In this document: positions 1 through 64,000 of the stretch, in pieces | Layout of the letters: each line of letters begins with the position of its first letter | How positions within the stretch are numbered: position 1 is the first letter of the stretch | Assembly (NCBI GenBank): GCA_965249045.1 | Contig: OZ252213.1 | Span: 9,329-73,328 of the forward strand | DNA: 64,000 nt | Source of the DNA: Thermodesulfobacteriota bacterium | Lineage (GTDB): Bacteria; Desulfobacterota_D; UBA1144; Nemesobacterales; Nemesobacteraceae | Direction: 5' to 3' | The notes under the pieces: generated by a model | Database searches by the model: none | What the model saw: the letters and a program-made list of their open reading frames with translations, nothing else | Told to the model about the DNA's origin: nothing | Position numbers and translations under genes: made by a program

Positions 1-341
1 AATTCCCTCAGGAAAAGTGACTTTCCTCAAGAACACTTCGCCACGGCGCAGCTTTCTGTGAACGGAATAAGGAGCCTCACCCGCCGAAAACACATATTCG
101 CCGTGCTTAAGCTTCCCCTGAGTTCTGCTGAAAAAGGCCGGGAGAGAAAGGATCTCCGCTTTTCTTATCACTCCTTCTGCCTCAAGCTTCTTCGCTATGG
201 ATGATAGGCCGAAGCCTTGCGGTATCTCGACAATTTTTGTTTCCGCGGGGAAGCCGTCTAGGAAATAAAACCAGGCAGACAAGGTCAACAGAACAAAAAC
301 CACACGCCCCGCTGAGAACCGGTTGAACCCACGAGTCTCGC

Positions 342-1511
342 TCATCTGGAGAGTATCACCATCTCGTTTCGGTGGATTATCTCGTCGCTGTACCTGTACC
401 CAAGCACATCTTCTATTTCCGATGATTTCTTTCCGAGAATCTTCCTTACCTCTGAAGAACCGTAGGAACAAAGCCCCCTAGATATCTCAACTGCGGAGGA
501 ATTAAAGCAGCTGACAAGATCCCCTATTCCAAACTCCCCTTCAACTTCCTTTATGCCGGAAGGAAGAAGACTCCTGCCTTTTTTGGTAATCGCCTCGGCC
601 GCACCCTCGTCCAGTATAAGTTTCCCTTGGGGCTTAAGAGTGTAGGCAATCCAGTGCTTTTTGCCTGTGAGCCTCTCCCTTGTCGGAAGTATTACGGTTC
701 CGTACTCCTGGCCGTTAAAAATGTTAAGCAGGGAATCTTTTCTTTTTCCGTTTCCGATGATGGTGGGCACACCGAAGGCGGCGGCGGATCTTGCCGCCTG
801 GATCTTGGTTCTCATCCCCCCGGAAGTGGTCTTGCCGAAAGTGTCCCCAGCAAAAGACTCTATTCTCGAATCTATCTCGGCAATTGTGGAAAGCAGCTTC
901 GCGTTTTCGTCTTTGGCCGGGTCCTTGTCGAAAAAACCCTCCACGTCGCTTAGCAGCACTAAAAGATCCGCCTCAGTAAGGGAAATCACAAGCGCCGCAA
1001 GGTTGTCATTATCACCGAACATGATCTCCTCGAAGGAAACCGTGTCGTTTTCGTTTATGACGGGAATTATTTCCATCTCAAGCAGCCGCCTTATTGTCTT
1101 TCTCGAATTAAGGAACCTTTTCCTGTCGGAGAACTCGTCACGGGTGAGGAGAAGCTGCGCGACGTTCAGTCCGAATTTCGAAAAAGCCTCCTCGTAATTC
1201 CTGATAAGCTCAGTCTGGCCGCAGGCGGAGATCGCCTGTTTTACGTCTATTTCTCTTGGTTTGCTCGAAAGACCCAGTTTCTTCATGCCCGACGCAATGG
1301 CTCCCGAAGAAACTATGATGGTCCTCACTCCTCTCTGCTTAAGGCTAAAAACCTGTCTTGCTATTTCCTTAAAAACGGACTCGTCAAGAGATCCGTCGCC
1401 GTGGGTAAGCACACTGCTTCCTATCTTGACTACGGCGGTCTTTACCTTTTTGATGAGATCTTTTCTTTCCTGCTCGTTCATTGCGGTCTCTATTTTACCC
1501 AAAAAATCCAT
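342..1511 (-). CDS. proB: Glutamate 5-kinase (ProB) with C-terminal PUA domain
   Basis: Translation has an amino-acid-kinase fold (VVKIGSS..., GGMRTKIQAA) plus a C-terminal PUA-like segment. The first 43 codons of the 432-aa ORF are the reverse-complement reading of tRNA-Gly, so the start is moved to the ATG at 1509-1511 (MDFLGK...). Confidence 0.85.
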   Translation of the reverse strand: MDFLGKIETAMNEQERKDLIKKVKTAVVKIGSSVLTHGDGSLDESVFKEIARQVFSLKQRGVRTIIVSSGAIASGMKKLGLSSKPREIDVKQAISACGQTELIRNYEEAFSKFGLNVAQLLLTRDEFSDRKRFLNSRKTIRRLLEMEIIPVINENDTVSFEEIMFGDNDNLAALVISLTEADLLVLLSDVEGFFDKDPAKDENAKLLSTIAEIDSRIESFAGDTFGKTTSGGMRTKIQAARSAAAFGVPTIIGNGKRKDSLLNIFNGQEYGTVILPTRERLTGKKHWIAYTLKPQGKLILDEGAAEAITKKGRSLLPSGIKEVEGEFGIGDLVSCFNSSAVEISRGLCSYGSSEVRKILGKKSSEIEDVLGYRYSDEIIHRNEMVILSR

Positions 1512-1562
1512 CCTATTTGACAATAATAGCACCCCTTGATATCTTTTCAGTTCGCTTTCGTT

Positions 1563-1639
1563 GCGGGAATAGCTCAGTTGGCTAGAGCATCTCCTTGCCA
1601 AGGAGAAGGTCGCGGGTTCGAATCCCGTTTCCCGCTCCA
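1563..1639 (+). tRNA. tRNA-Gly (anticodon GCC), CCA encoded
   Basis: Cloverleaf read by hand: acceptor GCGGGAA/TTCCCGC, D-arm GCTC...GAGC, anticodon stem TCTCC/GGAGA with loop TTGCCAA, T-loop TTCGAAT, 3' TCCA. Confidence 0.9.
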
Positions 1640-1658
1640 CTCCCGCAGATTGTCCCGT

Positions 1659-2396
1659 TCAGATCCCGGTTGCTTCGAAGAATTCGCCGATTTTCTCGCG
1701 GATCACTATATCCGCCTCGTCATCAAAAGGAGTCTCCATCAGGTTTATGATCACAAGCGCGGCCCCCCTGGAGAGAGCCAGACGGGGAAGTCCGCTTGCC
1801 GGAGCGACCAGAAGAGAAGAACCCATAACGATAAGCGCCTCGGAACTTGAGACCAGGTCAACCGATTTTTCCCACGGTTCCTCGGGAAGGGCTTCTCCGA
1901 AAAAGACGGCGTCGGGTTTCAGAATTCCCCCGCATTGGGAACAGAGCGGAGGGTTTTCTCCCTCAGCGACGCTGCTCATAGCATCTTCCATCGGATAATA
2001 CTCCCGGCACTGAAGGCAGACGACACGTCTTAGGGAACCGTGGAGCTCAAACACGTTCTCGGAACCCGCCTTTGTGTGCAGGCCGTCCACGTTCTGAGTT
2101 ATAACGCCCTTTAGCCAACCCTTTTTCTCAAGACGCGCGAGCGCGTAGTGAGCCGCGTTGGGTTCGGCGGCCGCCCTCACCGGATAGGATTCCATGGCGT
2201 ACGAGTAGTAGTTCTCGGGATTTCTCAAAAACCCGGAGAGTGAGACCACCGACTGATCCATTTTTTCCCAGAGACCGGTTCCGGGAGAACGGTAGTCGGG
2301 TATTCCGGATTCAGTGCTTATTCCGGCTCCCGTGAAGGCAACGGCCCCCTGGGTCTCCTCAAGCAGTTCCAGAAAAAGCTTAACTTCTCTTTCCAT
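1659..2396 (-). CDS. cobB: NAD-dependent protein deacylase, Sir2/sirtuin family
   Basis: Motifs GAGIS..SGIPDYR, QNVDGLH and Cys pairs CLQC...CSQC (zinc ribbon) are typical of bacterial sirtuins. Confidence 0.85.
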   Translation of the reverse strand: MEREVKLFLELLEETQGAVAFTGAGISTESGIPDYRSPGTGLWEKMDQSVVSLSGFLRNPENYYSYAMESYPVRAAAEPNAAHYALARLEKKGWLKGVITQNVDGLHTKAGSENVFELHGSLRRVVCLQCREYYPMEDAMSSVAEGENPPLCSQCGGILKPDAVFFGEALPEEPWEKSVDLVSSSEALIVMGSSLLVAPASGLPRLALSRGAALVIINLMETPFDDEADIVIREKIGEFFEATGI

Positions 2397-2411
2397 AAAA
2401 TACGCCCGGCA

Positions 2412-3014
2412 CTACCCGGCAAAAGCAATAAAGTTCCGAGTTCCCTCAACGCTTCCGCACCATCTTCTAACCGACGGATACGCTTCCAGATCAAAACCCC
2501 CTTCCCCGCAAAGCATCGTGTAGGGATAACACGCGATGTCGGCTATGGAGTAATCACCGCAGAGAAACTCGGTTCGGGAAAGGTGATCTTCAAGAATCCC
2601 AAGCGCGACGTTTCCCTGCGCGTGAAGCTTCTCCATGGTTCCCGGCGGCACCTGATCAGGGGGCAGGAACTTCACGAAATACCTGGCAAGCGCCAAATTC
2701 GGATCTATAGTCGTCTTTCCGAAAAAAGTCCACTGCGCGATAAGACCGTAGGTCTCCGGATCATCGGACAGGTAGGGGTTCGGAGAAAACTTCTTTGCCA
2801 GATAGAAAAGTATGGCGTTTGATTCCCACATGACAAAATCCCCGTCCGAGAGAACCGGGACCTTGCAGTTGGGATTAAGCGCGGAGAATTCCTCTTTTTT
2901 ATGTTCCCCCGCGAATATATCCACCGTTATTCCCTCGTATTCGACTGAGAGCTGGTGGAGGAGAAGCTTCGCCTTGTAGGCGTTTCCAGAAAGCGGATGT
3001 TCATACAGTTTCAT
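2412..3014 (-). CDS. Glutathione S-transferase family protein
   Basis: N-terminal thioredoxin-like GST motif (KLYEHPLSGNAYKAKLLL..., VPVL.DGDFVMWESNAIL.YL) followed by an alpha-helical C-domain. Confidence 0.8.
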   Translation of the reverse strand: MKLYEHPLSGNAYKAKLLLHQLSVEYEGITVDIFAGEHKKEEFSALNPNCKVPVLSDGDFVMWESNAILFYLAKKFSPNPYLSDDPETYGLIAQWTFFGKTTIDPNLALARYFVKFLPPDQVPPGTMEKLHAQGNVALGILEDHLSRTEFLCGDYSIADIACYPYTMLCGEGGFDLEAYPSVRRWCGSVEGTRNFIAFAG

Positions 3015-3018
3015 CATA

Positions 3019-3513
3019 TTAGTCTCTCACATATTGTAAAAATTCTTCACCTAGGCACTCTGGACCCAGTATTTCACGCAGAGTTTCTTTTCGGGGAAAC
3101 ACATAGGTTATAGCAGCGCTTGCCAGCTCGGTTCCATCCTCATCCCTTATTACCGAATCAACCTCGACCCGCCTTCCCCTGATTTCCCTTATCTTTGCTC
3201 TCACGTCAAGGGTTCTGCCACTTGGAACCTTTTTCATGTAAACCATGTCTATCTTTGCCGTTAGGGCAATCTTGCGGGTTTCATTGAACATGGCCCAGAA
3301 AGAAACCTCGTCGACAAGGGCGCACTGCACTCCCCCGTGCACTATCCCCGGCCATCCGGAAAAATGCTCCTCGGTACAGACGGTAGTGAATACCTCGTCG
3401 GTTTCCTGGTCATGAAAAAACTTGAGGCGAAGTCCGTGCTCGTTGTGTGGACCGCAGGCAAAGCAATTATAGCCAGGAAGACTGGAGAGCACGTTTTCAA
3501 TTTCCTTTACCAT
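3019..3513 (-). CDS. Hotdog-fold acyl-CoA thioesterase (PaaI/4HBT-like)
   Basis: About 160 aa with HGG motif (GIVHGGV) and overall PaaI-like pattern. The start overlaps the gyrA stop by 1 nt. Confidence 0.65.
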   Translation of the reverse strand: MVKEIENVLSSLPGYNCFACGPHNEHGLRLKFFHDQETDEVFTTVCTEEHFSGWPGIVHGGVQCALVDEVSFWAMFNETRKIALTAKIDMVYMKKVPSGRTLDVRAKIREIRGRRVEVDSVIRDEDGTELASAAITYVFPRKETLREILGPECLGEEFLQYVRD

Positions 3514-5945
3514 CAGCCCCCCTCGGCGACTTTCGCAACCGCAGCCACAAGCTCGTCGGGCTCAAGGTTTATGACCTTTACCCCCTGGGTGCTGCGCCCC
3601 GTGTTGCGTATCTCGGAAACGCTCGTTCTTATAATCTTGCCGCCTTGGTTGCTTATAAGCATTATCTCCGTGTCGTCATCCACCTGAAACGCTCCCACCA
3701 CCCTTCCGTTTCGCTCGGTTATGTTGACGGTCCTTACCCCAAGCCCTCCCCTCTTGGTAAGCCTGTACTCGGAGATTCTGGTACGCTTGCCGTAACCCAT
3801 CTCCGTTATGGTAAGTATCTGCGCGTTCTGGTTCCCTATGACCTCAAGGCTCACCACCTCGTCGCCTTCTCTGAGATTTATACCCTTAACGCCGATTGAC
3901 ACTCTGCCCACATTCCTTACGTCAGTTCCCTTGAACCTGATCGCCTGACCCTTCCTTGAAGTGAGCAGGACCTCGTCATCCTCGGATGCAAGCGCCGCAC
4001 CCACGAGCTCGTCCCCCTCGCGTATGTTAAGGGCGATTATTCCCCCAACGCGCGGGTGGGAATAGGCCTTAAGCTTCGTTTTCTTAACGATTCCGTTTCG
4101 AGTCGCCATGAGTATGGAAACATCGTCGCCGAAATCCTTAACCGGCAGTACGGCCGCCACCTTCTCCCCCTTGTCAAGGTTAAGGAGGTTCACCATGGCT
4201 CTTCCGCGCGCCGTCGGGGAAGACTCCGGGACCTGATAAACCTTAAGCCAGTAGCATTTCCCGAAGCTTGAGAAAAACAGAATGCTGTTGTGTCTTGACG
4301 CCGTGAACAGGTCGTTAACGAAATCGGTGTCCCTGGTGCTCATTCCGGTTCTTCCCCTGCCGCCCCTTCTCTGGTTCCGGTAAACGCTAAGCGGTATGCT
4401 CTTTATGTAACCTCCGTAAGTGGTGGTAACCACCATCTCCTCGTCTGTTATAAGATCCTCGATTGATATCTCCCCGACATCCTCGACGATCTCAGTTCTT
4501 CTCGCATCCCCGAATTTCTCCCTGAGCTCGGTGAGTTCCTCGACCGCAAGATCGAGTATCAGCTTTTCGCTTCCTAGTATTTCTCTGAGTTTCGCCACGG
4601 TCTCGATAAGCCCGCGCCTCTCTTCAAGTATCTTATCCCTCTCAAGGGCCGTAAGTCTCTGAAGACGCATCTCCAAAATGGCCTGGGCCTGCCGTTCCGA
4701 AAGCGAAAACGTCCGCACGAGACCCGCTCTCGCGACCGCCGGACTCTCAGAACCTTTTATGAGTTCGACGATTTCATCTAAGTTATCAAGAGCGATCTTG
4801 AACCCCTCGAGAAGGTGAAGGCGTTCCTCCGCCTTTTTAAGCTCGTACTGGGTTCTTCGGGTAATTACTTCCTTTCTGTGCTCTATAAAGTGGGCAAGGA
4901 GTTCCTTTAAGTTAAGAACCTTGGGCTGGTTTCTCACAAGCGCGAGCATTATGATGCCAAAAGAGGTGTACATCTGCGTATGCTTGTAAAGCTGGTTGAG
5001 AACCACCTGGGCGTGTTCTCCTAACTTCACATCGATAACGAGCCTTATTCCTTCCCTGTCGGATTCATCTCTTATGTCGGAGATGCCCTTTATCTTTTCC
5101 TCCCTTACGAGCTCGGCGATTTTCTGGGCCAGCCGCGCCTTGTTAACCTGATAGGGAAGCTCGGTGACGATTATGACATCCCTGTCCCCCTTTTTCTGCT
5201 TCTCTATGCGAACCTTGGCCCTCATCCTGACTATTCCGCGGCCGGTGGTGTAGGCGGATCGGATGTCATCGCGACCGCTCACAAAACCCCCCGTGGGGAA
5301 ATCCGGCCCCGGCATGATCTCAATAAGTCTGTCAATGGTGATGTCGGGGTTCCGTATCTGGGCAACTACGGCGTCGAGAAGCTCCCCGAGGTTGTGAGGA
5401 GGAATGTTGGTTGACATGCCTACCGCGATTCCCGAAGAACCGTTTAAAAGCAGGTTTGGCACTTTGGTCGGCAGTACGCTCGGCTCAAGTTCTCCCCCGT
5501 CATAGTTCGGATAGAATTCAACCGTCTCCTTATCCAGATCTTCAAGGATCTCAGAAGAGATTCTTGAAAGCCTTACTTCCGTGTAGCGCATGGCCGCCGG
5601 ACTGTCCCCGTCAACGGAACCGAAATTGCCCTGTCCGTCGACAAGCGGAATCCTCATGGAGAAATCCTGCGCCATCCTGACAAGAGAATCGTAGATTGCC
5701 GAGTCTCCGTGAGGATGATATTTACCCATTACGTCCCCCACAACCCTCGCGGATTTCTTGTAGGGACGGTTCCAAACGTTTCCGACCTCGTTCATTCCGT
5801 AGAGAATTCTCCTGTGAACGGGCTTGAGTCCGTCGCGCACGTCGGGAAGAGCCCTTCCGACTATCACGCTCATGGAGTAGCTGAGATAGGACTCCTTCAT
5901 CTCATCTTCAATGTTTACAGTCTGCACTCTGGATAAAGTGTCCAT
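3513..5945 (-). CDS. gyrA: DNA gyrase subunit A
   Basis: 810 aa. N-terminus reads ...[30 protein letters not shown]... (QRDR and active-site Tyr region), followed by C-terminal beta-pinwheel repeats. GGAGGG RBS upstream. Confidence 0.95.
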
Positions 5946-6170
5946 TACTGAAAAAAACCCTCCGGAGGAAAGAAAAAGGATGCTTGTGAGATAAATCGGT
6001 TAATGAGATATTTTACACGAATAAATCCACGGATTCCAGAGCCAAACACAGACTTTGTCAGCAAATTATCCAAGCTCCGAAGGGAGCCACGAAAAGGCGC
6101 AATAGCCTGCCAACTTCAACAGATGGAATTCGTGCTATAATTGTAAAAAAAGACTTGGGATTAATTCAAA

Positions 6171-6947
6171 ATGCATAGATATTGCAAGCTGATGCTCATA
6201 TCGGTTGTTTTGCTTGTCGCCTGTTCCGACCAGACCTCGAACCAGATCGTTGAATGTGAAGGCTCGATAGCACCGTGCACTTTTGAAGAGATAATACTCA
6301 GAATGCTGCGCAGGAAGCCATCCACCCCTCTAGAGGTTGCTCCATTTACCATCGACCTCATAAAAGAAAAATACGGAGTTGAGGAGATAGGCTGTTCCCA
6401 CCCGCTTTTAAGCGATAACTCAGAATTCATCAGGATAAGAGACCTTTCCACAGATCCGGACACAAAGATATGGTATTCCCGCGAAGAACTCGAAGAATAT
6501 GGCACCGAAACCGTCTGGGAGTGCGATAACGGTGAGAGCTTTACGGAATACGTGAAGGGAATTCCCAGATCAACATCCGAGTTCCTAGTTATAGATCAAA
6601 CCGCAGAATATGGAATAGTTGAAGGTACAGTAACGGATCCTGAAGTACTTAAGCAGCTTGAAACCCTGTGGGAAAACTGCGAAGTCGGAACCGAACCGCC
6701 TAACTTTACAGGCGTTTTTACGAGTGGTACAGGCTTCCTTCCCCCGGAAGATCAAACATTTTGCGTAACGCTCGACATACTGCCCGGAGCGAAGCAGTGT
6801 TTCGCTAAGACTACTCCCCCAGAGTCTATCGAATATTCAAGCCATAACGGAGAAATTAGCCGAGAGTCGATACAAGTTTCTGAATCAGATTACTGTCGTC
6901 TTAAGGGGAACACGGATAGCCAAGCGCGAAGGGTAAAAATATTCTGA
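6171..6947 (+). CDS. Hypothetical lipoprotein
   Basis: Signal peptide with lipobox (LLVAC|S). No recognisable domain. TATAAT at 6136-6141 upstream. Confidence 0.55.
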   Translation: MHRYCKLMLISVVLLVACSDQTSNQIVECEGSIAPCTFEEIILRMLRRKPSTPLEVAPFTIDLIKEKYGVEEIGCSHPLLSDNSEFIRIRDLSTDPDTKIWYSREELEEYGTETVWECDNGESFTEYVKGIPRSTSEFLVIDQTAEYGIVEGTVTDPEVLKQLETLWENCEVGTEPPNFTGVFTSGTGFLPPEDQTFCVTLDILPGAKQCFAKTTPPESIEYSSHNGEISRESIQVSESDYCRLKGNTDSQARRVKIF

Positions 6948-7031
6948 TATCCGTGCTGACGCTGGAAAATTGCGAATATGAATTGCAAATGCGGAGCGAA
7001 TCCAATTTTGCCGACGGAGCGGCGTAATCGA

Positions 7032-7040
7032 CATGCGCGT
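7032..7040. repeat. Target-site duplication (left copy) CATGCGCGT
   Basis: Identical 9-mer at 8579-8587 directly abuts the other IS end. Confidence 0.8.
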
Positions 7041-7068
7041 GAGTTATAACTAAATCTGGTGTTCAGAG
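7041..7068. repeat. IS left terminal inverted repeat
   Basis: GAGTTATAACTAAATCTGGTGTTCAGAG matches the reverse complement of 8551-8578 (GAGATATATGCAAATCTGGTGTTCAAGG). Confidence 0.8.
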
Positions 7069-7146
7069 TGATTTGAAAAAAAGCGGCGTATCCGGTTGAT
7101 TTGTTGTTTGAGTTCAAAAAAACAACCAATAGGAGGATACGCCACT

Positions 7147-8544
7147 ATGGGCAAGAAGGATAAAGTTTTTGACCTCAAAGGTCAAAAAGAGACAATCGAT
7201 TCATTGAACGGACTGTTCAGCAAATTTGTCCACTCAGAAAGACGGAGAGCGGTTGCCGAAGAATTGAAGCTTGACGGACACATGGGAAACGGGCTTCAAG
7301 GCCCCGGGGCGGTTGCTGACCCCCTCAGCGAGATGTTGAGAGAGGGCGCCCGGTTTCTTCTCGGCACAGCCGTGCGGTGCGAGCTCGAAGAGTTCCTCAA
7401 GCAATACGAGGATCGTCTTCTGGACAATGGGAGAGTCGCGGTTGTGCGCAACGGATACCTGCCCGAGCGGGAGATACAGACCGGCATTGGTCCCGTGAAG
7501 GTACGAGTTCCCAAGGTGAGGTCCAAGGACGGGGAACCCGTCACTTTCCACTCGGTATTGGTGCCTCCCTATGTGCGCAAGGCCGCGACGCTTGAGGCGG
7601 CTTTGCCTTGGCTGTATCTGAAGGGAGTATCCACCGGGGAGATGGGGCCTGCGCTAGAGGCGCTGATCGGGCCTGAGGCCAGGGGGCTTTCGCAAAGCAC
7701 GGTGTCGCGGCTCAAAAAACAGTGGGCCGAGCAATACGGTACCTGGAGGACCGGGGATTTGAGCGAGGGTCGCTGGGTGTATATATGGGTAGACGGCATA
7801 TACAGCAACATACGAGGAGATAACCCTCGGTTGTGCGTGCTGGTGGTCATAGGGGTAAACGAACGTGGGGAGAAGCACTTCCTGGCTATCGAAGACGGTG
7901 TGCGAGAATCAAAGCAGAGCTGGCGTGAGGTATTGGTGAATCTCAAAGGGCGTGGGATGAAGGAAGCCCCGAAGCTTGCTGTTGGAGATGGAGCGCTTGG
8001 GTTTTGGCCCGCTCTTGAAGAGGTTTACGGAGAAACCCGTCAGCAGCGCTGCTGGGTGCACAAAACAATGAACGTACTCAACTACCTGCCCAAGTCCTCC
8101 CAGCCGAAGGCCAGGAGGCAGCTGCATGATATCTGGCAGGCGGAGACAAAGGAAGACGCGGAGAGGGCCTTTGATCTGTTCTTGAAGACATATGAAGACA
8201 AGTACCCGAGAGCGGCACAGTGCCTTGTGAAGGACAGGGAGGAGTTGCTGGCGTTTTACGACTTTCCCGCCAACCACTGGCGGAGCATTCGGACAACGAA
8301 CCCGATTGAGTCGGCCTTCGGCACAATACGGCATCGGACCAGACGCTGCAAAGGCTGTCTGAGTTCCGAGGGCATGTTGCACATGATATTCAAGCTGGGA
8401 ATGTGCGCGGAGAAGAACTGGCGCAAAATTAACGGGTTTGATTTCCTGGCGAAAGTGATAACGGGAGTGAAGTTCAGAGATGGGATCGAAGAGACAACAG
8501 AGAAAACAGCGGAGGTGACGACAGACGATCAGGTCGCCGCTTGA
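7147..8544 (+). CDS. IS256-family (mutator-type) transposase
   Basis: Signature motifs WVYIWVDGIY, CWVHKTMNVL and YDFPANHWRSIRTTNPIESAFG. ATG at 7147 follows AGGAGG (7130-7135); the longer TTG-initiated ORF from 7096 is less likely. Confidence 0.9.
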   Translation: MGKKDKVFDLKGQKETIDSLNGLFSKFVHSERRRAVAEELKLDGHMGNGLQGPGAVADPLSEMLREGARFLLGTAVRCELEEFLKQYEDRLLDNGRVAVVRNGYLPEREIQTGIGPVKVRVPKVRSKDGEPVTFHSVLVPPYVRKAATLEAALPWLYLKGVSTGEMGPALEALIGPEARGLSQSTVSRLKKQWAEQYGTWRTGDLSEGRWVYIWVDGIYSNIRGDNPRLCVLVVIGVNERGEKHFLAIEDGVRESKQSWREVLVNLKGRGMKEAPKLAVGDGALGFWPALEEVYGETRQQRCWVHKTMNVLNYLPKSSQPKARRQLHDIWQAETKEDAERAFDLFLKTYEDKYPRAAQCLVKDREELLAFYDFPANHWRSIRTTNPIESAFGTIRHRTRRCKGCLSSEGMLHMIFKLGMCAEKNWRKINGFDFLAKVITGVKFRDGIEETTEKTAEVTTDDQVAA

Positions 8545-8550
8545 TCATGT

Positions 8551-8578
8551 CCTTGAACACCAGATTTGCATATATCTC
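8551..8578. repeat. IS right terminal inverted repeat
   Basis: See left IR. Confidence 0.8.
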
Positions 8579-8587
8579 CATGCGCGT
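8579..8587. repeat. Target-site duplication (right copy) CATGCGCGT, containing the rsmD ATG
   Basis: Identical to 7032-7040. Confidence 0.8.
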
Positions 8588-9128
8588 ACTTACAGGACAA
8601 TCCAAGGGAAAAAGACTGAAGGTTCCGCGGGGGAAATCGCTTAGACCTACTGCGGCCAGAATAAAAAAGTCCATTTTCGACATACTGGGTCCCGAAGTAC
8701 AGCAGACAAGGGTGCTTGACCTGTTCTCGGGCTCGGGAAATCTGGGAATCGAGGCTTTAAGCCTAGGCGCCGAGTCCTGCGTGTTCGTTGAGAAAAACCC
8801 CGCCACGGCTGGGATAATTGCCCAGAACCTGCGTTCCTGCGGGTACACTGAACAATCAAGGGTACTCAATTTTGATTTCAGAAAAGCATTGAGTATGTTA
8901 AGTGCGGAAAATCGTGGGTTCGATCTTGTCTTCATTGATCCCCCATATGAGTTTTACGAAAAAACCGAACCGCACGCGCTTGCACGCGAGATACGAAGCG
9001 TCGTCGGGGAGAAAGGAATCATGATCATTGAACATCCGTCCGGAGACGTCATGAAATCTGAAGGATTTGACGTGAGGACCAGAAAATACGGAGGCACCTC
9101 CGTAAGTTTTCTAAGGAGGCTAGATTGA
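8580..9128 (+). CDS. rsmD: 16S rRNA (guanine966-N2)-methyltransferase RsmD
   Basis: MRVLTGQSKGKRLKVPRG...RPT..R.KKSIFDIL... with SAM motif LDLFSGSGNLGIEALS and DPPY catalytic motif. Start set at the ATG at 8580, inside the duplicated target site. Confidence 0.85.
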   Translation: MRVLTGQSKGKRLKVPRGKSLRPTAARIKKSIFDILGPEVQQTRVLDLFSGSGNLGIEALSLGAESCVFVEKNPATAGIIAQNLRSCGYTEQSRVLNFDFRKALSMLSAENRGFDLVFIDPPYEFYEKTEPHALAREIRSVVGEKGIMIIEHPSGDVMKSEGFDVRTRKYGGTSVSFLRRLD

Positions 9129-9628
9129 ACGGCAAAACGGTAATCTATCCGGGTTCCTTTGACCCTTTCACGAACGGGCACCTGAACATAATCGCCCGGG
9201 CTGCGGGCATCTTCGAGAAAATCATAATCTCGGTTGGACACAACACTTCTAAGGAAACGACGCTTTCAACCGAAGAAAGAGTGTCTCTCATCGCCGAGGT
9301 GACCAAGGATTACCCCAACGTTGAGGTTGAAAGCTTCGACGGACTGCTGGTCGACTACATAAGAAAGAAGGAAACCAATACCATATTGCGCGGAATGAGA
9401 TGCCATTCTGACTTTGAATACGAACTTCAGATGGCCACCGCAAACAAGCTTATGAACAAAGAGGTGGAGACGTTGTTTATGGTGACCGAAAGCCAGTTCT
9501 CTCACATAAGCTCATCTCTCATAAAGGAAATAATTTCCCTGGGAGGTTCAGCAGAGGGTTTCGTGCCGGCGGTGATTGAGGAAAAACTAATCGAGAAACT
9601 CCGCCCGGCAGAAAAGCGGAGGAAATGA
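9125..9628 (+). CDS. coaD: Phosphopantetheine adenylyltransferase
   Basis: (M)NGKTVIYPGSFDPFTNGH...ISSSLIKEI: T/HxGH nucleotidyltransferase motif. TTG start 5 nt after AGGAGG. Overlaps the rsmD stop. Confidence 0.9.
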   Translation: MNGKTVIYPGSFDPFTNGHLNIIARAAGIFEKIIISVGHNTSKETTLSTEERVSLIAEVTKDYPNVEVESFDGLLVDYIRKKETNTILRGMRCHSDFEYELQMATANKLMNKEVETLFMVTESQFSHISSSLIKEIISLGGSAEGFVPAVIEEKLIEKLRPAEKRRK

Positions 9629-9632
9629 TAGA

Positions 9633-10826
9633 ATGAGACTTTCAGAAAGGGTCAGCAACCTAAAACCGTCAGCCACGCTTACGATAACGGCAAAAGCGAA
9701 GTCTCTTCGCGCTCAGGGAGTCGATATCATAGGGTTCGGAGCCGGAGAACCCGACTTCGACACTCCCGAGCACGTGAAAAAAGAGGGCGTAGCCGCGATT
9801 AAAAGCGGCTTTACGAAATATACCGCCGTGGGTGGAATCGATGAACTCAAAGACGCGATAGCGGCGTCTTTGAAAAAAGATCACGGCATTGAGTACTCAA
9901 GGGATGAAATACTGGTTTCCTGCGGAGCGAAACACTCGACATACAACATTACTCAGGCGCTTTTCGAACCTGGAGACGAAGTCATAATTCCCGCCCCCTA
10001 CTGGGTTTCCTATCCCGAACAAGTGGCACTAACAGGCGCAACCCCGGTAATCATAGACACAGACGAGCAAGGACTTTTCAAGATCACCCCGAAGCAGCTT
10101 GAAGCGGAAATAAATGAACGGACACGCGCCCTTATTCTCAACTATCCTTCAAATCCCACGGGAACCACGTATTCGCGGGGGGAGCTTGAGGAAATAGTCA
10201 AAGTCGCCCTTGATGCCGGTCTGATCATAATCTCAGATGAGATATACGAAAAAATAATCTATGGAGAAACTGAGCACGTATCAGTTTGCTCTCTTGGCGA
10301 CAAAGCGAAAAAATCTACCATCCTCGTAAACGGAGTATCTAAATCCTACTCAATGACCGGGTGGCGTATAGGATACGCGGCGGGAGATAAACGAGTGATA
10401 AGCGCGATGGCGAAGCTTCAGGGCCAGTCAACCTCAAACCCTTCGTCGATCTCGCAGATGGCCGCCATTGAGGCGCTTTGCGGACCGCAGGATCTGCTTA
10501 ACAAAAGGGCAGGGGAATTTGAGAGAAGGAAAAATTTCATAGTAAGAAGGCTAAATGAAATCCCGGGATTTACGTGCTTTGACCCCATGGGAGCGTTCTA
10601 CGTGTTTCCGAGCATAAGTGGTTTCGTTGGAAAAATATACGGAGACAAGAAGATTGACGGATCTGTTTCCTTTACCGAATTCTTGCTTGAAGAAGCGAAA
10701 GTGGCCGTCGTGCCGGGTATAGCCTTTGGAAAGGAAAACCATCTCAGGATATCTTACGCGACATCCATGGAGAACATAGAAGAGGGCCTGAACAGAGTCG
10801 AAGAGGCGGTAAAAACCCTGCTCTGA
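9633..10826 (+). CDS. Aspartate/aromatic aminotransferase (class I, PLP-dependent)
   Basis: 397 aa with fold-type I aminotransferase pattern and a candidate PLP-lysine region (SKSYSMTGWRIGY). GGAGGA RBS at 9618-9623. Confidence 0.85.
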   Translation: MRLSERVSNLKPSATLTITAKAKSLRAQGVDIIGFGAGEPDFDTPEHVKKEGVAAIKSGFTKYTAVGGIDELKDAIAASLKKDHGIEYSRDEILVSCGAKHSTYNITQALFEPGDEVIIPAPYWVSYPEQVALTGATPVIIDTDEQGLFKITPKQLEAEINERTRALILNYPSNPTGTTYSRGELEEIVKVALDAGLIIISDEIYEKIIYGETEHVSVCSLGDKAKKSTILVNGVSKSYSMTGWRIGYAAGDKRVISAMAKLQGQSTSNPSSISQMAAIEALCGPQDLLNKRAGEFERRKNFIVRRLNEIPGFTCFDPMGAFYVFPSISGFVGKIYGDKKIDGSVSFTEFLLEEAKVAVVPGIAFGKENHLRISYATSMENIEEGLNRVEEAVKTLL

Positions 10827-10885
10827 TTCCAAACAGAAGGAACCCTTAAAAAAAAGTCGGCAGAATTTCTTAACCTTCAGCTTGG

Positions 10886-10906
10886 GTGATCTCAGCCCCC
10901 CCCCCC
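10886..10906. repeat. Homopolymeric tract C11-T10
   Basis: Read directly. Lies in the convergent intergenic region between the aminotransferase gene and a small secreted-protein gene. Confidence 0.9.
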
Positions 10907-10942
10907 TTTTTTTTTTGTCCGCTTTAAAGGCAAACCGTTTGT

Positions 10943-11302
10943 TCATCGACTGCCCTTCCCCATCCTGCCATTCACCACGCCACCCCAGTAGCATGTCCGA
11001 ACGTATCCCTTTCCGATACACCTCTCGCCGGTGCCAAAGTTATAATAATATCCCGTTGCGCTATCGTAAGACCAAGGACTGTAATCGGTATTGTAACCTC
11101 TCATATCTCCGTCCGGTTCAATAGTTGCATTCCAGTACTTTCCTGTCCTCGTATCAAAGCCATGAAAGTTCGTATTACCTTTAGAATCGGTATTCCAATA
11201 GTAGCTGTCTCCAGAAAACCAGTCGTGGCCTGCCCCGCTTTGGGCATAAGCAGGAAAAGAAAATGCGGTCAGCGACATCAGCAATAACAGCAAGAACTTC
11301 AT
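10943..11302 (-). CDS. Small secreted protein, Tyr/Trp/Gly-rich, unknown function
   Basis: Signal peptide MKFLLLLLMSLTAFSFPAYA|QSG. Mature part rich in Y, W, G, N, D. No recognisable domain. Confidence 0.55.
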   Translation of the reverse strand: MKFLLLLLMSLTAFSFPAYAQSGAGHDWFSGDSYYWNTDSKGNTNFHGFDTRTGKYWNATIEPDGDMRGYNTDYSPWSYDSATGYYYNFGTGERCIGKGYVRTCYWGGVVNGRMGKGSR

Positions 11303-12039
11303 TCTGCTAAAATAACAGGTTTTGAGCGTGCCCGCAAAAATCCACCCGACAATGAAAAACCAACCCCTATAAATAAGCTCCCGAACTACTTTCAGCGGTT
11401 TTCCAGAGCATTGTTTAGCGGAAACCAGGATTTACGACCAGTTGTTTTTGAAACTCTTGCCGCATAGACGTTGTGATTATCCCTAAGCTTGTCTTTGTGA
11501 GGGATAATCTGTACCATTTTTATGTTGAGGTGAGGGGGTATGGGCAGGGAACTCTGTCAACTTTTATAGTTTAAGAGTTCATTTTGCCCAATTTGAAAGA
11601 TGACTTTGCCACATTCCCATCTCTCGTAATCCCCCGTCGTTATTGAGTATTTCCGGTGAAATCGAGCTGACCGAGGCCCAAAATGCGGTTAGCGATTTTC
11701 AAGCGGTCGTGATATTAAATTGCCCGGAAAATCAGAGGAAACCCCCGAAAAAATACAATAATAGCAAGGGATTAAGCAAAAATAACACGAGCGCTATATA
11801 ATCGCTAGTTTTGTTTTAAAGGGACATCTTCCGTGTTTGGGTTGAAAAGGGACAGACACACAAAAAAGGCAAGCAATGCAAGGAGTTATAAAGGGACACA
11901 AAAACTATCAAGAACTCCTCAAGTCGGTTTTGAAAGGTTTTAAAGAGACATTCTAGGTAGTTTTCAAAAATTAAGCTGGTTACTTAGTTTTCTTTTCGGG
12001 TAACCGTGTTAGAATGGTCGGCGATAGAGGTGTAGGATT

Positions 12040-12435
12040 ATGAAGATTGAGATATTAGCTGGGGACTGGAAGCTTGCGGCTGTCAATGAAGGGGTGTTGA
12101 GGATGGTAGATTCAGGGGGGAAAGTAAAGCGGTTTACGGAAATAAAAAGCTTGGAAGTTGCAACAGAGGAAGCCAAGCGGGAATGGAAAAAGAAGATAGG
12201 TTGGGGAATTGGTGTTGGCTTGGTAACGTTCGGAGTTGGGGGGCTTGTAACGGCGTTGCTAGTTGGTAATAAAAAGTTTGTGGAATTCTTTTGTGAGTTA
12301 CCCGATGGCAAGGGGGAATTTATGGGGAAAACAGAGCGGAAAGGGTATCTGGAGCTAATGGAACTTTACCCCGAAACTGCAGGGAGCTCCGCGACAACTG
12401 CCGGCAAGGGGAAAAAGCCGGTTTGGGAAAAATAA
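12040..12435 (+). CDS. Hypothetical protein with one central TM segment
   Basis: Good SD (GAGGTG, 7 nt spacing). Hydrophobic Gly-zipper-like segment IGWGIGVGLVTFGVGGLVTALLVG. No family recognised. Confidence 0.45.
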   Translation: MKIEILAGDWKLAAVNEGVLRMVDSGGKVKRFTEIKSLEVATEEAKREWKKKIGWGIGVGLVTFGVGGLVTALLVGNKKFVEFFCELPDGKGEFMGKTERKGYLELMELYPETAGSSATTAGKGKKPVWEK

Positions 12436-12696
12436 AAGAGGCAGAGACCTTACGACAATAGCTCGACAATAATTAGCGCGAGAGCAATAGGACCTGCAAT
12501 ATACCACTTCATCATCTCTATGCTCTTTTTCATGCCTGCCACATTGTAAGTGAGAGAACGAAGACTCTCTGTGAGGTCGGATATTGACATCACCTCCCTG
12601 TCAAGCACGGCTTCTATATCTTCCCCGTCGAGCGAAGTCTTCCCCTGATATGGGCCGGAATAGATTTTTTGTACAACTTTCCTTTATAATTTCCCA

Positions 12697-13815
12697 ATGA
12701 AGTCTTTTAAGATCGGCCTTTCCGCAACGCTTTCCGGACGCCACGCTGTTCAGGGCAAAGAAAGCCTTAAAGGAATAAAGCTTTTTACCGAGCACCTGCG
12801 TGAACGGGGCGGAATAAAAACGCCGGATGGAAAGCTCTTGCTGCCGGAACTTGTCTTCTACGACGACGCGAGTGTTCCGGAGAAAACAAGGGAAAACACC
12901 CTTCGCTTAATAGAAAAAGACAGGGTAGACATACTGCTCGGACCATACTCAAGCAGCCTCACGCTTGCCTGCGTTGAGACCGCCGAAAAAGCTCAAAGAG
13001 TAGTGTGGAACTACGGCGGATCACTTGACGACATTCCCGCCCGCGCCCGAGGGAAGACGGTAAACGCCATAACCGAGGCATCTTCCTACTTCCAGGCTGT
13101 GGTAGACATGATCCATAGCTGCTATGCCGAGACGGCCGAAATCGCCGTTTTGCGCCTCGAGGAAAGCCGGTTTTCTCAGACAGTGAGCGAAGGAGCAATG
13201 CTTCGCGCCGAAGAATTGGGGATGTCGGCGGCCGTTTATGACTTTCCCTCCGCCACAGAAGATTTCTCCTTTATACTAGCCCGCGCAAAAAACCGGGGCG
13301 CTTGCTGCGTACTTTGCTGCGGGGGAATGGAAGACGATATAAATCTCGCCATATGGATATCGAAAAACTCCGCTCACGGATTCGGGGTAGTGGCAACGCT
13401 TGCGGCCGCTGTAAACGAGTTTGTAAAACGTCTCGGGCGGGAGGCCGACGGTTTTGTCTCGACAAGCCAATGGGAACCGACGCTTTCTGTATCCGTGGAT
13501 TTCGGTCCGAGTCCAAAGGAATTTTCAGACAAGTTCGCCAGCGCCTACGGGTACGTTCCCGACTACACCGCCGCACAGTCATACAACATGGGGCTTATAA
13601 TCGAAAAGCTGATCGAGAAGACAGGGGGCACAGACGAACAGGCGCTTCTTCGCGAAGCCCTGCGCTCTGAGTTTACGACTTTTTACGGAGGTTTCCGTAT
13701 CGATCCCGGCACCCTCCGCCAGACAGGACACCGGATGTTGGTAACCCAGTGGCAAGGCGGGGAGAAAAAAATAGTTTTTCCGCAAGAGTATTCGAATTCC
13801 CGACTGATAGCCTGA
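12697..13815 (+). CDS. LivK/Peripla_BP_6-like ligand-binding protein lacking a signal peptide
   Basis: IKIGLSATLSGRHAVQGKESLKGIKLF... matches the N-terminal signature of branched-chain amino-acid-type periplasmic binding proteins. No upstream in-frame start and no signal peptide. TATAAT at 12685-12690 sits 6 nt before the ATG, which suggests a leaderless mRNA. Confidence 0.65.
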   Translation: MKSFKIGLSATLSGRHAVQGKESLKGIKLFTEHLRERGGIKTPDGKLLLPELVFYDDASVPEKTRENTLRLIEKDRVDILLGPYSSSLTLACVETAEKAQRVVWNYGGSLDDIPARARGKTVNAITEASSYFQAVVDMIHSCYAETAEIAVLRLEESRFSQTVSEGAMLRAEELGMSAAVYDFPSATEDFSFILARAKNRGACCVLCCGGMEDDINLAIWISKNSAHGFGVVATLAAAVNEFVKRLGREADGFVSTSQWEPTLSVSVDFGPSPKEFSDKFASAYGYVPDYTAAQSYNMGLIIEKLIEKTGGTDEQALLREALRSEFTTFYGGFRIDPGTLRQTGHRMLVTQWQGGEKKIVFPQEYSNSRLIA

Positions 13816-13819
13816 GGGG

Positions 13820-13895
<76 letters not shown>

Positions 13896-13959
13896 GCGCA
13901 AAACAGGAGTATAAATCTAGTTTCAAGGCAAGTGTATGTCAAACCCGAAAGAAATTCGG

Positions 13960-14036
<77 letters not shown>

Positions 14037-14055
14037 ACAAAAAACAAGAGTACCT

Positions 14056-14083
14056 AGTCTATTTCAGGAAACATGACTGTCAA
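14056..14083 (-). promoter_or_regulatory. Putative sigma70 promoter of the tRNA-Ala pair
   Basis: On the minus strand: TTGACA, 16 nt spacer, TAGACT, ending 19 nt before the tRNA 5' end. Confidence 0.35.
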
Positions 14084-14174
14084 ACCCTCCGCGCCGAAAC
14101 AGCGCTTCCACTGTATTGTGGAACGGATTATGTATAATTCCCTTTTTATGCGTTAAAAGAAAGGAGATTGCCGG

Positions 14175-15476
14175 ATGAATTCCGTAAATATAGGCCTTAT
14201 AGGCGCCGGAACCATAGGTTGCGGCGTTTATAAAACGATAAGCGAAAACACAGACATAATAGAAAAAAGAACCGGGATAAAGCTCAACATTAAAAAAGTA
14301 GCCGACCTCGACATAAAGAGAAAACGCCCGGTCAAAATCCCGAAAAAGCTTTTTACCACCGATGCACGGGAACTCATAAACGACGAGAGCATCTCGATAA
14401 TAATCGAGCTTATAGGCGGAACCACAGCGGCGCGCGAACTGGTTTTGGGTGCGATACGGAGCGGAAAAAACGTCGTAACCGCGAACAAGGCCCTTTTGGC
14501 TCACCACGGGGACGAAATTTTCAGGGAGGCAACCGCAAACGGGGTTCACGTGGCTTTTGAAGCGAGCGTGGGAGGAGGAATACCGGTAATCAAGGCGACT
14601 CATGAGAGCTACGTGGCGAACAACATTCTCTCCATACACGGAATAATGAACGGGACGTGTAACTACATACTTCACAACATGTCGGAGCAGAAAAAAGGAT
14701 TCGACGAAATGCTGCAGAGCGCCCAGAAGGAGGGATATGCAGAAGCCGATCCTTCGTTTGACATAGACGGCATCGACGCCGCCCACAAACTATCGATCCT
14801 GATAATGCTTGCCTACGGATTCTTTCCGAAATTCGACGACATATACGTTGAGGGAATAAGGAATGTCTCCTCGACCGACATAAACTTCACCGAGCAACTC
14901 GGCTACAGAATCAAGCTGCTTGCCATCGCCAAGCTCACCGATGCGGGCATACAGGCGGGAGTTTATCCGGCCCTTATAAGAAAAAATACTCAGCTTGCTG
15001 ACGTAAAAGACGCGTTTAACGCAATTCATATAGTGGGAGACAAGGTAGGTCCGACAATGCTCTATGGAATGGGAGCCGGAATGCTCCCGACCGCAAGCGC
15101 CGTCGTGGGCGACCTGGTTTCAATCGCAAAAACTGTCCAAAACGGCTCGCAGCCGGCTCCGCCCATGCTTTATTCCGAGGACGCCGGGCACAGGACTATT
15201 ATTGGCACAGACCGTCTTACGGGGCGCTACTACCTGAGATTTCAGGTTGAAGACAAACCTGGCACTCTCGGAAAAATAACCACAGTTCTCGGGAAGTGCG
15301 GAATAAGCATAGAGTCCATAATACAGCGGACAAGAGAAACAAACGGCGGGGAGGTTCCCATCATAATAATGACCCATGAATCGAGTGAAAAAAACCTCCG
15401 AAAAGCGCTTGAGAGCATAAAAAAATCCATGACATCCGTCGCCGATGCGATTTTCCTGAGGATTGAAGAGATATGA
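14175..15476 (+). CDS. hom: Homoserine dehydrogenase with C-terminal ACT domain
   Basis: N-terminal NAD(P) motif IGLIGAGTIGCGV, a central catalytic domain, and a C-terminal ACT domain. Overlaps the ntrB start by 4 nt. Confidence 0.9.
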   Translation: MNSVNIGLIGAGTIGCGVYKTISENTDIIEKRTGIKLNIKKVADLDIKRKRPVKIPKKLFTTDARELINDESISIIIELIGGTTAARELVLGAIRSGKNVVTANKALLAHHGDEIFREATANGVHVAFEASVGGGIPVIKATHESYVANNILSIHGIMNGTCNYILHNMSEQKKGFDEMLQSAQKEGYAEADPSFDIDGIDAAHKLSILIMLAYGFFPKFDDIYVEGIRNVSSTDINFTEQLGYRIKLLAIAKLTDAGIQAGVYPALIRKNTQLADVKDAFNAIHIVGDKVGPTMLYGMGAGMLPTASAVVGDLVSIAKTVQNGSQPAPPMLYSEDAGHRTIIGTDRLTGRYYLRFQVEDKPGTLGKITTVLGKCGISIESIIQRTRETNGGEVPIIIMTHESSEKNLRKALESIKKSMTSVADAIFLRIEEI

Positions 15477-16573
15477 GAGAAGGAGCGGCGGCAACCGTGA
15501 GAAGAATGGCTGCGGATATAGAATTGCAGGAACATCCGATGTTCTACAAGAATCTTCTGGATTCGCTTCCCGAGGGAGTAATAGTAGCTGACAGGGACCT
15601 CAACATAATCTCCGTGAACGAGCCGTCTGAAACCATACTCAATATCTCAAGACGCAAGACCGTGGGAAACCATATCTCCAGATTTCTGCCGGAAGAAATA
15701 ACCAACCTCTGCAGCAGAGCCGTAAAGGAAGAAAGAGTCGTGCAGGAAAACGACCTGCTCTTCAGCATATCCAAAGACTCGTCAATCAATGTGGAATGCA
15801 CGGCATCTCCAATACACGGGAACGACGGCAGAATGAACGGACTCGTAATCCAGATAAGAAACACGGAAAAGATGAACATGATGTCCATCATTAGCAGAAA
15901 CTGCAGCCTTGAAGAAAATTACGAAACCCTGGTAAGAGGGCTTGCGCACGAAATCAGAAATCCTCTGAGCGGCATAAGGGGAGCGGCGCAGCTTCTAAAC
16001 GGAACACTGTCGAAAACGGAGAAAAGCCGGTGTTCGAAGATAATAATAAAGGAAGTGGAAAGACTGAAAGATCTGGTCGATAGACTCGTGAAACCGTCAT
16101 CGGTTTCAACGCAGCATCTAATGTCGGTGGATATAAATGAAATTCTAATTGACATAATATTCCTCGAATCGAATCTTAATAAAAACATCAAATTCAAGCA
16201 CAAGCTCGACATTACCATTCCTCCCGTACCAGGCGACTATAACTCCCTGAAACAGGTGTTCATAAACATCATCCAGAATGCGGTGAGTTCGATCAAGGGC
16301 AACGGGCAGATAACGGTCAGCACCAAGTGGGTCACGGATTACAAGATACGCAATAAACACACGGTCTTGATCTCCGTAAAGGACAACGGAACCGGCATAC
16401 AGAAAAAAGACCTGAAAAAAATATTCACCCCGTTTTTTTCGGGCAAAAAGAAAGGAACAGGGCTTGGTCTTTTTATATCAAGCCAGGTAGTAGCTAAATA
16501 CGGAGGAATAATTAGGGCGGAGAGTGCGGAGGGAAAGGGCTCCGAATTCAAGATACAGCTCCCGGCAAGCTAA
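15473..16573 (+). CDS. ntrB: Nitrogen regulation sensor histidine kinase NtrB (NRII), soluble PAS-HisKA-HATPase
   Basis: H-box RGLAHEIRNPLSGIRGAAQLL is near-identical to the E. coli NtrB H-box. G-box GTGLGL. No TM segments. Confidence 0.8.
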   Translation: MREGAAATVRRMAADIELQEHPMFYKNLLDSLPEGVIVADRDLNIISVNEPSETILNISRRKTVGNHISRFLPEEITNLCSRAVKEERVVQENDLLFSISKDSSINVECTASPIHGNDGRMNGLVIQIRNTEKMNMMSIISRNCSLEENYETLVRGLAHEIRNPLSGIRGAAQLLNGTLSKTEKSRCSKIIIKEVERLKDLVDRLVKPSSVSTQHLMSVDINEILIDIIFLESNLNKNIKFKHKLDITIPPVPGDYNSLKQVFINIIQNAVSSIKGNGQITVSTKWVTDYKIRNKHTVLISVKDNGTGIQKKDLKKIFTPFFSGKKKGTGLGLFISSQVVAKYGGIIRAESAEGKGSEFKIQLPAS

Positions 16574-16644
16574 TAATTATCTGCCCCTTTCCAGCCTGGG
16601 AAAAACAACGTGACGCGCGACACACTGTCTAGAGAAACCAGATC

Positions 16645-18060
16645 ATGAAGAACCGTATCTTAATAGCCGACGACGAAGAAGACATCAGGTGGATACTCGA
16701 GACATCTCTTAAGAAGTCGGGATTTGAAGTTGAGTGTGCCGAAAATGGAGAGGATGCCGTGCGAAAAGCCTGCGAGGAAGCGTACTCCCTGATTCTTCTT
16801 GACATAAACATGCCGGATATGAACGGGTTTGAGGTTCTCACCCAGCTTAGAAACAGGAAAATTGACTCACCCATAATATTCATTACCGCGCAGAACACTG
16901 TCAGTAACGCCATAGGTTCAATGCAGCTCGGCGCCTATGATTACCTGACCAAGCCGTTTGACCTTGAAGAGGTAAAACTCTTTGCCGAGCGGGCAATAAA
17001 AAACTACGTTGCCGGAAGAAAAATAAGACTGTCTGAAGATTCCGAGGAGAATATCTCGTTTGAAGAAATAGTCGGCAGTTCGCCCGACATGCTGAACGTA
17101 TACAAGCTTATCGGTCGTACCGCCTCCAAGAACATCACCGTTCTGATAACAGGAGAAAGCGGTACAGGAAAAGAACTTATCGCAAGAGCTATCCATTATA
17201 ACAGTCCGAGAAGAAAAAAAAGCCTGGTATCCGTAAACATATCCGCGATTCCCAAGGAACTTATCGAAAGCGAACTGTTCGGATACGAAAAAGGGGCGTT
17301 TACAGGCGCCGCCGCATTGAAGAAGGGAAGATTCGAGGAAGCTGACGGCGGAACCCTTCACATAGACGAAATAGGCGACCTTTCAACAGACCTGCAGTCA
17401 AAGCTCCTAAGAGCTATCGAGGAGAAGCAGATCTACCGACTCGGCAGCGAAAAACCGGTCTCTGTTGACCCGAGAATAATCGCGAGCACGAATAAAAACT
17501 TAAAAGATGCCGTCAGGGGAGGTTCTTTCAGAGAGGATCTGTTCTACAGACTTAACGTCATAAGCGTAAACCTCCCCCCTCTCAGAAAGAGAAAAGAGGA
17601 CATAAGCGAACTGTTGAGACATTTTCTGAAGAAACATTCTGCGGAATTTGGCACTGAGAAGAAGGTCTTCTCTCGTGAAGCGGAGCAATTGCTGATTACC
17701 CACAACTGGCCCGGAAACGTAAGAGAACTTGAAAACACCATAAAACGTCTTCTGGTTTTAAGTCCCGACAGTATAATAAGCGCGGAGGAGACGAAAGAAG
17801 CCATCGATTCGCAAACCGGTTACGGGGAAACAGAAGTGACGGAGAGGAAGACTGAAGAACTTGTACGCATGATGGTAGAAAATTCGGACTTCTCCATGCA
17901 GAAAGTTCACGAGCAGGTAATCGGCAAAGTTGAAAAACAGTTAATCGAAACCATTCTCGCAAAGACTGACGGAAACATGAAACAGGCGGCAACGATACTG
18001 GGAATAAACAGAAACACCCTGTCAAAAAAGATAAATGATCTAGGGATAGAAAAGAGTTGA
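16645..18060 (+). CDS. ntrC: Sigma-54-dependent response regulator NtrC (NRI)
   Basis: REC domain ([11 protein letters not shown]...[12 protein letters not shown]...KPFDLEEV), AAA+ sigma54-activator domain ([14 protein letters not shown]), C-terminal HTH. Confidence 0.85.
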
Positions 18061-18063
18061 AGC

Positions 18064-18720
18064 TTAATAACCAAGCTTTCTGAGCGCATCACGGGCCGCA
18101 GACTGCTCAGACTGCCTTTTACTCCTGCCCTTGCCCATGCCCTTCAGGTCGGAATGAACTCTGACCTCTACGGTGAAAGTCGTTTCATGCGGAGGGCCTT
18201 CTTCGCTTAGAACCCTGTACTCCGGCATCCGTCCGAAGGTGCTCTGGGAAACTTCCTGAAGTTCCGTTTTGCTGTCGCGGGGGAAATTGTTTTCTTCGAT
18301 AGCGTCTTGAAACAGTCGAGAGATCACCTCGAAAGTCTTCTCGTAGCCCGCATCAAGATACAACGCCCCTATAAGCGCCTCAAAAGCGTTTGCGTTGTTT
18401 GACTCCCTTTTCCTTCCCCCGGTACTTTCCTCGCCTTTTCCAAGCCTCATCTGTTTTCCCAGACCAAGCGCATCGGCATATTTTGCAAAATTCGCACCGC
18501 TTACCACGCGACTTCTGATCTTGGAGAGATCGCCCTCGGTGCATGAAGGGTACTTTTCGTAAAGCAGCACGCTTACCACGCATCCCAGCAGCGCGTCTCC
18601 GAGAAACTCGAGTCTCTCGTTGCTAGGGCATGAGAACTCGTTTGAGTATGAACTGTGGGTAAGCGCCGTCTCAAGAAGAGAAAGATCTTTGAACTTGTAA
18701 CCAAGTTTCCGGTGAGTCAT
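18064..18720 (-). CDS. rnc: Ribonuclease III
   Basis: RNase III signature ERLEFLGDA plus a C-terminal dsRBD. Sits between the ntrBC and glnBA units on the opposite strand. Confidence 0.9.
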   Translation of the reverse strand: MTHRKLGYKFKDLSLLETALTHSSYSNEFSCPSNERLEFLGDALLGCVVSVLLYEKYPSCTEGDLSKIRSRVVSGANFAKYADALGLGKQMRLGKGEESTGGRKRESNNANAFEALIGALYLDAGYEKTFEVISRLFQDAIEENNFPRDSKTELQEVSQSTFGRMPEYRVLSEEGPPHETTFTVEVRVHSDLKGMGKGRSKRQSEQSAARDALRKLGY

Positions 18721-19005
18721 TGGGAAAAAATATCATTAACAACATTCAAAATCAATTTTGCCGCCCGAGTGTTCAAATTTTAAGATTTTATGCACAATAA
18801 ACGTGCACCCTCGGAAAAATACAAAATGCCACTTGAGGAAAAAAGAGATTTTTTTGCAAACAAGAATATAAATCGCGTCGCTTCTGAATCCTAGGAATAT
18901 TCAATGATAGAAGTTAATTGCAAAACAAAAAACTTCCCCTTCGCAAAAGAAACAGTTATTTTATACGCCGGTTTAAAGAACCAGTTCACTTCAAAACGAA
19001 ACAAA

Positions 19006-19021
19006 TGGTATATTTCTTGAT
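19006..19021 (+). promoter_or_regulatory. Candidate sigma-54 (-24/-12) element upstream of glnB
   Basis: TGGTAT-N5-CTTGA resembles TGGCAC-N5-TTGC(A/T) (GG at -24, G at -12; GA instead of GC). About 45 nt upstream of the glnB ATG and next to ntrC. Confidence 0.25.
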
Positions 19022-19051
19022 ACTTTAATGTAGCTGAATAAATATGCTTAG

Positions 19052-19405
<354 letters not shown>

Positions 19406-19460
19406 TTAGCGCCCGTACCAAAGAACTTCTCTCTGGGAACAACAGCATTAAGGAGGATAA

Positions 19461-20918
19461 TTGATCATGCCTACTGACAACAAGTTGGGCCAGCTTGCTC
19501 TTCCGAAAAAGCCAGCTGAAGTAATAAAGTTCATAAAAGATTACGAGATTGAGTTTGTCGATCTCAGGTTTCTTGATTTTATAGGGATGTGGCAGCACTT
19601 CACCATACCAGCGGATGAAGTGGACAAGTCGTTTTTTGAAAACGGCTTGGGTTTTGACGGTTCAAGCATCAGGGGCTGGCAGGCGATTAACGCAAGCGAC
19701 ATGCTCCTGATTCCGGATGCCACCACCTGCAAGCGCGATCCCTTTATGCAGGCCGAGACCCTTGCCGTAATATGTAATATCGAAGATCCTATAACGAGGG
19801 AACCTTATACTAGAGACCCAAGAAACATAGCGAGAAAAGCTATTTCTTTCATGCAGGGCACAAAGATTGCGGACACGGCCTTCTTTGGTCCTGAACTGGA
19901 ATTCTTCATTTTTGACGATGTCAGATATGATCAGAGTCCCAGCGCCGGATACTACTTCATAGATTCGGAGGAAGGCATCTGGAATTCCGGGGCTGATGAA
20001 CAGCCGAACCTCGGTCATAAACTCAGGCACAAAGAAGGCTATTTTCCCACGCCTCCTTCAGACAGCATGCACGACATACGTTCCGAAATGGTGAGCGTGC
20101 TTTTAAGCCTGGGTATTTCCATTGAAGCCCACCACCATGAGGTTGCGACAGCGGGACAGGCGGAAATTGACATGCGCTTTGCGCCCATGGTCCAGATGGG
20201 AGACAACATGAAATGGTACAAGTACGTGGTAAAGAACGTTGCCCGGGAACACGGGAAAACGGCCACTTTCATGCCAAAGCCCGTTTTTGACGACAACGGT
20301 TCCGGAATGCATGTTCACCAGTCCTTGTGGAAGAACGGAAAGCCTCTTTTCGCAGGAAAAGGGTATGCGGGACTAAGCAACTTGGCTATGCACTACGTGG
20401 GCGGGATACTGAAACACGCAAGGGCCATATGCGCATTCAGCAATCCTATAACGAATTCTTACAGGAGACTTGTTCCCGGGTTCGAAGCTCCCGTGAACCT
20501 TGCCTATTCGGCGAGAAACAGAAGCGCCGGGGTAAGAATTCCCATGTATTCGCCGAACCCCAAGTCAAAAAGAATTGAAGTCCGGTTCCCCGATCCCTCG
20601 TGTAACGGTTATCTGACGTTTTCCGCTATGCTGATGGCCGGACTCGACGGAATCGAAAACAAGATCAATCCGGGAGACCCGCTGGATAAGGATATCTACG
20701 CGTTGGGACTCGAAGAACTCAAAAACATTCCTTCCGTACCCGGTTCGCTTGAAGAGGCCGTCAAGGCTCTTGAAGACGATCATGAGTTTCTGCTCAAAGG
20801 AGGCGTGTTCACAGAAGATGTGATCGAGACATGGATTGACTACAAAACGGAAAACGAAATCAACCCGATCAGGCTGAGACCCGTACCGTACGAGTTCATG
20901 CTTTATTACGACGTATAA
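19461..20918 (+). CDS. glnA: Glutamine synthetase, type I
   Basis: GS-I motifs ...[16 protein letters not shown]..., ATP-binding region, 485 aa. Confidence 0.9.
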
Positions 20919-20943
20919 AGAAACAGAATCCGAAAACAGAAAA

Positions 20944-20975
20944 GGGCGCCTTTTTTAAGGCGCCCTTTTTTTTTG
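20944..20975 (+). terminator. Rho-independent terminator after glnA
   Basis: GGGCGCC (20944-20950) and GGCGCCC (20959-20965) form a 7-bp GC stem, followed by a T9 run. An A-run upstream could make it bidirectional. Confidence 0.7.
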
Positions 20976-21010
20976 CTTTTGACAAACCATATCATTTACG
21001 GAGTCGCGAC

Positions 21011-21411
21011 ATGAAACCGAAACTGGCAATTATCACCCTGGGAGTCACCGACATTGCGGTGGCAAAAAAGTTTTATGAGCAGGGAATGGGCTTGATACCC
21101 GAGAAAGAGTCATCTGATACAATCACCTTCTACGATATGAACGGCGTATTGCTGTCCCTTTATCCGAAAGACAAGCTGGCCGAAGATGTAACTGTCTCGG
21201 CGGGAGGAAGTGGGTTTTCCGGTGTGACAATCGCGCATAACGAGCCGAGCAAAGAAGAAGTGCACAAGGTGATAGAGGAGGCACGCAGTGCAGGTGCTAG
21301 ATTATAAAGGAACCGCAGGATGTGTTCTGGGGCGGTTACTCAGGGTATTTCGAGGATCCCGACGGCCATCTCTGGGAAATTGCCTACAACCCGTTTACCG
21401 ATTTGACATAA
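21011..21411 (+). pseudogene. VOC/glyoxalase-family gene interrupted by a frameshift near 21300-21308
   Basis: The 98-aa ORF ends ...AGARL* at 21307. The next frame continues as KEPQDVFWGGYSGYFEDPDGHLWEIAYNPF, the conserved VOC C-terminus. Together they give a normal ~133-aa protein, and the junction sits in an A/T-rich stretch (TTATAAAGG). Confidence 0.55.
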
Positions 21412-21528
21412 AGAAGTCACCCTTCTAGAAGAGGAGAACCAAAGAATATATTATTGCTCTAGTGCTGGTGCGTAGTAAAGCGACTCTGTCCGGTTCTCTG
21501 TTTTTCAAGCACTTCGCCGGTTAAAGCG

Positions 21529-21620
<92 letters not shown>

Positions 21621-21628
21621 TTCGGCTC

Positions 21629-22720
21629 TTATCTTTCTCTCCAAGACACCATGGTCGGATACGAATTCTTCTTTCTCAGGTTTTTACGTATAACGGCCCG
21701 AATCTCTCTTGACACGGGGATTCCACCCCCCACTATGCCGGTGGAAACAGCAGTATAGACATCGCTTTTCCCGCCCTTAAGAACCACCCCCGAGATACCG
21801 GAGCTTATATTCATACTGGAGTCCACTCCCTTTAAAATCTTCTTGGTTTCACTGGCAGATATAATCCTCTTGGTGCTCCTGCGCGTTATTACCTCGTCGG
21901 CCATTCTCCTAACAAGGCTGTCTTTTAGTTCCTGGGAATTGCTCTCCCTCTCGGTGACTGAGACTCCGGCAGCTTTAATGGTAGCCATTATCACCGTTTT
22001 TGAAGCGGTGCTGAAATTCACCTTCTTGTCGTTAGGATACACGGTCAGATAGTCCCTGACCTTGAAAAAGAAGTCCTTATCCATCCCCTGAATCATCCTA
22101 ATTTCCTCGACGCTGTCAAGCTGCCCATCCTTAATATAATAAGGGTTTTCAAGCTTCGCGTAATAGGCCGCAGCGGCACCATCTGGGTCCTGATCGTTTC
22201 CGGCCCCCCGCGCCGCCCCGTCAAGCCAGTTTACAAGGCTCGCCACGAAGAGATCGGCCTTCTCCGTCTCCACTCCGAGAAAGCGGAAAAGTTCATTTAG
22301 CTGCGTACGGACCTGAAAATCCACTCGGTTTGATTTCTGATCCACAAGCGCGTTAAGGTTGACTTTTGATCTCTCGTCTATGACCTCAAGGGATATGTTT
22401 CCGGATCCGATGGGAAAAGAACTGACGGAAAGTCTCCAGCCACCGGCGCCGTTCTGCGATTTTATTGCCTGCGCGAGCACTCCCTTGGGCACTGGAATTC
22501 CCTCAAGGGTTTTTTTTCTCAGGATTCCTCGCACGACTCTGACTCCTGATTTCGCGATATGCCTTGCCTGCACATCGCTTGAACTGTTGACGGAAATCTC
22601 GTAACTCACGCGGGTCGAGTATATGAAATCAATCACAATCGTGGACAGTATCGCAATCGTTATGACGACGATAACAAGTACTATTCCTCTCTGCGCTCCT
22701 TTTGAATCTGCTCTTTGCAT
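21629..22720 (-). CDS. gspK: Type II secretion system minor pseudopilin GspK
   Basis: N-terminal hydrophobic segment RGIVLVIVVITIAILSTIV, ~360 aa, last gene of the gsp operon. Confidence 0.7.
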   Translation of the reverse strand: MQRADSKGAQRGIVLVIVVITIAILSTIVIDFIYSTRVSYEISVNSSSDVQARHIAKSGVRVVRGILRKKTLEGIPVPKGVLAQAIKSQNGAGGWRLSVSSFPIGSGNISLEVIDERSKVNLNALVDQKSNRVDFQVRTQLNELFRFLGVETEKADLFVASLVNWLDGAARGAGNDQDPDGAAAAYYAKLENPYYIKDGQLDSVEEIRMIQGMDKDFFFKVRDYLTVYPNDKKVNFSTASKTVIMATIKAAGVSVTERESNSQELKDSLVRRMADEVITRRSTKRIISASETKKILKGVDSSMNISSGISGVVLKGGKSDVYTAVSTGIVGGGIPVSREIRAVIRKNLRKKNSYPTMVSWRER

Positions 22721-23392
22721 TCAGTCAGCCACCGGTATAGCAACAATCATGGAATGGATTTCCTCTTGACCCCCGTCTCCAACAAGAATAATCTGGACCT
22801 GAACGGCTTCGGGAAATCCTCGCATAACGGACGAATCCCACTCCCACACTTTTTGCCCGTTAGCCAAGCCTGGCGATCGTTCGGCAAGAAAATTCACCCG
22901 GAAACTAAGAACCCTCTCCGAAATCGGGTACGCGGCTCCGGCTTCATCGTTTCCGATCCAGTAATTATCCTTCCTCATAAGAGCAAACATATCCTCGTGC
23001 TCGCCTCTAAGTGGAACCACGTAGTAGGATATCTCGCTCTGGCCGGATTGAGTGGAATAATGCGTGGGGTCCTTCGCAAAAGAGGTAAAAACAATCCTGC
23101 TGTTCTCCCCCTCGAGCCTCCCTGTAAAATAGCGGTAGGCGGAAGAAGAAGTTCCGGAGTTGATACTACCTCTGGGAAATGCATTCACCAGGTCATGGCG
23201 CATCTTAAGCAGGATAGTGTTTGCCTCCTGGATCAGCTCGTTCTCCGTTTCTACCCTGCGTTTGGCGGTTATTAGCTGGGAAAAAGAACTATAGAGCATC
23301 GTAAGCACGATGACCGTTATACTAACGGAGATAAGAACCTCTATAAGTGTAAAACCGCTTTCATTACCCCGAATCGACGAAGTTGATTTCAT
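22721..23392 (-). CDS. gspJ: Type II secretion system minor pseudopilin GspJ
   Basis: Prepilin-type N-terminus GFTLIEVLISV, 223 aa. Confidence 0.7.
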   Translation of the reverse strand: MKSTSSIRGNESGFTLIEVLISVSITVIVLTMLYSSFSQLITAKRRVETENELIQEANTILLKMRHDLVNAFPRGSINSGTSSSAYRYFTGRLEGENSRIVFTSFAKDPTHYSTQSGQSEISYYVVPLRGEHEDMFALMRKDNYWIGNDEAGAAYPISERVLSFRVNFLAERSPGLANGQKVWEWDSSVMRGFPEAVQVQIILVGDGGQEEIHSMIVAIPVAD

Positions 23393-23738
23393 AGCTCTCC
23401 TCCCCGTCGTCCCAAGTTATAAGAACACTGACTATGTTCATTTTCGCTTCGAATTGCGGCAAATTGTAGGGAGCGACCACGATATGCCACTCAAAACCCG
23501 GATGATTATCAAACTTTCCGCTTCTTTCAGAATCCAAGGGGAGCCCCTCGGCGTCAATCCGGGAAGCTATCTCGTCAGCGAGGCTCGTGGCAATCAGATA
23601 GCTTGTGGACTTTGTGGCAAGATTGATATTATGGCCTACGATGCCAAGGATTGAGACCATCGCGAAGGAAAGCAACGCCACGGCGACCATGACTTCAAGC
23701 AACGTGAATCCGCAAACGCTTTTTTTCGAGACCTTCAT
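23364..23738 (-). CDS. gspI: Type II secretion system minor pseudopilin GspI
   Basis: Prepilin N-terminus CGFTLLEVMVAVALL, 124 aa. Confidence 0.7.
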   Translation of the reverse strand: MKVSKKSVCGFTLLEVMVAVALLSFAMVSILGIVGHNINLATKSTSYLIATSLADEIASRIDAEGLPLDSERSGKFDNHPGFEWHIVVAPYNLPQFEAKMNIVSVLITWDDGEESYEINFVDSG

Positions 23739-23750
23739 CCCGTTTTTTCC

Positions 23751-24284
23751 CTACTGCTCCGCTATACTCTGAAGCCGGTTGTTAAATTCGACGTACTTGT
23801 CAAAAACTTTCGTGGCTCCGGTGTAGGGGTTGGTGGAAAGCGTGAAAAAATTATCTTTACCAGTTCTCAGGTGAATAACCGCCGAGTCAACAATCCCCGT
23901 TGGCAGGAAAAGTATAAACGCGTCTCTTCCAGAACCGACTTTACCCTGGGTTCTCTCAGTCTGTATATCGCTGAAAGAAACTCCGCTTGGAAGCTTTTTG
24001 CGCCCGTGCCCGGAACCCTCTTCCGAGGTAAACTGGTTTCCCTGAAGAACCTCCACCCAGTATTCCCCGGCATCAATATCGAAAGAAAGCTTGTATATCC
24101 GTTTTTCAAAAACGGACTTGCTGTACAGGTATCTTATCGTCGTGACAAGTCCTCTTGAAGCGCTGCGCAGGCTCATGTCACCCGTTTTGAAAACCCGCGG
24201 CATCGCCACGGAGAAAAAAGCTCCGAGCAGAAAAACTACCACCATGATTTCAATTAAGGTAAAACCCGCGGATTTTCTTCTCAT
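23751..24284 (-). CDS. gspH: Type II secretion system minor pseudopilin GspH
   Basis: Prepilin N-terminus AGFTLIEIMVVVFLLG, 177 aa. Confidence 0.7.
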   Translation of the reverse strand: MRRKSAGFTLIEIMVVVFLLGAFFSVAMPRVFKTGDMSLRSASRGLVTTIRYLYSKSVFEKRIYKLSFDIDAGEYWVEVLQGNQFTSEEGSGHGRKKLPSGVSFSDIQTERTQGKVGSGRDAFILFLPTGIVDSAVIHLRTGKDNFFTLSTNPYTGATKVFDKYVEFNNRLQSIAEQ

Positions 24285-24700
24285 CTGTCTCTGCTGGACA
24301 GATCGTCATCTGAATTCCCTACACCGTCCGGGCCATTAGATCTTATATAGTACAATCCGTCCTCGGTCTGGTCAGCTCCGAAATATACAAACTCGTTTCC
24401 CCAAGGATCAAACGGCACGCTTGAAGACTCCAGATAGCGCCTCCATCTTCTGGCTTCCCTGCCCACCGTTACCGGGTCGATCAGAGCATGCAGCCCCTGC
24501 TGGGTTTCGGGATAAAAACCGTTATCAAACTTAAACAGCTGGAGCGCCTGCTCAAACTGCTTGATCTGAATCATAGCCTGTTTTTCCTTTGCTCTCTCCC
24601 CCTGACCTATCACATTCGTGCCCACTATGTAGGCAAGTCCCGCGATGATAAGTACGACCACCATAATTTCAATCAGAGTAAATCCCATCTGGGATCTCAT
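24281..24700 (-). CDS. gspG: Type II secretion system major pseudopilin GspG
   Basis: MGFTLIEIMVVVLIIAGLA... with family residues later in the sequence (...QGLHALI..., ...DPWGNEFVY...). Confidence 0.85.
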   Translation of the reverse strand: MRSQMGFTLIEIMVVVLIIAGLAYIVGTNVIGQGERAKEKQAMIQIKQFEQALQLFKFDNGFYPETQQGLHALIDPVTVGREARRWRRYLESSSVPFDPWGNEFVYFGADQTEDGLYYIRSNGPDGVGNSDDDLSSRDR

Positions 24701-24717
24701 TTTTGTTACCTCCCTGC

Positions 24718-25926
24718 TCAGCTTATTACCGAAGTTAAATTCAATACGGGTAAAAGTATAGCGAAAACTATAAAACCCATCACGACGCCCATAATCAGTA
24801 TCATTACCGGTTCAAGAAGAGAAGTCAGCGTGGAAAGCATGCCGTCAACTTCAGTGTCGTACATATCGGCCACTTTCGAGAGCATGTCTTCAATTTTGCC
24901 GACTTCCTCACCCACAGATACCATTCTTACCACAAGAGGCGGGAAAATCCCGGTCTGCCCAAGACAGTCTCCAAACGCCGAGCCTTCCGCCACCTTGACT
25001 TGGACATCCCTGATATTTTCAACGTAAAGACTGTTTCCAAGAACCGATTCGCTCACCTTAATCGAGTCAAGAAGAGGAATACCGCTTGAAAGCAGTGTGG
25101 CAAGCGTCCTTGTAAAACGGGAGATCATCACTTTTGAAGACATTTTCCCGAACACAGGAATCCGAAGGGATAATCTGTCGTAGATCTTTCTTCCAGAAGG
25201 GGTTTTTACGTACCTGTGCGCGAAAAAGAATACGACGGCCGTAAAAACCAGCATCAGGGCGAAATTCTCCCTGAGAAAATCGCTTGCGCCTATAAGCACT
25301 ACCGTAACAAATGGCAAAGCCTTATTGCTGGCCTCGAATATATCGGCGACTTTGGGAATTACGAAAGTCATCATGAAGACAAGCACCCCCATCCCGACGA
25401 CAAACATTATCGCCGGATATACCATGGCGCCTCTGATCTTCGAAGTGAGTTCCAGTTGTTTTTCAAGAAAATCCGCGAGACGGTCGAGTACAACGTCAAG
25501 AGTGCCGCTTGCCTCGCCCGCGCGGACCATACTCACGTAAAGGTCGGAAAAAACGCTTTTGTGCTCCTCGAGTGCGGCGTGAAGAGAACTGCCTTCACTC
25601 AGTCGGTTTCTGACCTCGGAGAGAATCTCTTTCAGCTTCTGGTCATCGGTCTGCTCGTAGAGAGCCACAAGCGACGTCTCAAGAGGAAGACCGGCAGAAA
25701 TCAACGTGGAGAACTGCCTTGTCATAACGGCAAGTTCCGAGATGCTCACCCCGCTCCACGGAAGGCTTCTCGACGAGCGACGAGCCCCGGTAGACTCCTT
25801 TATGGAAGAAAGATAGACACCGCCTTTTCTGAGCTTGTCGCCTGCGGTCTTGACCGATTCTGCGCTGATAACCCCACTTACCGATTCGCCCTTGTCGTTA
25901 ATGGCTTTGTAGTTGTAAACAGGCAT
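24718..25926 (-). CDS. gspF: Type II secretion system inner-membrane platform protein GspF
   Basis: 402 aa, two T2SSF repeats, three TM segments. Confidence 0.9.
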   Translation of the reverse strand: MPVYNYKAINDKGESVSGVISAESVKTAGDKLRKGGVYLSSIKESTGARRSSRSLPWSGVSISELAVMTRQFSTLISAGLPLETSLVALYEQTDDQKLKEILSEVRNRLSEGSSLHAALEEHKSVFSDLYVSMVRAGEASGTLDVVLDRLADFLEKQLELTSKIRGAMVYPAIMFVVGMGVLVFMMTFVIPKVADIFEASNKALPFVTVVLIGASDFLRENFALMLVFTAVVFFFAHRYVKTPSGRKIYDRLSLRIPVFGKMSSKVMISRFTRTLATLLSSGIPLLDSIKVSESVLGNSLYVENIRDVQVKVAEGSAFGDCLGQTGIFPPLVVRMVSVGEEVGKIEDMLSKVADMYDTEVDGMLSTLTSLLEPVMILIMGVVMGFIVFAILLPVLNLTSVIS

Positions 25927-25958
25927 TTTGAAATACCGATGCTAAAGATAACCCCGGG

Positions 25959-27641
25959 CTAGCTCTCCGCCAGTACCTCTTCCGTAACCCTGAGAACCTC
26001 GTCAATTGACGTTATACCTTTCGCGACTTTGTCAGCACCATCCATTCTCAGGGTGACAAGTCCGTTTCTCAGAGCCTTTTCCTTAAGGGTGACCGAATCC
26101 GGATTTATGAGAACAGCGTTTTTAAGCTCGTCATCAATCAGCAGAATCTCAAAAATTGCTATTCTTCCAGAAAACCCCGTCTCCATGCACTCATGGCACC
26201 CTCTAGCCCTGTAGATTTTTCCTTCGGGACAGAACTCGCGCGCAAGCCCGATACGGGTAAGTTCTTCGTCAAGCGGCACGTACTGTTCTTTGCACTGCGT
26301 GCATAGAATCCTGACAAGTCTCTGGGCTACTACCGCCGAGAGGGTCGAAGCTATAAGAAAAGACTCCACTCCCATATCGGCAAGCCTGGTCACGGCACTT
26401 ACCGAATCATTGGTATGCAATGTGGAAAATACGAGGTGTCCCGTGAGCGAAGCGTTCATGGAAATATCGGCGGTTTCCCTGTCCCTTATTTCCCCCACAA
26501 GTATAACGTCAGGGTCCTGTCTCAGTATTGAGCGAAGTCCGTTTGCAAACGTAAGACCCACCTTGGTGTTAACCTGGATCTGGTTGATTCCCTGTATCTG
26601 ATATTCAACCGGATCTTCTATGGTAATTATCTTCTTGTCGGGAAGATTGATCCTCTGCAGGGCGGCATAAAGACTCGTCGTCTTGCCGCTTCCCGTGGGT
26701 CCCGTAACGAGTATTATTCCGTGGGGACGCCTGGCAAGGGATTCCAGAAGTTCAAGTTTTTTTCCTTCAAGACCAAGCTGTTCAAAGCTCATTAGCACTG
26801 AAGACCTGTAAAGCAGCCGCATTACCACGCTCTCTCCCCATGAAGTGGGAACGGTCGAAACCCTTACGTCAATATCCCTTCCTCCAATCTTCAGCCTTAT
26901 GCTTCCGTCCTGGGGCTTCCTTCTCTCCGCTATGTCAAGTTCAGACATGATCTTCACGCGCGAGATCACCGAAGACTGCACTGTTTTCGGAACTTTAGTC
27001 ACGTCGTGCAGAATGCCGTCCTTTCTGAATCGGACCAGCACTTCTTTTTCAAAGCACTCTATATGAATATCGCTGGCGTGCTCCCTTACGGCCTGAAAAA
27101 GAAGCGTGTTTATGAATTTTATGATCGGGGCTTCATCTTCGGCCTCAATCAGATCCTGGGGTTCGGTAAACTCCATGTCGGAGAGTCCCGAACCGTCGTT
27201 TATATCTCCTGATGCAACGTCTTTGCCCTGTTCGTAAACCCTGTTAATGCTGTCGTTCAGTACGCGCTCAAGAGTAATATAAGTTTCAAGTGAGCAGTTA
27301 AAGCGGGATCGAACTTCGTCAAGGGCATAGAGCTCCTGGGGCGGGGCGAACACAACTTTGAGTGTTCCGTTGTCTTTGTTTATGGGAAGTATTCTGAATT
27401 TTTTAGCGAAACTGATCGGAAACTGCTTTATCAGTTCATAATCTATATCGTCTTCCGGAATTGATTCGATTTTCTCGATTCCGTAGAATTCGGAAAGGAC
27501 GTCAAGGGCCGGGGAATCTTTGAGTATGTCCGTTTTGAGCAGTATGTCTTCGGTGTTCTGGGCGTTTTTCCCTTTTAGCTCTTCAATTCTCCCCATCACT
27601 TCGGGGTAACGCCTGCTTATTATTTCATCCAGGGCCTTCAT
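25959..27641 (-). CDS. gspE: Type II secretion system ATPase GspE
   Basis: N-terminal GspE_N domain, Walker [10 protein letters not shown], His box, tetracysteine motif CTQC...CHEC. Confidence 0.9.
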   Translation of the reverse strand: MKALDEIISRRYPEVMGRIEELKGKNAQNTEDILLKTDILKDSPALDVLSEFYGIEKIESIPEDDIDYELIKQFPISFAKKFRILPINKDNGTLKVVFAPPQELYALDEVRSRFNCSLETYITLERVLNDSINRVYEQGKDVASGDINDGSGLSDMEFTEPQDLIEAEDEAPIIKFINTLLFQAVREHASDIHIECFEKEVLVRFRKDGILHDVTKVPKTVQSSVISRVKIMSELDIAERRKPQDGSIRLKIGGRDIDVRVSTVPTSWGESVVMRLLYRSSVLMSFEQLGLEGKKLELLESLARRPHGIILVTGPTGSGKTTSLYAALQRINLPDKKIITIEDPVEYQIQGINQIQVNTKVGLTFANGLRSILRQDPDVILVGEIRDRETADISMNASLTGHLVFSTLHTNDSVSAVTRLADMGVESFLIASTLSAVVAQRLVRILCTQCKEQYVPLDEELTRIGLAREFCPEGKIYRARGCHECMETGFSGRIAIFEILLIDDELKNAVLINPDSVTLKEKALRNGLVTLRMDGADKVAKGITSIDEVLRVTEEVLAES

Positions 27642-27656
27642 TTTCTTAGAACTTCC

Positions 27657-30236
27657 CTACTCAAGCGTATTCAGATCCCTTTTGTGAAGCAAGGTCTTTC
27701 TTCTCTGGTAATCCATAAGCAGCTGCTTCATATCGCTTTCCGTCTCAACTATCCGCGGGGTAAGAAGTATCATCAGGTTAAGCTTCCTGCTCTGAGTGCG
27801 TTTGAACCTGAAGAGGTTTCCAATCAGCGGGATATCTCCAAGTAAAGGGGTCTTGTTGTGAAGCACCTCTTCTCTGTCCTGAACCAGCCCGCCTATAACA
27901 AGGGTCTGTCCGTTTTTGACTATAACCGATGAGCTGGCGCTTCTCGTCGTGGTTGCGATACCGAACTGGGCGGTATTAAGTCCCGAGGGCGCCTCCCGTG
28001 TGGAGGAAACTTCGGTAACTATGTCAAGGTTAAGGTATTCGCCTTCGCTTATCTGGGGTGTGATGCTGAGCCTTATTCCCACCGGCAGCCTCTCGATCGT
28101 CTGAACCGTCACGCCGCTTGTACCCACGGTGCTGCCCATCGGAAACGGTATTATGTCAGCAACCACTATCTCAGCCGGTTCGTTGTCGGTAGTGATAATG
28201 CTCGGGGTTGAGAGAACGTTGACGTCGGTCACGGAATTTAAAGCCTGGAACACCGCGGAGAACGAAGGAAGAGCCGGAAGGGGACCCGAACCGTCGGCAT
28301 CGATTTCCTCTCCCACAACGCCGAGAAAAAGTCCCGAGAGACTGCCTATGGCTGTCGCCGCGGTCGCGGGGTTGGCCGCGACTCCGAGAAGGCTCGGGAT
28401 GCCCGGCAGCTGCTGTCCGATAAAACCAAGGTTGTCGCCCTCGATTCTGAGACCGAGGCCGAAGTTGGTTCCCAGCGCACGCAGGTTGTCAAGACCCACC
28501 TCAAGTATGGCGGCCTCAACGAATACCTGTCTTCTTCTTACGTCAAGTTTGTCCACTATCTGCTTAACCATTCTGTACTGCGTGAGGGAACCGACCACTA
28601 TAATAGAGTTTGTCGCGGGATCCGAGGTTATCTTCAATCCATCGGAGGAAGATACGACTACGGAACTGCCGGTCTGTTGACTCCCTCCTCTTCCTATGTT
28701 CCGGCCTTGTGAGCCGAGACCGCCGACATCTCCGCGATTACTCAGGTTGCCCTCCCCGAGACGGTTTGAAGACTGGCTTGTTCTGCCGGATTGTCGCGTA
28801 TTATCGCGGTAGGAAGCAGAAGAGACAGAACTCCCTTTTCCCTCCGTGAACAGATTCCCGAGAACCTCGATTATCTGCTCGGCGTCGGCGTTTCTAACCG
28901 ATATAACATAGACATCCTGTTCGGCGTGTTCGCTTTTGATGTCCAAAACGGCGATCGTCTCCTTTATCAGGGGAAGGTCCCTCGGATCGGCAATCACTAT
29001 TATGGAATTTGTCCGCTCGTCGTTTATCACTTTAAAGCCCAGAAGCTCCGAGCTTCCAGATACGAATCCGTCGTTTTTACCTTTTGACGATTTGGTTTTG
29101 GCGCTTTGAGGGCTGAAGATCTCAAGCAGCTTGAAAATGACGTTGGCCGAACTTGTGTTATTCACCCTTACAAATTCTATTTTTTTATCATAATCAAGAC
29201 TCGCCACCACTTCCGCTATCCTGTTCACGTTATCTTCATTGTCAATTATGACCAGAGTGTTTGCCGGTGCGTAAGCCTTCATAAACCCTTCCTTGCTCAC
29301 GAGGCTTCTAAGAACGTTGGAGATCCCCTTGGCTTTTACGCTTTTAAGCTTTATCAGCTTCATCACGTATTTCTGGGAAGACTCTCCAAGGTCAAAATCC
29401 GACCTCAGCGGTATGCTCTCCGACTTTATCCCCTTTTTCGGAACGATCTTGTTGACTCCGTTTGCGCTTACAACCGAATAACCGTTCATATCAAGCAGTA
29501 TTTCAAAGATCCTAAACGCGTTCTCCCTCTCGAAACCACCCTGGGGAGTGATGATCGTCACGTTCTTGTCCCTGATCTTGTCACTTAGGAGATAAACCTC
29601 GGAGGTTATCTCACTTATGGTCTTCACCATTTCCTTAAGCGTCATGTTGGCGCGAAGGTTGACCATTCCCTGGTCTTCGAGAATTTCCTCGCCATCTTCT
29701 CCGACAGTATCATCACCGGAACCCCCGGCGATCTCCTCAGGTTCAGCTTTAGCGGTCTTCTCAGTTGAGTCCTCGGCGACCGCGGGCGACACCTCTTCAG
29801 GCTTCTGCGCTTCAGGCTCCGGGGCTTCCTGCGGTTCGGGCCCCGGCTCGGCTACAACTCCCGGCTGAGCCAAATCGATCGGGAGGCCGGGGTCTTCGAC
29901 GAAATCCTCAGCGACCTCGTTGCCGGAGACTTTAACCGCATCTTTGCCGAAGGGTCTTGTAACTTTTCTACCAGGATTCTTTGCGGCTTCCTCGGCTAAC
30001 GCCTTTGCGGCTTCTCTGACAATATCAGCAGGTTTCGGAGGCAAATCTTTTATGGACCCATTCTGCCCTTGCGCTTCCTGCTGTCCGGAACTCGGAGCGA
30101 CAACAGCCTTTAACGTCCTAGGATCCGGCGGCTCGGGGTTCTCGCCGGAAGCCGGCTGCGGACAGACTATCGAAGCGGAAAAAACGAGAACCGCCGACAG
30201 AACCAAAAAAAGATTTTTATCAAGAAAAGATCTCAT
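27657..30236 (-). CDS. gspD: Type II secretion system secretin GspD, with long acidic Pro/Glu-rich N-terminal extension
   Basis: Signal peptide, about 170 aa of low-complexity E/P/A-rich sequence, N-domains, a Ser/Gly-rich linker, and a C-terminal secretin domain (...VIGGLVQD...TPLLGDIPLIGNLFR...). Confidence 0.9.
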   Translation of the reverse strand: MRSFLDKNLFLVLSAVLVFSASIVCPQPASGENPEPPDPRTLKAVVAPSSGQQEAQGQNGSIKDLPPKPADIVREAAKALAEEAAKNPGRKVTRPFGKDAVKVSGNEVAEDFVEDPGLPIDLAQPGVVAEPGPEPQEAPEPEAQKPEEVSPAVAEDSTEKTAKAEPEEIAGGSGDDTVGEDGEEILEDQGMVNLRANMTLKEMVKTISEITSEVYLLSDKIRDKNVTIITPQGGFERENAFRIFEILLDMNGYSVVSANGVNKIVPKKGIKSESIPLRSDFDLGESSQKYVMKLIKLKSVKAKGISNVLRSLVSKEGFMKAYAPANTLVIIDNEDNVNRIAEVVASLDYDKKIEFVRVNNTSSANVIFKLLEIFSPQSAKTKSSKGKNDGFVSGSSELLGFKVINDERTNSIIVIADPRDLPLIKETIAVLDIKSEHAEQDVYVISVRNADAEQIIEVLGNLFTEGKGSSVSSASYRDNTRQSGRTSQSSNRLGEGNLSNRGDVGGLGSQGRNIGRGGSQQTGSSVVVSSSDGLKITSDPATNSIIVVGSLTQYRMVKQIVDKLDVRRRQVFVEAAILEVGLDNLRALGTNFGLGLRIEGDNLGFIGQQLPGIPSLLGVAANPATAATAIGSLSGLFLGVVGEEIDADGSGPLPALPSFSAVFQALNSVTDVNVLSTPSIITTDNEPAEIVVADIIPFPMGSTVGTSGVTVQTIERLPVGIRLSITPQISEGEYLNLDIVTEVSSTREAPSGLNTAQFGIATTTRSASSSVIVKNGQTLVIGGLVQDREEVLHNKTPLLGDIPLIGNLFRFKRTQSRKLNLMILLTPRIVETESDMKQLLMDYQRRKTLLHKRDLNTLE

Positions 30237-30278
30237 AACCTGTTTTAATCTTAAGAAACTGAATTTCTCACCGTGGGC

Positions 30279-31229
30279 CTAGTAAACCGTGTACCGATTG
30301 CTTTTTCTTTTACCTCTCCTCGTGAAATCAACGGTGAATTCGCTCTGACCCTTTAAATCGGTGAAAAGCGAGAGAGCGCTTTGCACGTCGTTTAAAGCGA
30401 CTTCATTTATCTGGTGAACTACATCCCCGTTTCTAAGACCCATCTTATAAAACACGCTTCTGCTCTTCACTCCGAAGATCTTGATGCCGTCATCGCGCGG
30501 CACAATCTTAGCCTCTGTTATTAAACTTCCGGGCTCAGCGAGCAGCTCGTCAAACATCCTTCTCTCTATCTGGTACACGCCATCGCTGACTTTGCTTACT
30601 CCCGAAGCTGACGACTTTTTTGACTTCGAGGACGGCTTGTTTTTTCCTGAAGAAGAACTGGGGGCGGTTTTTGAAAAAACTGATTCAAGCTCATTTCCGC
30701 ATGTAATCAGCTCCGGACCCTCGGCGCGACGTATAGTCACTTCGCAGTCGTCTATTCTCACTACCTCCACTTTCTCGGATGTTACAAGATCAACCCACTG
30801 CCCTTCAGAATAACCCTTTATTTTAAGATTTTCCATATTCTTTATTACAGCGACGCTCCTGTTCGCCGAAGGATGGGTGCGGCTTTTGAGTATGAAAGTT
30901 CCCAGAAGTTCAAGCTTAAGGGAGGTTTTCGGGGTAATTTCCCCCTCCAGAACTCCGGGAAGATCAGTGGTTTCCATCTGCCCTGCGTATCCACCCGCTC
31001 CAAACAGGTTCGTTTTCAATATTGAGTCGTAGTAGCTCCTTGAACGATAAGGAATCTTAACCCGTCCGTACTTCTCCTTATAGAGGTGTCCGCTTGTCAC
31101 ACCACCCTTGTCAGATTCTATTTTGTCGCGCAGGCCGTTGTTGATCATGGCCGCGACCGAGTACGCGATGGCGATTATCAGCAAGACATTTACGACCCAG
31201 ACATACTTTCTTAAAAGAAATAAGGGCAT
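30279..31229 (-). CDS. gspC: GspC-like T2SS inner-membrane component with C-terminal PDZ domain
   Basis: N-terminal TM anchor, central region, low-complexity Ser/Lys linker, C-terminal PDZ-like fold. Sits directly upstream of gspD. Confidence 0.55.
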   Translation of the reverse strand: MPLFLLRKYVWVVNVLLIIAIAYSVAAMINNGLRDKIESDKGGVTSGHLYKEKYGRVKIPYRSRSYYDSILKTNLFGAGGYAGQMETTDLPGVLEGEITPKTSLKLELLGTFILKSRTHPSANRSVAVIKNMENLKIKGYSEGQWVDLVTSEKVEVVRIDDCEVTIRRAEGPELITCGNELESVFSKTAPSSSSGKNKPSSKSKKSSASGVSKVSDGVYQIERRMFDELLAEPGSLITEAKIVPRDDGIKIFGVKSRSVFYKMGLRNGDVVHQINEVALNDVQSALSLFTDLKGQSEFTVDFTRRGKRKSNRYTVY

Positions 31230-31305
31230 AGTCAGTTCCTAAATTAATTTCACGTAACTTAATAAAATACCTTATTTTTTGGTAATATCCCTTTCATCAC
31301 ACAAC

Positions 31306-32352
31306 CTACGAAAACTCAGAATTCTTAAGCGATGCCGCACCGACGACAGGGGAGTTTTCAAGCACAGCGCAAAAGTACCGCTTTTCAAGATTATATATAT
31401 CAAAAGCAAGCTCCGAGGCCCGCTCGAATCCCCGTTCGCATGAAGCACTTTCGCTTATCTGTTTGAAAAGCACCCCAATATCGTACCACTTCTGACCGAT
31501 CCTGTTCATCTCCTCCGGCAGATCGGATCCGTAAGAAGGCGAAAGCACAGCGGAGACTTCTTTCAGGAAATCCCTGTAAAACCACCTGAAAGCGGCTCCG
31601 CAAACCCCCCTTCTGCATATGACCTGATAAGTGAACCTCGATGTCCACTTCCAGTCAGCAATATCCTTCCATCCCGGAAGATCCTCGGCCCATTTCTTTA
31701 TAACCCCAACGCTCGAGGTTCCTCTGAGGGTGGTTCGACCTTCAAGCATCATCTCGGCGTTTTTTCTGACAGCACCGATAACCATATCCCGAAGATCAAG
31801 GCCGTTTTCCAGAAACTCCACTTCAACACGGTTGTTGGAAAGGGGGTATGGCCTCGCTTTTGAGCTTCTTGCCTTCTTCATATTTTCAAAAGAGACGGTC
31901 TGAAGATCTTCAAACGAGTTGTCCGCCACGTAAAAAACGGATTCGGAGTCATCGTATCCGCACACAGCGATTACGTGTCCGGGGAAATGGGTTTTGGAGT
32001 CAAAATACTCAAGGTAGCGGATATCGGCCTGTATCAGTACCGGAACATCCCTGTCAATAAATTCCTTGAGGTCAGCCGAGGCCCGCTCATCGTCATCCTC
32101 GTATTTCCAGTCGGCAACTTCAACACCGAAGTTCCTCAGAAAATTAATTTCCATCAGGGGACCGCGGGGCTGTATAATCTTGCTCGGGTTCATCCCCTCG
32201 TCGCAGGAGTAGTAAAAACCGAGCCCGGCTCCGAGCCCGAAACACATCTGCTCGGAGAGATCGCGCCCGTAGTAGCGGCAGACGTCCCTCACGGCGGCGG
32301 AACCGCAGTGCACGCCTTTTAAGTGTTTCCAACCCTTTATTATCTTTTTCAT
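31306..32352 (-). CDS. BtrH_N/DUF4872-like papain-fold protein (putative gamma-glutamyl/acyl transferase-like)
   Basis: HCGSAAVRDVCRYYGRDLSEQMCFGLGAGLGFYY matches the BtrH N-terminal (Cys-His) domain signature as I recall it. The start is trimmed to MKKIIKGW (ATG at 32352). Sits 76 nt upstream of gspC on the same strand. Confidence 0.55.
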   Translation of the reverse strand: MKKIIKGWKHLKGVHCGSAAVRDVCRYYGRDLSEQMCFGLGAGLGFYYSCDEGMNPSKIIQPRGPLMEINFLRNFGVEVADWKYEDDDERASADLKEFIDRDVPVLIQADIRYLEYFDSKTHFPGHVIAVCGYDDSESVFYVADNSFEDLQTVSFENMKKARSSKARPYPLSNNRVEVEFLENGLDLRDMVIGAVRKNAEMMLEGRTTLRGTSSVGVIKKWAEDLPGWKDIADWKWTSRFTYQVICRRGVCGAAFRWFYRDFLKEVSAVLSPSYGSDLPEEMNRIGQKWYDIGVLFKQISESASCERGFERASELAFDIYNLEKRYFCAVLENSPVVGAASLKNSEFS

Positions 32353-32500
32353 AAAAAGTCGTAAGAAAAGCAGATTAATATAGCCGGAAATCGATATTCC
32401 ATAAAGACCCGGCCCGTGCGCCCGATTCATCACGCGGGCAAACCGCCTTGATGATTGCGCCAGAACGGATATTAGTAATCATCTCTACGGATAAGTCATT

Positions 32501-33451
32501 ATGCTTGAGAAGATCCTCAGAAATTCGAAAAAAGCCATTCTGCTCGGAATAGGCGGTGGCGGCGACATAGTCGGAACCCTTCCAACGGCAAACCTGCTCG
32601 AGACAAACGGCACACAATGCGTTCTCGGAGGACTTAGCTGGGAGCGCTTCACGATAGACCCCGACCCGGGACCCAGGAAACTCGAAGAGGCGCGCAACGT
32701 TCGCGAGATAAACGACGTGGTCTGGAGATGCAACAAGGATTCGATCACCCGAGCGGGAGCTAGATTCGCCGAGGCGGGCATGGCCGAAGTGCTGGGAGAG
32801 GAAACCCTTCTTGTCGATATAAGCTACGGTTCGGGGAAGGTTTTCGAGGGAATAACGGACGCCGCCGAAAAACTCGGCGCGGATCTTGTGGTGGGAATAG
32901 ACGTCGGGGGTGATGTGCTCGGGTTCGGGGACGAGAAGGGACTCATGAGTCCGCTTGCCGACGCCATAATGACAGCCGCGCTTTACAGGCTGAGCTTCCG
33001 TATGTCCACCATGATGGGAGTATTCGGTTTCGGAAGCGACGGGGAACTGTCCAAGGCGGAACTTGAAAGATCATTCGGTATCATTGCGCGAAACGACGGA
33101 ATGCTCGGGAGCTGGGGGATATCCGGTAGAACCCTGGAACTTATGGAAAAAGCCGTAAGCGTGATACCTACCGAGGCAAGCAGGGGACCCGTTGAATACG
33201 CAAAAGGCATCTTCAGCGCCACTTCAATAAGGGGCGGCAGCAGGAAAGTCGAACTCGACATAAGTTCCACCGTAACCTTTTACATAGATCCAAGAGTGGT
33301 TTATGAGAAGGTATCAAAACCCGCTCAGGCGGTTTACGGATGCGAAACAATAGGGGAGGCAAATGTGAAGCTTAACGAAGCGGGGATCAGAACGGAACTT
33401 GATATTGAAATGGAGCTTTACGAAAATCCGGGGGACGGGAGCTCTATATAG
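32501..33451 (+). CDS. Conserved hypothetical protein (possible DUF1152 family), Gly-rich loops GIGGGGD / GIDVGGD
   Basis: Two nucleotide-binding-like Gly-rich motifs. 316 aa. Divergent from the BtrH-like gene. Confidence 0.45.
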   Translation: MLEKILRNSKKAILLGIGGGGDIVGTLPTANLLETNGTQCVLGGLSWERFTIDPDPGPRKLEEARNVREINDVVWRCNKDSITRAGARFAEAGMAEVLGEETLLVDISYGSGKVFEGITDAAEKLGADLVVGIDVGGDVLGFGDEKGLMSPLADAIMTAALYRLSFRMSTMMGVFGFGSDGELSKAELERSFGIIARNDGMLGSWGISGRTLELMEKAVSVIPTEASRGPVEYAKGIFSATSIRGGSRKVELDISSTVTFYIDPRVVYEKVSKPAQAVYGCETIGEANVKLNEAGIRTELDIEMELYENPGDGSSI

Positions 33452-33823
33452 TTTTTGAATATCCTAGAGTTGTCGTCGTTCGGGCTGCTGTTTCCAATTC
33501 CGGTCCGCGAGGATTTCCGCAAACTCCCCCATGGCGGCCGCGCGCTCCGGGTCATAACTCCTTACGGAGGGTTCTCCATGTTGGGGGACAGGAGATACAG
33601 GGCTGGATGGCGTCTGAGCCTTGGCGACTCTTTTAACCTCAGCCTCGAGGGTGACCGCACTGAAACCGACAACACTCCCTCCCGGCACGCGGTGGCGCTT
33701 CGGGGTGACCTGAGATGGTAGGTAGCTGCGCGGGACGCATAGGGGTCCCGCGCGTAAACCCGTTTCCTTTTGTATGGAGAGACGCCTTTGACCTACCTGA
33801 AAAGATGACGCAGAGGCAGGGAA

Positions 33824-34222
33824 TTAATAGAGTTTTTCGTGAATAAGCTTCAGAACACGCCTTGATTCGTCCTCATTTCCCCAGATACCCACGCGGATAA
33901 TCAGATTGGTTATCTCGGGCTTGTGGTACTTGACGGTTATGTAGACTGTTTTGTCCTGGTCGGGAAGCTTGGCTTCAATCAGCGCCTTTCCCGCTTTGCT
34001 CTCTTTTTTGGTTACCTCAAACTCCTGCTGTTCCACAGCCTCCACCACCGCAAACCAGACTTTGTCAAACGAGGCAGGTTCCTTGGTTTTTAGAACTCCC
34101 TTCAAATAGGCCGTAGCACCCCCGCCGACTACGCCGCCCACTACGACCGCGCAACCCGAAGAAAAAACAAGTACGAGCAAGCACAAAAACACCGTACGAT
34201 ATTTATTTGACAGGAAATTCAT
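33824..34222 (-). CDS. Small lipoprotein, unknown function
   Basis: Lipobox LVFSSG|C followed by a Gly-rich linker. 132 aa. Confidence 0.6.
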   Translation of the reverse strand: MNFLSNKYRTVFLCLLVLVFSSGCAVVVGGVVGGGATAYLKGVLKTKEPASFDKVWFAVVEAVEQQEFEVTKKESKAGKALIEAKLPDQDKTVYITVKYHKPEITNLIIRVGIWGNEDESRRVLKLIHEKLY

Positions 34223-34301
34223 TTTTACTCCCGGCAGGCTTTACAAAAAAAACCTGTATGTTTAATTAAGCTATCCCAAGGGGAAAAAGAGTCAAGAATT
34301 C

Positions 34302-35525
34302 ATGGAATCTTTTATATCGAAAAACAGGCTGGTTCTGGGAATAATCGCGGGCGTTCTGCTGGGCGGGGCCGTGGGTTCATTTTTCCCTGAATTCGGTGCA
34401 GGAACGCAAATTATCGGGGAGCTTTTCCTAAACGCACTTAAGATGGTGGTGCTTCCCCTCATAATAGTTTCAATCACGCTCAGCATAATGAAAGTCGGTA
34501 ACCTGGGGTCTTTGGGCCTTAAGACCATAGCCTACTACGCGGCAACTACCGCGATAGCCGTTTCAATCGGAATAGTCGTAGTCACAATGGTGCAGCCCGG
34601 GGACGGAAGCGAAATACTCAAGGGAGCGATGCCGGAAGTCGTAAAAAGCAAAGAAGGGTTCCGCGTAACCGATATCCTCAAACAGATATCGACGCCGAAT
34701 CTTTTTAAGTCCGCCTATGAATTCCAGATTCTTCCCATTGTAATCGCGTCTCTTCTTTTCGGAATAGCGTTTGGAAAACTCAAAAAAGAAAAGCAGCTGG
34801 TTCTGGACCTGTTTGAAGCCATGGACAAGGCCATAATGAAGATAGTCCACTGGATAATCGTCTTGACTCCGATAGGCATTTTCGGTCTCATAGCCGGAAA
34901 AATCGGGGAAGCGGGCGGTGGGGATGAAGTAGTGAGAATCGCCATGCAGCTAGGCAAATACGTGTTCTGCGTTCTTTTGGGACTGCTTATCCACGGGTTC
35001 GTGGTTCTTCCGCTGCTGCTGCGGATATTATCCGGGAGGAACCCTGTTACCTATTTCAAAAACCTGAGCGAAACGCTTCTCACGGCTTTTTCAACCGCCT
35101 CATCCTCAGCCACTCTGCCCCTTACCATCACCAACGTGACGGAAAACGCCAAGGTTTCGCCAAAAATCTCGAAATTCGTTCTGCCCCTTGGAGCCACCAT
35201 AAACATGGACGGAACGGCTCTTTACGAATCGGTCGCCGTAATATTCATTGCCCAGAGTTACGGAATACACCTCGGAGGAGGAGAACTCATTGTGGTTTTC
35301 CTAACAGCCACCCTTGCGGCCATAGGAGCCGCGGGGATACCGGAAGCCGGCCTCGTAACCATGGTGCTGGTACTGCAGGCCGTCGGACTCCCTATAGAAG
35401 GCATAGGGATAATACTCGCGATCGACTGGTTTCTGGACAGATTCCGCACCACCGTAAACGTATGGGGAGACAGCATAGGAGCGGCAGTCATAGAGAAACT
35501 GGAGCCCGATGAAAACACAGGCTGA
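34302..35525 (+). CDS. Dicarboxylate/amino acid:cation symporter (DAACS, GltP/SstT-like)
   Basis: 407 aa polytopic protein with the conserved family pattern including NMDGTALYE. Confidence 0.85.
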   Translation: MESFISKNRLVLGIIAGVLLGGAVGSFFPEFGAGTQIIGELFLNALKMVVLPLIIVSITLSIMKVGNLGSLGLKTIAYYAATTAIAVSIGIVVVTMVQPGDGSEILKGAMPEVVKSKEGFRVTDILKQISTPNLFKSAYEFQILPIVIASLLFGIAFGKLKKEKQLVLDLFEAMDKAIMKIVHWIIVLTPIGIFGLIAGKIGEAGGGDEVVRIAMQLGKYVFCVLLGLLIHGFVVLPLLLRILSGRNPVTYFKNLSETLLTAFSTASSSATLPLTITNVTENAKVSPKISKFVLPLGATINMDGTALYESVAVIFIAQSYGIHLGGGELIVVFLTATLAAIGAAGIPEAGLVTMVLVLQAVGLPIEGIGIILAIDWFLDRFRTTVNVWGDSIGAAVIEKLEPDENTG

Positions 35526-35955
35526 GGAGCAAGGCAAAACTTCGGGGAGAATAATCTCCCTTGACATAGGAACCAAGACCATAGGAGTGGCCGTAAGCGA
35601 CGAGCTTGGGATTACGGCAAACGGCGTCGGTACCATCCGGCGTAAAAACGAAGAAAAAGACCTTGCGGAACTTCGCGATATAGTAGAGCAATATTCCCCT
35701 CGCGAAATCCTCGTGGGGATACCCTACAGCCAGGACGGTTCCCTGGGAAGCAGGGCAAAAGGCATAAAGAAATTTTCCGAATGCATTCGAGATTCTCTGG
35801 GTCTTTCGGTGAAATACTGGGACGAGAGCTTTTCCACCAAGACCGCAGAGCAGACGCTGATAGAAGCCGGGATGGGAAGAAAGAAGCGAAAAACGGTAAT
35901 AGACAAGATGGCCGCTACCGTGATACTGGAAGAGTATCTTATGAGCAGAAACTAG
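35509..35955 (+). CDS. ruvX: Holliday-junction resolvase-like RuvX/YqgF
   Basis: RIISLDIGTKTIGVAVSD... is the RNase H-like YqgF signature. Confidence 0.85.
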   Translation: MKTQAEEQGKTSGRIISLDIGTKTIGVAVSDELGITANGVGTIRRKNEEKDLAELRDIVEQYSPREILVGIPYSQDGSLGSRAKGIKKFSECIRDSLGLSVKYWDESFSTKTAEQTLIEAGMGRKKRKTVIDKMAATVILEEYLMSRN

Positions 35956-35978
35956 GTAAACCTCGGGGCAGACCTGAT

Positions 35979-36770
35979 ATGCCATACGCAAAGACAAACG
36001 GAATAAATCTTTATTACAAAGAGTACGGAGAGGGGGATCCGCTCGTGCTCATCCACGGTCTTGGAAGCAGTCTTGAGAGCTGGGAGGTACAGGTTCCCAT
36101 CTACTCGGAACATTTCCGCGTGATAGTGCTCGACAACAGGGGTTCGGGCCGCTCCGAGAAACCCGATTACCCCTATACGATGGAACAGATGGCAGATGAC
36201 GCCGCGGGGCTCTTGGACTTTCTCGGGATAGAAAAAGCCCACTTCGTTGGAAAATCAATGGGCGGAATGATATGCCAGTGGCTAGGTATAAAATACCCCG
36301 AGAGGGTCAACAGGCTCGTTATGGGATGCTCCTCCGGGCACAGGGACGAGGTCGGAAATCTGCTTATCAAAACCGCGAGGGACATAGTGGATAAAGCAGG
36401 ACCCGGGGCGGGATGGGTTTTTGCGCTTTTTCTCGGATACCGAAGGAAATATATCGAAGAGAACTACGACTCCTTAATAAGCAGAATCGAGGAAGTTCCC
36501 GTTGACCCCGATGCGGCCGCCGGATACAGAAACCAAAGCTACGCGTGCGAGAACCACGATGTATTAGCCCAACTCGGGAAGATCTCCGCGAAAACCCTGG
36601 TCATGTACGGAGAGCGGGACATCGTCACGCCTCCCGAGAGATCGAAAAAGCTCGTGGAATTTATACCGAACGCGGTTGAAAAGGCGTTTGCGGATGTCGG
36701 CCACGGATTCTGGAGAGAGTGCCAAGCCGAGGTGGATAAAGCCGTGCTTGATTTTCTGACAAAAGACTAG
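35979..36770 (+). CDS. Alpha/beta-fold hydrolase
   Basis: HGLGSS oxyanion motif, nucleophile elbow GKSMGG, C-terminal His. Start set at MPYAKTNG; the longer ORF from 35781 is an N-terminal over-extension. Confidence 0.8.
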   Translation: MPYAKTNGINLYYKEYGEGDPLVLIHGLGSSLESWEVQVPIYSEHFRVIVLDNRGSGRSEKPDYPYTMEQMADDAAGLLDFLGIEKAHFVGKSMGGMICQWLGIKYPERVNRLVMGCSSGHRDEVGNLLIKTARDIVDKAGPGAGWVFALFLGYRRKYIEENYDSLISRIEEVPVDPDAAAGYRNQSYACENHDVLAQLGKISAKTLVMYGERDIVTPPERSKKLVEFIPNAVEKAFADVGHGFWRECQAEVDKAVLDFLTKD

Positions 36771-36894
36771 CTACACGGGACTCCGCCCAAAAACGGCCGC
36801 GGTTCCTGCTCCGTAATCGATCCAGGTCCTGCGAGTCCCTCTCTGTCTGCTTTAAAAAACGTAGCCACTGTACATGTGTATGCCCTTCTTTCTT

Positions 36895-39192
36895 CTATAA
36901 CCTTTGTCGGTAGGTTAGCTGCACACCGAAGGTTCTGCCTTTGGAGAGCGGCGCGAATGAACCTCCCGCGGGCGCGCTTAAGTGGGCAAATCCTATGGTT
37001 TCGGGAAGCTCAACATAGCTTCCGTGTTTGACTTCGTTAAGAAGGTTCTTTCCGTAAAATCCGATTGAGAACCCACCGTCCATTGGGGTGATGTCAATTC
37101 CGGCGTCAAGAATGTTCTGCTCGGGAGTATATCCTTTGTTGTCATCTGTAAGGTATGATTTGTCGCGATATGAGTAGCTTATCCTTGAAGTCATCTTCGC
37201 CCAGTTCGCAAGTCCAGCGTCATGGGTCGCGCCGAGGCTCCAAGTCAACTTCGCGGCCCGGGGAAGCTCTAAAGCTTTATCTTTTCCGTCAACAGTGTCG
37301 TCTAGATTAAGGTCATATTTTACTTTGGTGTACTCGGGATCTACGTATCCGACGGAACCCAAAAGAAAAAGCTTCTCGGTAACGGCGACCAGTCCGTCAA
37401 GTTCAAAGCCGAAGGCTTCTACATCCGCAGTGTTGCGAATCTCTTGGGCTATGCCGAACGCGACGTCAGAACGAGTTATCACCCTCTGCACATCATCAAT
37501 CAGGTTATAGAAAACCGCGCCGTTCAGGATGCCTATGTTTGTTGATATCTTGAATCCCGCCTCGAAGGTATCGATCTTTTCTTCATCGTACGGTCCCGGG
37601 AGTTCCACAGCTGAGGAAAAGGTGTTTCGCAGATTATAGCCTCCAGAGCGAAATCCTCTGGTCCAGTGTCCGTAAACGTTCGCTTCAAAGTTCGCTCCGC
37701 CGCCCATATAGTAGACAGCGCCGAGCTTGGGCGACCAACTGTTCCAAGTCGCCTCGTCGGTGAAATCAAACGGGCACGCGGGTCCGACCGCAACGTTGCA
37801 TGACATTTCCCTTCCTATCACGCCGCTTGTGTTGAGAATGCCGGAGGCGGTCTCAGCTTTTCTCTTGTCATAGCTGTAACGGGTGCCCGCGGTAAGCATT
37901 ATCCGATCCGTAAGGTCGTAATCAAGAGAGAGAAACACGCCTAGCGTATCGACGTGATAATTCCCTCCCACGTCTTGGGTAAAATGCTCTCCGGCGGGCA
38001 ATTCCCCAGCCGTGACAAGTCCGTCGATACGATCTCCAAGCAGATAACGGCGGTCATGATAATTTATCTCGTTTGTAAAGTAATAAAAACCGGTCGTCAC
38101 GTGGAGACTTTCGAAGAATCTGCCCACGTAGCGCAGCTCGTTGCTCCACTGGCGGTAGGGGGTCCATCCACGTATATGCAAAACGCTTTGCGGCGAAGAA
38201 TCGACATCAAGCAAAGCGGACCCGTCTGAGTCGTAAAAACCGAATATGTTGGTTATGGTGCCGTCTCCGAAATCCACATCCCAGTCCACCTGAGCGGAGA
38301 AAAAGTGAGTTCTATGCTCTCTGAAGCCTTCCTCGTCGATGCTGAAATCATGACTATCGATATCGAAGTCGCGCCGGTTCTGTCCCGCGGCGCCATTGCT
38401 GCTCGCACTTTCGTACTGGTAGCGCAGAACAAGGCTTACGTCATCCGTCGGGTTCCACGTAATCACCGGTCGTACCATCCGTACGTCGCCCTCTCCGAAA
38501 GCCTCGCCCGTGTGGAGATTCTTAAACCAGCCGTTATCCGTATTTCTGTACGCGCTTATCTTCACGCTGACGGTCTCGCTAATTGGGCCTCCGACTGTGC
38601 CCATGTAATAGCTGTTAAGGCTCTCTCCCCCTCCCTCAAACGAAGTGCGCGCCGATATCTCAAGAACGTCTCCCGGTTTTTTCGTGTTAATCAGTATGGC
38701 GCCCCCTGTGACATTCCGCCCGAAAAGCGTTCCCTGTGGTCCCCTCAGCACCTCTATGCTTTCAAGATCGAAGGTATCAAACAAAACGGTGGTTATCTGC
38801 CCTAGATACACGCCGTCGAGAAACACTCCCACGGTCGGATCAACAGACGCTATGGAGTTGTTTATTCCGACACCGCGGATGGAAAAGTTGGCTACTGCCA
38901 GTCCCGAGACGGCATCGTCAAGTGCCACATTGGGCATGCGCACTGCGAGACTTTCAAGGTCGTTTACCTTCAAGGCTTCAATCTGTTCCGAACTGAAATG
39001 GGTGATCGACAGGGGGACGTTCTGAATCAGCTCTTCTCGTTTTCGGGCGGTGACCGTGATTTTTTTGAGAAATACGCCGCTTACCCCGAACACATTCTGT
39101 GCAACTGCGTCACCGTCCTGCGCAACTGCGTCACCGCCGCCAAGCGACGCTAGGAGCACACCTGCGAGAAACGCGCTTAAAAACTTCTTCAT
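36895..39192 (-). CDS. TonB-dependent outer-membrane receptor
   Basis: Signal peptide, plug domain, 22-strand barrel pattern. Start set at MKKFLSAF because a TATAAT (39245-39250, minus sense) lies inside the longer ORF. Confidence 0.85.
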   Translation of the reverse strand: MKKFLSAFLAGVLLASLGGGDAVAQDGDAVAQNVFGVSGVFLKKITVTARKREELIQNVPLSITHFSSEQIEALKVNDLESLAVRMPNVALDDAVSGLAVANFSIRGVGINNSIASVDPTVGVFLDGVYLGQITTVLFDTFDLESIEVLRGPQGTLFGRNVTGGAILINTKKPGDVLEISARTSFEGGGESLNSYYMGTVGGPISETVSVKISAYRNTDNGWFKNLHTGEAFGEGDVRMVRPVITWNPTDDVSLVLRYQYESASSNGAAGQNRRDFDIDSHDFSIDEEGFREHRTHFFSAQVDWDVDFGDGTITNIFGFYDSDGSALLDVDSSPQSVLHIRGWTPYRQWSNELRYVGRFFESLHVTTGFYYFTNEINYHDRRYLLGDRIDGLVTAGELPAGEHFTQDVGGNYHVDTLGVFLSLDYDLTDRIMLTAGTRYSYDKRKAETASGILNTSGVIGREMSCNVAVGPACPFDFTDEATWNSWSPKLGAVYYMGGGANFEANVYGHWTRGFRSGGYNLRNTFSSAVELPGPYDEEKIDTFEAGFKISTNIGILNGAVFYNLIDDVQRVITRSDVAFGIAQEIRNTADVEAFGFELDGLVAVTEKLFLLGSVGYVDPEYTKVKYDLNLDDTVDGKDKALELPRAAKLTWSLGATHDAGLANWAKMTSRISYSYRDKSYLTDDNKGYTPEQNILDAGIDITPMDGGFSIGFYGKNLLNEVKHGSYVELPETIGFAHLSAPAGGSFAPLSKGRTFGVQLTYRQRL

Positions 39193-39369
39193 TCCAGATT
39201 TGAATTTCCTTTTAATTATTTCGATGGCCTCCTTTTTGTCAGGAATTATAACATAATTCTGCACGAAAAATCCAAGTCATCAGATTATTGCATAACGGGA
39301 CTTGTAGCGCGGCATGAAACGCCCGGTTACAGCGGACGCACAGGCATGCTTCGCCGCACAGGCAGCAAA

Positions 39370-39618
39370 TCAAGCTGCGGGGATGGAGCTTTCGATCAGC
39401 AGAATCGGTATGTTTTCTCTTACGGGGTAGAGATATTTTCCGCCGCGGCAGATAAGACCCCCCTCGATTTTCTCGGAAACTCGTTCCCCCGACCTGTCAA
39501 CAAGAGTTCCGAGCTCAACAAGTTCGTTAAGCCGCACGATAATTTCCCGACCGGCCTCTTCGAGAGGTTCTCCGGTCTCAGGACACACGAGAATTTGAAG
39601 TAATTCCTTGTCAATCAT
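39370..39618 (-). CDS. Trm112/UPF0434-family small zinc-ribbon-like protein
   Basis: MIDKELLQILVCPETGEPL... with later ...GLICRGGKYLYPVRENIPILL. Confidence 0.75.
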   Translation of the reverse strand: MIDKELLQILVCPETGEPLEEAGREIIVRLNELVELGTLVDRSGERVSEKIEGGLICRGGKYLYPVRENIPILLIESSIPAA

Positions 39619-39695
39619 CGGCCTTGGGATTCGCAGTCTGCAAAAGCGCCTGCGGGGTTACGGGCGAGTGGAACCTTCGTCTATAAGGAATCTTC

Positions 39696-40988
39696 CTAGG
39701 TTCCCAGCAGCTTCTGGGCTTCCTCCTCCGATTTCTCAAAATAAAACTTGGGATCGCTTTCCTCGGATATAACGCTCTCGTCAATGACGCAGCGTACCAC
39801 TCCTTCGAGTGAAGGCACCTCGTAGAAAACTTCAAGCATGATCGCTTCTATGATGGCCCGAAGCCCCCTGGCCCCGGTATTTCTCGAGACGGCTTCCCTG
39901 GCAATGGCTTTTCTCGCGCCTTCGGTTATTTCCAGCTGTACCTTCTCGATTTCCATCATCTTCTCAAACTGTTTTACGATTGCGTTTTTGGGCTTGGTCA
40001 GAATCTCGACCAGCTGCTCTTCGGTAAGTTCGCTCAGACTGGCGATAATCGGGATTCTCCCGACGAATTCAGGAATCAGTCCGAACTGAACAAGATCCTC
40101 AGGCCGAACCTTGCTGAGAAAGTTGCTTTCGTCCTCCGCAGTCGTGTTTGACAATTTCGCCCCGAAACCGATGGACTTCTCCCCGATTCTCGCGCGGACA
40201 ATATCCTCAAGGCCGCAGAAAGCGCCGCCGCATATGAAGAGTATGTTCGTAGTGTCCACCTGGGTAAATTCCTGCTGTGGATGCTTTCTTCCCCCTTTGG
40301 GAGGAACGTTAGCAAGAGTCCCCTCCATTATCTTGAGCAATGCCTGCTGCACACCCTCCCCCGAGACATCCCTTGTGATTGAGGGACTGTCGCTTGATTT
40401 GCGGGTGAGCTTGTCTATTTCATCTATATAGATAATGCCTCCCCGGGAAGCTTTTTCGACATCGTAGTTTGCCGCCTGAAGCAGGCTTACGATCATGTTT
40501 TCGACATCCTCACCCACATAGCCGGCTTCTGTATAGCATGTAGCGTCCACTATGGTGAAAGGAACATCGAGAATCTTGGCTAGGGTCTGCGCGAGCAGAG
40601 TTTTCCCCGAACCCGTGGGTCCTATAAGAAGTATGTTGCTTTTCTCCACCTCTACTTTGTCGCTTCTTCTTCTGCCGGAATCGTTAAACTGCATCCGCTT
40701 GTAGTGATTGTAGACGGCGACGGAGAGCACTTTCTTAGGGTTTTCCTGACCTATTATGTATCCGTCGAGGAAGGATTTCATCTGCTGGGGAGTCGGAAAG
40801 GTTTTTTTCGGTTTCAGAAAAGCGCTGTCCTTGGTCTTTTCTTCCGCTATGATCTGGTTGCAGAGATCTATGCACTCATCGCAGATATAGACGCCGTGGC
40901 CAGCTATGAGCTTGTTAATCTCTTCCTGATTCTTCCCGCAGAAAGAACAGTAGTGCTTCGATTCTTCTTTGCTTTTTTTGGGACTCAT
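39696..40988 (-). CDS. clpX: ATP-dependent Clp protease ATP-binding subunit ClpX
   Basis: Zinc finger CSFCGK...CDEC. Walker [13 protein letters not shown]. Confidence 0.95.
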
Positions 40989-41587
40989 CCGGTTGCCTCC
41001 TCCCTTTCGGTAATTATGGCATCCACTATACCGTAATCAATGGAATCCTGAGCGGTCATGAAGAAGTCTCTGTCGGTATCGCTTACTATCTTCTCAAGAG
41101 TCTGTCCGGTGTGCTTCTCAAGTATGGAGTTTAGCTGCTTTTTCACCCTGACAATCTCTTTTGCGTGTATTTCTATATCGCTTGCCTGCCCCTGAACACC
41201 TCCGAGCACCTGATGAATCATTACCCTTGAGTGAGGAAGCGCGTATCTTTTGCCCGCCGCGCCGCTTGCCAGAAGAACCGCGGCCATGCTGACCGCCTGC
41301 CCGATGCATATGGTCGATACTTCGGGCTTTACGTACTGTATGGTGTCGTAGATGGCAAGACCCGAGGTAACATGCCCTCCGGGGGAATTTATGTAGAGGT
41401 AAATAGGCGTTTCGGGGCTCTCGGATTCAAGAAAAAGAAGCTGCGCGATAACGACGTTAGCTACCGCATCGGTTATATCGGAACCTATGAAGACGATCCT
41501 GTCCTTAAGGAGCCTGGAAAAAATATCATAGCCCTGATCGCCCCTGCTTGTACGCTCAATAACGTAAGGTATGAAATCGGTTATCAT
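40985..41587 (-). CDS. clpP: ATP-dependent Clp protease proteolytic subunit
   Basis: Ser-His-Asp triad context (GQAVSMAA..., MIHQ). Confidence 0.95.
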
Positions 41588-41610
41588 TAGACCGATTATA
41601 ACTAAGCGGG

Positions 41611-42930
41611 TTATTCCTTGTCAATCCGCGCGGACTCGCCTTCCACTTCCTCAACCTGGGCCCGCTCCAGGAGAAGATCCAAAACGCCTTGTGTTTTAAT
41701 CTGGGATTCAAGATGCTCCATCGTCCCCGGCTGCTCGTAAGCCTTGTGCACCTGGTCGGGGGGAAGATTGTATGAAGCGGCGAGGCGGTCTATATGCTCG
41801 TTTAGCTGCTGACGGGTGACTCTTACGTTTTCCTTCTGTGCAATGCGGCTGAGAATTATCGAGGTTCTAACGCTTTCAGCGGCCTTCTCGGTGAATTTCG
41901 GCGCCAGGTCCTCTCCGATCTCAGGCTCCGGAACTCCGCCTCTCTGCATATCGGAGACAAATCTCGCCTCCAGGTTCTCCTGCTCCTTTTCAAGCAGCGA
42001 CGGTGGGACGTCGAACTGGTTTTTCGAGAGAAGGTCGTCGACTATCTGCTCCCTCATGGAAGAGAGCTGCTCGTTTTCGTGAAGGTGCTCAAGCTGCTCC
42101 TTTATGGCTTCTCGTAATTCAGAGATGCTCTCGACATCAAAATCCTTCGCGAAATCATCATTAGGCTCAGGCAGAATCCTGTCGTGAATCTCATTTACCT
42201 TAATGGTAAAACTGACCGTTTTTCCGGCGGCCTCGGATAGCGGAAAATCTTCCGGATAGGACACCGAGAATTCCGCCTCCTCGCCCGTTTTCTTCCCCAG
42301 CAGGTTCTCCTCGAACTCGGGAGAGAACTGCTCTTCGCCCAGTAAAAATCTGACGTTCTGCCTGTTAAGATCGTCTATGGTCTCCCCGTCTTCAAACGTG
42401 CCGCTGTAGTCGACAAAAACGTAATCGCCTTCTTTGGCCGGATGGTCCTCCTCGATAAGTCTTGACTGCGCTGCCCTTTCCCTGAGTTTCTGTATTTCGG
42501 CGTCTATATCTTCCTCGGTTACCTGGCGAACGGTTTTTTTTACGGGAATCGAGACGTAATAGGAAAGCTCAAAATCGGGGATCACTTCGAATTCAGCCGA
42601 ATAGGTGAACTCCTCTCCGATTTTGACCTCATCCATATCCGTAATGTCGGGGCGCGTCACCGGCAAAAGCGAACGGTCCGCGAGTGCTTCGGACAAGGTC
42701 TCCGAGACAAGATTGGACGCGGTTTCCTGATCAACTTCCTTTCCGTACATGGACTCAACCACGTGGCGGGGAACCTTCCCCTTTCGAAATCCCTTGACGC
42801 TGACTCCCCCCATCACATCGCGGAACACTGAGTTTCTTTTTTCCGCGACCTGCTCTGAGGAAAGGGAAACCCTGATTTTCTTTCTGGTGCTGTCAATATC
42901 CTTAATATCTATCTTCATTTCGTCTAACAC
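41611..42930 (-). CDS. tig: Trigger factor
   Basis: N-terminal ribosome-binding motif [12 protein letters not shown]-type PPIase middle domain, C-terminal arm. Confidence 0.9.
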
Positions 42931-42986
42931 CTCTTGGTAAATAATTCAGAGTGAGCAATGCTCTCTCTGAGATGGCAACATCTTTG

Positions 42987-43253
42987 TTACGTATTCTTTG
43001 CTTTTAGGGGGAATTTTTCAGGATTTTCAATTATTTCTTCCGTAACATCAATATCAATATCAGGCCAATAGAAATGACCTGGTGACGGTTCTTCAACATT
43101 GATGATTGATTTCACAGACTGATCCTTAAACCAAGGAAAATCATCATAAGACATAAATAACTCTTTTCCGTGAGCCAGAAGCCATACTCCATGAGCAGAG
43201 ATATTTGTCACCTCAATCGTCGAAATGCTGCTCCCATGCTGCAATAAGCTCAT
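42987..43253 (-). CDS. DUF2442-family small protein
   Basis: ...IEVTNISAHGVWLLAHGKELFMSYDDFPWF... pattern. The start is ambiguous (ATG at 43253 or at 43280) and overlaps the upstream gene. Confidence 0.55.
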   Translation of the reverse strand: MSLLQHGSSISTIEVTNISAHGVWLLAHGKELFMSYDDFPWFKDQSVKSIINVEEPSPGHFYWPDIDIDVTEEIIENPEKFPLKAKNT

Positions 43254-43452
43254 CGTAATGAACCTCCACAAGTAATTCAATTTCCTTGAGTTGATGTATA
43301 GAATAACGATAATTCTTTGCTAACTCAATTTTAGGTTCAAGCCAAAACTTCGCCTCTCCATCGCTGGATACTACATGGACATGCATTCGTTGTTCTTCTC
43401 TTGAGAAAAAGAAGAATCGATACCCTCTTTCTTTAAATACCGTTGGACTCAT
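43213..43452 (-). CDS. DUF4160-family small protein
   Basis: MSPTVFKERGYRFFFFSREEQRMHVHVVSSDGEAKFWLEP matches the DUF4160 N-terminal signature (F.G..F.F...EH.PPH.H). Confidence 0.6.
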   Translation of the reverse strand: MSPTVFKERGYRFFFFSREEQRMHVHVVSSDGEAKFWLEPKIELAKNYRYSIHQLKEIELLVEVHYDELIAAWEQHFDD

Positions 43453-43710
43453 AATTTTAGAGTTTCATCTGATATCTCATTTTCAAAATCGGTTGCGGGG
43501 AAAGAGAATCTAGAAGTAAAGCTTGAAACAGCAGGAATAAACAATACCATGAAAAGACAGCATATACTCCCAACCCGATCTTTTTATATAACGCATTCAT
43601 CTTCTTTAAGTTATAACTAGACTTGATAACTTGACCCGTCCATTTCTAAGCACATGTCTATGCTGAAAATAGCACCCTTTACACTCTACGTTTTGAGTGC
43701 TGTTCGCAGC

Positions 43711-45645
43711 TTACGAATGGTTTTCCCGGTACTCGTAATGCCGTGCGAACAAGAAGAAGGCAAGGACAAGCAGAACACATTGGGGAATCGCGGTTTCATA
43801 AGTGGGATATATCCCGAGAGTACCCATATAAGGAATGAAATCCGCTGAAGTTGAAGAAATAATTCCCGATTCCTGAAGTTCGAGTATTCCCTTGCCAAGC
43901 AGTATGAAGCAGAGTAGATAGAGAAAAACGCTCGCAAAGGAAAAAAAGTATTTAAGAGGGATCCTGAGAGTAAATCTGTACATAAGAAAAGCTATGACGA
44001 ACACGACGGCTACTCCCGCAACAAGCCCATAGATTACGTGAGGCGTGGAGGAACCGGTCTGGTAAAAAAGTGCCTGATAGAAAAGCAGCGTCTCAAAAGC
44101 CTCTCTATAGACGGCCAGAAACGAAACAAAGGCAAGAGTAAGGCCGCTTCTTCGGGTAAGCGCGCCTTCGGTTTTGGAGCGAACGTATTCCTTCCACTTT
44201 TTTACGTCTGCCTTTGAGACAAGCCAGTAGCTCACGTAGAAAAGAACCACGGCTGCCAGAAGGGAAGTCACTCCCTCGACAATTTCCCTCCTCGCTCCCG
44301 AGATATCTATCATGGTCCTGGCCGCTGCCCATGTCGCAAACCCCGCAAGAATGGCCGCTATCCAGCCGTAGTGAACGTATTTGATCATACCGCGATTCCC
44401 GGAGTGGACCAAAGCGGCGATGATGGCAGCCATTATCAACAGGGCCTCAAGGGCTTCTCTCAGTATTATGGAAAAGGAATTAACGAAACTTAGGTATTTG
44501 CCGAGAGACGAACCGCCCATAAGTATGTTCTCCGCCTCGCGCAGATCGCCCTCTATGCTCGCTTTTAGATCTCGCAGTTCGGAGGAATCTCTGTCGGACA
44601 TTACCCATGACCTGAAAAATCCCATTTTCTTCTCAACCTTAAAAACAAGGGAGCTCTTTTTTGAGACCAAAGCAGGTTCAATTTTCTGAAAGCCCCCTAG
44701 ATACCCGTCGAGAGCCTCCCTGAAAGCCTCATCCTTTCTGCCAGCCTCGTAAAGATCGATAGCTTTTTCAAGCTTATCGATGGTATGGGCTATAGCTTCC
44801 GAAGCCCCTCCGGCAATTCCATCCCTCAGGTAAGCGGTTCTCAGGTAAAAAAGAACATGCTGATCACTGCCCCCACCCCCCGCGGTCAAGAGAAGCTCCG
44901 CATTGCTCGCTAGGGCTAGATTTTCAAGCTTTCTCGTATGATCCGAGATGTTCTTGGGGGGGGACCCTGAAGTGCCCCCGCCCGGGGGAATATCCATATA
45001 TCCGAGCGAAAGAACGTAAAACGCCACATCCCATTTCTGTTCTTCGTCAAGCACCTCTTCGAACGATCCCATGGCGGTACCCTCAATCCCGAAAGTCGCA
45101 GTGTTATAAACTTTAAAGGGGGAAAGACCAAAATTTACGTCGGGATCGGTAAAATCCGTGGCAGGAGGGTTAAGATTTTTAGACAGAACCCCATCTCCCC
45201 TTCCGGAGACCCCATGACAGGAGGAACAGTTCTCCGCATAAAGCACCCTTCCGCTTTCGTAATCCGGAATTTTCGCCGGGTAGGGCTTTATGTTATAGGC
45301 AGAAATAATCTGTCCCTTCAGTTCATTGGCAAGACTTTCCACCTCAGAGACAGGGCCCTTGGATACTATAATTGAGTGTAGGAGCGCAAATTTTTCGGAA
45401 AAATCCGCGGTTTCTCTTCCTTTTTGCGGAGTCTTTTCCCACAGTTCAACCGCGGCGGAAGAAAAATCCAGCATTTCCTGATACTCAAATTCGTTTATGA
45501 TCTCCCCATCTTTTACGGCGTTTGAGTAATCTCCCCCTATGTAGTCAACCAGAGAAAGAATCCTGTCTATCTCTCCCGCGTAGGAAAGCCCCGGAAAAAG
45601 AAAGAACATGAGAACAAATATATGGAAGAAGCTTTCTCTAAACAT
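43711..45645 (-). CDS. Cytochrome c - FTR1 iron permease fusion protein
   Basis: Signal peptide. Periplasmic domain with heme-binding CSSCHG. C-terminal 7-TM FTR1 domain with both RExxE motifs (REALEAL, REAFETL). Confidence 0.8.
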   Translation of the reverse strand: MFRESFFHIFVLMFFLFPGLSYAGEIDRILSLVDYIGGDYSNAVKDGEIINEFEYQEMLDFSSAAVELWEKTPQKGRETADFSEKFALLHSIIVSKGPVSEVESLANELKGQIISAYNIKPYPAKIPDYESGRVLYAENCSSCHGVSGRGDGVLSKNLNPPATDFTDPDVNFGLSPFKVYNTATFGIEGTAMGSFEEVLDEEQKWDVAFYVLSLGYMDIPPGGGTSGSPPKNISDHTRKLENLALASNAELLLTAGGGGSDQHVLFYLRTAYLRDGIAGGASEAIAHTIDKLEKAIDLYEAGRKDEAFREALDGYLGGFQKIEPALVSKKSSLVFKVEKKMGFFRSWVMSDRDSSELRDLKASIEGDLREAENILMGGSSLGKYLSFVNSFSIILREALEALLIMAAIIAALVHSGNRGMIKYVHYGWIAAILAGFATWAAARTMIDISGARREIVEGVTSLLAAVVLFYVSYWLVSKADVKKWKEYVRSKTEGALTRRSGLTLAFVSFLAVYREAFETLLFYQALFYQTGSSTPHVIYGLVAGVAVVFVIAFLMYRFTLRIPLKYFFSFASVFLYLLCFILLGKGILELQESGIISSTSADFIPYMGTLGIYPTYETAIPQCVLLVLAFFLFARHYEYRENHS

Positions 45646-45818
45646 AGTTTATGACCGGCTCTCCATCTGGGGATTTGGAAGCGTATTTTCTACCATTCTA
45701 GACCTTCATTGTCAATAATCTTTCGCGGCTATGGTTTCCACCTTTGTTTTTCATCAAAGAGGTGGAAAAAACTGGTGATTATTCGAATTTATCAATACGC
45801 AGATATTTTTTTAAATTC

Positions 45819-45847
45819 TTGACATCATAACTCCACAATGTTATAAA
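45819..45847 (+). promoter_or_regulatory. Strong sigma70-type promoter for the porin/FMN-bind operon
   Basis: TTGACA (45819-45824), 17 nt spacer, TATAAA (45842-45847). Confidence 0.45.
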
Positions 45848-45855
45848 TCTACATC

Positions 45856-45874
45856 CTGGATATAGAATATCCAG
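45856..45874. promoter_or_regulatory. Perfect 19-bp palindrome CTGGATAT-AGA-ATATCCAG (candidate operator)
   Basis: Read directly. Begins 9 nt after the -10 hexamer, about 50 nt before the porin start. Confidence 0.4.
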
Positions 45875-45924
45875 AATATCTGCTGTTTATGCAAGAATAA
45901 ATCCTAAAGGAGGATGTTAAAAGA

Positions 45925-47238
45925 TTGGGTAATAATACGACACGGTGGAAAATGCTTTTTGTATTTTTCCTGATTTTTTCACTCGGGGGAGCGCAGATTT
46001 CTCTCGCGCGCACAACTTCTGAGGAAAGGATAAAAAAGCTTGAGGAACAGATAAAGGTTCTCGCGGACGAAATAGAAGCCATCAAATCCGCTTCGGTAAC
46101 AGAACCTCCAGTCTACGAAACGGAACTCGGGGTGGCCCCGGCGGCTTCAAGGGTCTATAGGGTTGACCAGGGAGTATCTTTCGGAGGATACGGTGAACTG
46201 CTTATAGGCAACGTGAAAGAGGATTCGCACAACACGGTGGATACCCTGAGAGTAATTCTCTACAACGGCTACAAATTCAATGACCACATAGTTTTTAACT
46301 CGGAGATAGAGTTTGAACACGGTACGACGGGAAAAAACAAAGACGAAAAATCGGGGTCAGCATCGGTTGAGTTCGCGTTGCTTGATTTCCTCATCAGCGA
46401 TGAATTTAACTTGAGAGGCGGCCTTCTCTTAGCTCCTTTCGGGGTCATCAGCGAAATTCACGAGCCGACGACATTTTACGGGGTGGGAAGACCTTCGGTT
46501 GAGAGACAGATAATTCCGACTACCTGGAGAGAGGCCGGGGCCGGGGTTCACGGAACGTTTAATCTAGGTAGTGCCGGATCGCTTTCTTACAGGGCCTACG
46601 GAATGTCGAGCTTTGATTCACGGGGATTTCTGGCATCCAATAACAGAAGTCTTCGGGTCAAGGGAAACAGGGCAAGATTCGACGACATAGCTTTTGTGGG
46701 AAGGGTTGAATACGACCCCATTCCGGGAGTAAAGATCGGAGGATCCATGTTTTACGGCAACACGGGGCAGGATGAAAAAGTTGACGGTAAGACAATAGAC
46801 GGTCTTTTCCAGATGTATGAAGTGGATGCGCAGCTTCAGTACGCGGGACTGGACTTAAGGGCCTTGTCCGTGTGGGCCAGCCTTGACGACGCAGAGCTCA
46901 TAAACCAGAACAACGGGCTTGAAGGCAGCGGGTCCGTCGGGGAAAAACAATCTGGCTGGTATGTTCTCGGAGGATACAACATCTTCTCCCTTCTTAACTC
47001 CGGAAACAAGTACATGGAATATCTGGCGCCTTTTGTCCGGTACGAAAAATACGGCACCCAGAAGGAGATTCCAGCCGGGTTTGAGAGAAACCCCGCAAAT
47101 GATAGAACCGAATATACCTTCGGAGTAAATTACAAGCCGATTCCAAACGTGGTCATAAAAGCCGAATATCAGAAGCTTGATAACGACGCGGATGAGGCAA
47201 AGGATCAGTTCAACTTTGGGTTAGGATATGTGTTCTAG
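45925..47238 (+). CDS. Outer-membrane beta-barrel porin with N-terminal coiled coil (phosphate-selective porin O/P-like)
   Basis: Signal peptide, coiled-coil heptads (RIKKLEEQIKVLADEIEAIKS), alternating beta-strand pattern, C-terminal ...FNFGLGYVF. TTG start after AAGGAGG; an ATG at 45952 is the alternative. Confidence 0.55.
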   Translation: MGNNTTRWKMLFVFFLIFSLGGAQISLARTTSEERIKKLEEQIKVLADEIEAIKSASVTEPPVYETELGVAPAASRVYRVDQGVSFGGYGELLIGNVKEDSHNTVDTLRVILYNGYKFNDHIVFNSEIEFEHGTTGKNKDEKSGSASVEFALLDFLISDEFNLRGGLLLAPFGVISEIHEPTTFYGVGRPSVERQIIPTTWREAGAGVHGTFNLGSAGSLSYRAYGMSSFDSRGFLASNNRSLRVKGNRARFDDIAFVGRVEYDPIPGVKIGGSMFYGNTGQDEKVDGKTIDGLFQMYEVDAQLQYAGLDLRALSVWASLDDAELINQNNGLEGSGSVGEKQSGWYVLGGYNIFSLLNSGNKYMEYLAPFVRYEKYGTQKEIPAGFERNPANDRTEYTFGVNYKPIPNVVIKAEYQKLDNDADEAKDQFNFGLGYVF

Positions 47239-47343
47239 GACATAGAACTTAAATCCGCGAAAAACGGGCGCGGGTTTATGCTTCTTTTTTTCTCTCTCTT
47301 CACAAGGGGCAATATTCAGATAGGATGTTGCCCTTATTCCATC

Positions 47344-47895
47344 ATGACTGCAAAAATCCTTGTTTTCATAACGCTTGTGTTTTTTCTCCATGGCGCGGGA
47401 GACTCCTCTGCCAAAGTCCTTCTCACCAAGGGCAAGGCACTTGAGCTTGTTTTCCCGGAAGCCGACGAAATAGAGAAAAGACATGTTTTTCTTACCGAGC
47501 GCCAAGCCAAGAGCATAAGTAAAATGGCCAAGGCCGAGATAGATTCAAGGCTTTATACCTTCTACATAGCAAAGTCCGGCGGGAAGGAAACAGGCTATGC
47601 GGTTATCGATACTCACACGCTTCGAACCCTGACCGAAACCGTAATGTTCGTAATAAATCCCAATGGAACACTTCGCCACGCTGAAATTCTCGCGTTTTTC
47701 GAACCCACAGATTACATGCCGAGCGGAAAGTGGATAAACTTGTTCCCAGGAAAAACCAAACTGGGCAGAATGAAGGTAGGCAAAGGAATCCCCAATATTA
47801 CAGGAGCCACGATAAGCGCCAGATCTTTTTCAAGAGCCATAAGAAGGGTTCTCGCCGTCTACCGGGTTGTGGTTGCCAATACGGCTGATTCGTAA
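47344..47895 (+). CDS. Periplasmic FMN-binding domain protein (ApbE flavinylation substrate)
   Basis: Signal peptide. FMN_bind-like domain with flavinylation motif NITGATIS ([S/T]GAT). Confidence 0.7.
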   Translation: MTAKILVFITLVFFLHGAGDSSAKVLLTKGKALELVFPEADEIEKRHVFLTERQAKSISKMAKAEIDSRLYTFYIAKSGGKETGYAVIDTHTLRTLTETVMFVINPNGTLRHAEILAFFEPTDYMPSGKWINLFPGKTKLGRMKVGKGIPNITGATISARSFSRAIRRVLAVYRVVVANTADS

Positions 47896-47913
47896 TTATC
47901 CGAAGAGGGAAAA

Positions 47914-48411
47914 ATGGAGTTCTTCGTCTCAGGGGACATAAGAAAAAACGACCTGCTGAAACTCGTCGTTCTGTTCACAACACTTTTCTTTCTCTTTTTG
48001 TGGCTAACCAATCTGCTGCTTTTTCTGAAGGTGGGATTCAGCTATGAAAGCGTCGTTGAGTACTACAGGGGCTCCGAGGAGAGTTTCAGGCCTCCGAGAA
48101 GCTACCTGGGGCTGCTTGAAGAAGCCCATTTTCATTTTTTCTCGATGGCCGTTTTGCTGGTAACTCTTAACCACCTTTTTCTTTTTACTAACAGAAGTTC
48201 CGCCGAAAAACTCCTCGTGATAATCGCATCTTACGGCTCGGCCTTTCTAGATATAGCCGGCGGCTGGCTCGTAAGGTATGTAAGCGCCGAATTCGCCTAT
48301 GTTAAAATCGGCTCTTTCGTCGTCCTTCAAATATCTCTTCTTTACCTAATCATCTTTGTAACGGTTTACCTTTACGGAAAAAAACCCGAGTATCCACAGC
48401 CGCCACGATGA
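47914..48411 (+). CDS. Small 4-TM membrane protein with TM histidines
   Basis: Four hydrophobic helices. His in EAHFHFF and LNHLFLF. No family recognised. Confidence 0.45.
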   Translation: MEFFVSGDIRKNDLLKLVVLFTTLFFLFLWLTNLLLFLKVGFSYESVVEYYRGSEESFRPPRSYLGLLEEAHFHFFSMAVLLVTLNHLFLFTNRSSAEKLLVIIASYGSAFLDIAGGWLVRYVSAEFAYVKIGSFVVLQISLLYLIIFVTVYLYGKKPEYPQPPR

Positions 48412-48421
48412 CCCCGGCACA

Positions 48422-49399
48422 CTAGCGGCACACGTAAGACCCGAAGCAGGATTTTTTCTCCCCGTTTTTCCCAATGACCAGAAAACCCTGGGATTTATCC
48501 TTCCGGGCAAGCATCTGTGCGCCACGCGGGCCCAGAACCGAGACTGCTGTCGAAAAAACATCCGCCTCCGTGGCAGTCTTCGAAACGGCAACCACTGAAG
48601 TCAGATCTTCTGCGGGCTGACCTGTCCTAGGGTCAATTATATGAGAGTACCTTTTCCCCGCATGCTCAAAGTAGCGCTCGTAATCCCCTGAAGTCGCGAC
48701 ACCCTTGTTCGCAAGATTAAGCTTCGAGATAATTTCACTTCCACCCCCGGGTCTTCTTACACCTACTTCCCAGAATTTTTTGCCGGCGGGAGAACCCATC
48801 GCGTATATGTTTCCCCCGAAATTTACAAGTCCCTTAGTGATTCCGTTTTCCTTGGCGATCTTTACCATCTCATCGACGGCATAGCCCTTCCCTATGGCGC
48901 CGAAATCGAGTCGGACGCAGTCGCCGTCAAGGAAAATCTGGGATTTCGCCTCATCTACCTTTATTCTCCGAAAACCCGTACACCCAAGCGCGTCGCGAAT
49001 CCGCGATTGCGAAGGCAGCCGTCCCGCTTCGGTCTCAGCCTGCCAGAGTTTAAAAAGACTGCCGATAGTTATGTCAAAAGCTCCGTCGGTTAATTCTGAG
49101 TACCTGATCGAGGTCCGTACGAGACGCAGGAACTCCTCTGGAACGGAAACGGGACGAATTCCCGCGTTTCTGTTCACTTCCGCAAGAACGCTGTCATCCC
49201 TGTAGTTGCTGAAAAGCCGGTCTATCTCTTTGGTCCTCTCCACGCAGGCATCAACAACCCGGTGGAAAAGCTCCTCGCTCGGGGAATAGAGCTTAAGCTC
49301 TATGGTCGAACCCATAGAGTGAAAGGATCTCTCGTAGAGATGCTCCGTGCCGTAGGAGCAGGAACAGAAAAGCAGAACTAAAAGCGCAAGCAGGCGCAT
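48422..49399 (-). CDS. apbE: FAD:protein FMN transferase ApbE (secreted/lipoprotein)
   Basis: ApbE family pattern (...GAIGKGYAVDE..., ...TSGDYERYF...). N-terminal signal/lipoprotein sequence. Confidence 0.85.
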   Translation of the reverse strand: MRLLALLVLLFCSCSYGTEHLYERSFHSMGSTIELKLYSPSEELFHRVVDACVERTKEIDRLFSNYRDDSVLAEVNRNAGIRPVSVPEEFLRLVRTSIRYSELTDGAFDITIGSLFKLWQAETEAGRLPSQSRIRDALGCTGFRRIKVDEAKSQIFLDGDCVRLDFGAIGKGYAVDEMVKIAKENGITKGLVNFGGNIYAMGSPAGKKFWEVGVRRPGGGSEIISKLNLANKGVATSGDYERYFEHAGKRYSHIIDPRTGQPAEDLTSVVAVSKTATEADVFSTAVSVLGPRGAQMLARKDKSQGFLVIGKNGEKKSCFGSYVCR

Positions 49400-49428
49400 G
49401 TCTTCAAAATCACGTAAACCATATTTTC

Positions 49429-49510
49429 TGCGAGAGGAGGGAGTCGAACCCTCACACCCTAAGGTACTAGATCCTAAATCTAGCGCGTCTGCCTATTCCG
49501 CCACTCTCGC
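49429..49510 (-). tRNA. tRNA-Leu (anticodon TAG), CCA not encoded
   Basis: Reverse complement folds as acceptor GCGAGAG/CTCTCGC, anticodon stem CTAGA/TCTAG with loop TTTAGGA, long variable arm, T-loop TTCGACT. Confidence 0.85.
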
Positions 49511-49582
49511 TCTTGACAGTCAAAAATCGGAAAGCGCTCGGAATCACGGTTTCCGGACAGCGTCTTAAAACGCAATATGAAG

Positions 49583-49656
49583 TGGGCTGCGAGGGATTCG
49601 AACCCACGACCGACTGATTAAGAGTCAGCTGCTCTACCAGACTGAGCTAGCAGCCC
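49583..49656 (-). tRNA. tRNA-Lys (anticodon CTT), CCA not encoded
   Basis: Reverse complement folds as acceptor GGGCTGC/GCAGCCC, anticodon loop CTCTTAA, T-loop TTCGAAT. One U:U mismatch in the T-stem. Confidence 0.75.
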
Positions 49657-49735
49657 GCAAACAGAATAACAGAAAAGAAAACAAATGAAAACCGCAATAT
49701 CCGTCAGTCGAGACAGTTGAAAAACTCTCGCTTTT

Positions 49736-50692
49736 TTGAACTCTCCACCAAGACTGTATACTTTTGAAATTGTGGGAAATCTAATAAATCACTTCAAGGA
49801 ATATAACGAGGCTTACCACGTGCAGATAGAAAATCTGCTAGTGTCTGTTCTGATAGTGGTAATTCTGCTTTTCATCAGAAGAATTCTCATATCCCTCATA
49901 GCCAAGAATGTAAAAGATCCCAAGACCGTTTATCACTCCAAACGCATCATCGGGTACGGCCACGCTTTTCTTCTCATAATACTGCTCGGCAGCGTGTGGA
50001 TAAAGGGTTTCGGTCCCTTAGGAACCTACTTGGGTATAGCGAGTGCCGGTATCGCGATAGCGCTTCATGAAACCATAGCCAACATCGCCGGATGGTTCTT
50101 CATACTCTGGAGAAAACCTTTCGTAATAGGGGACCGTATACAGATAGGAGACACCAAGGGAGACGTAATAGACTTGAGGCTGTTTCAGTTCAGCATGGTT
50201 GAGGTTGGAAACTGGGTTGAAGCGGAACAGAGCACGGGCAGGATTATACACGTCCCCAACAGTCAGGTGATGAAGGAAAGAACCGCGAATTACCACGGCG
50301 GATTTGATTACATATGGAATGAAATACATGTTCTAGTGACATTTGAGAGCAACTGGAAAAAAACACGCGAGATTCTTGAAAAAATAGCGAAGGAAAAAAT
50401 CGAATCCTCTTCAAGGCAGGTCGAACAGCAGTTCCGCCGCGCCGCCGAGAAATACATGATACATTTCTCAAAGCTCACCCCGGCGGTTTACATGTCGGCT
50501 AGAGACAGCGGAGTGCTGTTCTCAATCAGATACATAATAAACCCCAGGCAAAAAAGGGACTCAGAGCAGACTATATGGGAAGCGATACTAAGCGAGTTTG
50601 AAAAGCATCCTGATATCGAGCTTGCATACCCCACGACGCGCTTCTATACCTATACGCAGGAGAGCCCCGGCAAAACAAATCCTGCTCCCTGA
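49736..50692 (+). CDS. Small-conductance mechanosensitive channel (MscS family)
   Basis: TM helices followed by an MscS beta-domain (...IGDRIQIGDTKGDVIDLRLFQFSMVEVGNW...GRIIHVPNS). Start uncertain (TTG at 49736 or a downstream GTG). Confidence 0.7.
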   Translation: MNSPPRLYTFEIVGNLINHFKEYNEAYHVQIENLLVSVLIVVILLFIRRILISLIAKNVKDPKTVYHSKRIIGYGHAFLLIILLGSVWIKGFGPLGTYLGIASAGIAIALHETIANIAGWFFILWRKPFVIGDRIQIGDTKGDVIDLRLFQFSMVEVGNWVEAEQSTGRIIHVPNSQVMKERTANYHGGFDYIWNEIHVLVTFESNWKKTREILEKIAKEKIESSSRQVEQQFRRAAEKYMIHFSKLTPAVYMSARDSGVLFSIRYIINPRQKRDSEQTIWEAILSEFEKHPDIELAYPTTRFYTYTQESPGKTNPAP

Positions 50693-50712
50693 GCCAAGGT
50701 AAAACGGATCTT

Positions 50713-53385
50713 CTACGGTCTATCTCCAGAGGGGCTCTCTTCGGGTTTCACGATGGCAACCGCAGCCGCCTCGGGATTTATGTACTTCCTGGCTACCCTC
50801 GCTACGTCATCCGCCGTCACGGCCAGGATTTTTTCCGGGAACTTTCTGTATTCGTAAGTGCCTATCCCGTAAAGCTCGTCAAACGCGACCGTTGAGGCCT
50901 GGGCCGAATTTCTCTGAAGCCCTATCTCGAAACTGCCGACTATGTAGTTTTTCGCCCTCTCAAGCTCCTGCTCCCCGACACCTTTTAAAACAAGCTGAAG
51001 CTGCTCCTTTATCGCCCCGAGCGCCTCTTTTTCCTTCTGCGGAGCGGTCCCTATATAGACGCCGAAATAGCCATCCTCCATTCCCGGAACATAAAACGAA
51101 GTGACCGCGTAGGCAAGGCTCTTTTTATCACGAAGTTCAATAAAGAGTCTTCCTCCCTGGCCCGAAAGAACGGAATTTAACACCTCAAACGCATAGCGGT
51201 CCCGGCTTTTAAAACCCGGGGCGTGAAAACCCGCGATAATGTGAGTCTGCGCCTTGTCCTTTTCAAACTCAACGGTTTCCCTCGCAGCCGAAAGTGCAGA
51301 TTCGCGAGGCGGCCGGGTCTTTTCAAAACCGCCTTTTTTCATGGAACCAAACAGTTTTTCAAGAACACCAAGTGTTTTCTCCATATCGATGTCGCCTGCA
51401 ACGGAGATAACCATGTTCTCGGGTCTTATGACTCTTTCGTAGAACCCGAGGATGTCAGCCGAGTTAAACCCGCTTACGTTTTCCTCGGTCCCCAGCACAT
51501 TGAACCTGTAGGGATGCTTTAGAAAAAGGGTCTTGAGAAAGTTTCTAACGGTCTTTCCCGTCAGATTGTCTTGCTGTTTTTCGAGAGCGGCCAGGATTTC
51601 CCTTCTCCCACGTTCCATCTCCTCATCGGAAAAAGAGGGGTTAAGTATTACGTCGGAAAAAATATCCAGAGCCCCTTCAAAGTTCTCGCTTAAGGCAGAG
51701 AGGGTCACCCCGACGCTGTTTTTCCCCGAGAACCCGTCAACCGTTCCACCGAGCCCCTCTATCTGCACGGCTATATCTTCGGCGGAGCGGTTAGAGGTGC
51801 CCCGGGTAAACATTTCGGCCATGAAGTTTGAAATTCCGTTCGTGCCCGTGTCCTCATACCTCAGGCCACCCAGAAATGCCGCGTGAATGGAGAAAAGCGG
51901 AACGGCGGGATTCCGCTTCAAAAGAACCCTGATCCCGTTTGAAAGCTCGTATTTTCCAAATTCCGCCTGTGCTGTGGAAACTTTTTTCTTTTCTTTTTTG
52001 TCGGTTCCGTCGGGAAAAAGCAGAGCTTTTTTGAAGTCCTGTTCGACCGCCTTAGTTTTGTCTTTCGGAAGCAGCACTCCCGCGGTGAGATTTTTCCCTG
52101 CCAGATATTTCCTCGCCACGCGCACTATGTCCTCGGGGGTTACGCCTCTCACCCTCTCAAGGTAAAGCCGTTCGTAACCGTGATCTCCCGTTTCAAGCTC
52201 GAAGTACCCGAGTTTTCTTGCCTGTCCCTGCATTGTTTCCTTGGTGCGGATAAAGTCCCTTTCTATGTTCGTTTTGGCGCGGGCGAGTTCCTCGGCCCCG
52301 ACAGGTTCGTTTTTTATAAGTTCTATCTCGGCTATTATCTCCGTTGAGGCTTTTTTGACCTTTTCAGGATCAAATACTCCGCCCACGATGAAAAGACCGG
52401 TTTCCTTGAGGCTGTACGCGTAGGCATATATATCATTTACAGTGGCGTTCTGCTCTTTTAGCTTTCTGTAGAGCCTCGAGCTGTCCCCAGTGCCGAGTAT
52501 GCCGCTTATCACATCAAGAACCGGCGTATCCGCGTGGCTTGCCGAAGGCGTGTGAAAAGCAAAGCTGAAGTAACCCGTGCTTACATCGCGACCAAGAACG
52601 AAGGTTCTTGTGCGGTTCTGCTCGGGTTCGGGGGGAAGCTCACACGCCGGGGTTTTTCTCTTCTTTATTTTTCCGAAAGTCGCAGCAACCGCGTCTTTTA
52701 TTTCCTCGGGATCAAAATCCCCAACCACAACCAGAATCATGTTGTCCGGTGAATACCACTTTTTGTAGAAATCCAGAATCCCGTCCCTAGTGAAACTCCC
52801 AACGCTCTGCTTGGTTCCTATTATCGGCCTTCCGTAGGCATGAACGCTGTAGGCAGTGGAAAGAAGCTCCTGGCTAAGGACCCTTGAAGGAGAGTCCTCT
52901 CCCCTTCTTATCTCTTCCTGGACAACCTCAAGTTCCTTTTCAAGTTCCGCGGGGTCAAAAGCCGAGTTCTCCATGACGTCAGAGAGCAGGTCAAGCGCCA
53001 TTGGTAAAAAGCGCTTAGCGCTTACGATGTAGTAAACAGTCTCGTCAAAGGAGGTAAAAGCGTTTATGTCTCCGCCGCCCGCCTCCACCATTCCGGCTAT
53101 CTCTCCAACCCGTCTTTTTTCCGTCCCCTTGAAAAGCATGTGTTCGTGCACGTGCGCGAGGCCGTACTCTCCCTCCACCTCACACGCGCTTCCGGTCTTA
53201 ACCCACACGTTCACGGCGACGACCGGAGAAGAGTCGTTTCTCTCAAGAAGCACGGTCATACCATTTTCAAGACTGTATTTCGTTACTCCGCCAACACCCG
53301 CCGAGGTCTGCGCATTCAAACTCATAAGGTTTGCTCCCGTAATCAGAATGAACAAAAAAAGTGATTTGAAAAACCAGTTCATCAA
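50713..53385 (-). CDS. Tandem M16 (pitrilysin/insulinase) family zinc peptidase, secreted
   Basis: Signal peptide. Inverted zinc motif HVHEH (HxxEH). Two M16 active/inactive domain pairs in 890 aa. Confidence 0.85.
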   Translation of the reverse strand: MMNWFFKSLFLFILITGANLMSLNAQTSAGVGGVTKYSLENGMTVLLERNDSSPVVAVNVWVKTGSACEVEGEYGLAHVHEHMLFKGTEKRRVGEIAGMVEAGGGDINAFTSFDETVYYIVSAKRFLPMALDLLSDVMENSAFDPAELEKELEVVQEEIRRGEDSPSRVLSQELLSTAYSVHAYGRPIIGTKQSVGSFTRDGILDFYKKWYSPDNMILVVVGDFDPEEIKDAVAATFGKIKKRKTPACELPPEPEQNRTRTFVLGRDVSTGYFSFAFHTPSASHADTPVLDVISGILGTGDSSRLYRKLKEQNATVNDIYAYAYSLKETGLFIVGGVFDPEKVKKASTEIIAEIELIKNEPVGAEELARAKTNIERDFIRTKETMQGQARKLGYFELETGDHGYERLYLERVRGVTPEDIVRVARKYLAGKNLTAGVLLPKDKTKAVEQDFKKALLFPDGTDKKEKKKVSTAQAEFGKYELSNGIRVLLKRNPAVPLFSIHAAFLGGLRYEDTGTNGISNFMAEMFTRGTSNRSAEDIAVQIEGLGGTVDGFSGKNSVGVTLSALSENFEGALDIFSDVILNPSFSDEEMERGRREILAALEKQQDNLTGKTVRNFLKTLFLKHPYRFNVLGTEENVSGFNSADILGFYERVIRPENMVISVAGDIDMEKTLGVLEKLFGSMKKGGFEKTRPPRESALSAARETVEFEKDKAQTHIIAGFHAPGFKSRDRYAFEVLNSVLSGQGGRLFIELRDKKSLAYAVTSFYVPGMEDGYFGVYIGTAPQKEKEALGAIKEQLQLVLKGVGEQELERAKNYIVGSFEIGLQRNSAQASTVAFDELYGIGTYEYRKFPEKILAVTADDVARVARKYINPEAAAVAIVKPEESPSGDRP

Positions 53386-53409
53386 CTCCCGCCGCCTGAA
53401 GAAAAACCC

Positions 53410-54240
53410 CTAGGATTCGTCACCAGCGAGGGGTTCCGATTCTTTGTCCCGTGATTTTGCCTTTGCAGCAAGCTTCCAGGCGCAACGTCCGAGCTCGAGG
53501 AGGAAATAACAATAAGTTATAACGACCGCGACCACTCCGGGATTGGTAACAAGCGCCGTAATGATTATGGAACCTGCGACAAGAGTGCTGAAAGGTCCGA
53601 ATCTGGCGAGCCGCGGGAGTTTCCGGTAAGGAACCTCGCTTACCATAACAAGTCCCACGATGGGAACGAAGAAAAGATAAAAAGATTCCATAAGGGATGA
53701 GGTTATGATCTGAAATTCGGAAAAAAGAAGTATCGGAGACAGAACAAGCCCCGCGGCCATCGGGCTCGGAAGACCCGTGAACACGCGCTTTTCCTTGGTC
53801 GTGAACTGCACATTAAAACGCGCCAGCCTGAGCGCCGCGCAGACCACGTAAAAAAGCATAGCCATAAGTGCCGGTTTTCCGTAATCCGAAAGTCCCCACA
53901 CGTAGAGAAGCACGGCAGGGGCCACTCCAAACGATACAAGGTCGCAGAGAGAATCATAGGACGCTCCGAAGCGGCTTTCCGAGTTAAGAGCCCTTGCTAT
54001 TCTGCCGTCTAGCATGTCGACAAGTACCGCCATGCCGATAAAAGCCGCTGCCCACCAGAACTGAGTGAAAGGCCACTGCTCGGAGATATCGCCTGAGTAG
54101 GATCCATAAATGGAAATCGAAGTCACAATGGACGCGAGCCCAAACGTAAAGCCCAGAGTCGTAAGCAGGCTCGGCAGTATAGGAATAAGTCTTCCTCCGC
54201 GGGAAGGCTTTCTCCTTTTCTTTTTTTTCAAGTTATCCAT
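53410..54240 (-). CDS. pssA: CDP-diacylglycerol--serine O-phosphatidyltransferase (CDP-alcohol phosphatidyltransferase family)
   Basis: DMLDGRIAR...G...D.LCD motif (D-G-x2-A-R...G-x3-D-x3-D). Multiple TM segments. Confidence 0.85.
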   Translation of the reverse strand: MDNLKKKKRRKPSRGGRLIPILPSLLTTLGFTFGLASIVTSISIYGSYSGDISEQWPFTQFWWAAAFIGMAVLVDMLDGRIARALNSESRFGASYDSLCDLVSFGVAPAVLLYVWGLSDYGKPALMAMLFYVVCAALRLARFNVQFTTKEKRVFTGLPSPMAAGLVLSPILLFSEFQIITSSLMESFYLFFVPIVGLVMVSEVPYRKLPRLARFGPFSTLVAGSIIITALVTNPGVVAVVITYCYFLLELGRCAWKLAAKAKSRDKESEPLAGDES

Positions 54241-54878
54241 GCTATAACCGTCCTGCCGGCCACTACCTTCTGCCCCACCTCAACTCCTACCTTCACGTTC
54301 TCGGGCAGGTATACATCCACTCTTGAACCAAACTTTATCATCCCGAATTTTTCCCCGATTTCCAACACGTCGCCGAATTTTGCGCGCGATACTATCCTTC
54401 TCGCAAGAAAACCAGCCACCTGAACTATAACCACCCGCACGCCGCCTTCGCACTCAATAAGGGTCGCAAGCCGCTCGTTGGTATCGGATGAATACCCCTT
54501 AAAGGCCATTTTGAATTTGCCGGGGTAATAGGTAGTTCCGATGACCTTGCCTGAAACAGGGGACCTGTTTATATGGCAGTCGAAAATCGAGAGAAAAATA
54601 CTTATTCTTCTCGTGTTTCGCTTAAGGTAGTCGTTTTCGAGGATCTCTGAGATATCTATTATTTTCCCGTCTGCGGGACAAATCACAGAACCGGGGTCAA
54701 GTGGAGGAAGCTCTCTCTGCGGATCCCTGAAAAAAAAGACAAGAAAAACGGTGAGCAGAACAAAAACTATAAAGAGAAAGAAAGGGCCCAAGAGTGCGAG
54801 GATAAGACAAAGCGCGGCGGAAACATAAATTATGCCGAGCCCTTCGCTTGCGACCCTCAGAAACCGAAAATCCATCAA
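54228..54878 (-). CDS. psd: Phosphatidylserine decarboxylase (short archaeal-type proenzyme)
   Basis: 216 aa, N-terminal TM, C-terminal ...[15 protein letters not shown] (Psd self-cleavage region). Confidence 0.7.
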
Positions 54879-55891
54879 TTTTTGTCTTTATCAACCAGTT
54901 TTTTCTGGAAAAGCGAGCTCATCATTCCCCTAAGCTCGGCCCCGACGCTTTCAATCGGATGTTCTTCGCCCTGCCTGAGAAGCGCGTTATAGGAAGGCCT
55001 CCCAGCCTGATTCTCAAGTATCCATTCCGACGCGAACTGCCCGGACTGAATCTCCCCGATTATCTTTTTCATCTCCTGTTTTACGGACTCGTTTATGAGT
55101 CTGGGGCCCCTGGTTATGTCTCCGTATTTGGCCGTATCGCTTACCGAGTAGCGCATGTTCGCTATCCCGCCCTCGTATATGAGGTCAACTATCAGCTTGA
55201 CTTCATGGCAGCACTCAAAATACGCCATCTCCGGCGGATAACCAGCCTCGACAAGTGTCTCGTATCCGGCCATGATAAGGGCCGTGAGCCCCCCGCAGAG
55301 AACTGACTGCTCCCCGAAAAGATCGGTTTCCGTCTCATCCTTGAAAGTCGTCTCTATAACGCCCGCCCTCGCACATCCAATGGCCTTGGCATAACCGAGG
55401 GCAAGATCTTTCGCGCTGCCCGTCGGGTTCTGGTGAATGGCCACGAGTCCCGGCACCCCGGCGCCTTCAACATACTGATTCCTTACTGTGTGCCCGGGAG
55501 CCTTAGGAGCAACCATGAATACGTCTATATCAGCAGGAGGGGTGATTTGTCCGTAGTGAATATTGAAACCGTGACTGAACATAAGCGCGTTTCCGGCAGC
55601 AAGGTTCTTTGCAATATGCTCATGGTATATCGCCGGCTGGTATGTGTCCGGAGCCAGCATAACCACTATGTCCGCGGATTTAGAAGCGGCCGAAACGGAC
55701 TTTACGTTAAAACCCGCCTCCTTGGCCTTTTTCCAGTTGGCCCCATCCTTAATATCAGCGACCGTGACTGAGATTCCGCTCTCTCTTAAGTTCTGGGCGT
55801 GGGCATGGCCCTGGCTTCCGTAACCTATTATCGCAACCTTCTTTTTCTTAAGCTTAGACGAATCGATATCCTTATCGTAGTAAACTTTCAC
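54875..55891 (-). CDS. ilvC: Ketol-acid reductoisomerase
   Basis: [21 protein letters not shown] Rossmann motif. Class I KARI length. Confidence 0.95.
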
Positions 55892-55904
55892 CGTTTATCC
55901 TCCT

Positions 55905-56399
55905 TTACTTGCTCTTCTTGTTCGCCCGGGACATGGCGACGGTTCCCGTTCTTGCGATTTCCTTTATCCCGAAAGGTCTTTGAAGCTCTAAAAATGCCTG
56001 GATCTTCTGCTCATCCCCGGTAACCTCGAACGTGTAGGATCTCGCGGACACGTCAACGACCTTGGCCCGGAATATGTTGGCGATCCGCAGGATTTCCGCC
56101 TTGGAATCGGCCTTCGCGTCAACCTTGATGAGAATCATCTCTCTTTCCACGCGGTCAAGTTCGGTCATGTCAACAACCTTGATCACGTTAACCATGTTGT
56201 TGAATCTTTTGATTATCTGCTGAATTATGGCTTCGTTGCCGGTTGTGACCAGGGTTATTCTGGACGTCCCCGGTTCCTGGGTCTCCGCAACGTTAAGACT
56301 CTCTATATTGAAATCCCTCGCGCTGAAAAGCCCGGCAATTCTTGAAAGTACCCCGGCTTCATTGTCTACCGTTATGGATATGGTGTGTCTCGATTTCAT
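55905..56399 (-). CDS. ilvN: Acetolactate synthase small (regulatory) subunit
   Basis: ACT domain, ISITVDNEAGVLSRIAGLFSARDFNIESLNV, aligns with E. coli IlvH. Confidence 0.85.
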   Translation of the reverse strand: MKSRHTISITVDNEAGVLSRIAGLFSARDFNIESLNVAETQEPGTSRITLVTTGNEAIIQQIIKRFNNMVNVIKVVDMTELDRVEREMILIKVDAKADSKAEILRIANIFRAKVVDVSARSYTFEVTGDEQKIQAFLELQRPFGIKEIARTGTVAMSRANKKSK

Positions 56400-56506
56400 G
56401 GAACCTCCAAACTATGGTGAAAAAGCTGTCAGGGAACCGCAATTATACCGAATCCCAAAAAAATGTTAATACCTCCGGCCGCAGAATTGGCCGTCGCGCA
56501 AGCTTC

Positions 56507-56827
56507 TCAGCTCTCCGCGTCTCCCTTAAGAATTTCCCCCAGTTCCCCGTTTACGTGCATGTCAGTGCATATATCGCACCCGCCTATGAAATTGCCGTTA
56601 ACGTAGAGCTGCGGAAGCGTCGGCCACTGCGAGAATTCCTTTATCCCCTGGCGGATCTCCGGATCCAAAAGAATGTCGACGGTTTCGTAATCCACTTTAT
56701 AGAAGTTAAGAATGTTCACAACCTGGGCCGAAAAACCGCACCGAGGCGCATCCTTTGACCCCTTCATATAGAGGACAATAGGGGTTTCCCCGATCTGACG
56801 CTCTATTTTTTTCTGTATATCTGACAT
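56507..56827 (-). CDS. grxD: Monothiol glutaredoxin (Grx4/GrxD type)
   Basis: CGFS active site (PRCGFSAQV). Confidence 0.85.
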   Translation of the reverse strand: MSDIQKKIERQIGETPIVLYMKGSKDAPRCGFSAQVVNILNFYKVDYETVDILLDPEIRQGIKEFSQWPTLPQLYVNGNFIGGCDICTDMHVNGELGEILKGDAES

Positions 56828-56838
56828 TACCCTGCTCC

Positions 56839-57078
56839 TTACTTTTTAAGTTTCTCCCACTGATCGTCCGTATAGGTTTTTATCGAGATTGCGTGAATCT
56901 CGGATTCCATAGCGTCTCCAAGCGCCGCGTAAACAAGCTTGTGACGCTCAAGTGGCGGCCTGCCCCTGAACTGTTCGGATACCACGACCGCCTGAAAATG
57001 CGTTCCGTCCCCCTCGACCTCGACAAACGACGCCTGAATACCCTGCTCTATCATTTCGCGAATTCGCTGCGTTTCCAT
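56839..57078 (-). CDS. bolA: BolA-family protein
   Basis: 79 aa with BolA pattern. Adjacent to grxD, the classic BolA-Grx pair. Confidence 0.8.
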   Translation of the reverse strand: METQRIREMIEQGIQASFVEVEGDGTHFQAVVVSEQFRGRPPLERHKLVYAALGDAMESEIHAISIKTYTDDQWEKLKK

Positions 57079-57205
57079 TACAGCGGGGAATTATATACGC
57101 ATATCACCGCGTTTCCAAGAAAAGGGTCCCAAGCCGATTTCCCTTGCAAAAATCCCCGGCTGTTTTATCTTTAATGTGCCTGAAAAAAGAGGTTTCCCAC
57201 TACAA

Positions 57206-57649
57206 ATGAAAGTCAGAGAGATAATGAGCAGCCCAGTGGTCACCGCCAATGAGGACGACTCGCTTGAGCAATGCGCGCGCAAGATGCTTGAACTCAAAAT
57301 CGACGAACTTCCCGTGGTAAACGACGGCGGAGAGCTTACGGGATTTCTCTCCGTAACCGACTTTGTCGCCAAGAAAACCACCGTTTCCTTCTCAAGAACC
57401 GAAATTCTTGAGCTTTTCGGACAGTGGTTTGACAAGAGAGAAATCGAAAGGATATACAAGGATGCAGGGCGCATCACCGCGAAGGAAGTAATGAGCAGCC
57501 CGGTTATCTCCATCGGCCCGGATGAATCGGTAAAAGAAGTGTTCGAGAAACTGGCCGGAGCCGGCATCCACAGTGTCGTCGTGGTCGAGGACGAAAAACC
57601 CGTGGGACTTGTCTCGGTATCAGATTTCCTGAAACTGATCGTGAGATAG
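57206..57649 (+). CDS. CBS-domain pair protein
   Basis: Two CBS repeats ([15 protein letters not shown]... and [15 protein letters not shown]...). Confidence 0.75.
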
Positions 57650-57675
57650 CCTATCTCCGGTTCCGCTCCGCTATC

Positions 57676-58059
57676 ATGAAAAGCTTTGGGGTATCAAAGG
57701 AAAAGCAGACGGTACTTGCGCGGGAAATGAAGCGTTTGGGCATAAGGGAAGAGGATCTCGAGGAAACTTTCACAAGATCCTCGGGACCCGGAGGTCAGAA
57801 CGTAAACAAGGTGGCTACCTGCGTGCACCTGCGACACCGCCCAAGCGGTATTACCGTAAAGGTTATGAGGGAACGTTCCCAAGCGCTTAATAGATTCCTC
57901 GCAAGAAGAAATCTCGCCGAGAGAATCGCGACGCTGCTTTACGGAGAAGATTCTGCGGAAACAAAGAAAGCGCGGAAAACAATAAAACAGAAGAAAAGAA
58001 GAAAAAGAAAAACGGCGAAAAAACTCGCCGCCGGAGACGGCGGAAACGTTCAGGAATAA
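57676..58059 (+). CDS. arfB: Peptidyl-tRNA hydrolase ArfB (alternative ribosome-rescue factor, GGQ domain)
   Basis: GGQ motif [11 protein letters not shown]. Basic C-terminal tail. Confidence 0.8.
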
Positions 58060-58081
58060 GACTGCGGCTGGCGAATACGCA

Positions 58082-58666
58082 ATGAAAAAAGCTTCCGATT
58101 CCAAATACGGCTCCGAAACGCACGGCACGGCAAGCGGATCTGCGTTTGGGGATTACGGATCGCTCCGCCAGTTATGGTGCTTAACGTTTCTTTTACTGCT
58201 TTGCCCGGCGGCGGCGGGAGCCGAAACTCTGACGGGCAAGCCTTACGTAACGGACGGCGACACGGTCAGGATCTCAGGGGAGCGGATCAGACTCGAAGGC
58301 ATCGACGCACCGGAGAGAAAGCAGCGGTGCAAAGACTCCTCCGGAAAAAGCTACAGCTGCGGCCTTGTTTCAACCGCGGCTCTTAGAACCAAGACAGGGA
58401 GCAATTCCATTACGTGCGAGGGCACGGCGCGCGACCGTTACGGACGCTTTCTCGGGATCTGCTACCTAGGTGAGCTTGACTTAAACGGCTGGCTGGTCCG
58501 AAACGGTTACGCTCTCGCTTACACGCGCTACTCGCGCCGCTACGCCTCCGCCGAGCAGGAGGCCCGCCAAAACGGCCGCGGCCTGTGGGCCGGGGAATTC
58601 GTCGCGCCCTGGAACTGGCGAAAGGGAGAACGGCTTACGACCACCTCTCAACCGCCCGGTCAGTGA
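58082..58666 (+). CDS. Secreted staphylococcal-nuclease (SNase/thermonuclease) homologue
   Basis: Signal peptide. SNase pattern ...DGDTVRI...IRLEGIDAPE...RYGRFLG...GLW. Confidence 0.8.
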   Translation: MKKASDSKYGSETHGTASGSAFGDYGSLRQLWCLTFLLLLCPAAAGAETLTGKPYVTDGDTVRISGERIRLEGIDAPERKQRCKDSSGKSYSCGLVSTAALRTKTGSNSITCEGTARDRYGRFLGICYLGELDLNGWLVRNGYALAYTRYSRRYASAEQEARQNGRGLWAGEFVAPWNWRKGERLTTTSQPPGQ

Positions 58667-58716
58667 ATTGGCAGCGAAGAGTTGAAAAACCGGGAGTTTC
58701 CGTCAGTTTTACTTAC

Positions 58717-59997
58717 ATGGAAAACCAGACCGCAGATCCCCCCGAGGAAAGCCGCGGACTCTCAGAAGACTGGGTTGTTTTCGGACCGGCTTTCGTCCTT
58801 ATCGCTCTCGGGCTTGTTTTCCCCCATCTCTCTCTTCCCAAGTTTTCGTGGACCCCCGATTCTCTGGGCAAGGTCTTAAGTGCGGAGAACATCTCTGTTT
58901 CCCTTTCGCTGGGCGCGGCCTTTTTGCTTCTCTCAAGCGTCGGCGTCCGCCTGCTGGGCGGATCAGTCGCCCGCTACGCCGCGGGCTTTCCCATAGTCTT
59001 CGCCCTCGCGTGGGCGTCCAAGTTCCTAGCCGGAAACGCAATGGCCAAGGAATGGGGGATAAGCTACGTCATCTTCGCCCTTTTCATCGGAATGCTCATC
59101 GGCAACGTTTTCCCCGATCGCTTCCGGGAGGCGGTCCGCACCGAGTACTACATCAAAATCGGGCTTATCATCCTGGGTTCCGGGGTCCTGTTCGGCAAGA
59201 TACTCTCTGCGGGGTTAGCGGGGATTCTGCAGGCCCTGCTCGTTGTCCTCGTCATCTGGTATGCCTGCTACTGGATCTGCCGGAAGCTTGCCGTGGATTC
59301 CGAGTTCGCCGTCATTCTCTCCACGGCCGTTTCAATCTGTGGAGTCTCGGCCGCCATTGCGGCCTGCGGAGCCATAGGCGGAGACAGAAAGAAGCTCTCC
59401 TACGTAACTTCTCTCGTTCTCATAGTGGCCGTCCCCATGATGCTGATCATGCCCTGGGCTGTAGAGCATTTCCAGATTCCTGCGGTAGTAGGAGGAGCAT
59501 GGATCGGAGGAACCATTGACACAACAGGAGCCGTGGTGGCCGCCGGGGAACTGGTGGGAGAGTCGGCGATGAACGCCGCCGTAGTGGTGAAGTTTTCGCA
59601 GAACGCAATGCTGGGTCTAGCGGCGTTCGCTCTTTCTCTGTGGTGGACGTTCCGCCAAGGCGCGGATGAAGGGGTAAAGCCGTCGGCCGGGGTCATCTGG
59701 GAGCGCTTTCCGAAATTCATTCTGGGTTTCATGGCGACATCGCTTCTTTTTTCCTTCGTCGTGGGAGACGATCTCGTCTCGCAGACAAAGGGGCTCATGA
59801 AGGAACTTCGCGGCTGGTGGTTCGCCCTCGCCTTTGTCTGCATAGGCCTTGAGACCCATCTTTCCACCCTGATCAGCATGGAAGAAGGCCGCCCCGCCTA
59901 CGCGTTTCTCATAGCGCAGGGGATGAACGTCATCTGGACACTGGCCGTGGCGTGGCTTCTTTTCGGCGGCTTGTTATTCCCCGCCCCAGCTCTGTAG
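58717..59997 (+). CDS. Polytopic membrane protein, possible UPF0324/YeiH (putative sulfate exporter) family
   Basis: 10-12 TM helices. ...AVSICGVSAAIAA... resembles the YeiH ICG.SA motif. Start trimmed to MENQTADP to avoid overlapping the nuclease gene. Confidence 0.5.
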   Translation: MENQTADPPEESRGLSEDWVVFGPAFVLIALGLVFPHLSLPKFSWTPDSLGKVLSAENISVSLSLGAAFLLLSSVGVRLLGGSVARYAAGFPIVFALAWASKFLAGNAMAKEWGISYVIFALFIGMLIGNVFPDRFREAVRTEYYIKIGLIILGSGVLFGKILSAGLAGILQALLVVLVIWYACYWICRKLAVDSEFAVILSTAVSICGVSAAIAACGAIGGDRKKLSYVTSLVLIVAVPMMLIMPWAVEHFQIPAVVGGAWIGGTIDTTGAVVAAGELVGESAMNAAVVVKFSQNAMLGLAAFALSLWWTFRQGADEGVKPSAGVIWERFPKFILGFMATSLLFSFVVGDDLVSQTKGLMKELRGWWFALAFVCIGLETHLSTLISMEEGRPAYAFLIAQGMNVIWTLAVAWLLFGGLLFPAPAL

Positions 59998-60194
59998 GCG
60001 TTTTGTACAAAATACCGTAAACCCCGGAAGACCCCCTCTGGGTTTCAGGAACTAGCAGTTTTGGGAGGAAAAGAACTATTTCGAAGCCCCTTTCAGGAGG
60101 TGACAATCCAAAACTTCCGTATAATTCTGGTGATATTGCCAAACCCTTAAAGCCAAGTACCTTAATCCGATAAATATCCACAGGAGCGAACATA

Positions 60195-61190
60195 ATGAAA
60201 GCCATTATATATCACGAATTCGGAGGAGTCGATGTTCTTAAGTACGAAGAGGTAAGCAATCCGCAGCTCGGGCCGGGAGAAGTCCTGGTAGAGGTAAAAT
60301 CCTCTTCAATAAATTTCATCGATCTTAGGCTTAGAAGCGGGAAATCACCCCGTCCAGTGCCTCTGCCGCATGTTGGAGGAGTAGATGTAGCGGGTATTGT
60401 CTGCGAGAAAAGCGATGACGTGTCCGACGTGGAGACGGGCCAGCGGGTCATGATCATGCCGGCGGTGCGCTCGGAGAGAGGCCTTGAGATAGTCGGGGTC
60501 AACCTCCACGGAGGATTTGCCGAATACATAAAGATTCCTTCGTCGAACGTGGTCGCGATCCCAGAAGGGCTTTCTTTTGATGACGCGGCGACTCTTCCCA
60601 CCTGCTACGTTACCGCCTGGTACGCCTTTTGCGAAAGAGCAAATATCGGCAAGGGAGAGACGGTGCTCGTGCACGCGGCGGGAAGCGGAACGGGAAGCGC
60701 GGCGATCCAGGTAGCCAAGCTTTTCGATTCTTTCGTTATAGCTACCGCGGGAAGTGACGAAAAACTTGAAAAGGCAAAAGAAATCGGGGCTGACGTCACA
60801 ATAAATTACAACTCCTCGGATCTCGGAGAGGAGCTAAAGCAAGTTACTAAAACGCATAAAATAAACATGATCTTCGACCCCGTGGGGGCTTCGGTCTGGA
60901 AAGAAAACACCCAGTATATTGCCCCGAGGGGAAAACTTCTGCTGATCGGCGTCGCGGGAGGCGGGGTTACTGAAGCATCCATCGGTCCACTTATAATGAA
61001 AGATCTCTCGGTACTCGGAGTAACGGTGTTTAACGCACGAGTGGAACATTTCGAAAAAGTCGCGCAGCTTGCCGAGGAAGGGGCTCTTAAACCTTGGATA
61101 CACAACAAGTTTCACCTTAGCGAAGCCGCGGCGGCGCAGAAAATTCTTGAAGACCGCCAGCAATTCGGAAAAGTCATTCTCAACCCGTAA
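60195..61190 (+). CDS. Zinc-independent MDR-superfamily NAD(P)H quinone oxidoreductase
   Basis: MKAIIYHEFGGVDVLKYEEV...GEVLV. Cofactor-binding motif AAGSGTGSAAIQ. Confidence 0.85.
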   Translation: MKAIIYHEFGGVDVLKYEEVSNPQLGPGEVLVEVKSSSINFIDLRLRSGKSPRPVPLPHVGGVDVAGIVCEKSDDVSDVETGQRVMIMPAVRSERGLEIVGVNLHGGFAEYIKIPSSNVVAIPEGLSFDDAATLPTCYVTAWYAFCERANIGKGETVLVHAAGSGTGSAAIQVAKLFDSFVIATAGSDEKLEKAKEIGADVTINYNSSDLGEELKQVTKTHKINMIFDPVGASVWKENTQYIAPRGKLLLIGVAGGGVTEASIGPLIMKDLSVLGVTVFNARVEHFEKVAQLAEEGALKPWIHNKFHLSEAAAAQKILEDRQQFGKVILNP

Positions 61191-61210
61191 GGAAAAGCCG
61201 GGGGTTCAAG

Positions 61211-62065
61211 GTGAGTATCAAAAATCTGTTTGCGGCGGTTCTGCTTGTCCTGACCGTCGCGCCTGTGGCGTGCCTGGCGAGAACACCCTGCCCCAAAAAC
61301 ATAATCTCGCTTACTTTAGCCTCAGACGAAATACTCGTTGACATTGTCGGTGACAGAAAAAAGATAGCCGCGCTCACCTATTTCTCGACAGACCCGCTGA
61401 TTTCAAACGTAGTGGAGAAAGCACAGGGAATTCCGCAGGTCCGGGCGAACCTCGAACAGGTAATCACGAAATCTCCCGATCTCGTGATACTCGCGAGCCA
61501 CACGAACCCGAACATACGCGCGCACCTTGAGGCGGCAGGAATAAAGGTGCTTGTGCTCCACAAAATCGTCTCGCTTGAGAGCATAAAAAAGAACATAAAG
61601 ATGTTGGGAGATGCGGTCTGCGAGGGGACCGCGGCAAAAACCCTCGTAGAGAACATGGAAAAACAGGTCGCAGACGCCAGAGCGAAAATCCCTCCGGACG
61701 CAAAAGCCCCGACGGTTCTTTTTTACGGAGCTCCCGGGTTTACAGTCGGCAAACACACGACCGTAAACGATATAATAGAAAGTTCCGGAGCCATCAATCT
61801 TCCGGCCCGACTCGGGCTAAGCGGATACAGCAACATATCGACTGAGTACGTAATCCAAAACAACCCTGACCTGGTTCTTACAAGTAGTTATAATCCTTCT
61901 CACCCGGACTTTGTCGGCCAGATGTTCCAAAATTCCGCTTTCAGGGACAAAAAGATTATAGTCGTCGCGGGAAAGCATCTGGACGCCGCGTCTCATTACG
62001 CGGCGCAGGCCGTAATCGATCTGGTGAACTTGATTTTCAGAACGCAAAACAATGCCGATCGGTAA
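61211..62065 (+). CDS. ABC transporter substrate-binding protein, class III (TroA/BtuF/FhuD-like)
   Basis: Signal peptide. Two-lobe Peripla_BP_2 pattern. Start overlaps the downstream permease gene. Confidence 0.8.
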   Translation: MSIKNLFAAVLLVLTVAPVACLARTPCPKNIISLTLASDEILVDIVGDRKKIAALTYFSTDPLISNVVEKAQGIPQVRANLEQVITKSPDLVILASHTNPNIRAHLEAAGIKVLVLHKIVSLESIKKNIKMLGDAVCEGTAAKTLVENMEKQVADARAKIPPDAKAPTVLFYGAPGFTVGKHTTVNDIIESSGAINLPARLGLSGYSNISTEYVIQNNPDLVLTSSYNPSHPDFVGQMFQNSAFRDKKIIVVAGKHLDAASHYAAQAVIDLVNLIFRTQNNADR

Positions 62066-63089
62066 AAAAACGCTTTCCGTATACGTAATACTCGCTTCCC
62101 TTCTTGTGTTAACCGTCGTCGCATGCGTCTCGCTCGGGGCGGTGAGCGTTCCGTTTGACGATGTATTCCGCGTAATAGCTGGCAAATTACTCTGGTTAGA
62201 TGCAGAAGCGGGGATTGAAAAATCACATGAACTTATCGTATGGAACGTGAGGCTTCCGAGGGTTCTGCTCGCCGCGACCATAGGTGGAGGTCTCTCAATT
62301 GTAGGAGCGGTAATGCAGGCGATGTTCAGAAATCCTCTGGCTGAGCCCGGAATACTGGGCTGGTCAAGCGGAGGAGCGTTTTTCGCCGTCTTGGCTATCT
62401 ACACCGGTATTTACCAGCGGTGGTTTCTCCTGCTCCCTCTTGTCGCTTTCGCAGGCACCCTTCTCACGGCATATACGGTCTATGGAATATCCCGCTACAG
62501 GGGGTTTGTCGAGAACACGACACTTCTTCTCTGCGGAGTAGCCCTTGGAACGCTTTTTGTCTCTCTTACGACTTTTGTGCTTTCTGTATCAAACGCATGG
62601 TCCATGAAGGAAATGCTTTTCTGGATAATGGGCGGAGTCGACTCGCGCACATGGACGCATTTCGCGATGGCAGCAGCGCCAGTGCTCACCGCCTCGATCA
62701 TACTGCTTTTTTACGCGAAGAACCTAAACGCAAGACTCCTTGGCTACGAAACGGCCAAGACCCTAGGCGTTGACATCGAAAAAACGACAAGACACCTGAT
62801 AGTTCTCAGTTCCCTTATAGTCGGAGCAAGTGTGGCGGTAAGCGGTATCGTAGGATTCGTCGGACTTATAATCCCGCACTCAGTAAGACTCATAATCGGA
62901 GTGGACCATCGACGGCTTCTGCCCGCGAGTTTTATCGCGGGAGCCATTTTTTTGCCCGTAGCTGACCTTATAGCAAGAACCGTTATGAGCCCTCAGGAAC
63001 TGCGGCTCGGAATAATTACTTCTTTTATCGGAGTTCCTTTCTTTGTGTTTCTGCTGAGGCGAAATTTCAGCGGAAAAGGAATCGCATAA
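62052..63089 (+). CDS. ABC transporter permease, FecCD/BtuC family
   Basis: About 10 TM helices with the FecCD conserved region. Confidence 0.85.
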   Translation: MPIGKKTLSVYVILASLLVLTVVACVSLGAVSVPFDDVFRVIAGKLLWLDAEAGIEKSHELIVWNVRLPRVLLAATIGGGLSIVGAVMQAMFRNPLAEPGILGWSSGGAFFAVLAIYTGIYQRWFLLLPLVAFAGTLLTAYTVYGISRYRGFVENTTLLLCGVALGTLFVSLTTFVLSVSNAWSMKEMLFWIMGGVDSRTWTHFAMAAAPVLTASIILLFYAKNLNARLLGYETAKTLGVDIEKTTRHLIVLSSLIVGASVAVSGIVGFVGLIIPHSVRLIIGVDHRRLLPASFIAGAIFLPVADLIARTVMSPQELRLGIITSFIGVPFFVFLLRRNFSGKGIA

Positions 63090-63090
63090 A

Positions 63091-63864
63091 ATGCAAAAAG
63101 AAAAACAATCCATAAAGGCATCGGAATTGAGTTACGGCGTAAACGGGAAAACAATAGTTGCCGACGCAAGCTTTGAGATCGAAAAAAACGAGTTTCTTTG
63201 TGTAATAGGCCCTAACGGAGCAGGAAAGTCCACGCTTCTTCGGCTTCTCACCCGGATACTCAACCCCTCGGAGGGCCGCATACTGCTTGACGGAAAAGAT
63301 CTCCGCCAGTACGAGGCAAAAAAGCTTTACAGAAAAATATCGTTTCTCCCCCAGACATCCTATTTCGATTTTCCGCTAAGCGTACTTGAGGTAGTGCTCA
63401 CGGGGAGATATCCGTATCTCGGAATTCTCGAGAGCGAGAGCGAAGAGGATATAAAACGAGCCGAGGACTGTCTTTCGCTTGTAGACATGGAGGGGTTTTC
63501 TCAAAGAAAAGTAACGACGCTTTCGGGAGGAGAGCAGCAGAGGGTGTCGATCGCGAGGGTGCTTGCGCAGGAAACGGATTTTATTTTCCTTGACGAACCC
63601 TCTTCCCACCTCGACATACATCACAAGTTCGCTCTCATGGAGCTGCTCAGATCAATCGCGCGGAAAGGAAAAGGAGTCGTCGCGGTTCTCCATGATCTGA
63701 GTCTTGCCAGCAGGTTCTGCGACAGGGTGCTTGTGCTTGAAAACGGACGGACCGTCGCCCTTGGGGAACCGTCGCGTGTGCTTTCCGAAAAACTTCTCTC
63801 ATCGGTATTCAAAGTAAAGGGTTCCCGGGATCCGGGAAACGGAAATCTTTTTGTTTTCCGTTAA
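63091..63864 (+). CDS. ABC transporter ATP-binding protein (FecE/BtuD-like)
   Basis: Walker A GPNGAGKST, signature LSGGEQQR, Walker B FIFLDEP. Confidence 0.9.
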   Translation: MQKEKQSIKASELSYGVNGKTIVADASFEIEKNEFLCVIGPNGAGKSTLLRLLTRILNPSEGRILLDGKDLRQYEAKKLYRKISFLPQTSYFDFPLSVLEVVLTGRYPYLGILESESEEDIKRAEDCLSLVDMEGFSQRKVTTLSGGEQQRVSIARVLAQETDFIFLDEPSSHLDIHHKFALMELLRSIARKGKGVVAVLHDLSLASRFCDRVLVLENGRTVALGEPSRVLSEKLLSSVFKVKGSRDPGNGNLFVFR

Positions 63865-63912
63865 ATACAAGGGGAGTAAAAATCGGGTTTTTATATTTTT
63901 CGACCGGTAAAT

Positions 63913-63940
63913 TTGACAAAAAAATCCGATTAAATATATT
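63913..63940 (+). promoter_or_regulatory. Sigma70-type promoter of the downstream tRNA gene
   Basis: TTGACA, 16 nt spacer, TATATT, ending 19 nt before the tRNA 5' end. Confidence 0.4.
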
Positions 63941-63959
63941 CTGTTGCCTAGTTTTATTA

Positions 63960-64000
<41 letters not shown>

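Follow-up and report, generated by a model that had tools for sequence, protein, structure and literature searches.

A recent IS256-family insertion on the rsmD start codon of a Dadabacteria genome, with probable read-through into the rsmD-coaD operon

How does an operon that contains an essential gene stay expressed after a 1.5-kb insertion sequence (IS) has landed exactly on its first start codon? We addressed this question in a 64,000-nucleotide stretch of DNA (hereafter the window), in which an IS separates rsmD from its native upstream region and in which rsmD is followed by coaD, a gene that is essential in Escherichia coli. A preliminary description of the same DNA had concluded that transcription of the operon must now start at a promoter within the IS. 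Our analysis confirms that an IS256-family element transposed onto the rsmD start codon but favors a different answer, namely that the operon is likely still fed by read-through across the element.

The IS occupies 1538 bp on the forward strand (7041-8578) and is flanked by two copies of a perfect 9-bp direct repeat, the target duplication CATGCGCGT, of which the left copy (7032-7040) carries an orphan rsmD ATG and the right copy (8579-8587) carries the functional one (8580-8582). The ends of the element are fixed by 16 copies, and the element is missing from the empty-site loci described below. The preliminary description had placed 28-bp imperfect terminal inverted repeats within these ends and a 9-bp target duplication outside them, and all of these coordinates were confirmed. 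The left (7041-7068) and right (8551-8578) inverted repeats, annotated on the forward strand, match at 22/28 positions when counted by eye, and a repeat search pairs 7041-7065 with 8554-8578 over 25 nt at 84% complementarity (21/25). The left repeat contains a -10-like box (TATAAC, 7045-7050), which is kept in related ISs as TATAAC, TATATT, or TATAGT. The right repeat contains an outward -35-like box (TTTGCA, 8565-8570), which reads TTTGCA, TTTGCT, or TTGACT in relatives whose transposases are 72-88% identical. The subterminal motif TGTAAA, common in IS256 family inverted repeats but not strictly defining (PMC7780238), is present at bp 9-14 of the IS ends in a degenerate version (right end TGCAAA, 5/6; left end ACTAAA, 4/6).

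The only open reading frame (ORF) of the element is the transposase gene (7147-8544, forward strand; 465 aa), which is preceded by an AGGAGG Shine-Dalgarno sequence (SD) 10 nt upstream (7131-7136). Two stem arms on the same strand (7082-7093 and 7135-7146), identified as an inverted repeat and in the MFE fold, overlap this SD. The stem (7082-7146) would be part of transcripts that begin outside the IS and run into it, and its arms are kept in relatives while the loop is variable. Strong sequestration of the transposase SD was considered and rejected: the MFE fold contains the stem, but the local ensemble accessibility shifts only ~2.4-fold. The preliminary assignment of an intact element to the IS256 family was upheld by three agreeing comparisons: with Pfam PF00872 (Transposase_mut, 5e-67), with the NCBIfam equivalog NF033543 'IS256 family transposase' (321.7 bits, cut-off 150), and with the TnpA protein of ISCth4 (PDB 6xg8; phmmer E = 8e-29). 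In the alignment with TnpA, the DDE triad D216, D281, and E388 corresponds to D175, D241, and E348, and the CxxH motif C302-x-x-H305 corresponds to C262/H265. The element therefore combines the features by which the IS256 family is recognized, which are the transposase model, the DDE and CxxH residues, imperfect inverted repeats, a length of ~1.5 kb, and duplications of 8-9 bp. Protein homologues at ~70% identity are widespread and carry the NCBI name IS256 family transposase, and the 90%-identity cluster of the transposase has 38 members. Exact searches with the 28-mer at the left end of the element gave 0 matches in 185,579 GTDB species-representative genomes and 0 in JGI metagenome contigs, so the wider distribution of the element can be followed through its protein homologues only.

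The window is 100% identical to a circular contig of 1,848,232 bp (ENA ERZ25766727, ctg362170_233x_c). The filled rsmD allele occurs on two independent contigs of >1 Mb, of which one has 233x coverage, and this indicates that the lineage carrying it is viable. An empty site and a recent insertion had both been predicted in the preliminary description, and both predictions were borne out: the exact empty site AATCGACATGCGCGTACTT is found verbatim in nine loci (L001, L002, L003, L005, L006, L008, L009, L010, and L013) that share 98.7-99.9% identity with the window in their flanks, and the duplication around the filled site is perfect. One of these loci (L006) belongs to a co-resident strain from the same sample (ctg362153_27x_c), in which the rsmD site is empty and the IS is located elsewhere (L027). 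No substitution is private to the IS copy at rsmD, and the 16 copies do not differ at either non-coding end; adaptive changes in this copy were rejected on these grounds. It is extremely improbable that the IS is an old, fixed feature of the locus or an assembly artefact, given the exact empty sites in nine loci of near-identical genomes, the perfect 9-bp duplication, the lack of private substitutions, and the presence of the same filled allele on two independent contigs. As judged from the comparison of these alleles, the empty sites, the duplication, and the unchanged IS copy show that the insertion at rsmD is a recent, strain-specific transposition. The host is one lineage of a Candidatus Dadabacteria species; the relatives of this RsmD among GTDB species representatives are encoded by closed MAGs of 1.5-2.4 Mb named Candidatus Dadabacteria or Thermodesulfobacteriota bacterium, and MAGs of the Candidatus Dadabacteria group have been recovered from, for example, sponge metagenomes (PMC12648040).

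Beyond the rsmD site, 15 further copies of the IS on long-read metagenome contigs align over exactly positions 1-1538 with 99.5-99.7% identity. Perfect 9-bp duplications are present at ~10 independent sites; one site has an 8-bp duplication, and another (L021 and L026) lacks any, which suggests a later rearrangement there. The identical extent of the 15 copies and the duplications at ~10 independent sites indicate that the IS boundaries are not due to chance, and the related ISs L070, L071, and L073 likewise make 9-bp duplications. We show that the element is active in the host population and exists there in multiple copies, at least four of them on the window's own chromosome (the rsmD copy, L015, L020, and L021). 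When the IS was removed in silico from the other ten sites, five were found to break up long ORFs (136 to 991 aa), most of them in neighbourhoods of accessory or defence type; two sites are intergenic, and one copy is nested in another IS copy. No obvious target consensus emerged across the insertion sites. The rsmD insertion is one event that happened to keep its ORF whole.

The gene next to the right IS end (8580-9128, forward strand) encodes an intact protein of 182 aa which, by profile and motif, is RsmD, the 16S rRNA m2G966 methyltransferase (PF03602; TIGR00095 equivalog, 144.6 bits, cut-off 117.5). Its translation holds DLFSGSG (DxFxGxG) and IDPPY (DPPY), and it matches the structures 2fhp, 2ift, and 2fpo. 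Position 1 of the PF03602 profile falls on residue 1 of the protein, so the ATG inside the duplication is the canonical rsmD start, and RsmD begins MR[VI]LTG in 24/24 Dadabacteria species representatives. Because the insertion duplicated its target, the rsmD ATG and ORF are preserved right next to the IS right end; the 182-aa protein is identical in the empty-site genomes, in agreement with the earlier view that rsmD is intact and has its ATG in the duplicated 9-mer. The next gene on the same strand is coaD (9125-9628; 167 aa), encoding phosphopantetheine adenylyltransferase, with a TTG start that overlaps the rsmD stop (TTGA) and an AGGAGG SD (9114-9119) 5 nt before the TTG. CoaD scores 189.6 bits against the TIGR01510 equivalog (cut-off 103.3), and its translation holds FTNGH (T/HxGH motif) and ISSSLIKE. 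A class I/II aminotransferase gene (9633-10826, forward strand) starts 4 nt past the coaD stop, has its own GGAGG, and is probably the third gene of the rsmD-coaD operon. Upstream of the rsmD leader lies ORF258 (6171-6947, forward strand), which is lipoprotein-like with the lipobox LVAC and had no Pfam or NCBIfam match; it is a cassette located between gyrA and rsmD that varies among strains and species, and both L011 and many species lack it. Elsewhere in the window, a ~130-nt tandem repeat at 13818-14087 corresponds to two tRNA genes.

As the preliminary description had noted, the insertion severed rsmD from its native upstream region: the native leader (6948-7031, forward strand) now lies beyond the IS, 1.5 kb upstream of rsmD. 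In an alignment of 23-26 species upstream regions, the last ~45 nt of this leader (about 6987-7031) are kept across Dadabacteria with the consensus cGGAGcAAATCCgG...cGGcaTAATCgAC-ATG, and they are kept in 3/3 upstream arrangements (divergent gyrA, the ORF258 cassette, or a cassette remnant). The leader also holds a GGAG (7016-7019), which had been taken as the native ribosome-binding site at the right spacing. We consider this doubtful, as the GGAG is 13 nt upstream of the ATG, compared to 5-10 nt for the SDs of three neighbouring genes in which they are clear, and is present only in the closest species among the Dadabacteria compared. On this basis, native rsmD is probably translated without reliance on a canonical SD. 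Several candidate roles for the conserved leader were examined. A structured RNA was rejected, since hairpin arms that seemed to co-vary by eye gave no consensus structure in RNAalifold (23 species), and Rfam returned no match in the leader. No sigma-70 -35/-10 pair fitting the leader was found. A leaderless rsmD mRNA from the conserved, -10-like CATAAT box was not supported either: the box lies at -10 to -5, just 4 nt before the ATG, and reads CGTAAT in the window species, without the key A at position 2.

With the leader displaced, one candidate source of operon transcripts is the end of the element itself. The preliminary description had proposed that IS256-type ends carry outward promoter elements, which fits the TTTGCA box 8 nt from the right end and its retention in relatives. 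In the circular intermediate of IS256-family elements, the right-end -35 and the left-end -10 form a promoter (PMC7780238, PMC9330008), and the right-end -35 of IS256 can also form hybrid promoters with flanking DNA (PMC9330008, PMC7780238), as documented by Maki & Murakami 1997 according to its citation in PMC9330008. A hybrid of the IS -35 with a -10 in the rsmD flank would drive the operon independently of upstream transcription. However, the hexamers 15-19 nt downstream of this -35 are GTACTT, TACTTA, ACTTAC, CTTACA, and TTACAG, none of which has the A2/T6 signature of a -10, and a transcript starting ~7 nt past such a -10 would begin at about 8595-8600, which is downstream of the rsmD ATG, so it could serve coaD but not RsmD. 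The lack of a -10-like hexamer and the position of the start thus make a hybrid promoter very unlikely here, precedents notwithstanding.

A second candidate lies within rsmD, where a relaxed scan picked up an extended -10-like site ~310 nt upstream of coaD (8788-8818, forward strand; TTGAGA-19-TGgGATAAT). If this putative promoter served coaD and the aminotransferase gene, the insertion would be irrelevant to the essential gene and rsmD would be largely silenced, a state that E. coli tolerates, as its rRNA methyltransferase knockouts, rsmD included, are viable (PMC3439901, PMC7056703). The site is a consensus match only, with a suboptimal 19-nt spacer, and it was omitted by the standard scan. 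Moreover, only the window species, L029, and L030 have its TG, and conservation in the rest of the site can be accounted for by the conserved VEKNP...GII codons beneath it. We regard transcription of coaD from this site as unlikely.

A third possibility places the operon under the control of the IS; the junction between the transposase gene and rsmD bears on it as well as on the read-through discussed below. The transposase gene reads toward rsmD, as had been described, and the gap between its stop and the rsmD ATG measures 35 nt rather than the 36 nt given earlier. At the junction TTGATCATG (8541-8549, forward strand), a TTG at 8541 overlaps the transposase stop (TGA, 8542-8544) and is followed by ATG 8547 in the same frame. 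Of the ORFs that cross the junction, the longest opens at TTG 8541, as the preliminary description had it, and is 195 aa long and in frame with rsmD; a gene caller instead took ATG 8547, 2 nt past the transposase stop, to give an RsmD of 193 aa. ATG 8547 is not kept in related ISs (AAG in L068; TTG in L072 and L073), and in L070 and L071 a 1-nt indel shifts the frame relative to the IS end. We therefore rejected the idea that the in-frame ATG and the open outward frame are a designed feature of the IS; unconserved in relatives, they are a coincidence. Neither ATG 8547 nor ATG 8580 is preceded by an SD. The predicted energy for opening the start region is 5.2 kcal/mol for ATG 8580 in the filled allele, 8.4 kcal/mol in the native allele, and 7.6 kcal/mol for ATG 8547. 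Solved RsmD proteins of E. coli and Haemophilus influenzae have 8-13 extra N-terminal residues compared to the window RsmD, so an 11-residue extension would fit the natural length range of RsmD proteins.

In its full form, this IS-dependent arrangement would have the transposase, rsmD, coaD, and aminotransferase genes on one transcript from the transposase promoter, with RsmD made as MSLNTRFAYIS-MRV... through reinitiation at TGAtcATG. We consider it distinctly unlikely as a whole. If true, the expression of an essential gene of CoA biosynthesis would be coupled to that of a transposase, and the IS copy would be stabilised, the cell being forced to keep the transposase transcribed. An extended RsmD starting at 8547 would carry the junction peptide MSLNTRFAYISMR, and the native N-terminal peptide is MRVLTGQSK.

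The explanation that we find most probable is read-through across the IS. A terminator scan of the forward strand predicted none inside 7041-8578 and none between ORF258 and the insertion. The IS and the operon run in the same direction and no terminator is predicted on the forward strand of the IS, so upstream promoters can read through it, and there is no need to conclude that the operon must use a promoter within the element. Transcripts would cross the IS into rsmD, coaD, and the aminotransferase gene, and they may start at the transposase promoter, in the native leader, or at the promoter of ORF258; scans for the sigma-70 consensus in this Dadabacteria host located none of these three promoters. 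coaD, with its own AGGAGG SD, needs only a transcript and would be translated from that SD on the read-through RNA. The level of RsmD is probably reduced or altered, and its synthesis would take one of two routes. The first would use the native ATG 8580, now behind an AU-rich leader that lacks an SD but has a predicted accessibility at least equal to that of the native allele. The second would involve termination-reinitiation at ATG 8547 and yield the 11-residue N-terminal extension. Rho-dependent polarity could stop read-in transcripts before rsmD if the transposase gene is left untranslated.

Together, these observations provide a base-exact case of IS activity at the level of strains within an uncultured phylum, with filled and empty alleles known and ~10 sites documented, and they show that the small genomes (1.5-2.4 Mb) of Dadabacteria carry an actively expanding IS256-family element. 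The locus also offers a natural test of how an insertion of 1.5 kb on the first start codon is tolerated by a housekeeping operon that includes an essential gene. No new type of element or mechanism is involved, as upstream IS insertion, read-through, and outward -35 boxes are all well established.

Compared to known systems, the element resembles IS256 (Staphylococcus/Enterococcus) and ISCth4 (Clostridium thermocellum) in having a single Mutator-type DDE transposase with the CxxH insertion-domain motif. It also shares with the IS256 family its length of ~1.5 kb, its imperfect terminal inverted repeats of ~25-30 bp, and its target duplications of 8-9 bp. The placement of the promoter-like boxes is likewise that of the family: TTTGCA sits 8 nt inside the right end and TATAAC 4 nt inside the left, so that a junction of 5-6 bp would give them a spacing of 17-18 bp. 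This comparison with the circle through which IS256-family elements transpose by copy-out/paste-in concerns the geometry alone, as read from the sequence. The transposase of the window element matches ISCth4 TnpA only distantly (E = 8e-29), and in contrast to its 415-aa homologues (~70% identical) this transposase has ~50 extra N-terminal residues. It further differs from typical members of the family in its degenerate TGTAAA motif and in its host, a Dadabacteria MAG. In staphylococci, IS256 activates or rewires downstream genes, including llm, mecA, walKR, and rot. The window IS is similarly situated directly upstream of a host operon and co-oriented with it, with an outward -35 at its right end. 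It departs from the staphylococcal cases in that the rsmD flank offers no fitting -10, and in that its target is not a resistance or virulence locus but the housekeeping rsmD-coaD operon, hit at the start codon itself.

We found that the 45 nt directly upstream of the rsmD start codon form a conserved leader, which lies at window positions 6987-7031 and at the equivalent place in the rsmD loci of other Dadabacteria (L029-L052). The leader, GGAGCAAATCCGG ... CATAATCGAC, stands immediately 5' of the rsmD ATG and is kept in about 23 Dadabacteria species, independently of which gene is found upstream. Across these species we found no consensus RNA structure for the leader, nor did we find a convincing sigma-70 promoter in it.

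The gene upstream is itself variable. Comparison of strains and species shows that ORF258, an open reading frame of 258 aa between gyrA and rsmD (6171-6947, + strand), is a variable cassette (region 6048-6990; rsmD-upstream loci L032, L035, L036, L040, L043, and L049). Its product is lipoprotein-like (lipobox LVAC) and has no family match in Pfam or NCBIfam. The cassette is missing from comparison locus L011 (5369-5456) and from many species, and in several species only a remnant of its first ~25 nt (ATGCATAAATACTGCAA...) is left, joined to the rsmD leader. The cassette has short ATTGCAA-like direct repeats at either end.

Strong strain-to-strain variation is also seen downstream of the rsmD-coaD-aminotransferase operon (L002 and L009, 8058-12500; L006, 9563-10708; L012, 3785-4954), and in some of them this region holds rve-type integrase or IS genes, an IS1595 fragment, an S24 peptidase repressor, and a DNA methyltransferase. 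About 1.1 kb of the window (11565-12674) is missing from most related strains; this segment contains four iteron-like repeats of 15 nt (GTTTTAAAGGGACAT; 11813-11951) and a 131-aa ORF (12040-12435), and the adjoining periplasmic-binding-protein gene is annotated as 372 aa in the window, compared with 408 aa in the other strains. Farther along, a ~130-nt direct repeat in the BLAST comparison is explained by two near-identical tRNA genes in tandem, 140 nt apart, on the minus strand (13823-13895 and 13963-14036).

Many other copies of the IS256-family element found at rsmD are inserted in, or border on, genes of defence or accessory type (flanks of L017-L019, L022, L023, and L025), including OLD-like TOPRIM, ThsB-TIR, PIN, large AAA ATPase, and restriction-modification methyltransferase genes. 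One copy is nested within another, with a 9-bp duplication, ATTGTCCAG (L024, 1735-4820). The copy in L021 and L026 (2895-4432) lacks a target duplication, which suggests IS-mediated deletion or recombination between copies.

Within the element, the opening 14 codons of the transposase gene contain a perfect 10-bp palindrome (TTTTTGACCTTTGAGGTCAAAAA; 7166-7188) whose loop is 3 nt; it overlaps the only two sigma-70-like matches of the IS, which are on opposite strands. Two 12-nt arms (7082-7093 and 7135-7146; 11/12 paired) form a predicted stem between the left non-coding region and the SD and start region of the transposase gene; in IS relatives (72-88% transposase identity) the arms are kept and the loop varies. 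The stem is predicted to change accessibility only about 2.4-fold. This predicted stem resembles the structures that protect IS10 and IS50 from outside transcription.

Follow-up and report, generated by a model that had tools for sequence, protein, structure and literature searches.

A conserved porin/FMN_bind/4-TM/ApbE gene cassette beside a cytochrome c-FTR1 permease gene and its possible role as a periplasmic ferric reductase

The locus described here, part of a window of 64,000 nucleotides from a Thermodesulfobacteriota bacterium (contig OZ252213.1), is best explained as two back-to-back units in this clade: a four-gene flavin cassette (45952-49399), encoding an outer-membrane porin, a secreted FMN_bind protein, an inner-membrane protein with four transmembrane helices (4-TM) and ApbE, and a permease unit (43711-45645) (Table 1). 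The cassette is widely conserved and so far undescribed; it was not found in two flavinylation surveys (PMC8238504, PMC10979944). Our best reading, for which and against which we see about equal weight, is that it serves as a flavinylation-dependent periplasmic ferric reductase feeding iron permeases. All five envelope open reading frames proposed by a sequence-only reading are present in place and their domain calls stand, and hydropathy profiles reveal a signal-like segment at the N-terminus or TM helices in 5/5 proteins. The wider proposal of a self-contained five-gene system holds for the four flavin genes, but the cytochrome c/FTR1 gene is adjacent in one Dadabacteria clade only.

Table 1. 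Features of the locus, in positions of the 64-kb window.
Feature	Coordinates	Strand	Basis
Cytochrome c/FTR1 permease	43711..45645	-	Pfam and NCBIfam scans, motif positions, orthologue conservation, hydropathy profile
Divergent intergenic region	45646..45951	.	Sequence, group-A alignment, inverted-repeat scan
OprP-like outer-membrane porin, 428 aa from called start	45952..47238	+	
Secreted FMN_bind protein, 183 aa	47344..47895	+	Pfam FMN_bind, RnfG match, motif conservation
Inner-membrane 4-TM protein, 165 aa, PF27139 Aq_1264_TM	47914..48411	+	Pfam annotation, AlphaFold2
Extracytosolic ApbE FAD:protein FMN transferase, 325 aa	48422..49399	-	Pfam ApbE

The ApbE protein scores 282.6 bits against its Pfam model and carries an N-terminal hydrophobic, Cys-containing signal (MRLLALLVLLFCSCS), in agreement with its earlier assignment as a secreted FMN transferase; its gene is convergent with the cassette operon. 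In the FMN_bind protein, an AxA-type cleavage site lies ahead of KV, and TGAT occupies residues 153-156, the predicted ApbE flavinylation site being Thr156 (codon 47809-47811) within PNITGATIS. The protein alone scores 20.5-20.9 bits, just under the Pfam cut-off of 22, whereas Pfam FMN_bind is matched by 17/17 relatives (best E 1.4e-8) and a profile of the family picks up RnfG (9eri_G) at 3e-9 in an alignment that includes the flavinylated Thr. The call of a secreted FMN_bind protein with TGAT is therefore upheld by the motif and at the family level, but not by the single-protein score, and the gene caller places the start at 47344 rather than at the alternative ATG at 47278. Conservation of the target motif, [ST]GA/ST, was likewise confirmed, since it is kept in 18/19 diverse orthologues.

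It is conceivable that the adjacency of apbE is coincidental, with a distant Nqr, Rnf or NosR as its target and FMN_bind not a substrate. Other targets may exist elsewhere in the 1.85-Mb genome, of which the 64-kb window was searched, but none (Nqr, Rnf, NosR, DUF2271 or DUF3570) is annotated within that window, and the flavinylation motif is invariant save for the single orthologue noted above. Moreover, 42/81 loci, drawn from different phyla, have ApbE next to the cassette in one of three arrangements, and some relatives carry ApbE and the 4-TM protein as a single fusion. We regard coincidence as extremely improbable.

Our survey took in at least seven lineages (Dadabacteria/Thermodesulfobacteriota, Entotheonella, Methylococcaceae, Rokubacteria, Binatia, Acidobacteriota and Methyloversatilis) and 80 genomes. 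In 77/80 independent loci, more than expected by chance, the genes for the porin, FMN_bind and 4-TM proteins follow one another in this order on one strand. The adjacency of ApbE divides into 27/27 group-A loci and 15/54 other loci; FMN_bind is always present, while about half of the loci lack an ApbE gene in the immediate vicinity. Fusions of the 4-TM protein to ApbE (P0131, P0132, P0137, P0133 and L087) occur in four 50%-identity protein clusters; in one case whose gene context was seen, the order is porin - FMN_bind - [4TM-ApbE] with housekeeping genes on either side. This cross-phylum synteny, together with the fusions, argues that the four genes form a real functional unit conserved across phyla.

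The association with iron uptake that the sequence-only reading proposed recurs independently. A same-strand operon FTR1-ApbE-porin-FMN_bind-4TM, with a plain FTR1 as its first gene (128.6 bits), is found in the Rokubacteria locus L066, and TonB and a TonB-dependent receptor adjoin the cassette in both Rokubacteria loci. In Entotheonella, an imelysin-DHOR-imelysin-DUF1513 cluster abuts the cassette, and one relative of the 4-TM protein is fused to Fe_dep_repr_C and FeoA domains (a DtxR-like fusion). The cassette and an FTR1-family permease come together in two lineages only, which suggests a role in iron uptake. Against our best reading, most loci, including about 35 group-B Dadabacteria and most Methylococcaceae, have only housekeeping neighbours.

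In the ferric reductase reading, the OprP-like, trimeric-type porin would let a small solute into the periplasm, and ApbE would join FMN covalently to the secreted FMN_bind protein at Thr156. In the inner membrane the partner would be the 4-TM dimer, with a putative cofactor, as the most likely route by which quinol-pool electrons reach the flavoprotein. Once reduced, the flavoprotein would in turn reduce the solute that has entered (most probably Fe(III) complexes, giving Fe(II)), and the cassette overall would be an assimilatory periplasmic ferric reductase.

The permease was correctly recognized as a c-type cytochrome fused to FTR1 with RExxE motifs (REALE and REAFE), scoring 40.9 bits for Pfam Cytochrom_C (cut-off 21.3) and 101 bits for FTR1 (cut-off 25.3). 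A signal peptide is followed by a periplasmic region of about 370 residues with a class I cytochrome c domain and then by the FTR1 domain; CSSCH (residue 140), GTAM (189, its Met belonging to the cytochrome domain), REALE (396), REIVE (453) and REAFE (514) are all kept in orthologues. The fusion is an architecture already named by NCBI. The established paradigm for FTR1-family permeases is oxidase-coupled transfer of Fe(III), not simple import of Fe(II), and therefore the fused haem more likely acts as a partner of the ferroxidase type than as a source of electrons for the flavoprotein. By analogy with Fet3/Ftr1, FtrB/FtrC and EfeO/EfeU, ferroxidation at the mouth of the REXXE permease is probably the task of the haem c domain; the iron species imported is one that we can only infer.

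The permease gene is divergent from the cassette in 26 Dadabacteria loci, and this adjacency is confined to one Dadabacteria clade. Group-B sister genomes carry it by itself on a different contig, and at 60-70% protein identity the permease and porin genes are already parted by other genes, both of which count against the coupling of our best reading. The permease is best explained as an autonomous unit, separate from the flavin cassette. Within the Dadabacteria clade the two units could act serially, by reduction and release followed by oxidase-coupled import, as in yeast Fre1 -> Fet3/Ftr1.

Both promoters of the divergent region were read by eye, and their conservation was taken from the alignment of group-A loci. 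The conserved permease promoter, on the minus strand, consists of TTGACA (45715-45710), an invariant 17-nt spacer and TAGAAA (45692-45687); that of the porin operon, on the plus strand, consists of TTGACA (45819-45824), 17 nt and TATAAA (45842-45847). A promoter scanner missed both because it accepts only -10 hexamers with T as the sixth base. The palindrome CTGGATAT-N3-ATATCCAG at 45856-45874 is conserved and has no second copy in the window. The conserved elements of the two promoters differ, and no Fur box was recognized in the region from its sequence or the group-A alignment; both observations weigh against the best reading.

The AlphaFold2 model of the 4-TM protein (pLDDT 80.6) has four TM helices; the topology is N-in/C-in and the protein is probably dimeric. 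The invariant E55, E69, H72 and H74 are located at the periplasmic end of TM2 and the invariant H87 at its cytoplasmic end, with K99, W118 and K131 as the other invariant residues. The four helices had been foreseen from the sequence, but the histidines, thought to lie in two helices, are all in TM2 (H72, H74 and H87). Among 23 tandem-duplicated relatives, repeat A has H72 in 23/23 and E69 in 20/23 and never H74 or H87, and repeat B has H74 and H87 in 23/23 and H72 in just 3/23. The best explanation of this pattern would be an inter-subunit site composed of E69/H72 from one subunit and H74 from the other. Two points tell against electron input through this protein: no sequence or fold relation to known redox proteins was detected, and histidines in a single helix, with one H87 per pseudo-dimer, do not fit a two-haem transmembrane wire.

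On an alternative reading, the PF27139 dimer would not be the electron input but would import divalent metal (Fe2+/Mn2+) as a permease in its own right, with the E69/H72 and H74 site as a 2-His-1-carboxylate entry and H87 and K99 as the cytoplasmic exit. Porin, flavin reductase and permease would then make up a complete three-compartment reductive uptake system without FTR1, the donor of the flavoprotein being unlinked. Consistent with this, the tandem forms retain exactly one E69/H72 and one H74, conserved polar residues are found at both membrane faces, and the cassette mostly stands alone with no known iron permease near. The DtxR-type metal-binding and FeoA domains, and PilZ in another relative, are cytoplasmic C-terminal fusions typical of regulated transporters and would suit such a protein better than an electron conduit, which speaks against our best reading; each comes from a single cluster representative, however, and may be a gene-calling artefact. 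The 4-TM protein is also similar to no transporter family in our searches, the co-operonic FTR1 of L066 would be redundant, and the electron donor is left unexplained. A permease role appears unlikely to us.

The porin, called earlier as an outer-membrane porin with an N-terminal coiled coil, proves to be 16-stranded and OprP-like, with a signal peptide and the coiled coil in the periplasm; TTG at 45925 is an alternative start. The protein falls below every porin Pfam cut-off, and OprP is its nearest fold, at 11-15% sequence identity to OprP/OprO and DcaP. The strand NSEIEFEH and the L3-like loop motif NEIHEP..RPxVE..IPTTWRE are invariant, and the alternating residue pattern of the strand points to an invariant Glu stripe (E118, E120, E122) in the lumen. 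OprP is anion-specific and its lumen uses an arginine ladder.

The anion specificity of this top fold match counts against the ferric reductase and would favour a non-iron redox role, either electron supply to periplasmic peroxidases that detoxify peroxide or reduction of an anionic solute, with the FTR1 adjacency incidental. L067 and L079 carry a CCP_MauG di-haem peroxidase gene inside the operon, L056 has one nearby, and iron genes are absent near most loci. Such a role is nonetheless distinctly unlikely in our view, since FTR1 adjoins the cassette in two unrelated phyla with different architectures, iron is indicated by the DtxR-type fusion and by the neighbouring TonB/receptor and imelysin genes, and the porin has its Glu stripe in place of the arginine ladder.

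Another explanation would make the 4-TM protein an FAD exporter or a helper of ApbE, and the cassette a flavin-trafficking and maturation unit whose FMN_bind protein is a general periplasmic electron carrier for nearby c-type haem enzymes (CCP/MauG, DHOR, the cytochrome c of FTR1). All of the variable neighbours encode haem proteins of the c type, flavinylation clusters are known to include flavin transporters, and recurrent fusions link the 4-TM domain and ApbE by way of an additional TM helix. Conserved aromatic residues (Y50, Y51, F58, F76 and W118) could stack on the isoalloxazine ring, and OprP/OprO, which the porin resembles, are phosphate/pyrophosphate-type porins; FMN and FAD carry such groups. 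However, the known flavin transporters RibU and Bfe/MATE do not resemble a 4-TM dimer whose His and Glu are invariant, and the cassette occurs in few lineages, yet every ApbE user needs periplasmic FAD (624 cluster representatives). An export function also sits poorly with loci that always keep FMN_bind and in about half of cases have no ApbE close by, and we consider it very doubtful.

Compared with known systems, the locus does differ from EfeUOB, FtrABCD and FetMP, as was claimed from the sequence alone, but the connection of flavinylation with FTR1 was already published in 2021, for P19-FTR1 clusters with an FMN-binding protein that are mostly Gram-positive (Meheust et al. 2021, eLife, PMC8238504). 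Common to both are an FTR1-family permease beside an FMN_bind protein that ApbE flavinylates (by prediction in our locus) and a proposed redox aid to iron uptake. Our locus is without P19 (PF10634), as it is without EfeO, EfeB and FtrD anywhere in the 64-kb window, and adds an outer-membrane porin, the PF27139 protein and an FTR1 that carries a cytochrome c domain; for this cassette, moreover, the FTR1 linkage is not general. Flavinylation clusters are repeatedly tied to iron and often encode a His-rich cytochrome of the membrane (PepSY-like, MsrQ-like, DUF4405, FezC) together with an extracytosolic flavoprotein (PMC8238504; PMC10979944), and in FezC homodimerisation builds the cofactor site (Huang et al. 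2024, PMC10979944). The PepSY-like (FoxB/VciB), MsrQ-like, DUF4405 and FezC systems resemble ours in that apbE comes with genes for a small inner-membrane protein bearing His and for an extracytosolic protein that is flavinylated (in our case by prediction). A search for a sequence relation between the 4-TM protein and these families found none; they have three or six TM helices and two His pairs across helices, whereas the 4-TM protein has four, with three invariant His in one helix, and comes with a dedicated porin.

Among the component proteins, the porin differs from OprP, OprO and DcaP in that its family is always encoded by the first gene of a flavoprotein operon. The FMN_bind domain and the Thr of the flavinylation motif [ST]GA/ST are shared with periplasmic RnfG, NqrC and the N-terminal domain of NosR, but our protein stands alone as a secreted protein, is no subunit of an Rnf or Nqr complex and lacks the NosR-type Fe-S membrane domain. 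With yeast Fre1-Fet3-Ftr1, EfeUOB and FtrABCD the locus has in common an FTR1 permease with two REXXE motifs, and the logic would be like that of Fre1-Fet3-Ftr1, in which a reductase frees Fe(II) and a periplasmic or extracellular redox partner then acts at the permease. Fre1 is a cytochrome b NADPH oxidase homologue, whereas the reductase here would be a covalent flavoprotein, and the ferroxidase role, held elsewhere by a multicopper oxidase, a cupredoxin or EfeO/EfeB, would fall to the fused class I cytochrome c.

The conserved unit in this region is a cassette of four components, namely the porin, the FMN_bind protein, the 4-TM protein (PF27139, Aq_1264_TM) and ApbE, beside which the cytochrome c/FTR1 permease is a separable neighbour. 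The window is part of a 1.85-Mb MAG contig (ENA ERZ25766727). All five ORFs proposed by the sequence-only reading exist where it placed them, with the start codons of the porin and FMN_bind genes refined to 45952 and 47344, respectively, the starts chosen by the gene caller and those from which each protein has a clean signal peptide. To define the extent of the unit, one genome per species was scanned with the 4-TM alignment, and the resulting 80 loci were analyzed by tblastn with the window proteins and by ORF clustering. The loci are spread over Dadabacteria/Thermodesulfobacteriota, Entotheonella, Methylococcaceae, Methyloversatilis, Rokubacteria, Binatia and Acidobacteriota, the close relatives of the window being labelled either Candidatus Dadabacteria or Thermodesulfobacteriota. 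In all but one of the 80 loci (79), the 4-TM gene is directly preceded by that of FMN_bind, the exception being truncated by a contig end; the porin gene is upstream of FMN_bind in 77.

ApbE is found within the locus in all 27 cases from the window's own Dadabacteria clade (group A) and in 15 of the 54 others, and it occurs in three arrangements: on the same strand, either upstream or downstream, or convergently. Moreover, the 4-TM family is small (624 representatives at E<=1e-3 among 1.84 billion cluster representatives), and four of these representatives are fusions in which an additional TM helix joins the 4-TM domain to ApbE. A metagenome scan with the alignment of this fusion yielded no more than two loci; in the single informative one, the order is porin, FMN_bind and 4TM-ApbE, surrounded by housekeeping genes only. 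An apparent FMN_bind-4TM fusion ORF in locus L071 was rejected as an off-frame, high-GC artefact. The retained gene order, the ApbE placements and the 4TM-ApbE fusions together lead us to conclude that the real unit is the four-component cassette. That ApbE adjoins the other genes by coincidence is scarcely credible beside its three placements and the fusions. The same fusions could be read as a sign that the 4-TM protein is an FAD exporter or an ApbE helper; the 4-TM gene also follows FMN_bind in the loci that have no ApbE, and we consider such a role very unlikely.

The permease itself agrees with the description of a cytochrome c-FTR1 fusion carrying both REXXE motifs. Its FTR1 domain (PF03239) scores 101.2 bits against a 25.3-bit Pfam cut-off and its Cytochrom_C domain 40.9 against 21.3, with Cytochrome_CBB3 also at about 40 bits. 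REALE at residue 396 and REAFE at 514 are both within hydrophobic segments and are invariant in 8 orthologues. The haem motif CSSCH at residue 140, together with the conserved GTAM methionine at 189, defines a class I c-type cytochrome, and all four motifs are kept in orthologues down to 55% identity. The haem-bearing region matches the cytochrome domains of 6h5l_B (1e-19), and against the EfeU equivalog NF041756 the protein reaches 112.6 bits, below the 255-bit cut-off. The arrangement of a cytochrome c domain N-terminal to FTR1 in one polypeptide has already been named by NCBI, the name being borne by homologues at 81% and about 49% identity and occurring also in an Idiomarina genome; no experimental study of it was found.

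The claim that the five genes make a self-contained system does not hold, because the permease gene adjoins the cassette only in group A, i.e. in 26 loci where the whole tig-clpPX...M16 synteny is also kept. At 60-70% identity, other genes already lie between permease and porin, or the porin is inverted. In group B, the sister Dadabacteria loci whose cassette has no adjoining permease, an orthologue of roughly 49% identity stands alone, flanked by methylmalonyl-CoA mutase and queC, and in GCA_021604765 the permease orthologue and the cassette (L069) are on different contigs. Between trigger factor and the permease gene of the window lies a DUF4160 and DUF2442 small-gene pair, which is present in only about 8 group-A loci and is therefore a recent insertion.

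Positions of genes and candidate regulatory elements in the window
Feature	Position	Strand	Remarks
Transposase_mut family transposase gene	7096-8544	+	
Type II secretion gene cluster	21629-31229	-	complete
TonB-dependent receptor	36895-39264	-	
DUF4160 and DUF2442 pair	42987-43452	-	
Cytochrome c/FTR1 permease	43711-45645	-	
Permease promoter block	45687-45715	-	TTGACA, invariant 17-nt spacer ATGAAGGTCTAGAATGG, TAGAAA; kept in all group-A loci
Inverted repeat TTTCCACCT/AGGTGGAAA	45735-45768		9-bp perfect arms, 16 nt between
Porin-operon promoter	45819-45847	+	TTGACA (45819-45824), 17 nt, TATAAA (45842-45847); consensus type
Palindrome CTGGATAT-aga-ATATCCAG	45856-45874		just downstream of the porin-operon promoter; perfect 8-bp arms, N3 between
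Porin	45952-47238	+	
FMN_bind protein	47344-47895	+	
4-TM protein	47914-48411	+	
ApbE	48422-49399	-	
Peripla_BP_2/FecCD/ABC transporter operon	61211-63864	+	

The divergent promoters of the permease gene and the porin operon, within the intergenic region 45646-45951, bear different conserved elements. The permease promoter block is absent upstream of the group-B stand-alone orthologues, and its invariant spacer suggests an overlapping regulator site. The palindrome is kept in group-A loci, including L037 at 55% identity, and occurs nowhere else in the window; a repressor might use it as an operator, or it may form a 5'-UTR hairpin. L002, the closest relative of the window, is the sole other aligned locus with the inverted repeat. 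Neither conserved promoter was listed by a promoter scanner whose rule demands T at position 6 of the -10 hexamer. A test for Fur regulation of 45646-45924 had also been suggested, and comparison by eye with the classical 19-mer, which may not be the Fur motif of this phylum, gave no convincing Fur box there.

The evidence for flavinylation comes from the FMN_bind protein and ApbE. Of the earlier assignment of an FMN_bind protein with a TGAT motif, the motif stands, whereas the window protein by itself reaches 20.5-20.9 bits, slightly short of the 22-bit Pfam cut-off of PF04205. This profile is matched at E<0.01 by all 17 diverse orthologues examined, the best of them at 1.4e-8. A profile of the family in turn matches the solved RnfG subunit at 3e-9, with Thr156 of TGAT aligned to the flavinylated Thr. 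The predicted flavinylation motif, residues 153-156 of the exported protein, is kept in 18 of 19 orthologues; it takes the form I[TSA]GAT throughout the cassette loci, with GST in L087 and one GAM exception. That ApbE is secreted was borne out, since its N-terminus has a hydrophobic Cys-containing signal, placing it in an extracytosolic location. It matches PF02424 at 282.6 bits (cut-off 25.6) and scores 185 against the E. coli-type equivalog, below the cut-off of 498; by family, it is predicted to be an FAD:protein FMN transferase.

The porin has the fold of a 16-stranded barrel, as in the OprP/OprO porins (PF07396). It shows no Porin_O_P match at E<=0.1, a few homologues carry precomputed PF07396 matches, and its family profile retrieved nothing from PDB sequences. 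Residues 113-123 hold an invariant strand, NSEIEFEH, in which the alternating E118, E120 and E122 form an invariant stripe that, judging from the strand pattern, should face the lumen. Residues 161-195 form an invariant loop, NEIHEP..RPxVE..IPTTWRE, between strands 5 and 6, the same position as constriction loop L3 of classical porins. The anion specificity of OprP and OprO derives from an arginine ladder or a lysine cluster; the feature observed in this porin is instead the Glu stripe. The possibility that the porin is a flavinylated barrel of the DUF3570 type was rejected, as no [ST]GA[ST] motif occurs in any of 13 orthologues and there is no DUF3570 Pfam match.

The 4-TM protein belongs to PF27139, the precomputed annotation assigning this family to it and to each of the 120 homologues listed; the literature searched yielded no mention of 'aq_1264'. 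Its AlphaFold2 model (pLDDT 80.6) contains four TM helices and a short periplasmic amphipathic helix. The conserved histidines had been thought to lie in two helices, but all three invariant ones, H72, H74 and H87, are in TM2. An N-in/C-in topology is indicated by the charge distribution and the ApbE fusions, and in that orientation E55, E69, H72 and H74 would face the periplasm, and H87 and K99 the cytoplasm.

Twenty-three relatives, including P0128, P0133 and P0136, are tandem duplications of the PF27139 domain with eight TM helices, in which the histidines are divided. In repeat A, H72 (23/23) and E69 (20/23) are kept, and H74 and H87 are absent in every case; repeat B retains both H74 and H87 in 23/23 and H72 in only three. 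This division suggests that the working unit is a dimer for which one H72/E69 and one H74 are enough, and points to an inter-subunit site, the residues of which point in turn to either a bis-His haem b or a 2-His-1-carboxylate metal site. The idea of a two-haem transmembrane wire was downgraded, as the tandem forms keep only one H87. A metal site might also be expected if the 4-TM protein were itself a metal permease, a reading that we consider unlikely. Unlike PepSY-like, MsrQ-like and DUF4405 cytochromes, which have two conserved His pairs on different helices, the protein has its three His in TM2, and none of these families was matched by 32 diverse members even at E<=10. The family profile retrieved nothing from Pfam at E<=10 or from PDB sequences, and comparison with solved structures gave no relation beyond generic helix bundles. 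In single representatives, the domain is fused to DtxR-type Fe_dep_repr_C and FeoA (P0204) or to PilZ (P0156), and these could be either genuine regulated variants or products of faulty gene calling.

Despite the separable permease, the iron connection of the cassette recurs in unrelated lineages, so that both the flavin module, kept in synteny across phyla, and its proposed link to iron, seen in FTR1, TonB and imelysin neighbours in separate lineages, are supported. In Rokubacteria, L066 (282-4990 and 6283-9473) has a same-strand array of FTR1, ApbE, porin, FMN_bind and 4-TM genes followed by TonB and a TonB-dependent receptor; its first gene is a plain FTR1 (PF03239, 128.6 bits, REAFE and REGAE). 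Both Rokubacteria loci have TonB and the receptor beside the cassette. The Entotheonella cassette directly adjoins an imelysin-DHOR-imelysin-DUF1513 cluster, and in Methylococcaceae (L067, 7982-9340; L079, 7425-9400) a CCP_MauG di-haem peroxidase gene is situated between those of the porin and FMN_bind, L079 having a cohesin-domain protein inserted as well. The fusion of one 4-TM relative (P0204) to DtxR-type and FeoA domains, if genuine, is a further link to iron. Most cassette loci have housekeeping neighbours only, which would also suit a redox function unrelated to iron; given the recurrent iron neighbours, we hold this to be distinctly unlikely. The window contains further iron- or chelate-uptake genes, i.e. 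a TonB-dependent receptor and a Peripla_BP_2/FecCD/ABC transporter operon. A type II secretion cluster (secretin, GspE, GspF and pseudopilins) and a transposase gene are also present.

From the observed domains, motifs, folds, synteny and fusions, flavinylation-dependent ferric reduction is the best supported model, and we give it about an even chance of being correct. ApbE would flavinylate Thr156 of the secreted FMN_bind protein, and a PF27139 dimer would serve as the inner-membrane redox partner of this flavoprotein, the direction of electron flow that we infer being from the quinol pool. The flavoprotein would then reduce a solute let in by the dedicated porin. Fe(III) complexes are the likeliest such solute, and the Fe(II) product would be taken up by whatever permease is available, in group A the neighbouring cytochrome c/FTR1 protein. 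There, the haem fused to FTR1 would presumably play the ferroxidase role of the oxidase-permease paradigm, known from Fet3/Ftr1 (summarised in PMC4460010). EfeUOB and FtrABCD also fall within this paradigm.

A bolder reading, which we regard as possible but rather improbable, is that the cassette is an unrecognised TonB-independent reductive iron-acquisition machine across all three envelope layers, in which the PF27139 dimer handles electrons or metal at the membrane as a protein of a new type. Its His/Glu inter-subunit site would either wire quinol electrons to the covalent flavin or carry Fe(II) inward. PF27139 would then add one more class, without structural relation to the others, to the membrane partners associated with flavinylation; this class would be nearly universal in Dadabacteria and would occur also in Entotheonella, methanotrophs and Rokubacteria.

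Proteins flavinylated by ApbE are increasingly recognised as a general means of extracytoplasmic electron transfer in bacteria, often in the service of iron acquisition. The cassette is compact, kept across phyla, equipped with its own outer-membrane porin and linked to FTR1 permeases in two phyla. If it is a ferric reductase, it would explain the iron supply of abundant uncultured marine and sponge-associated Dadabacteria and of some methanotrophs, and bacteria would have, for FTR1-type permeases, an equivalent of the reduce-then-reoxidise pathway of yeast. The unequal retention of His in the two repeats of the tandem relatives is a natural experiment that makes a precise, testable prediction for the cofactor site.

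Meheust et al. 2021 (PMC8238504) tied flavinylation to iron transport, with 260 P19/FTR1 clusters containing FMN_bind, mostly Gram-positive, as well as VIT1 associations, and defined five membrane electron-transfer classes; the cytochromes DUF4405 and FezC were added by Huang et al. 2024 (PMC10979944). The parts of the two surveys that were consulted describe no 4-TM partner of the PF27139 type and no cassette led by a porin, and PF03239, Dadabacteria and PF07396 do not occur in the supplementary files available for the former. The P19-FTR1-FMN_bind system has P19 (PF10634), whereas this protein, as well as Nqr, Rnf, NosR, EfeO and EfeB, is absent from the precomputed Pfam annotation of the 64-kb window. 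As its membrane component the cassette has PF27139, which is unrelated to the described NapH-, MsrQ-, PepSY-, DsbD- and Nqr/Rnf-like and DUF4405 classes. Since the features of P19, EfeUOB, PepSY/MsrQ/DUF4405 and Porin_O_P systems are absent or not clearly present, and the surveys, as far as consulted, describe no such cassette, we classify the region as an extracytosolic system, associated with flavinylation, for redox or iron assimilation; it lies beside a known, uncharacterised permease architecture.
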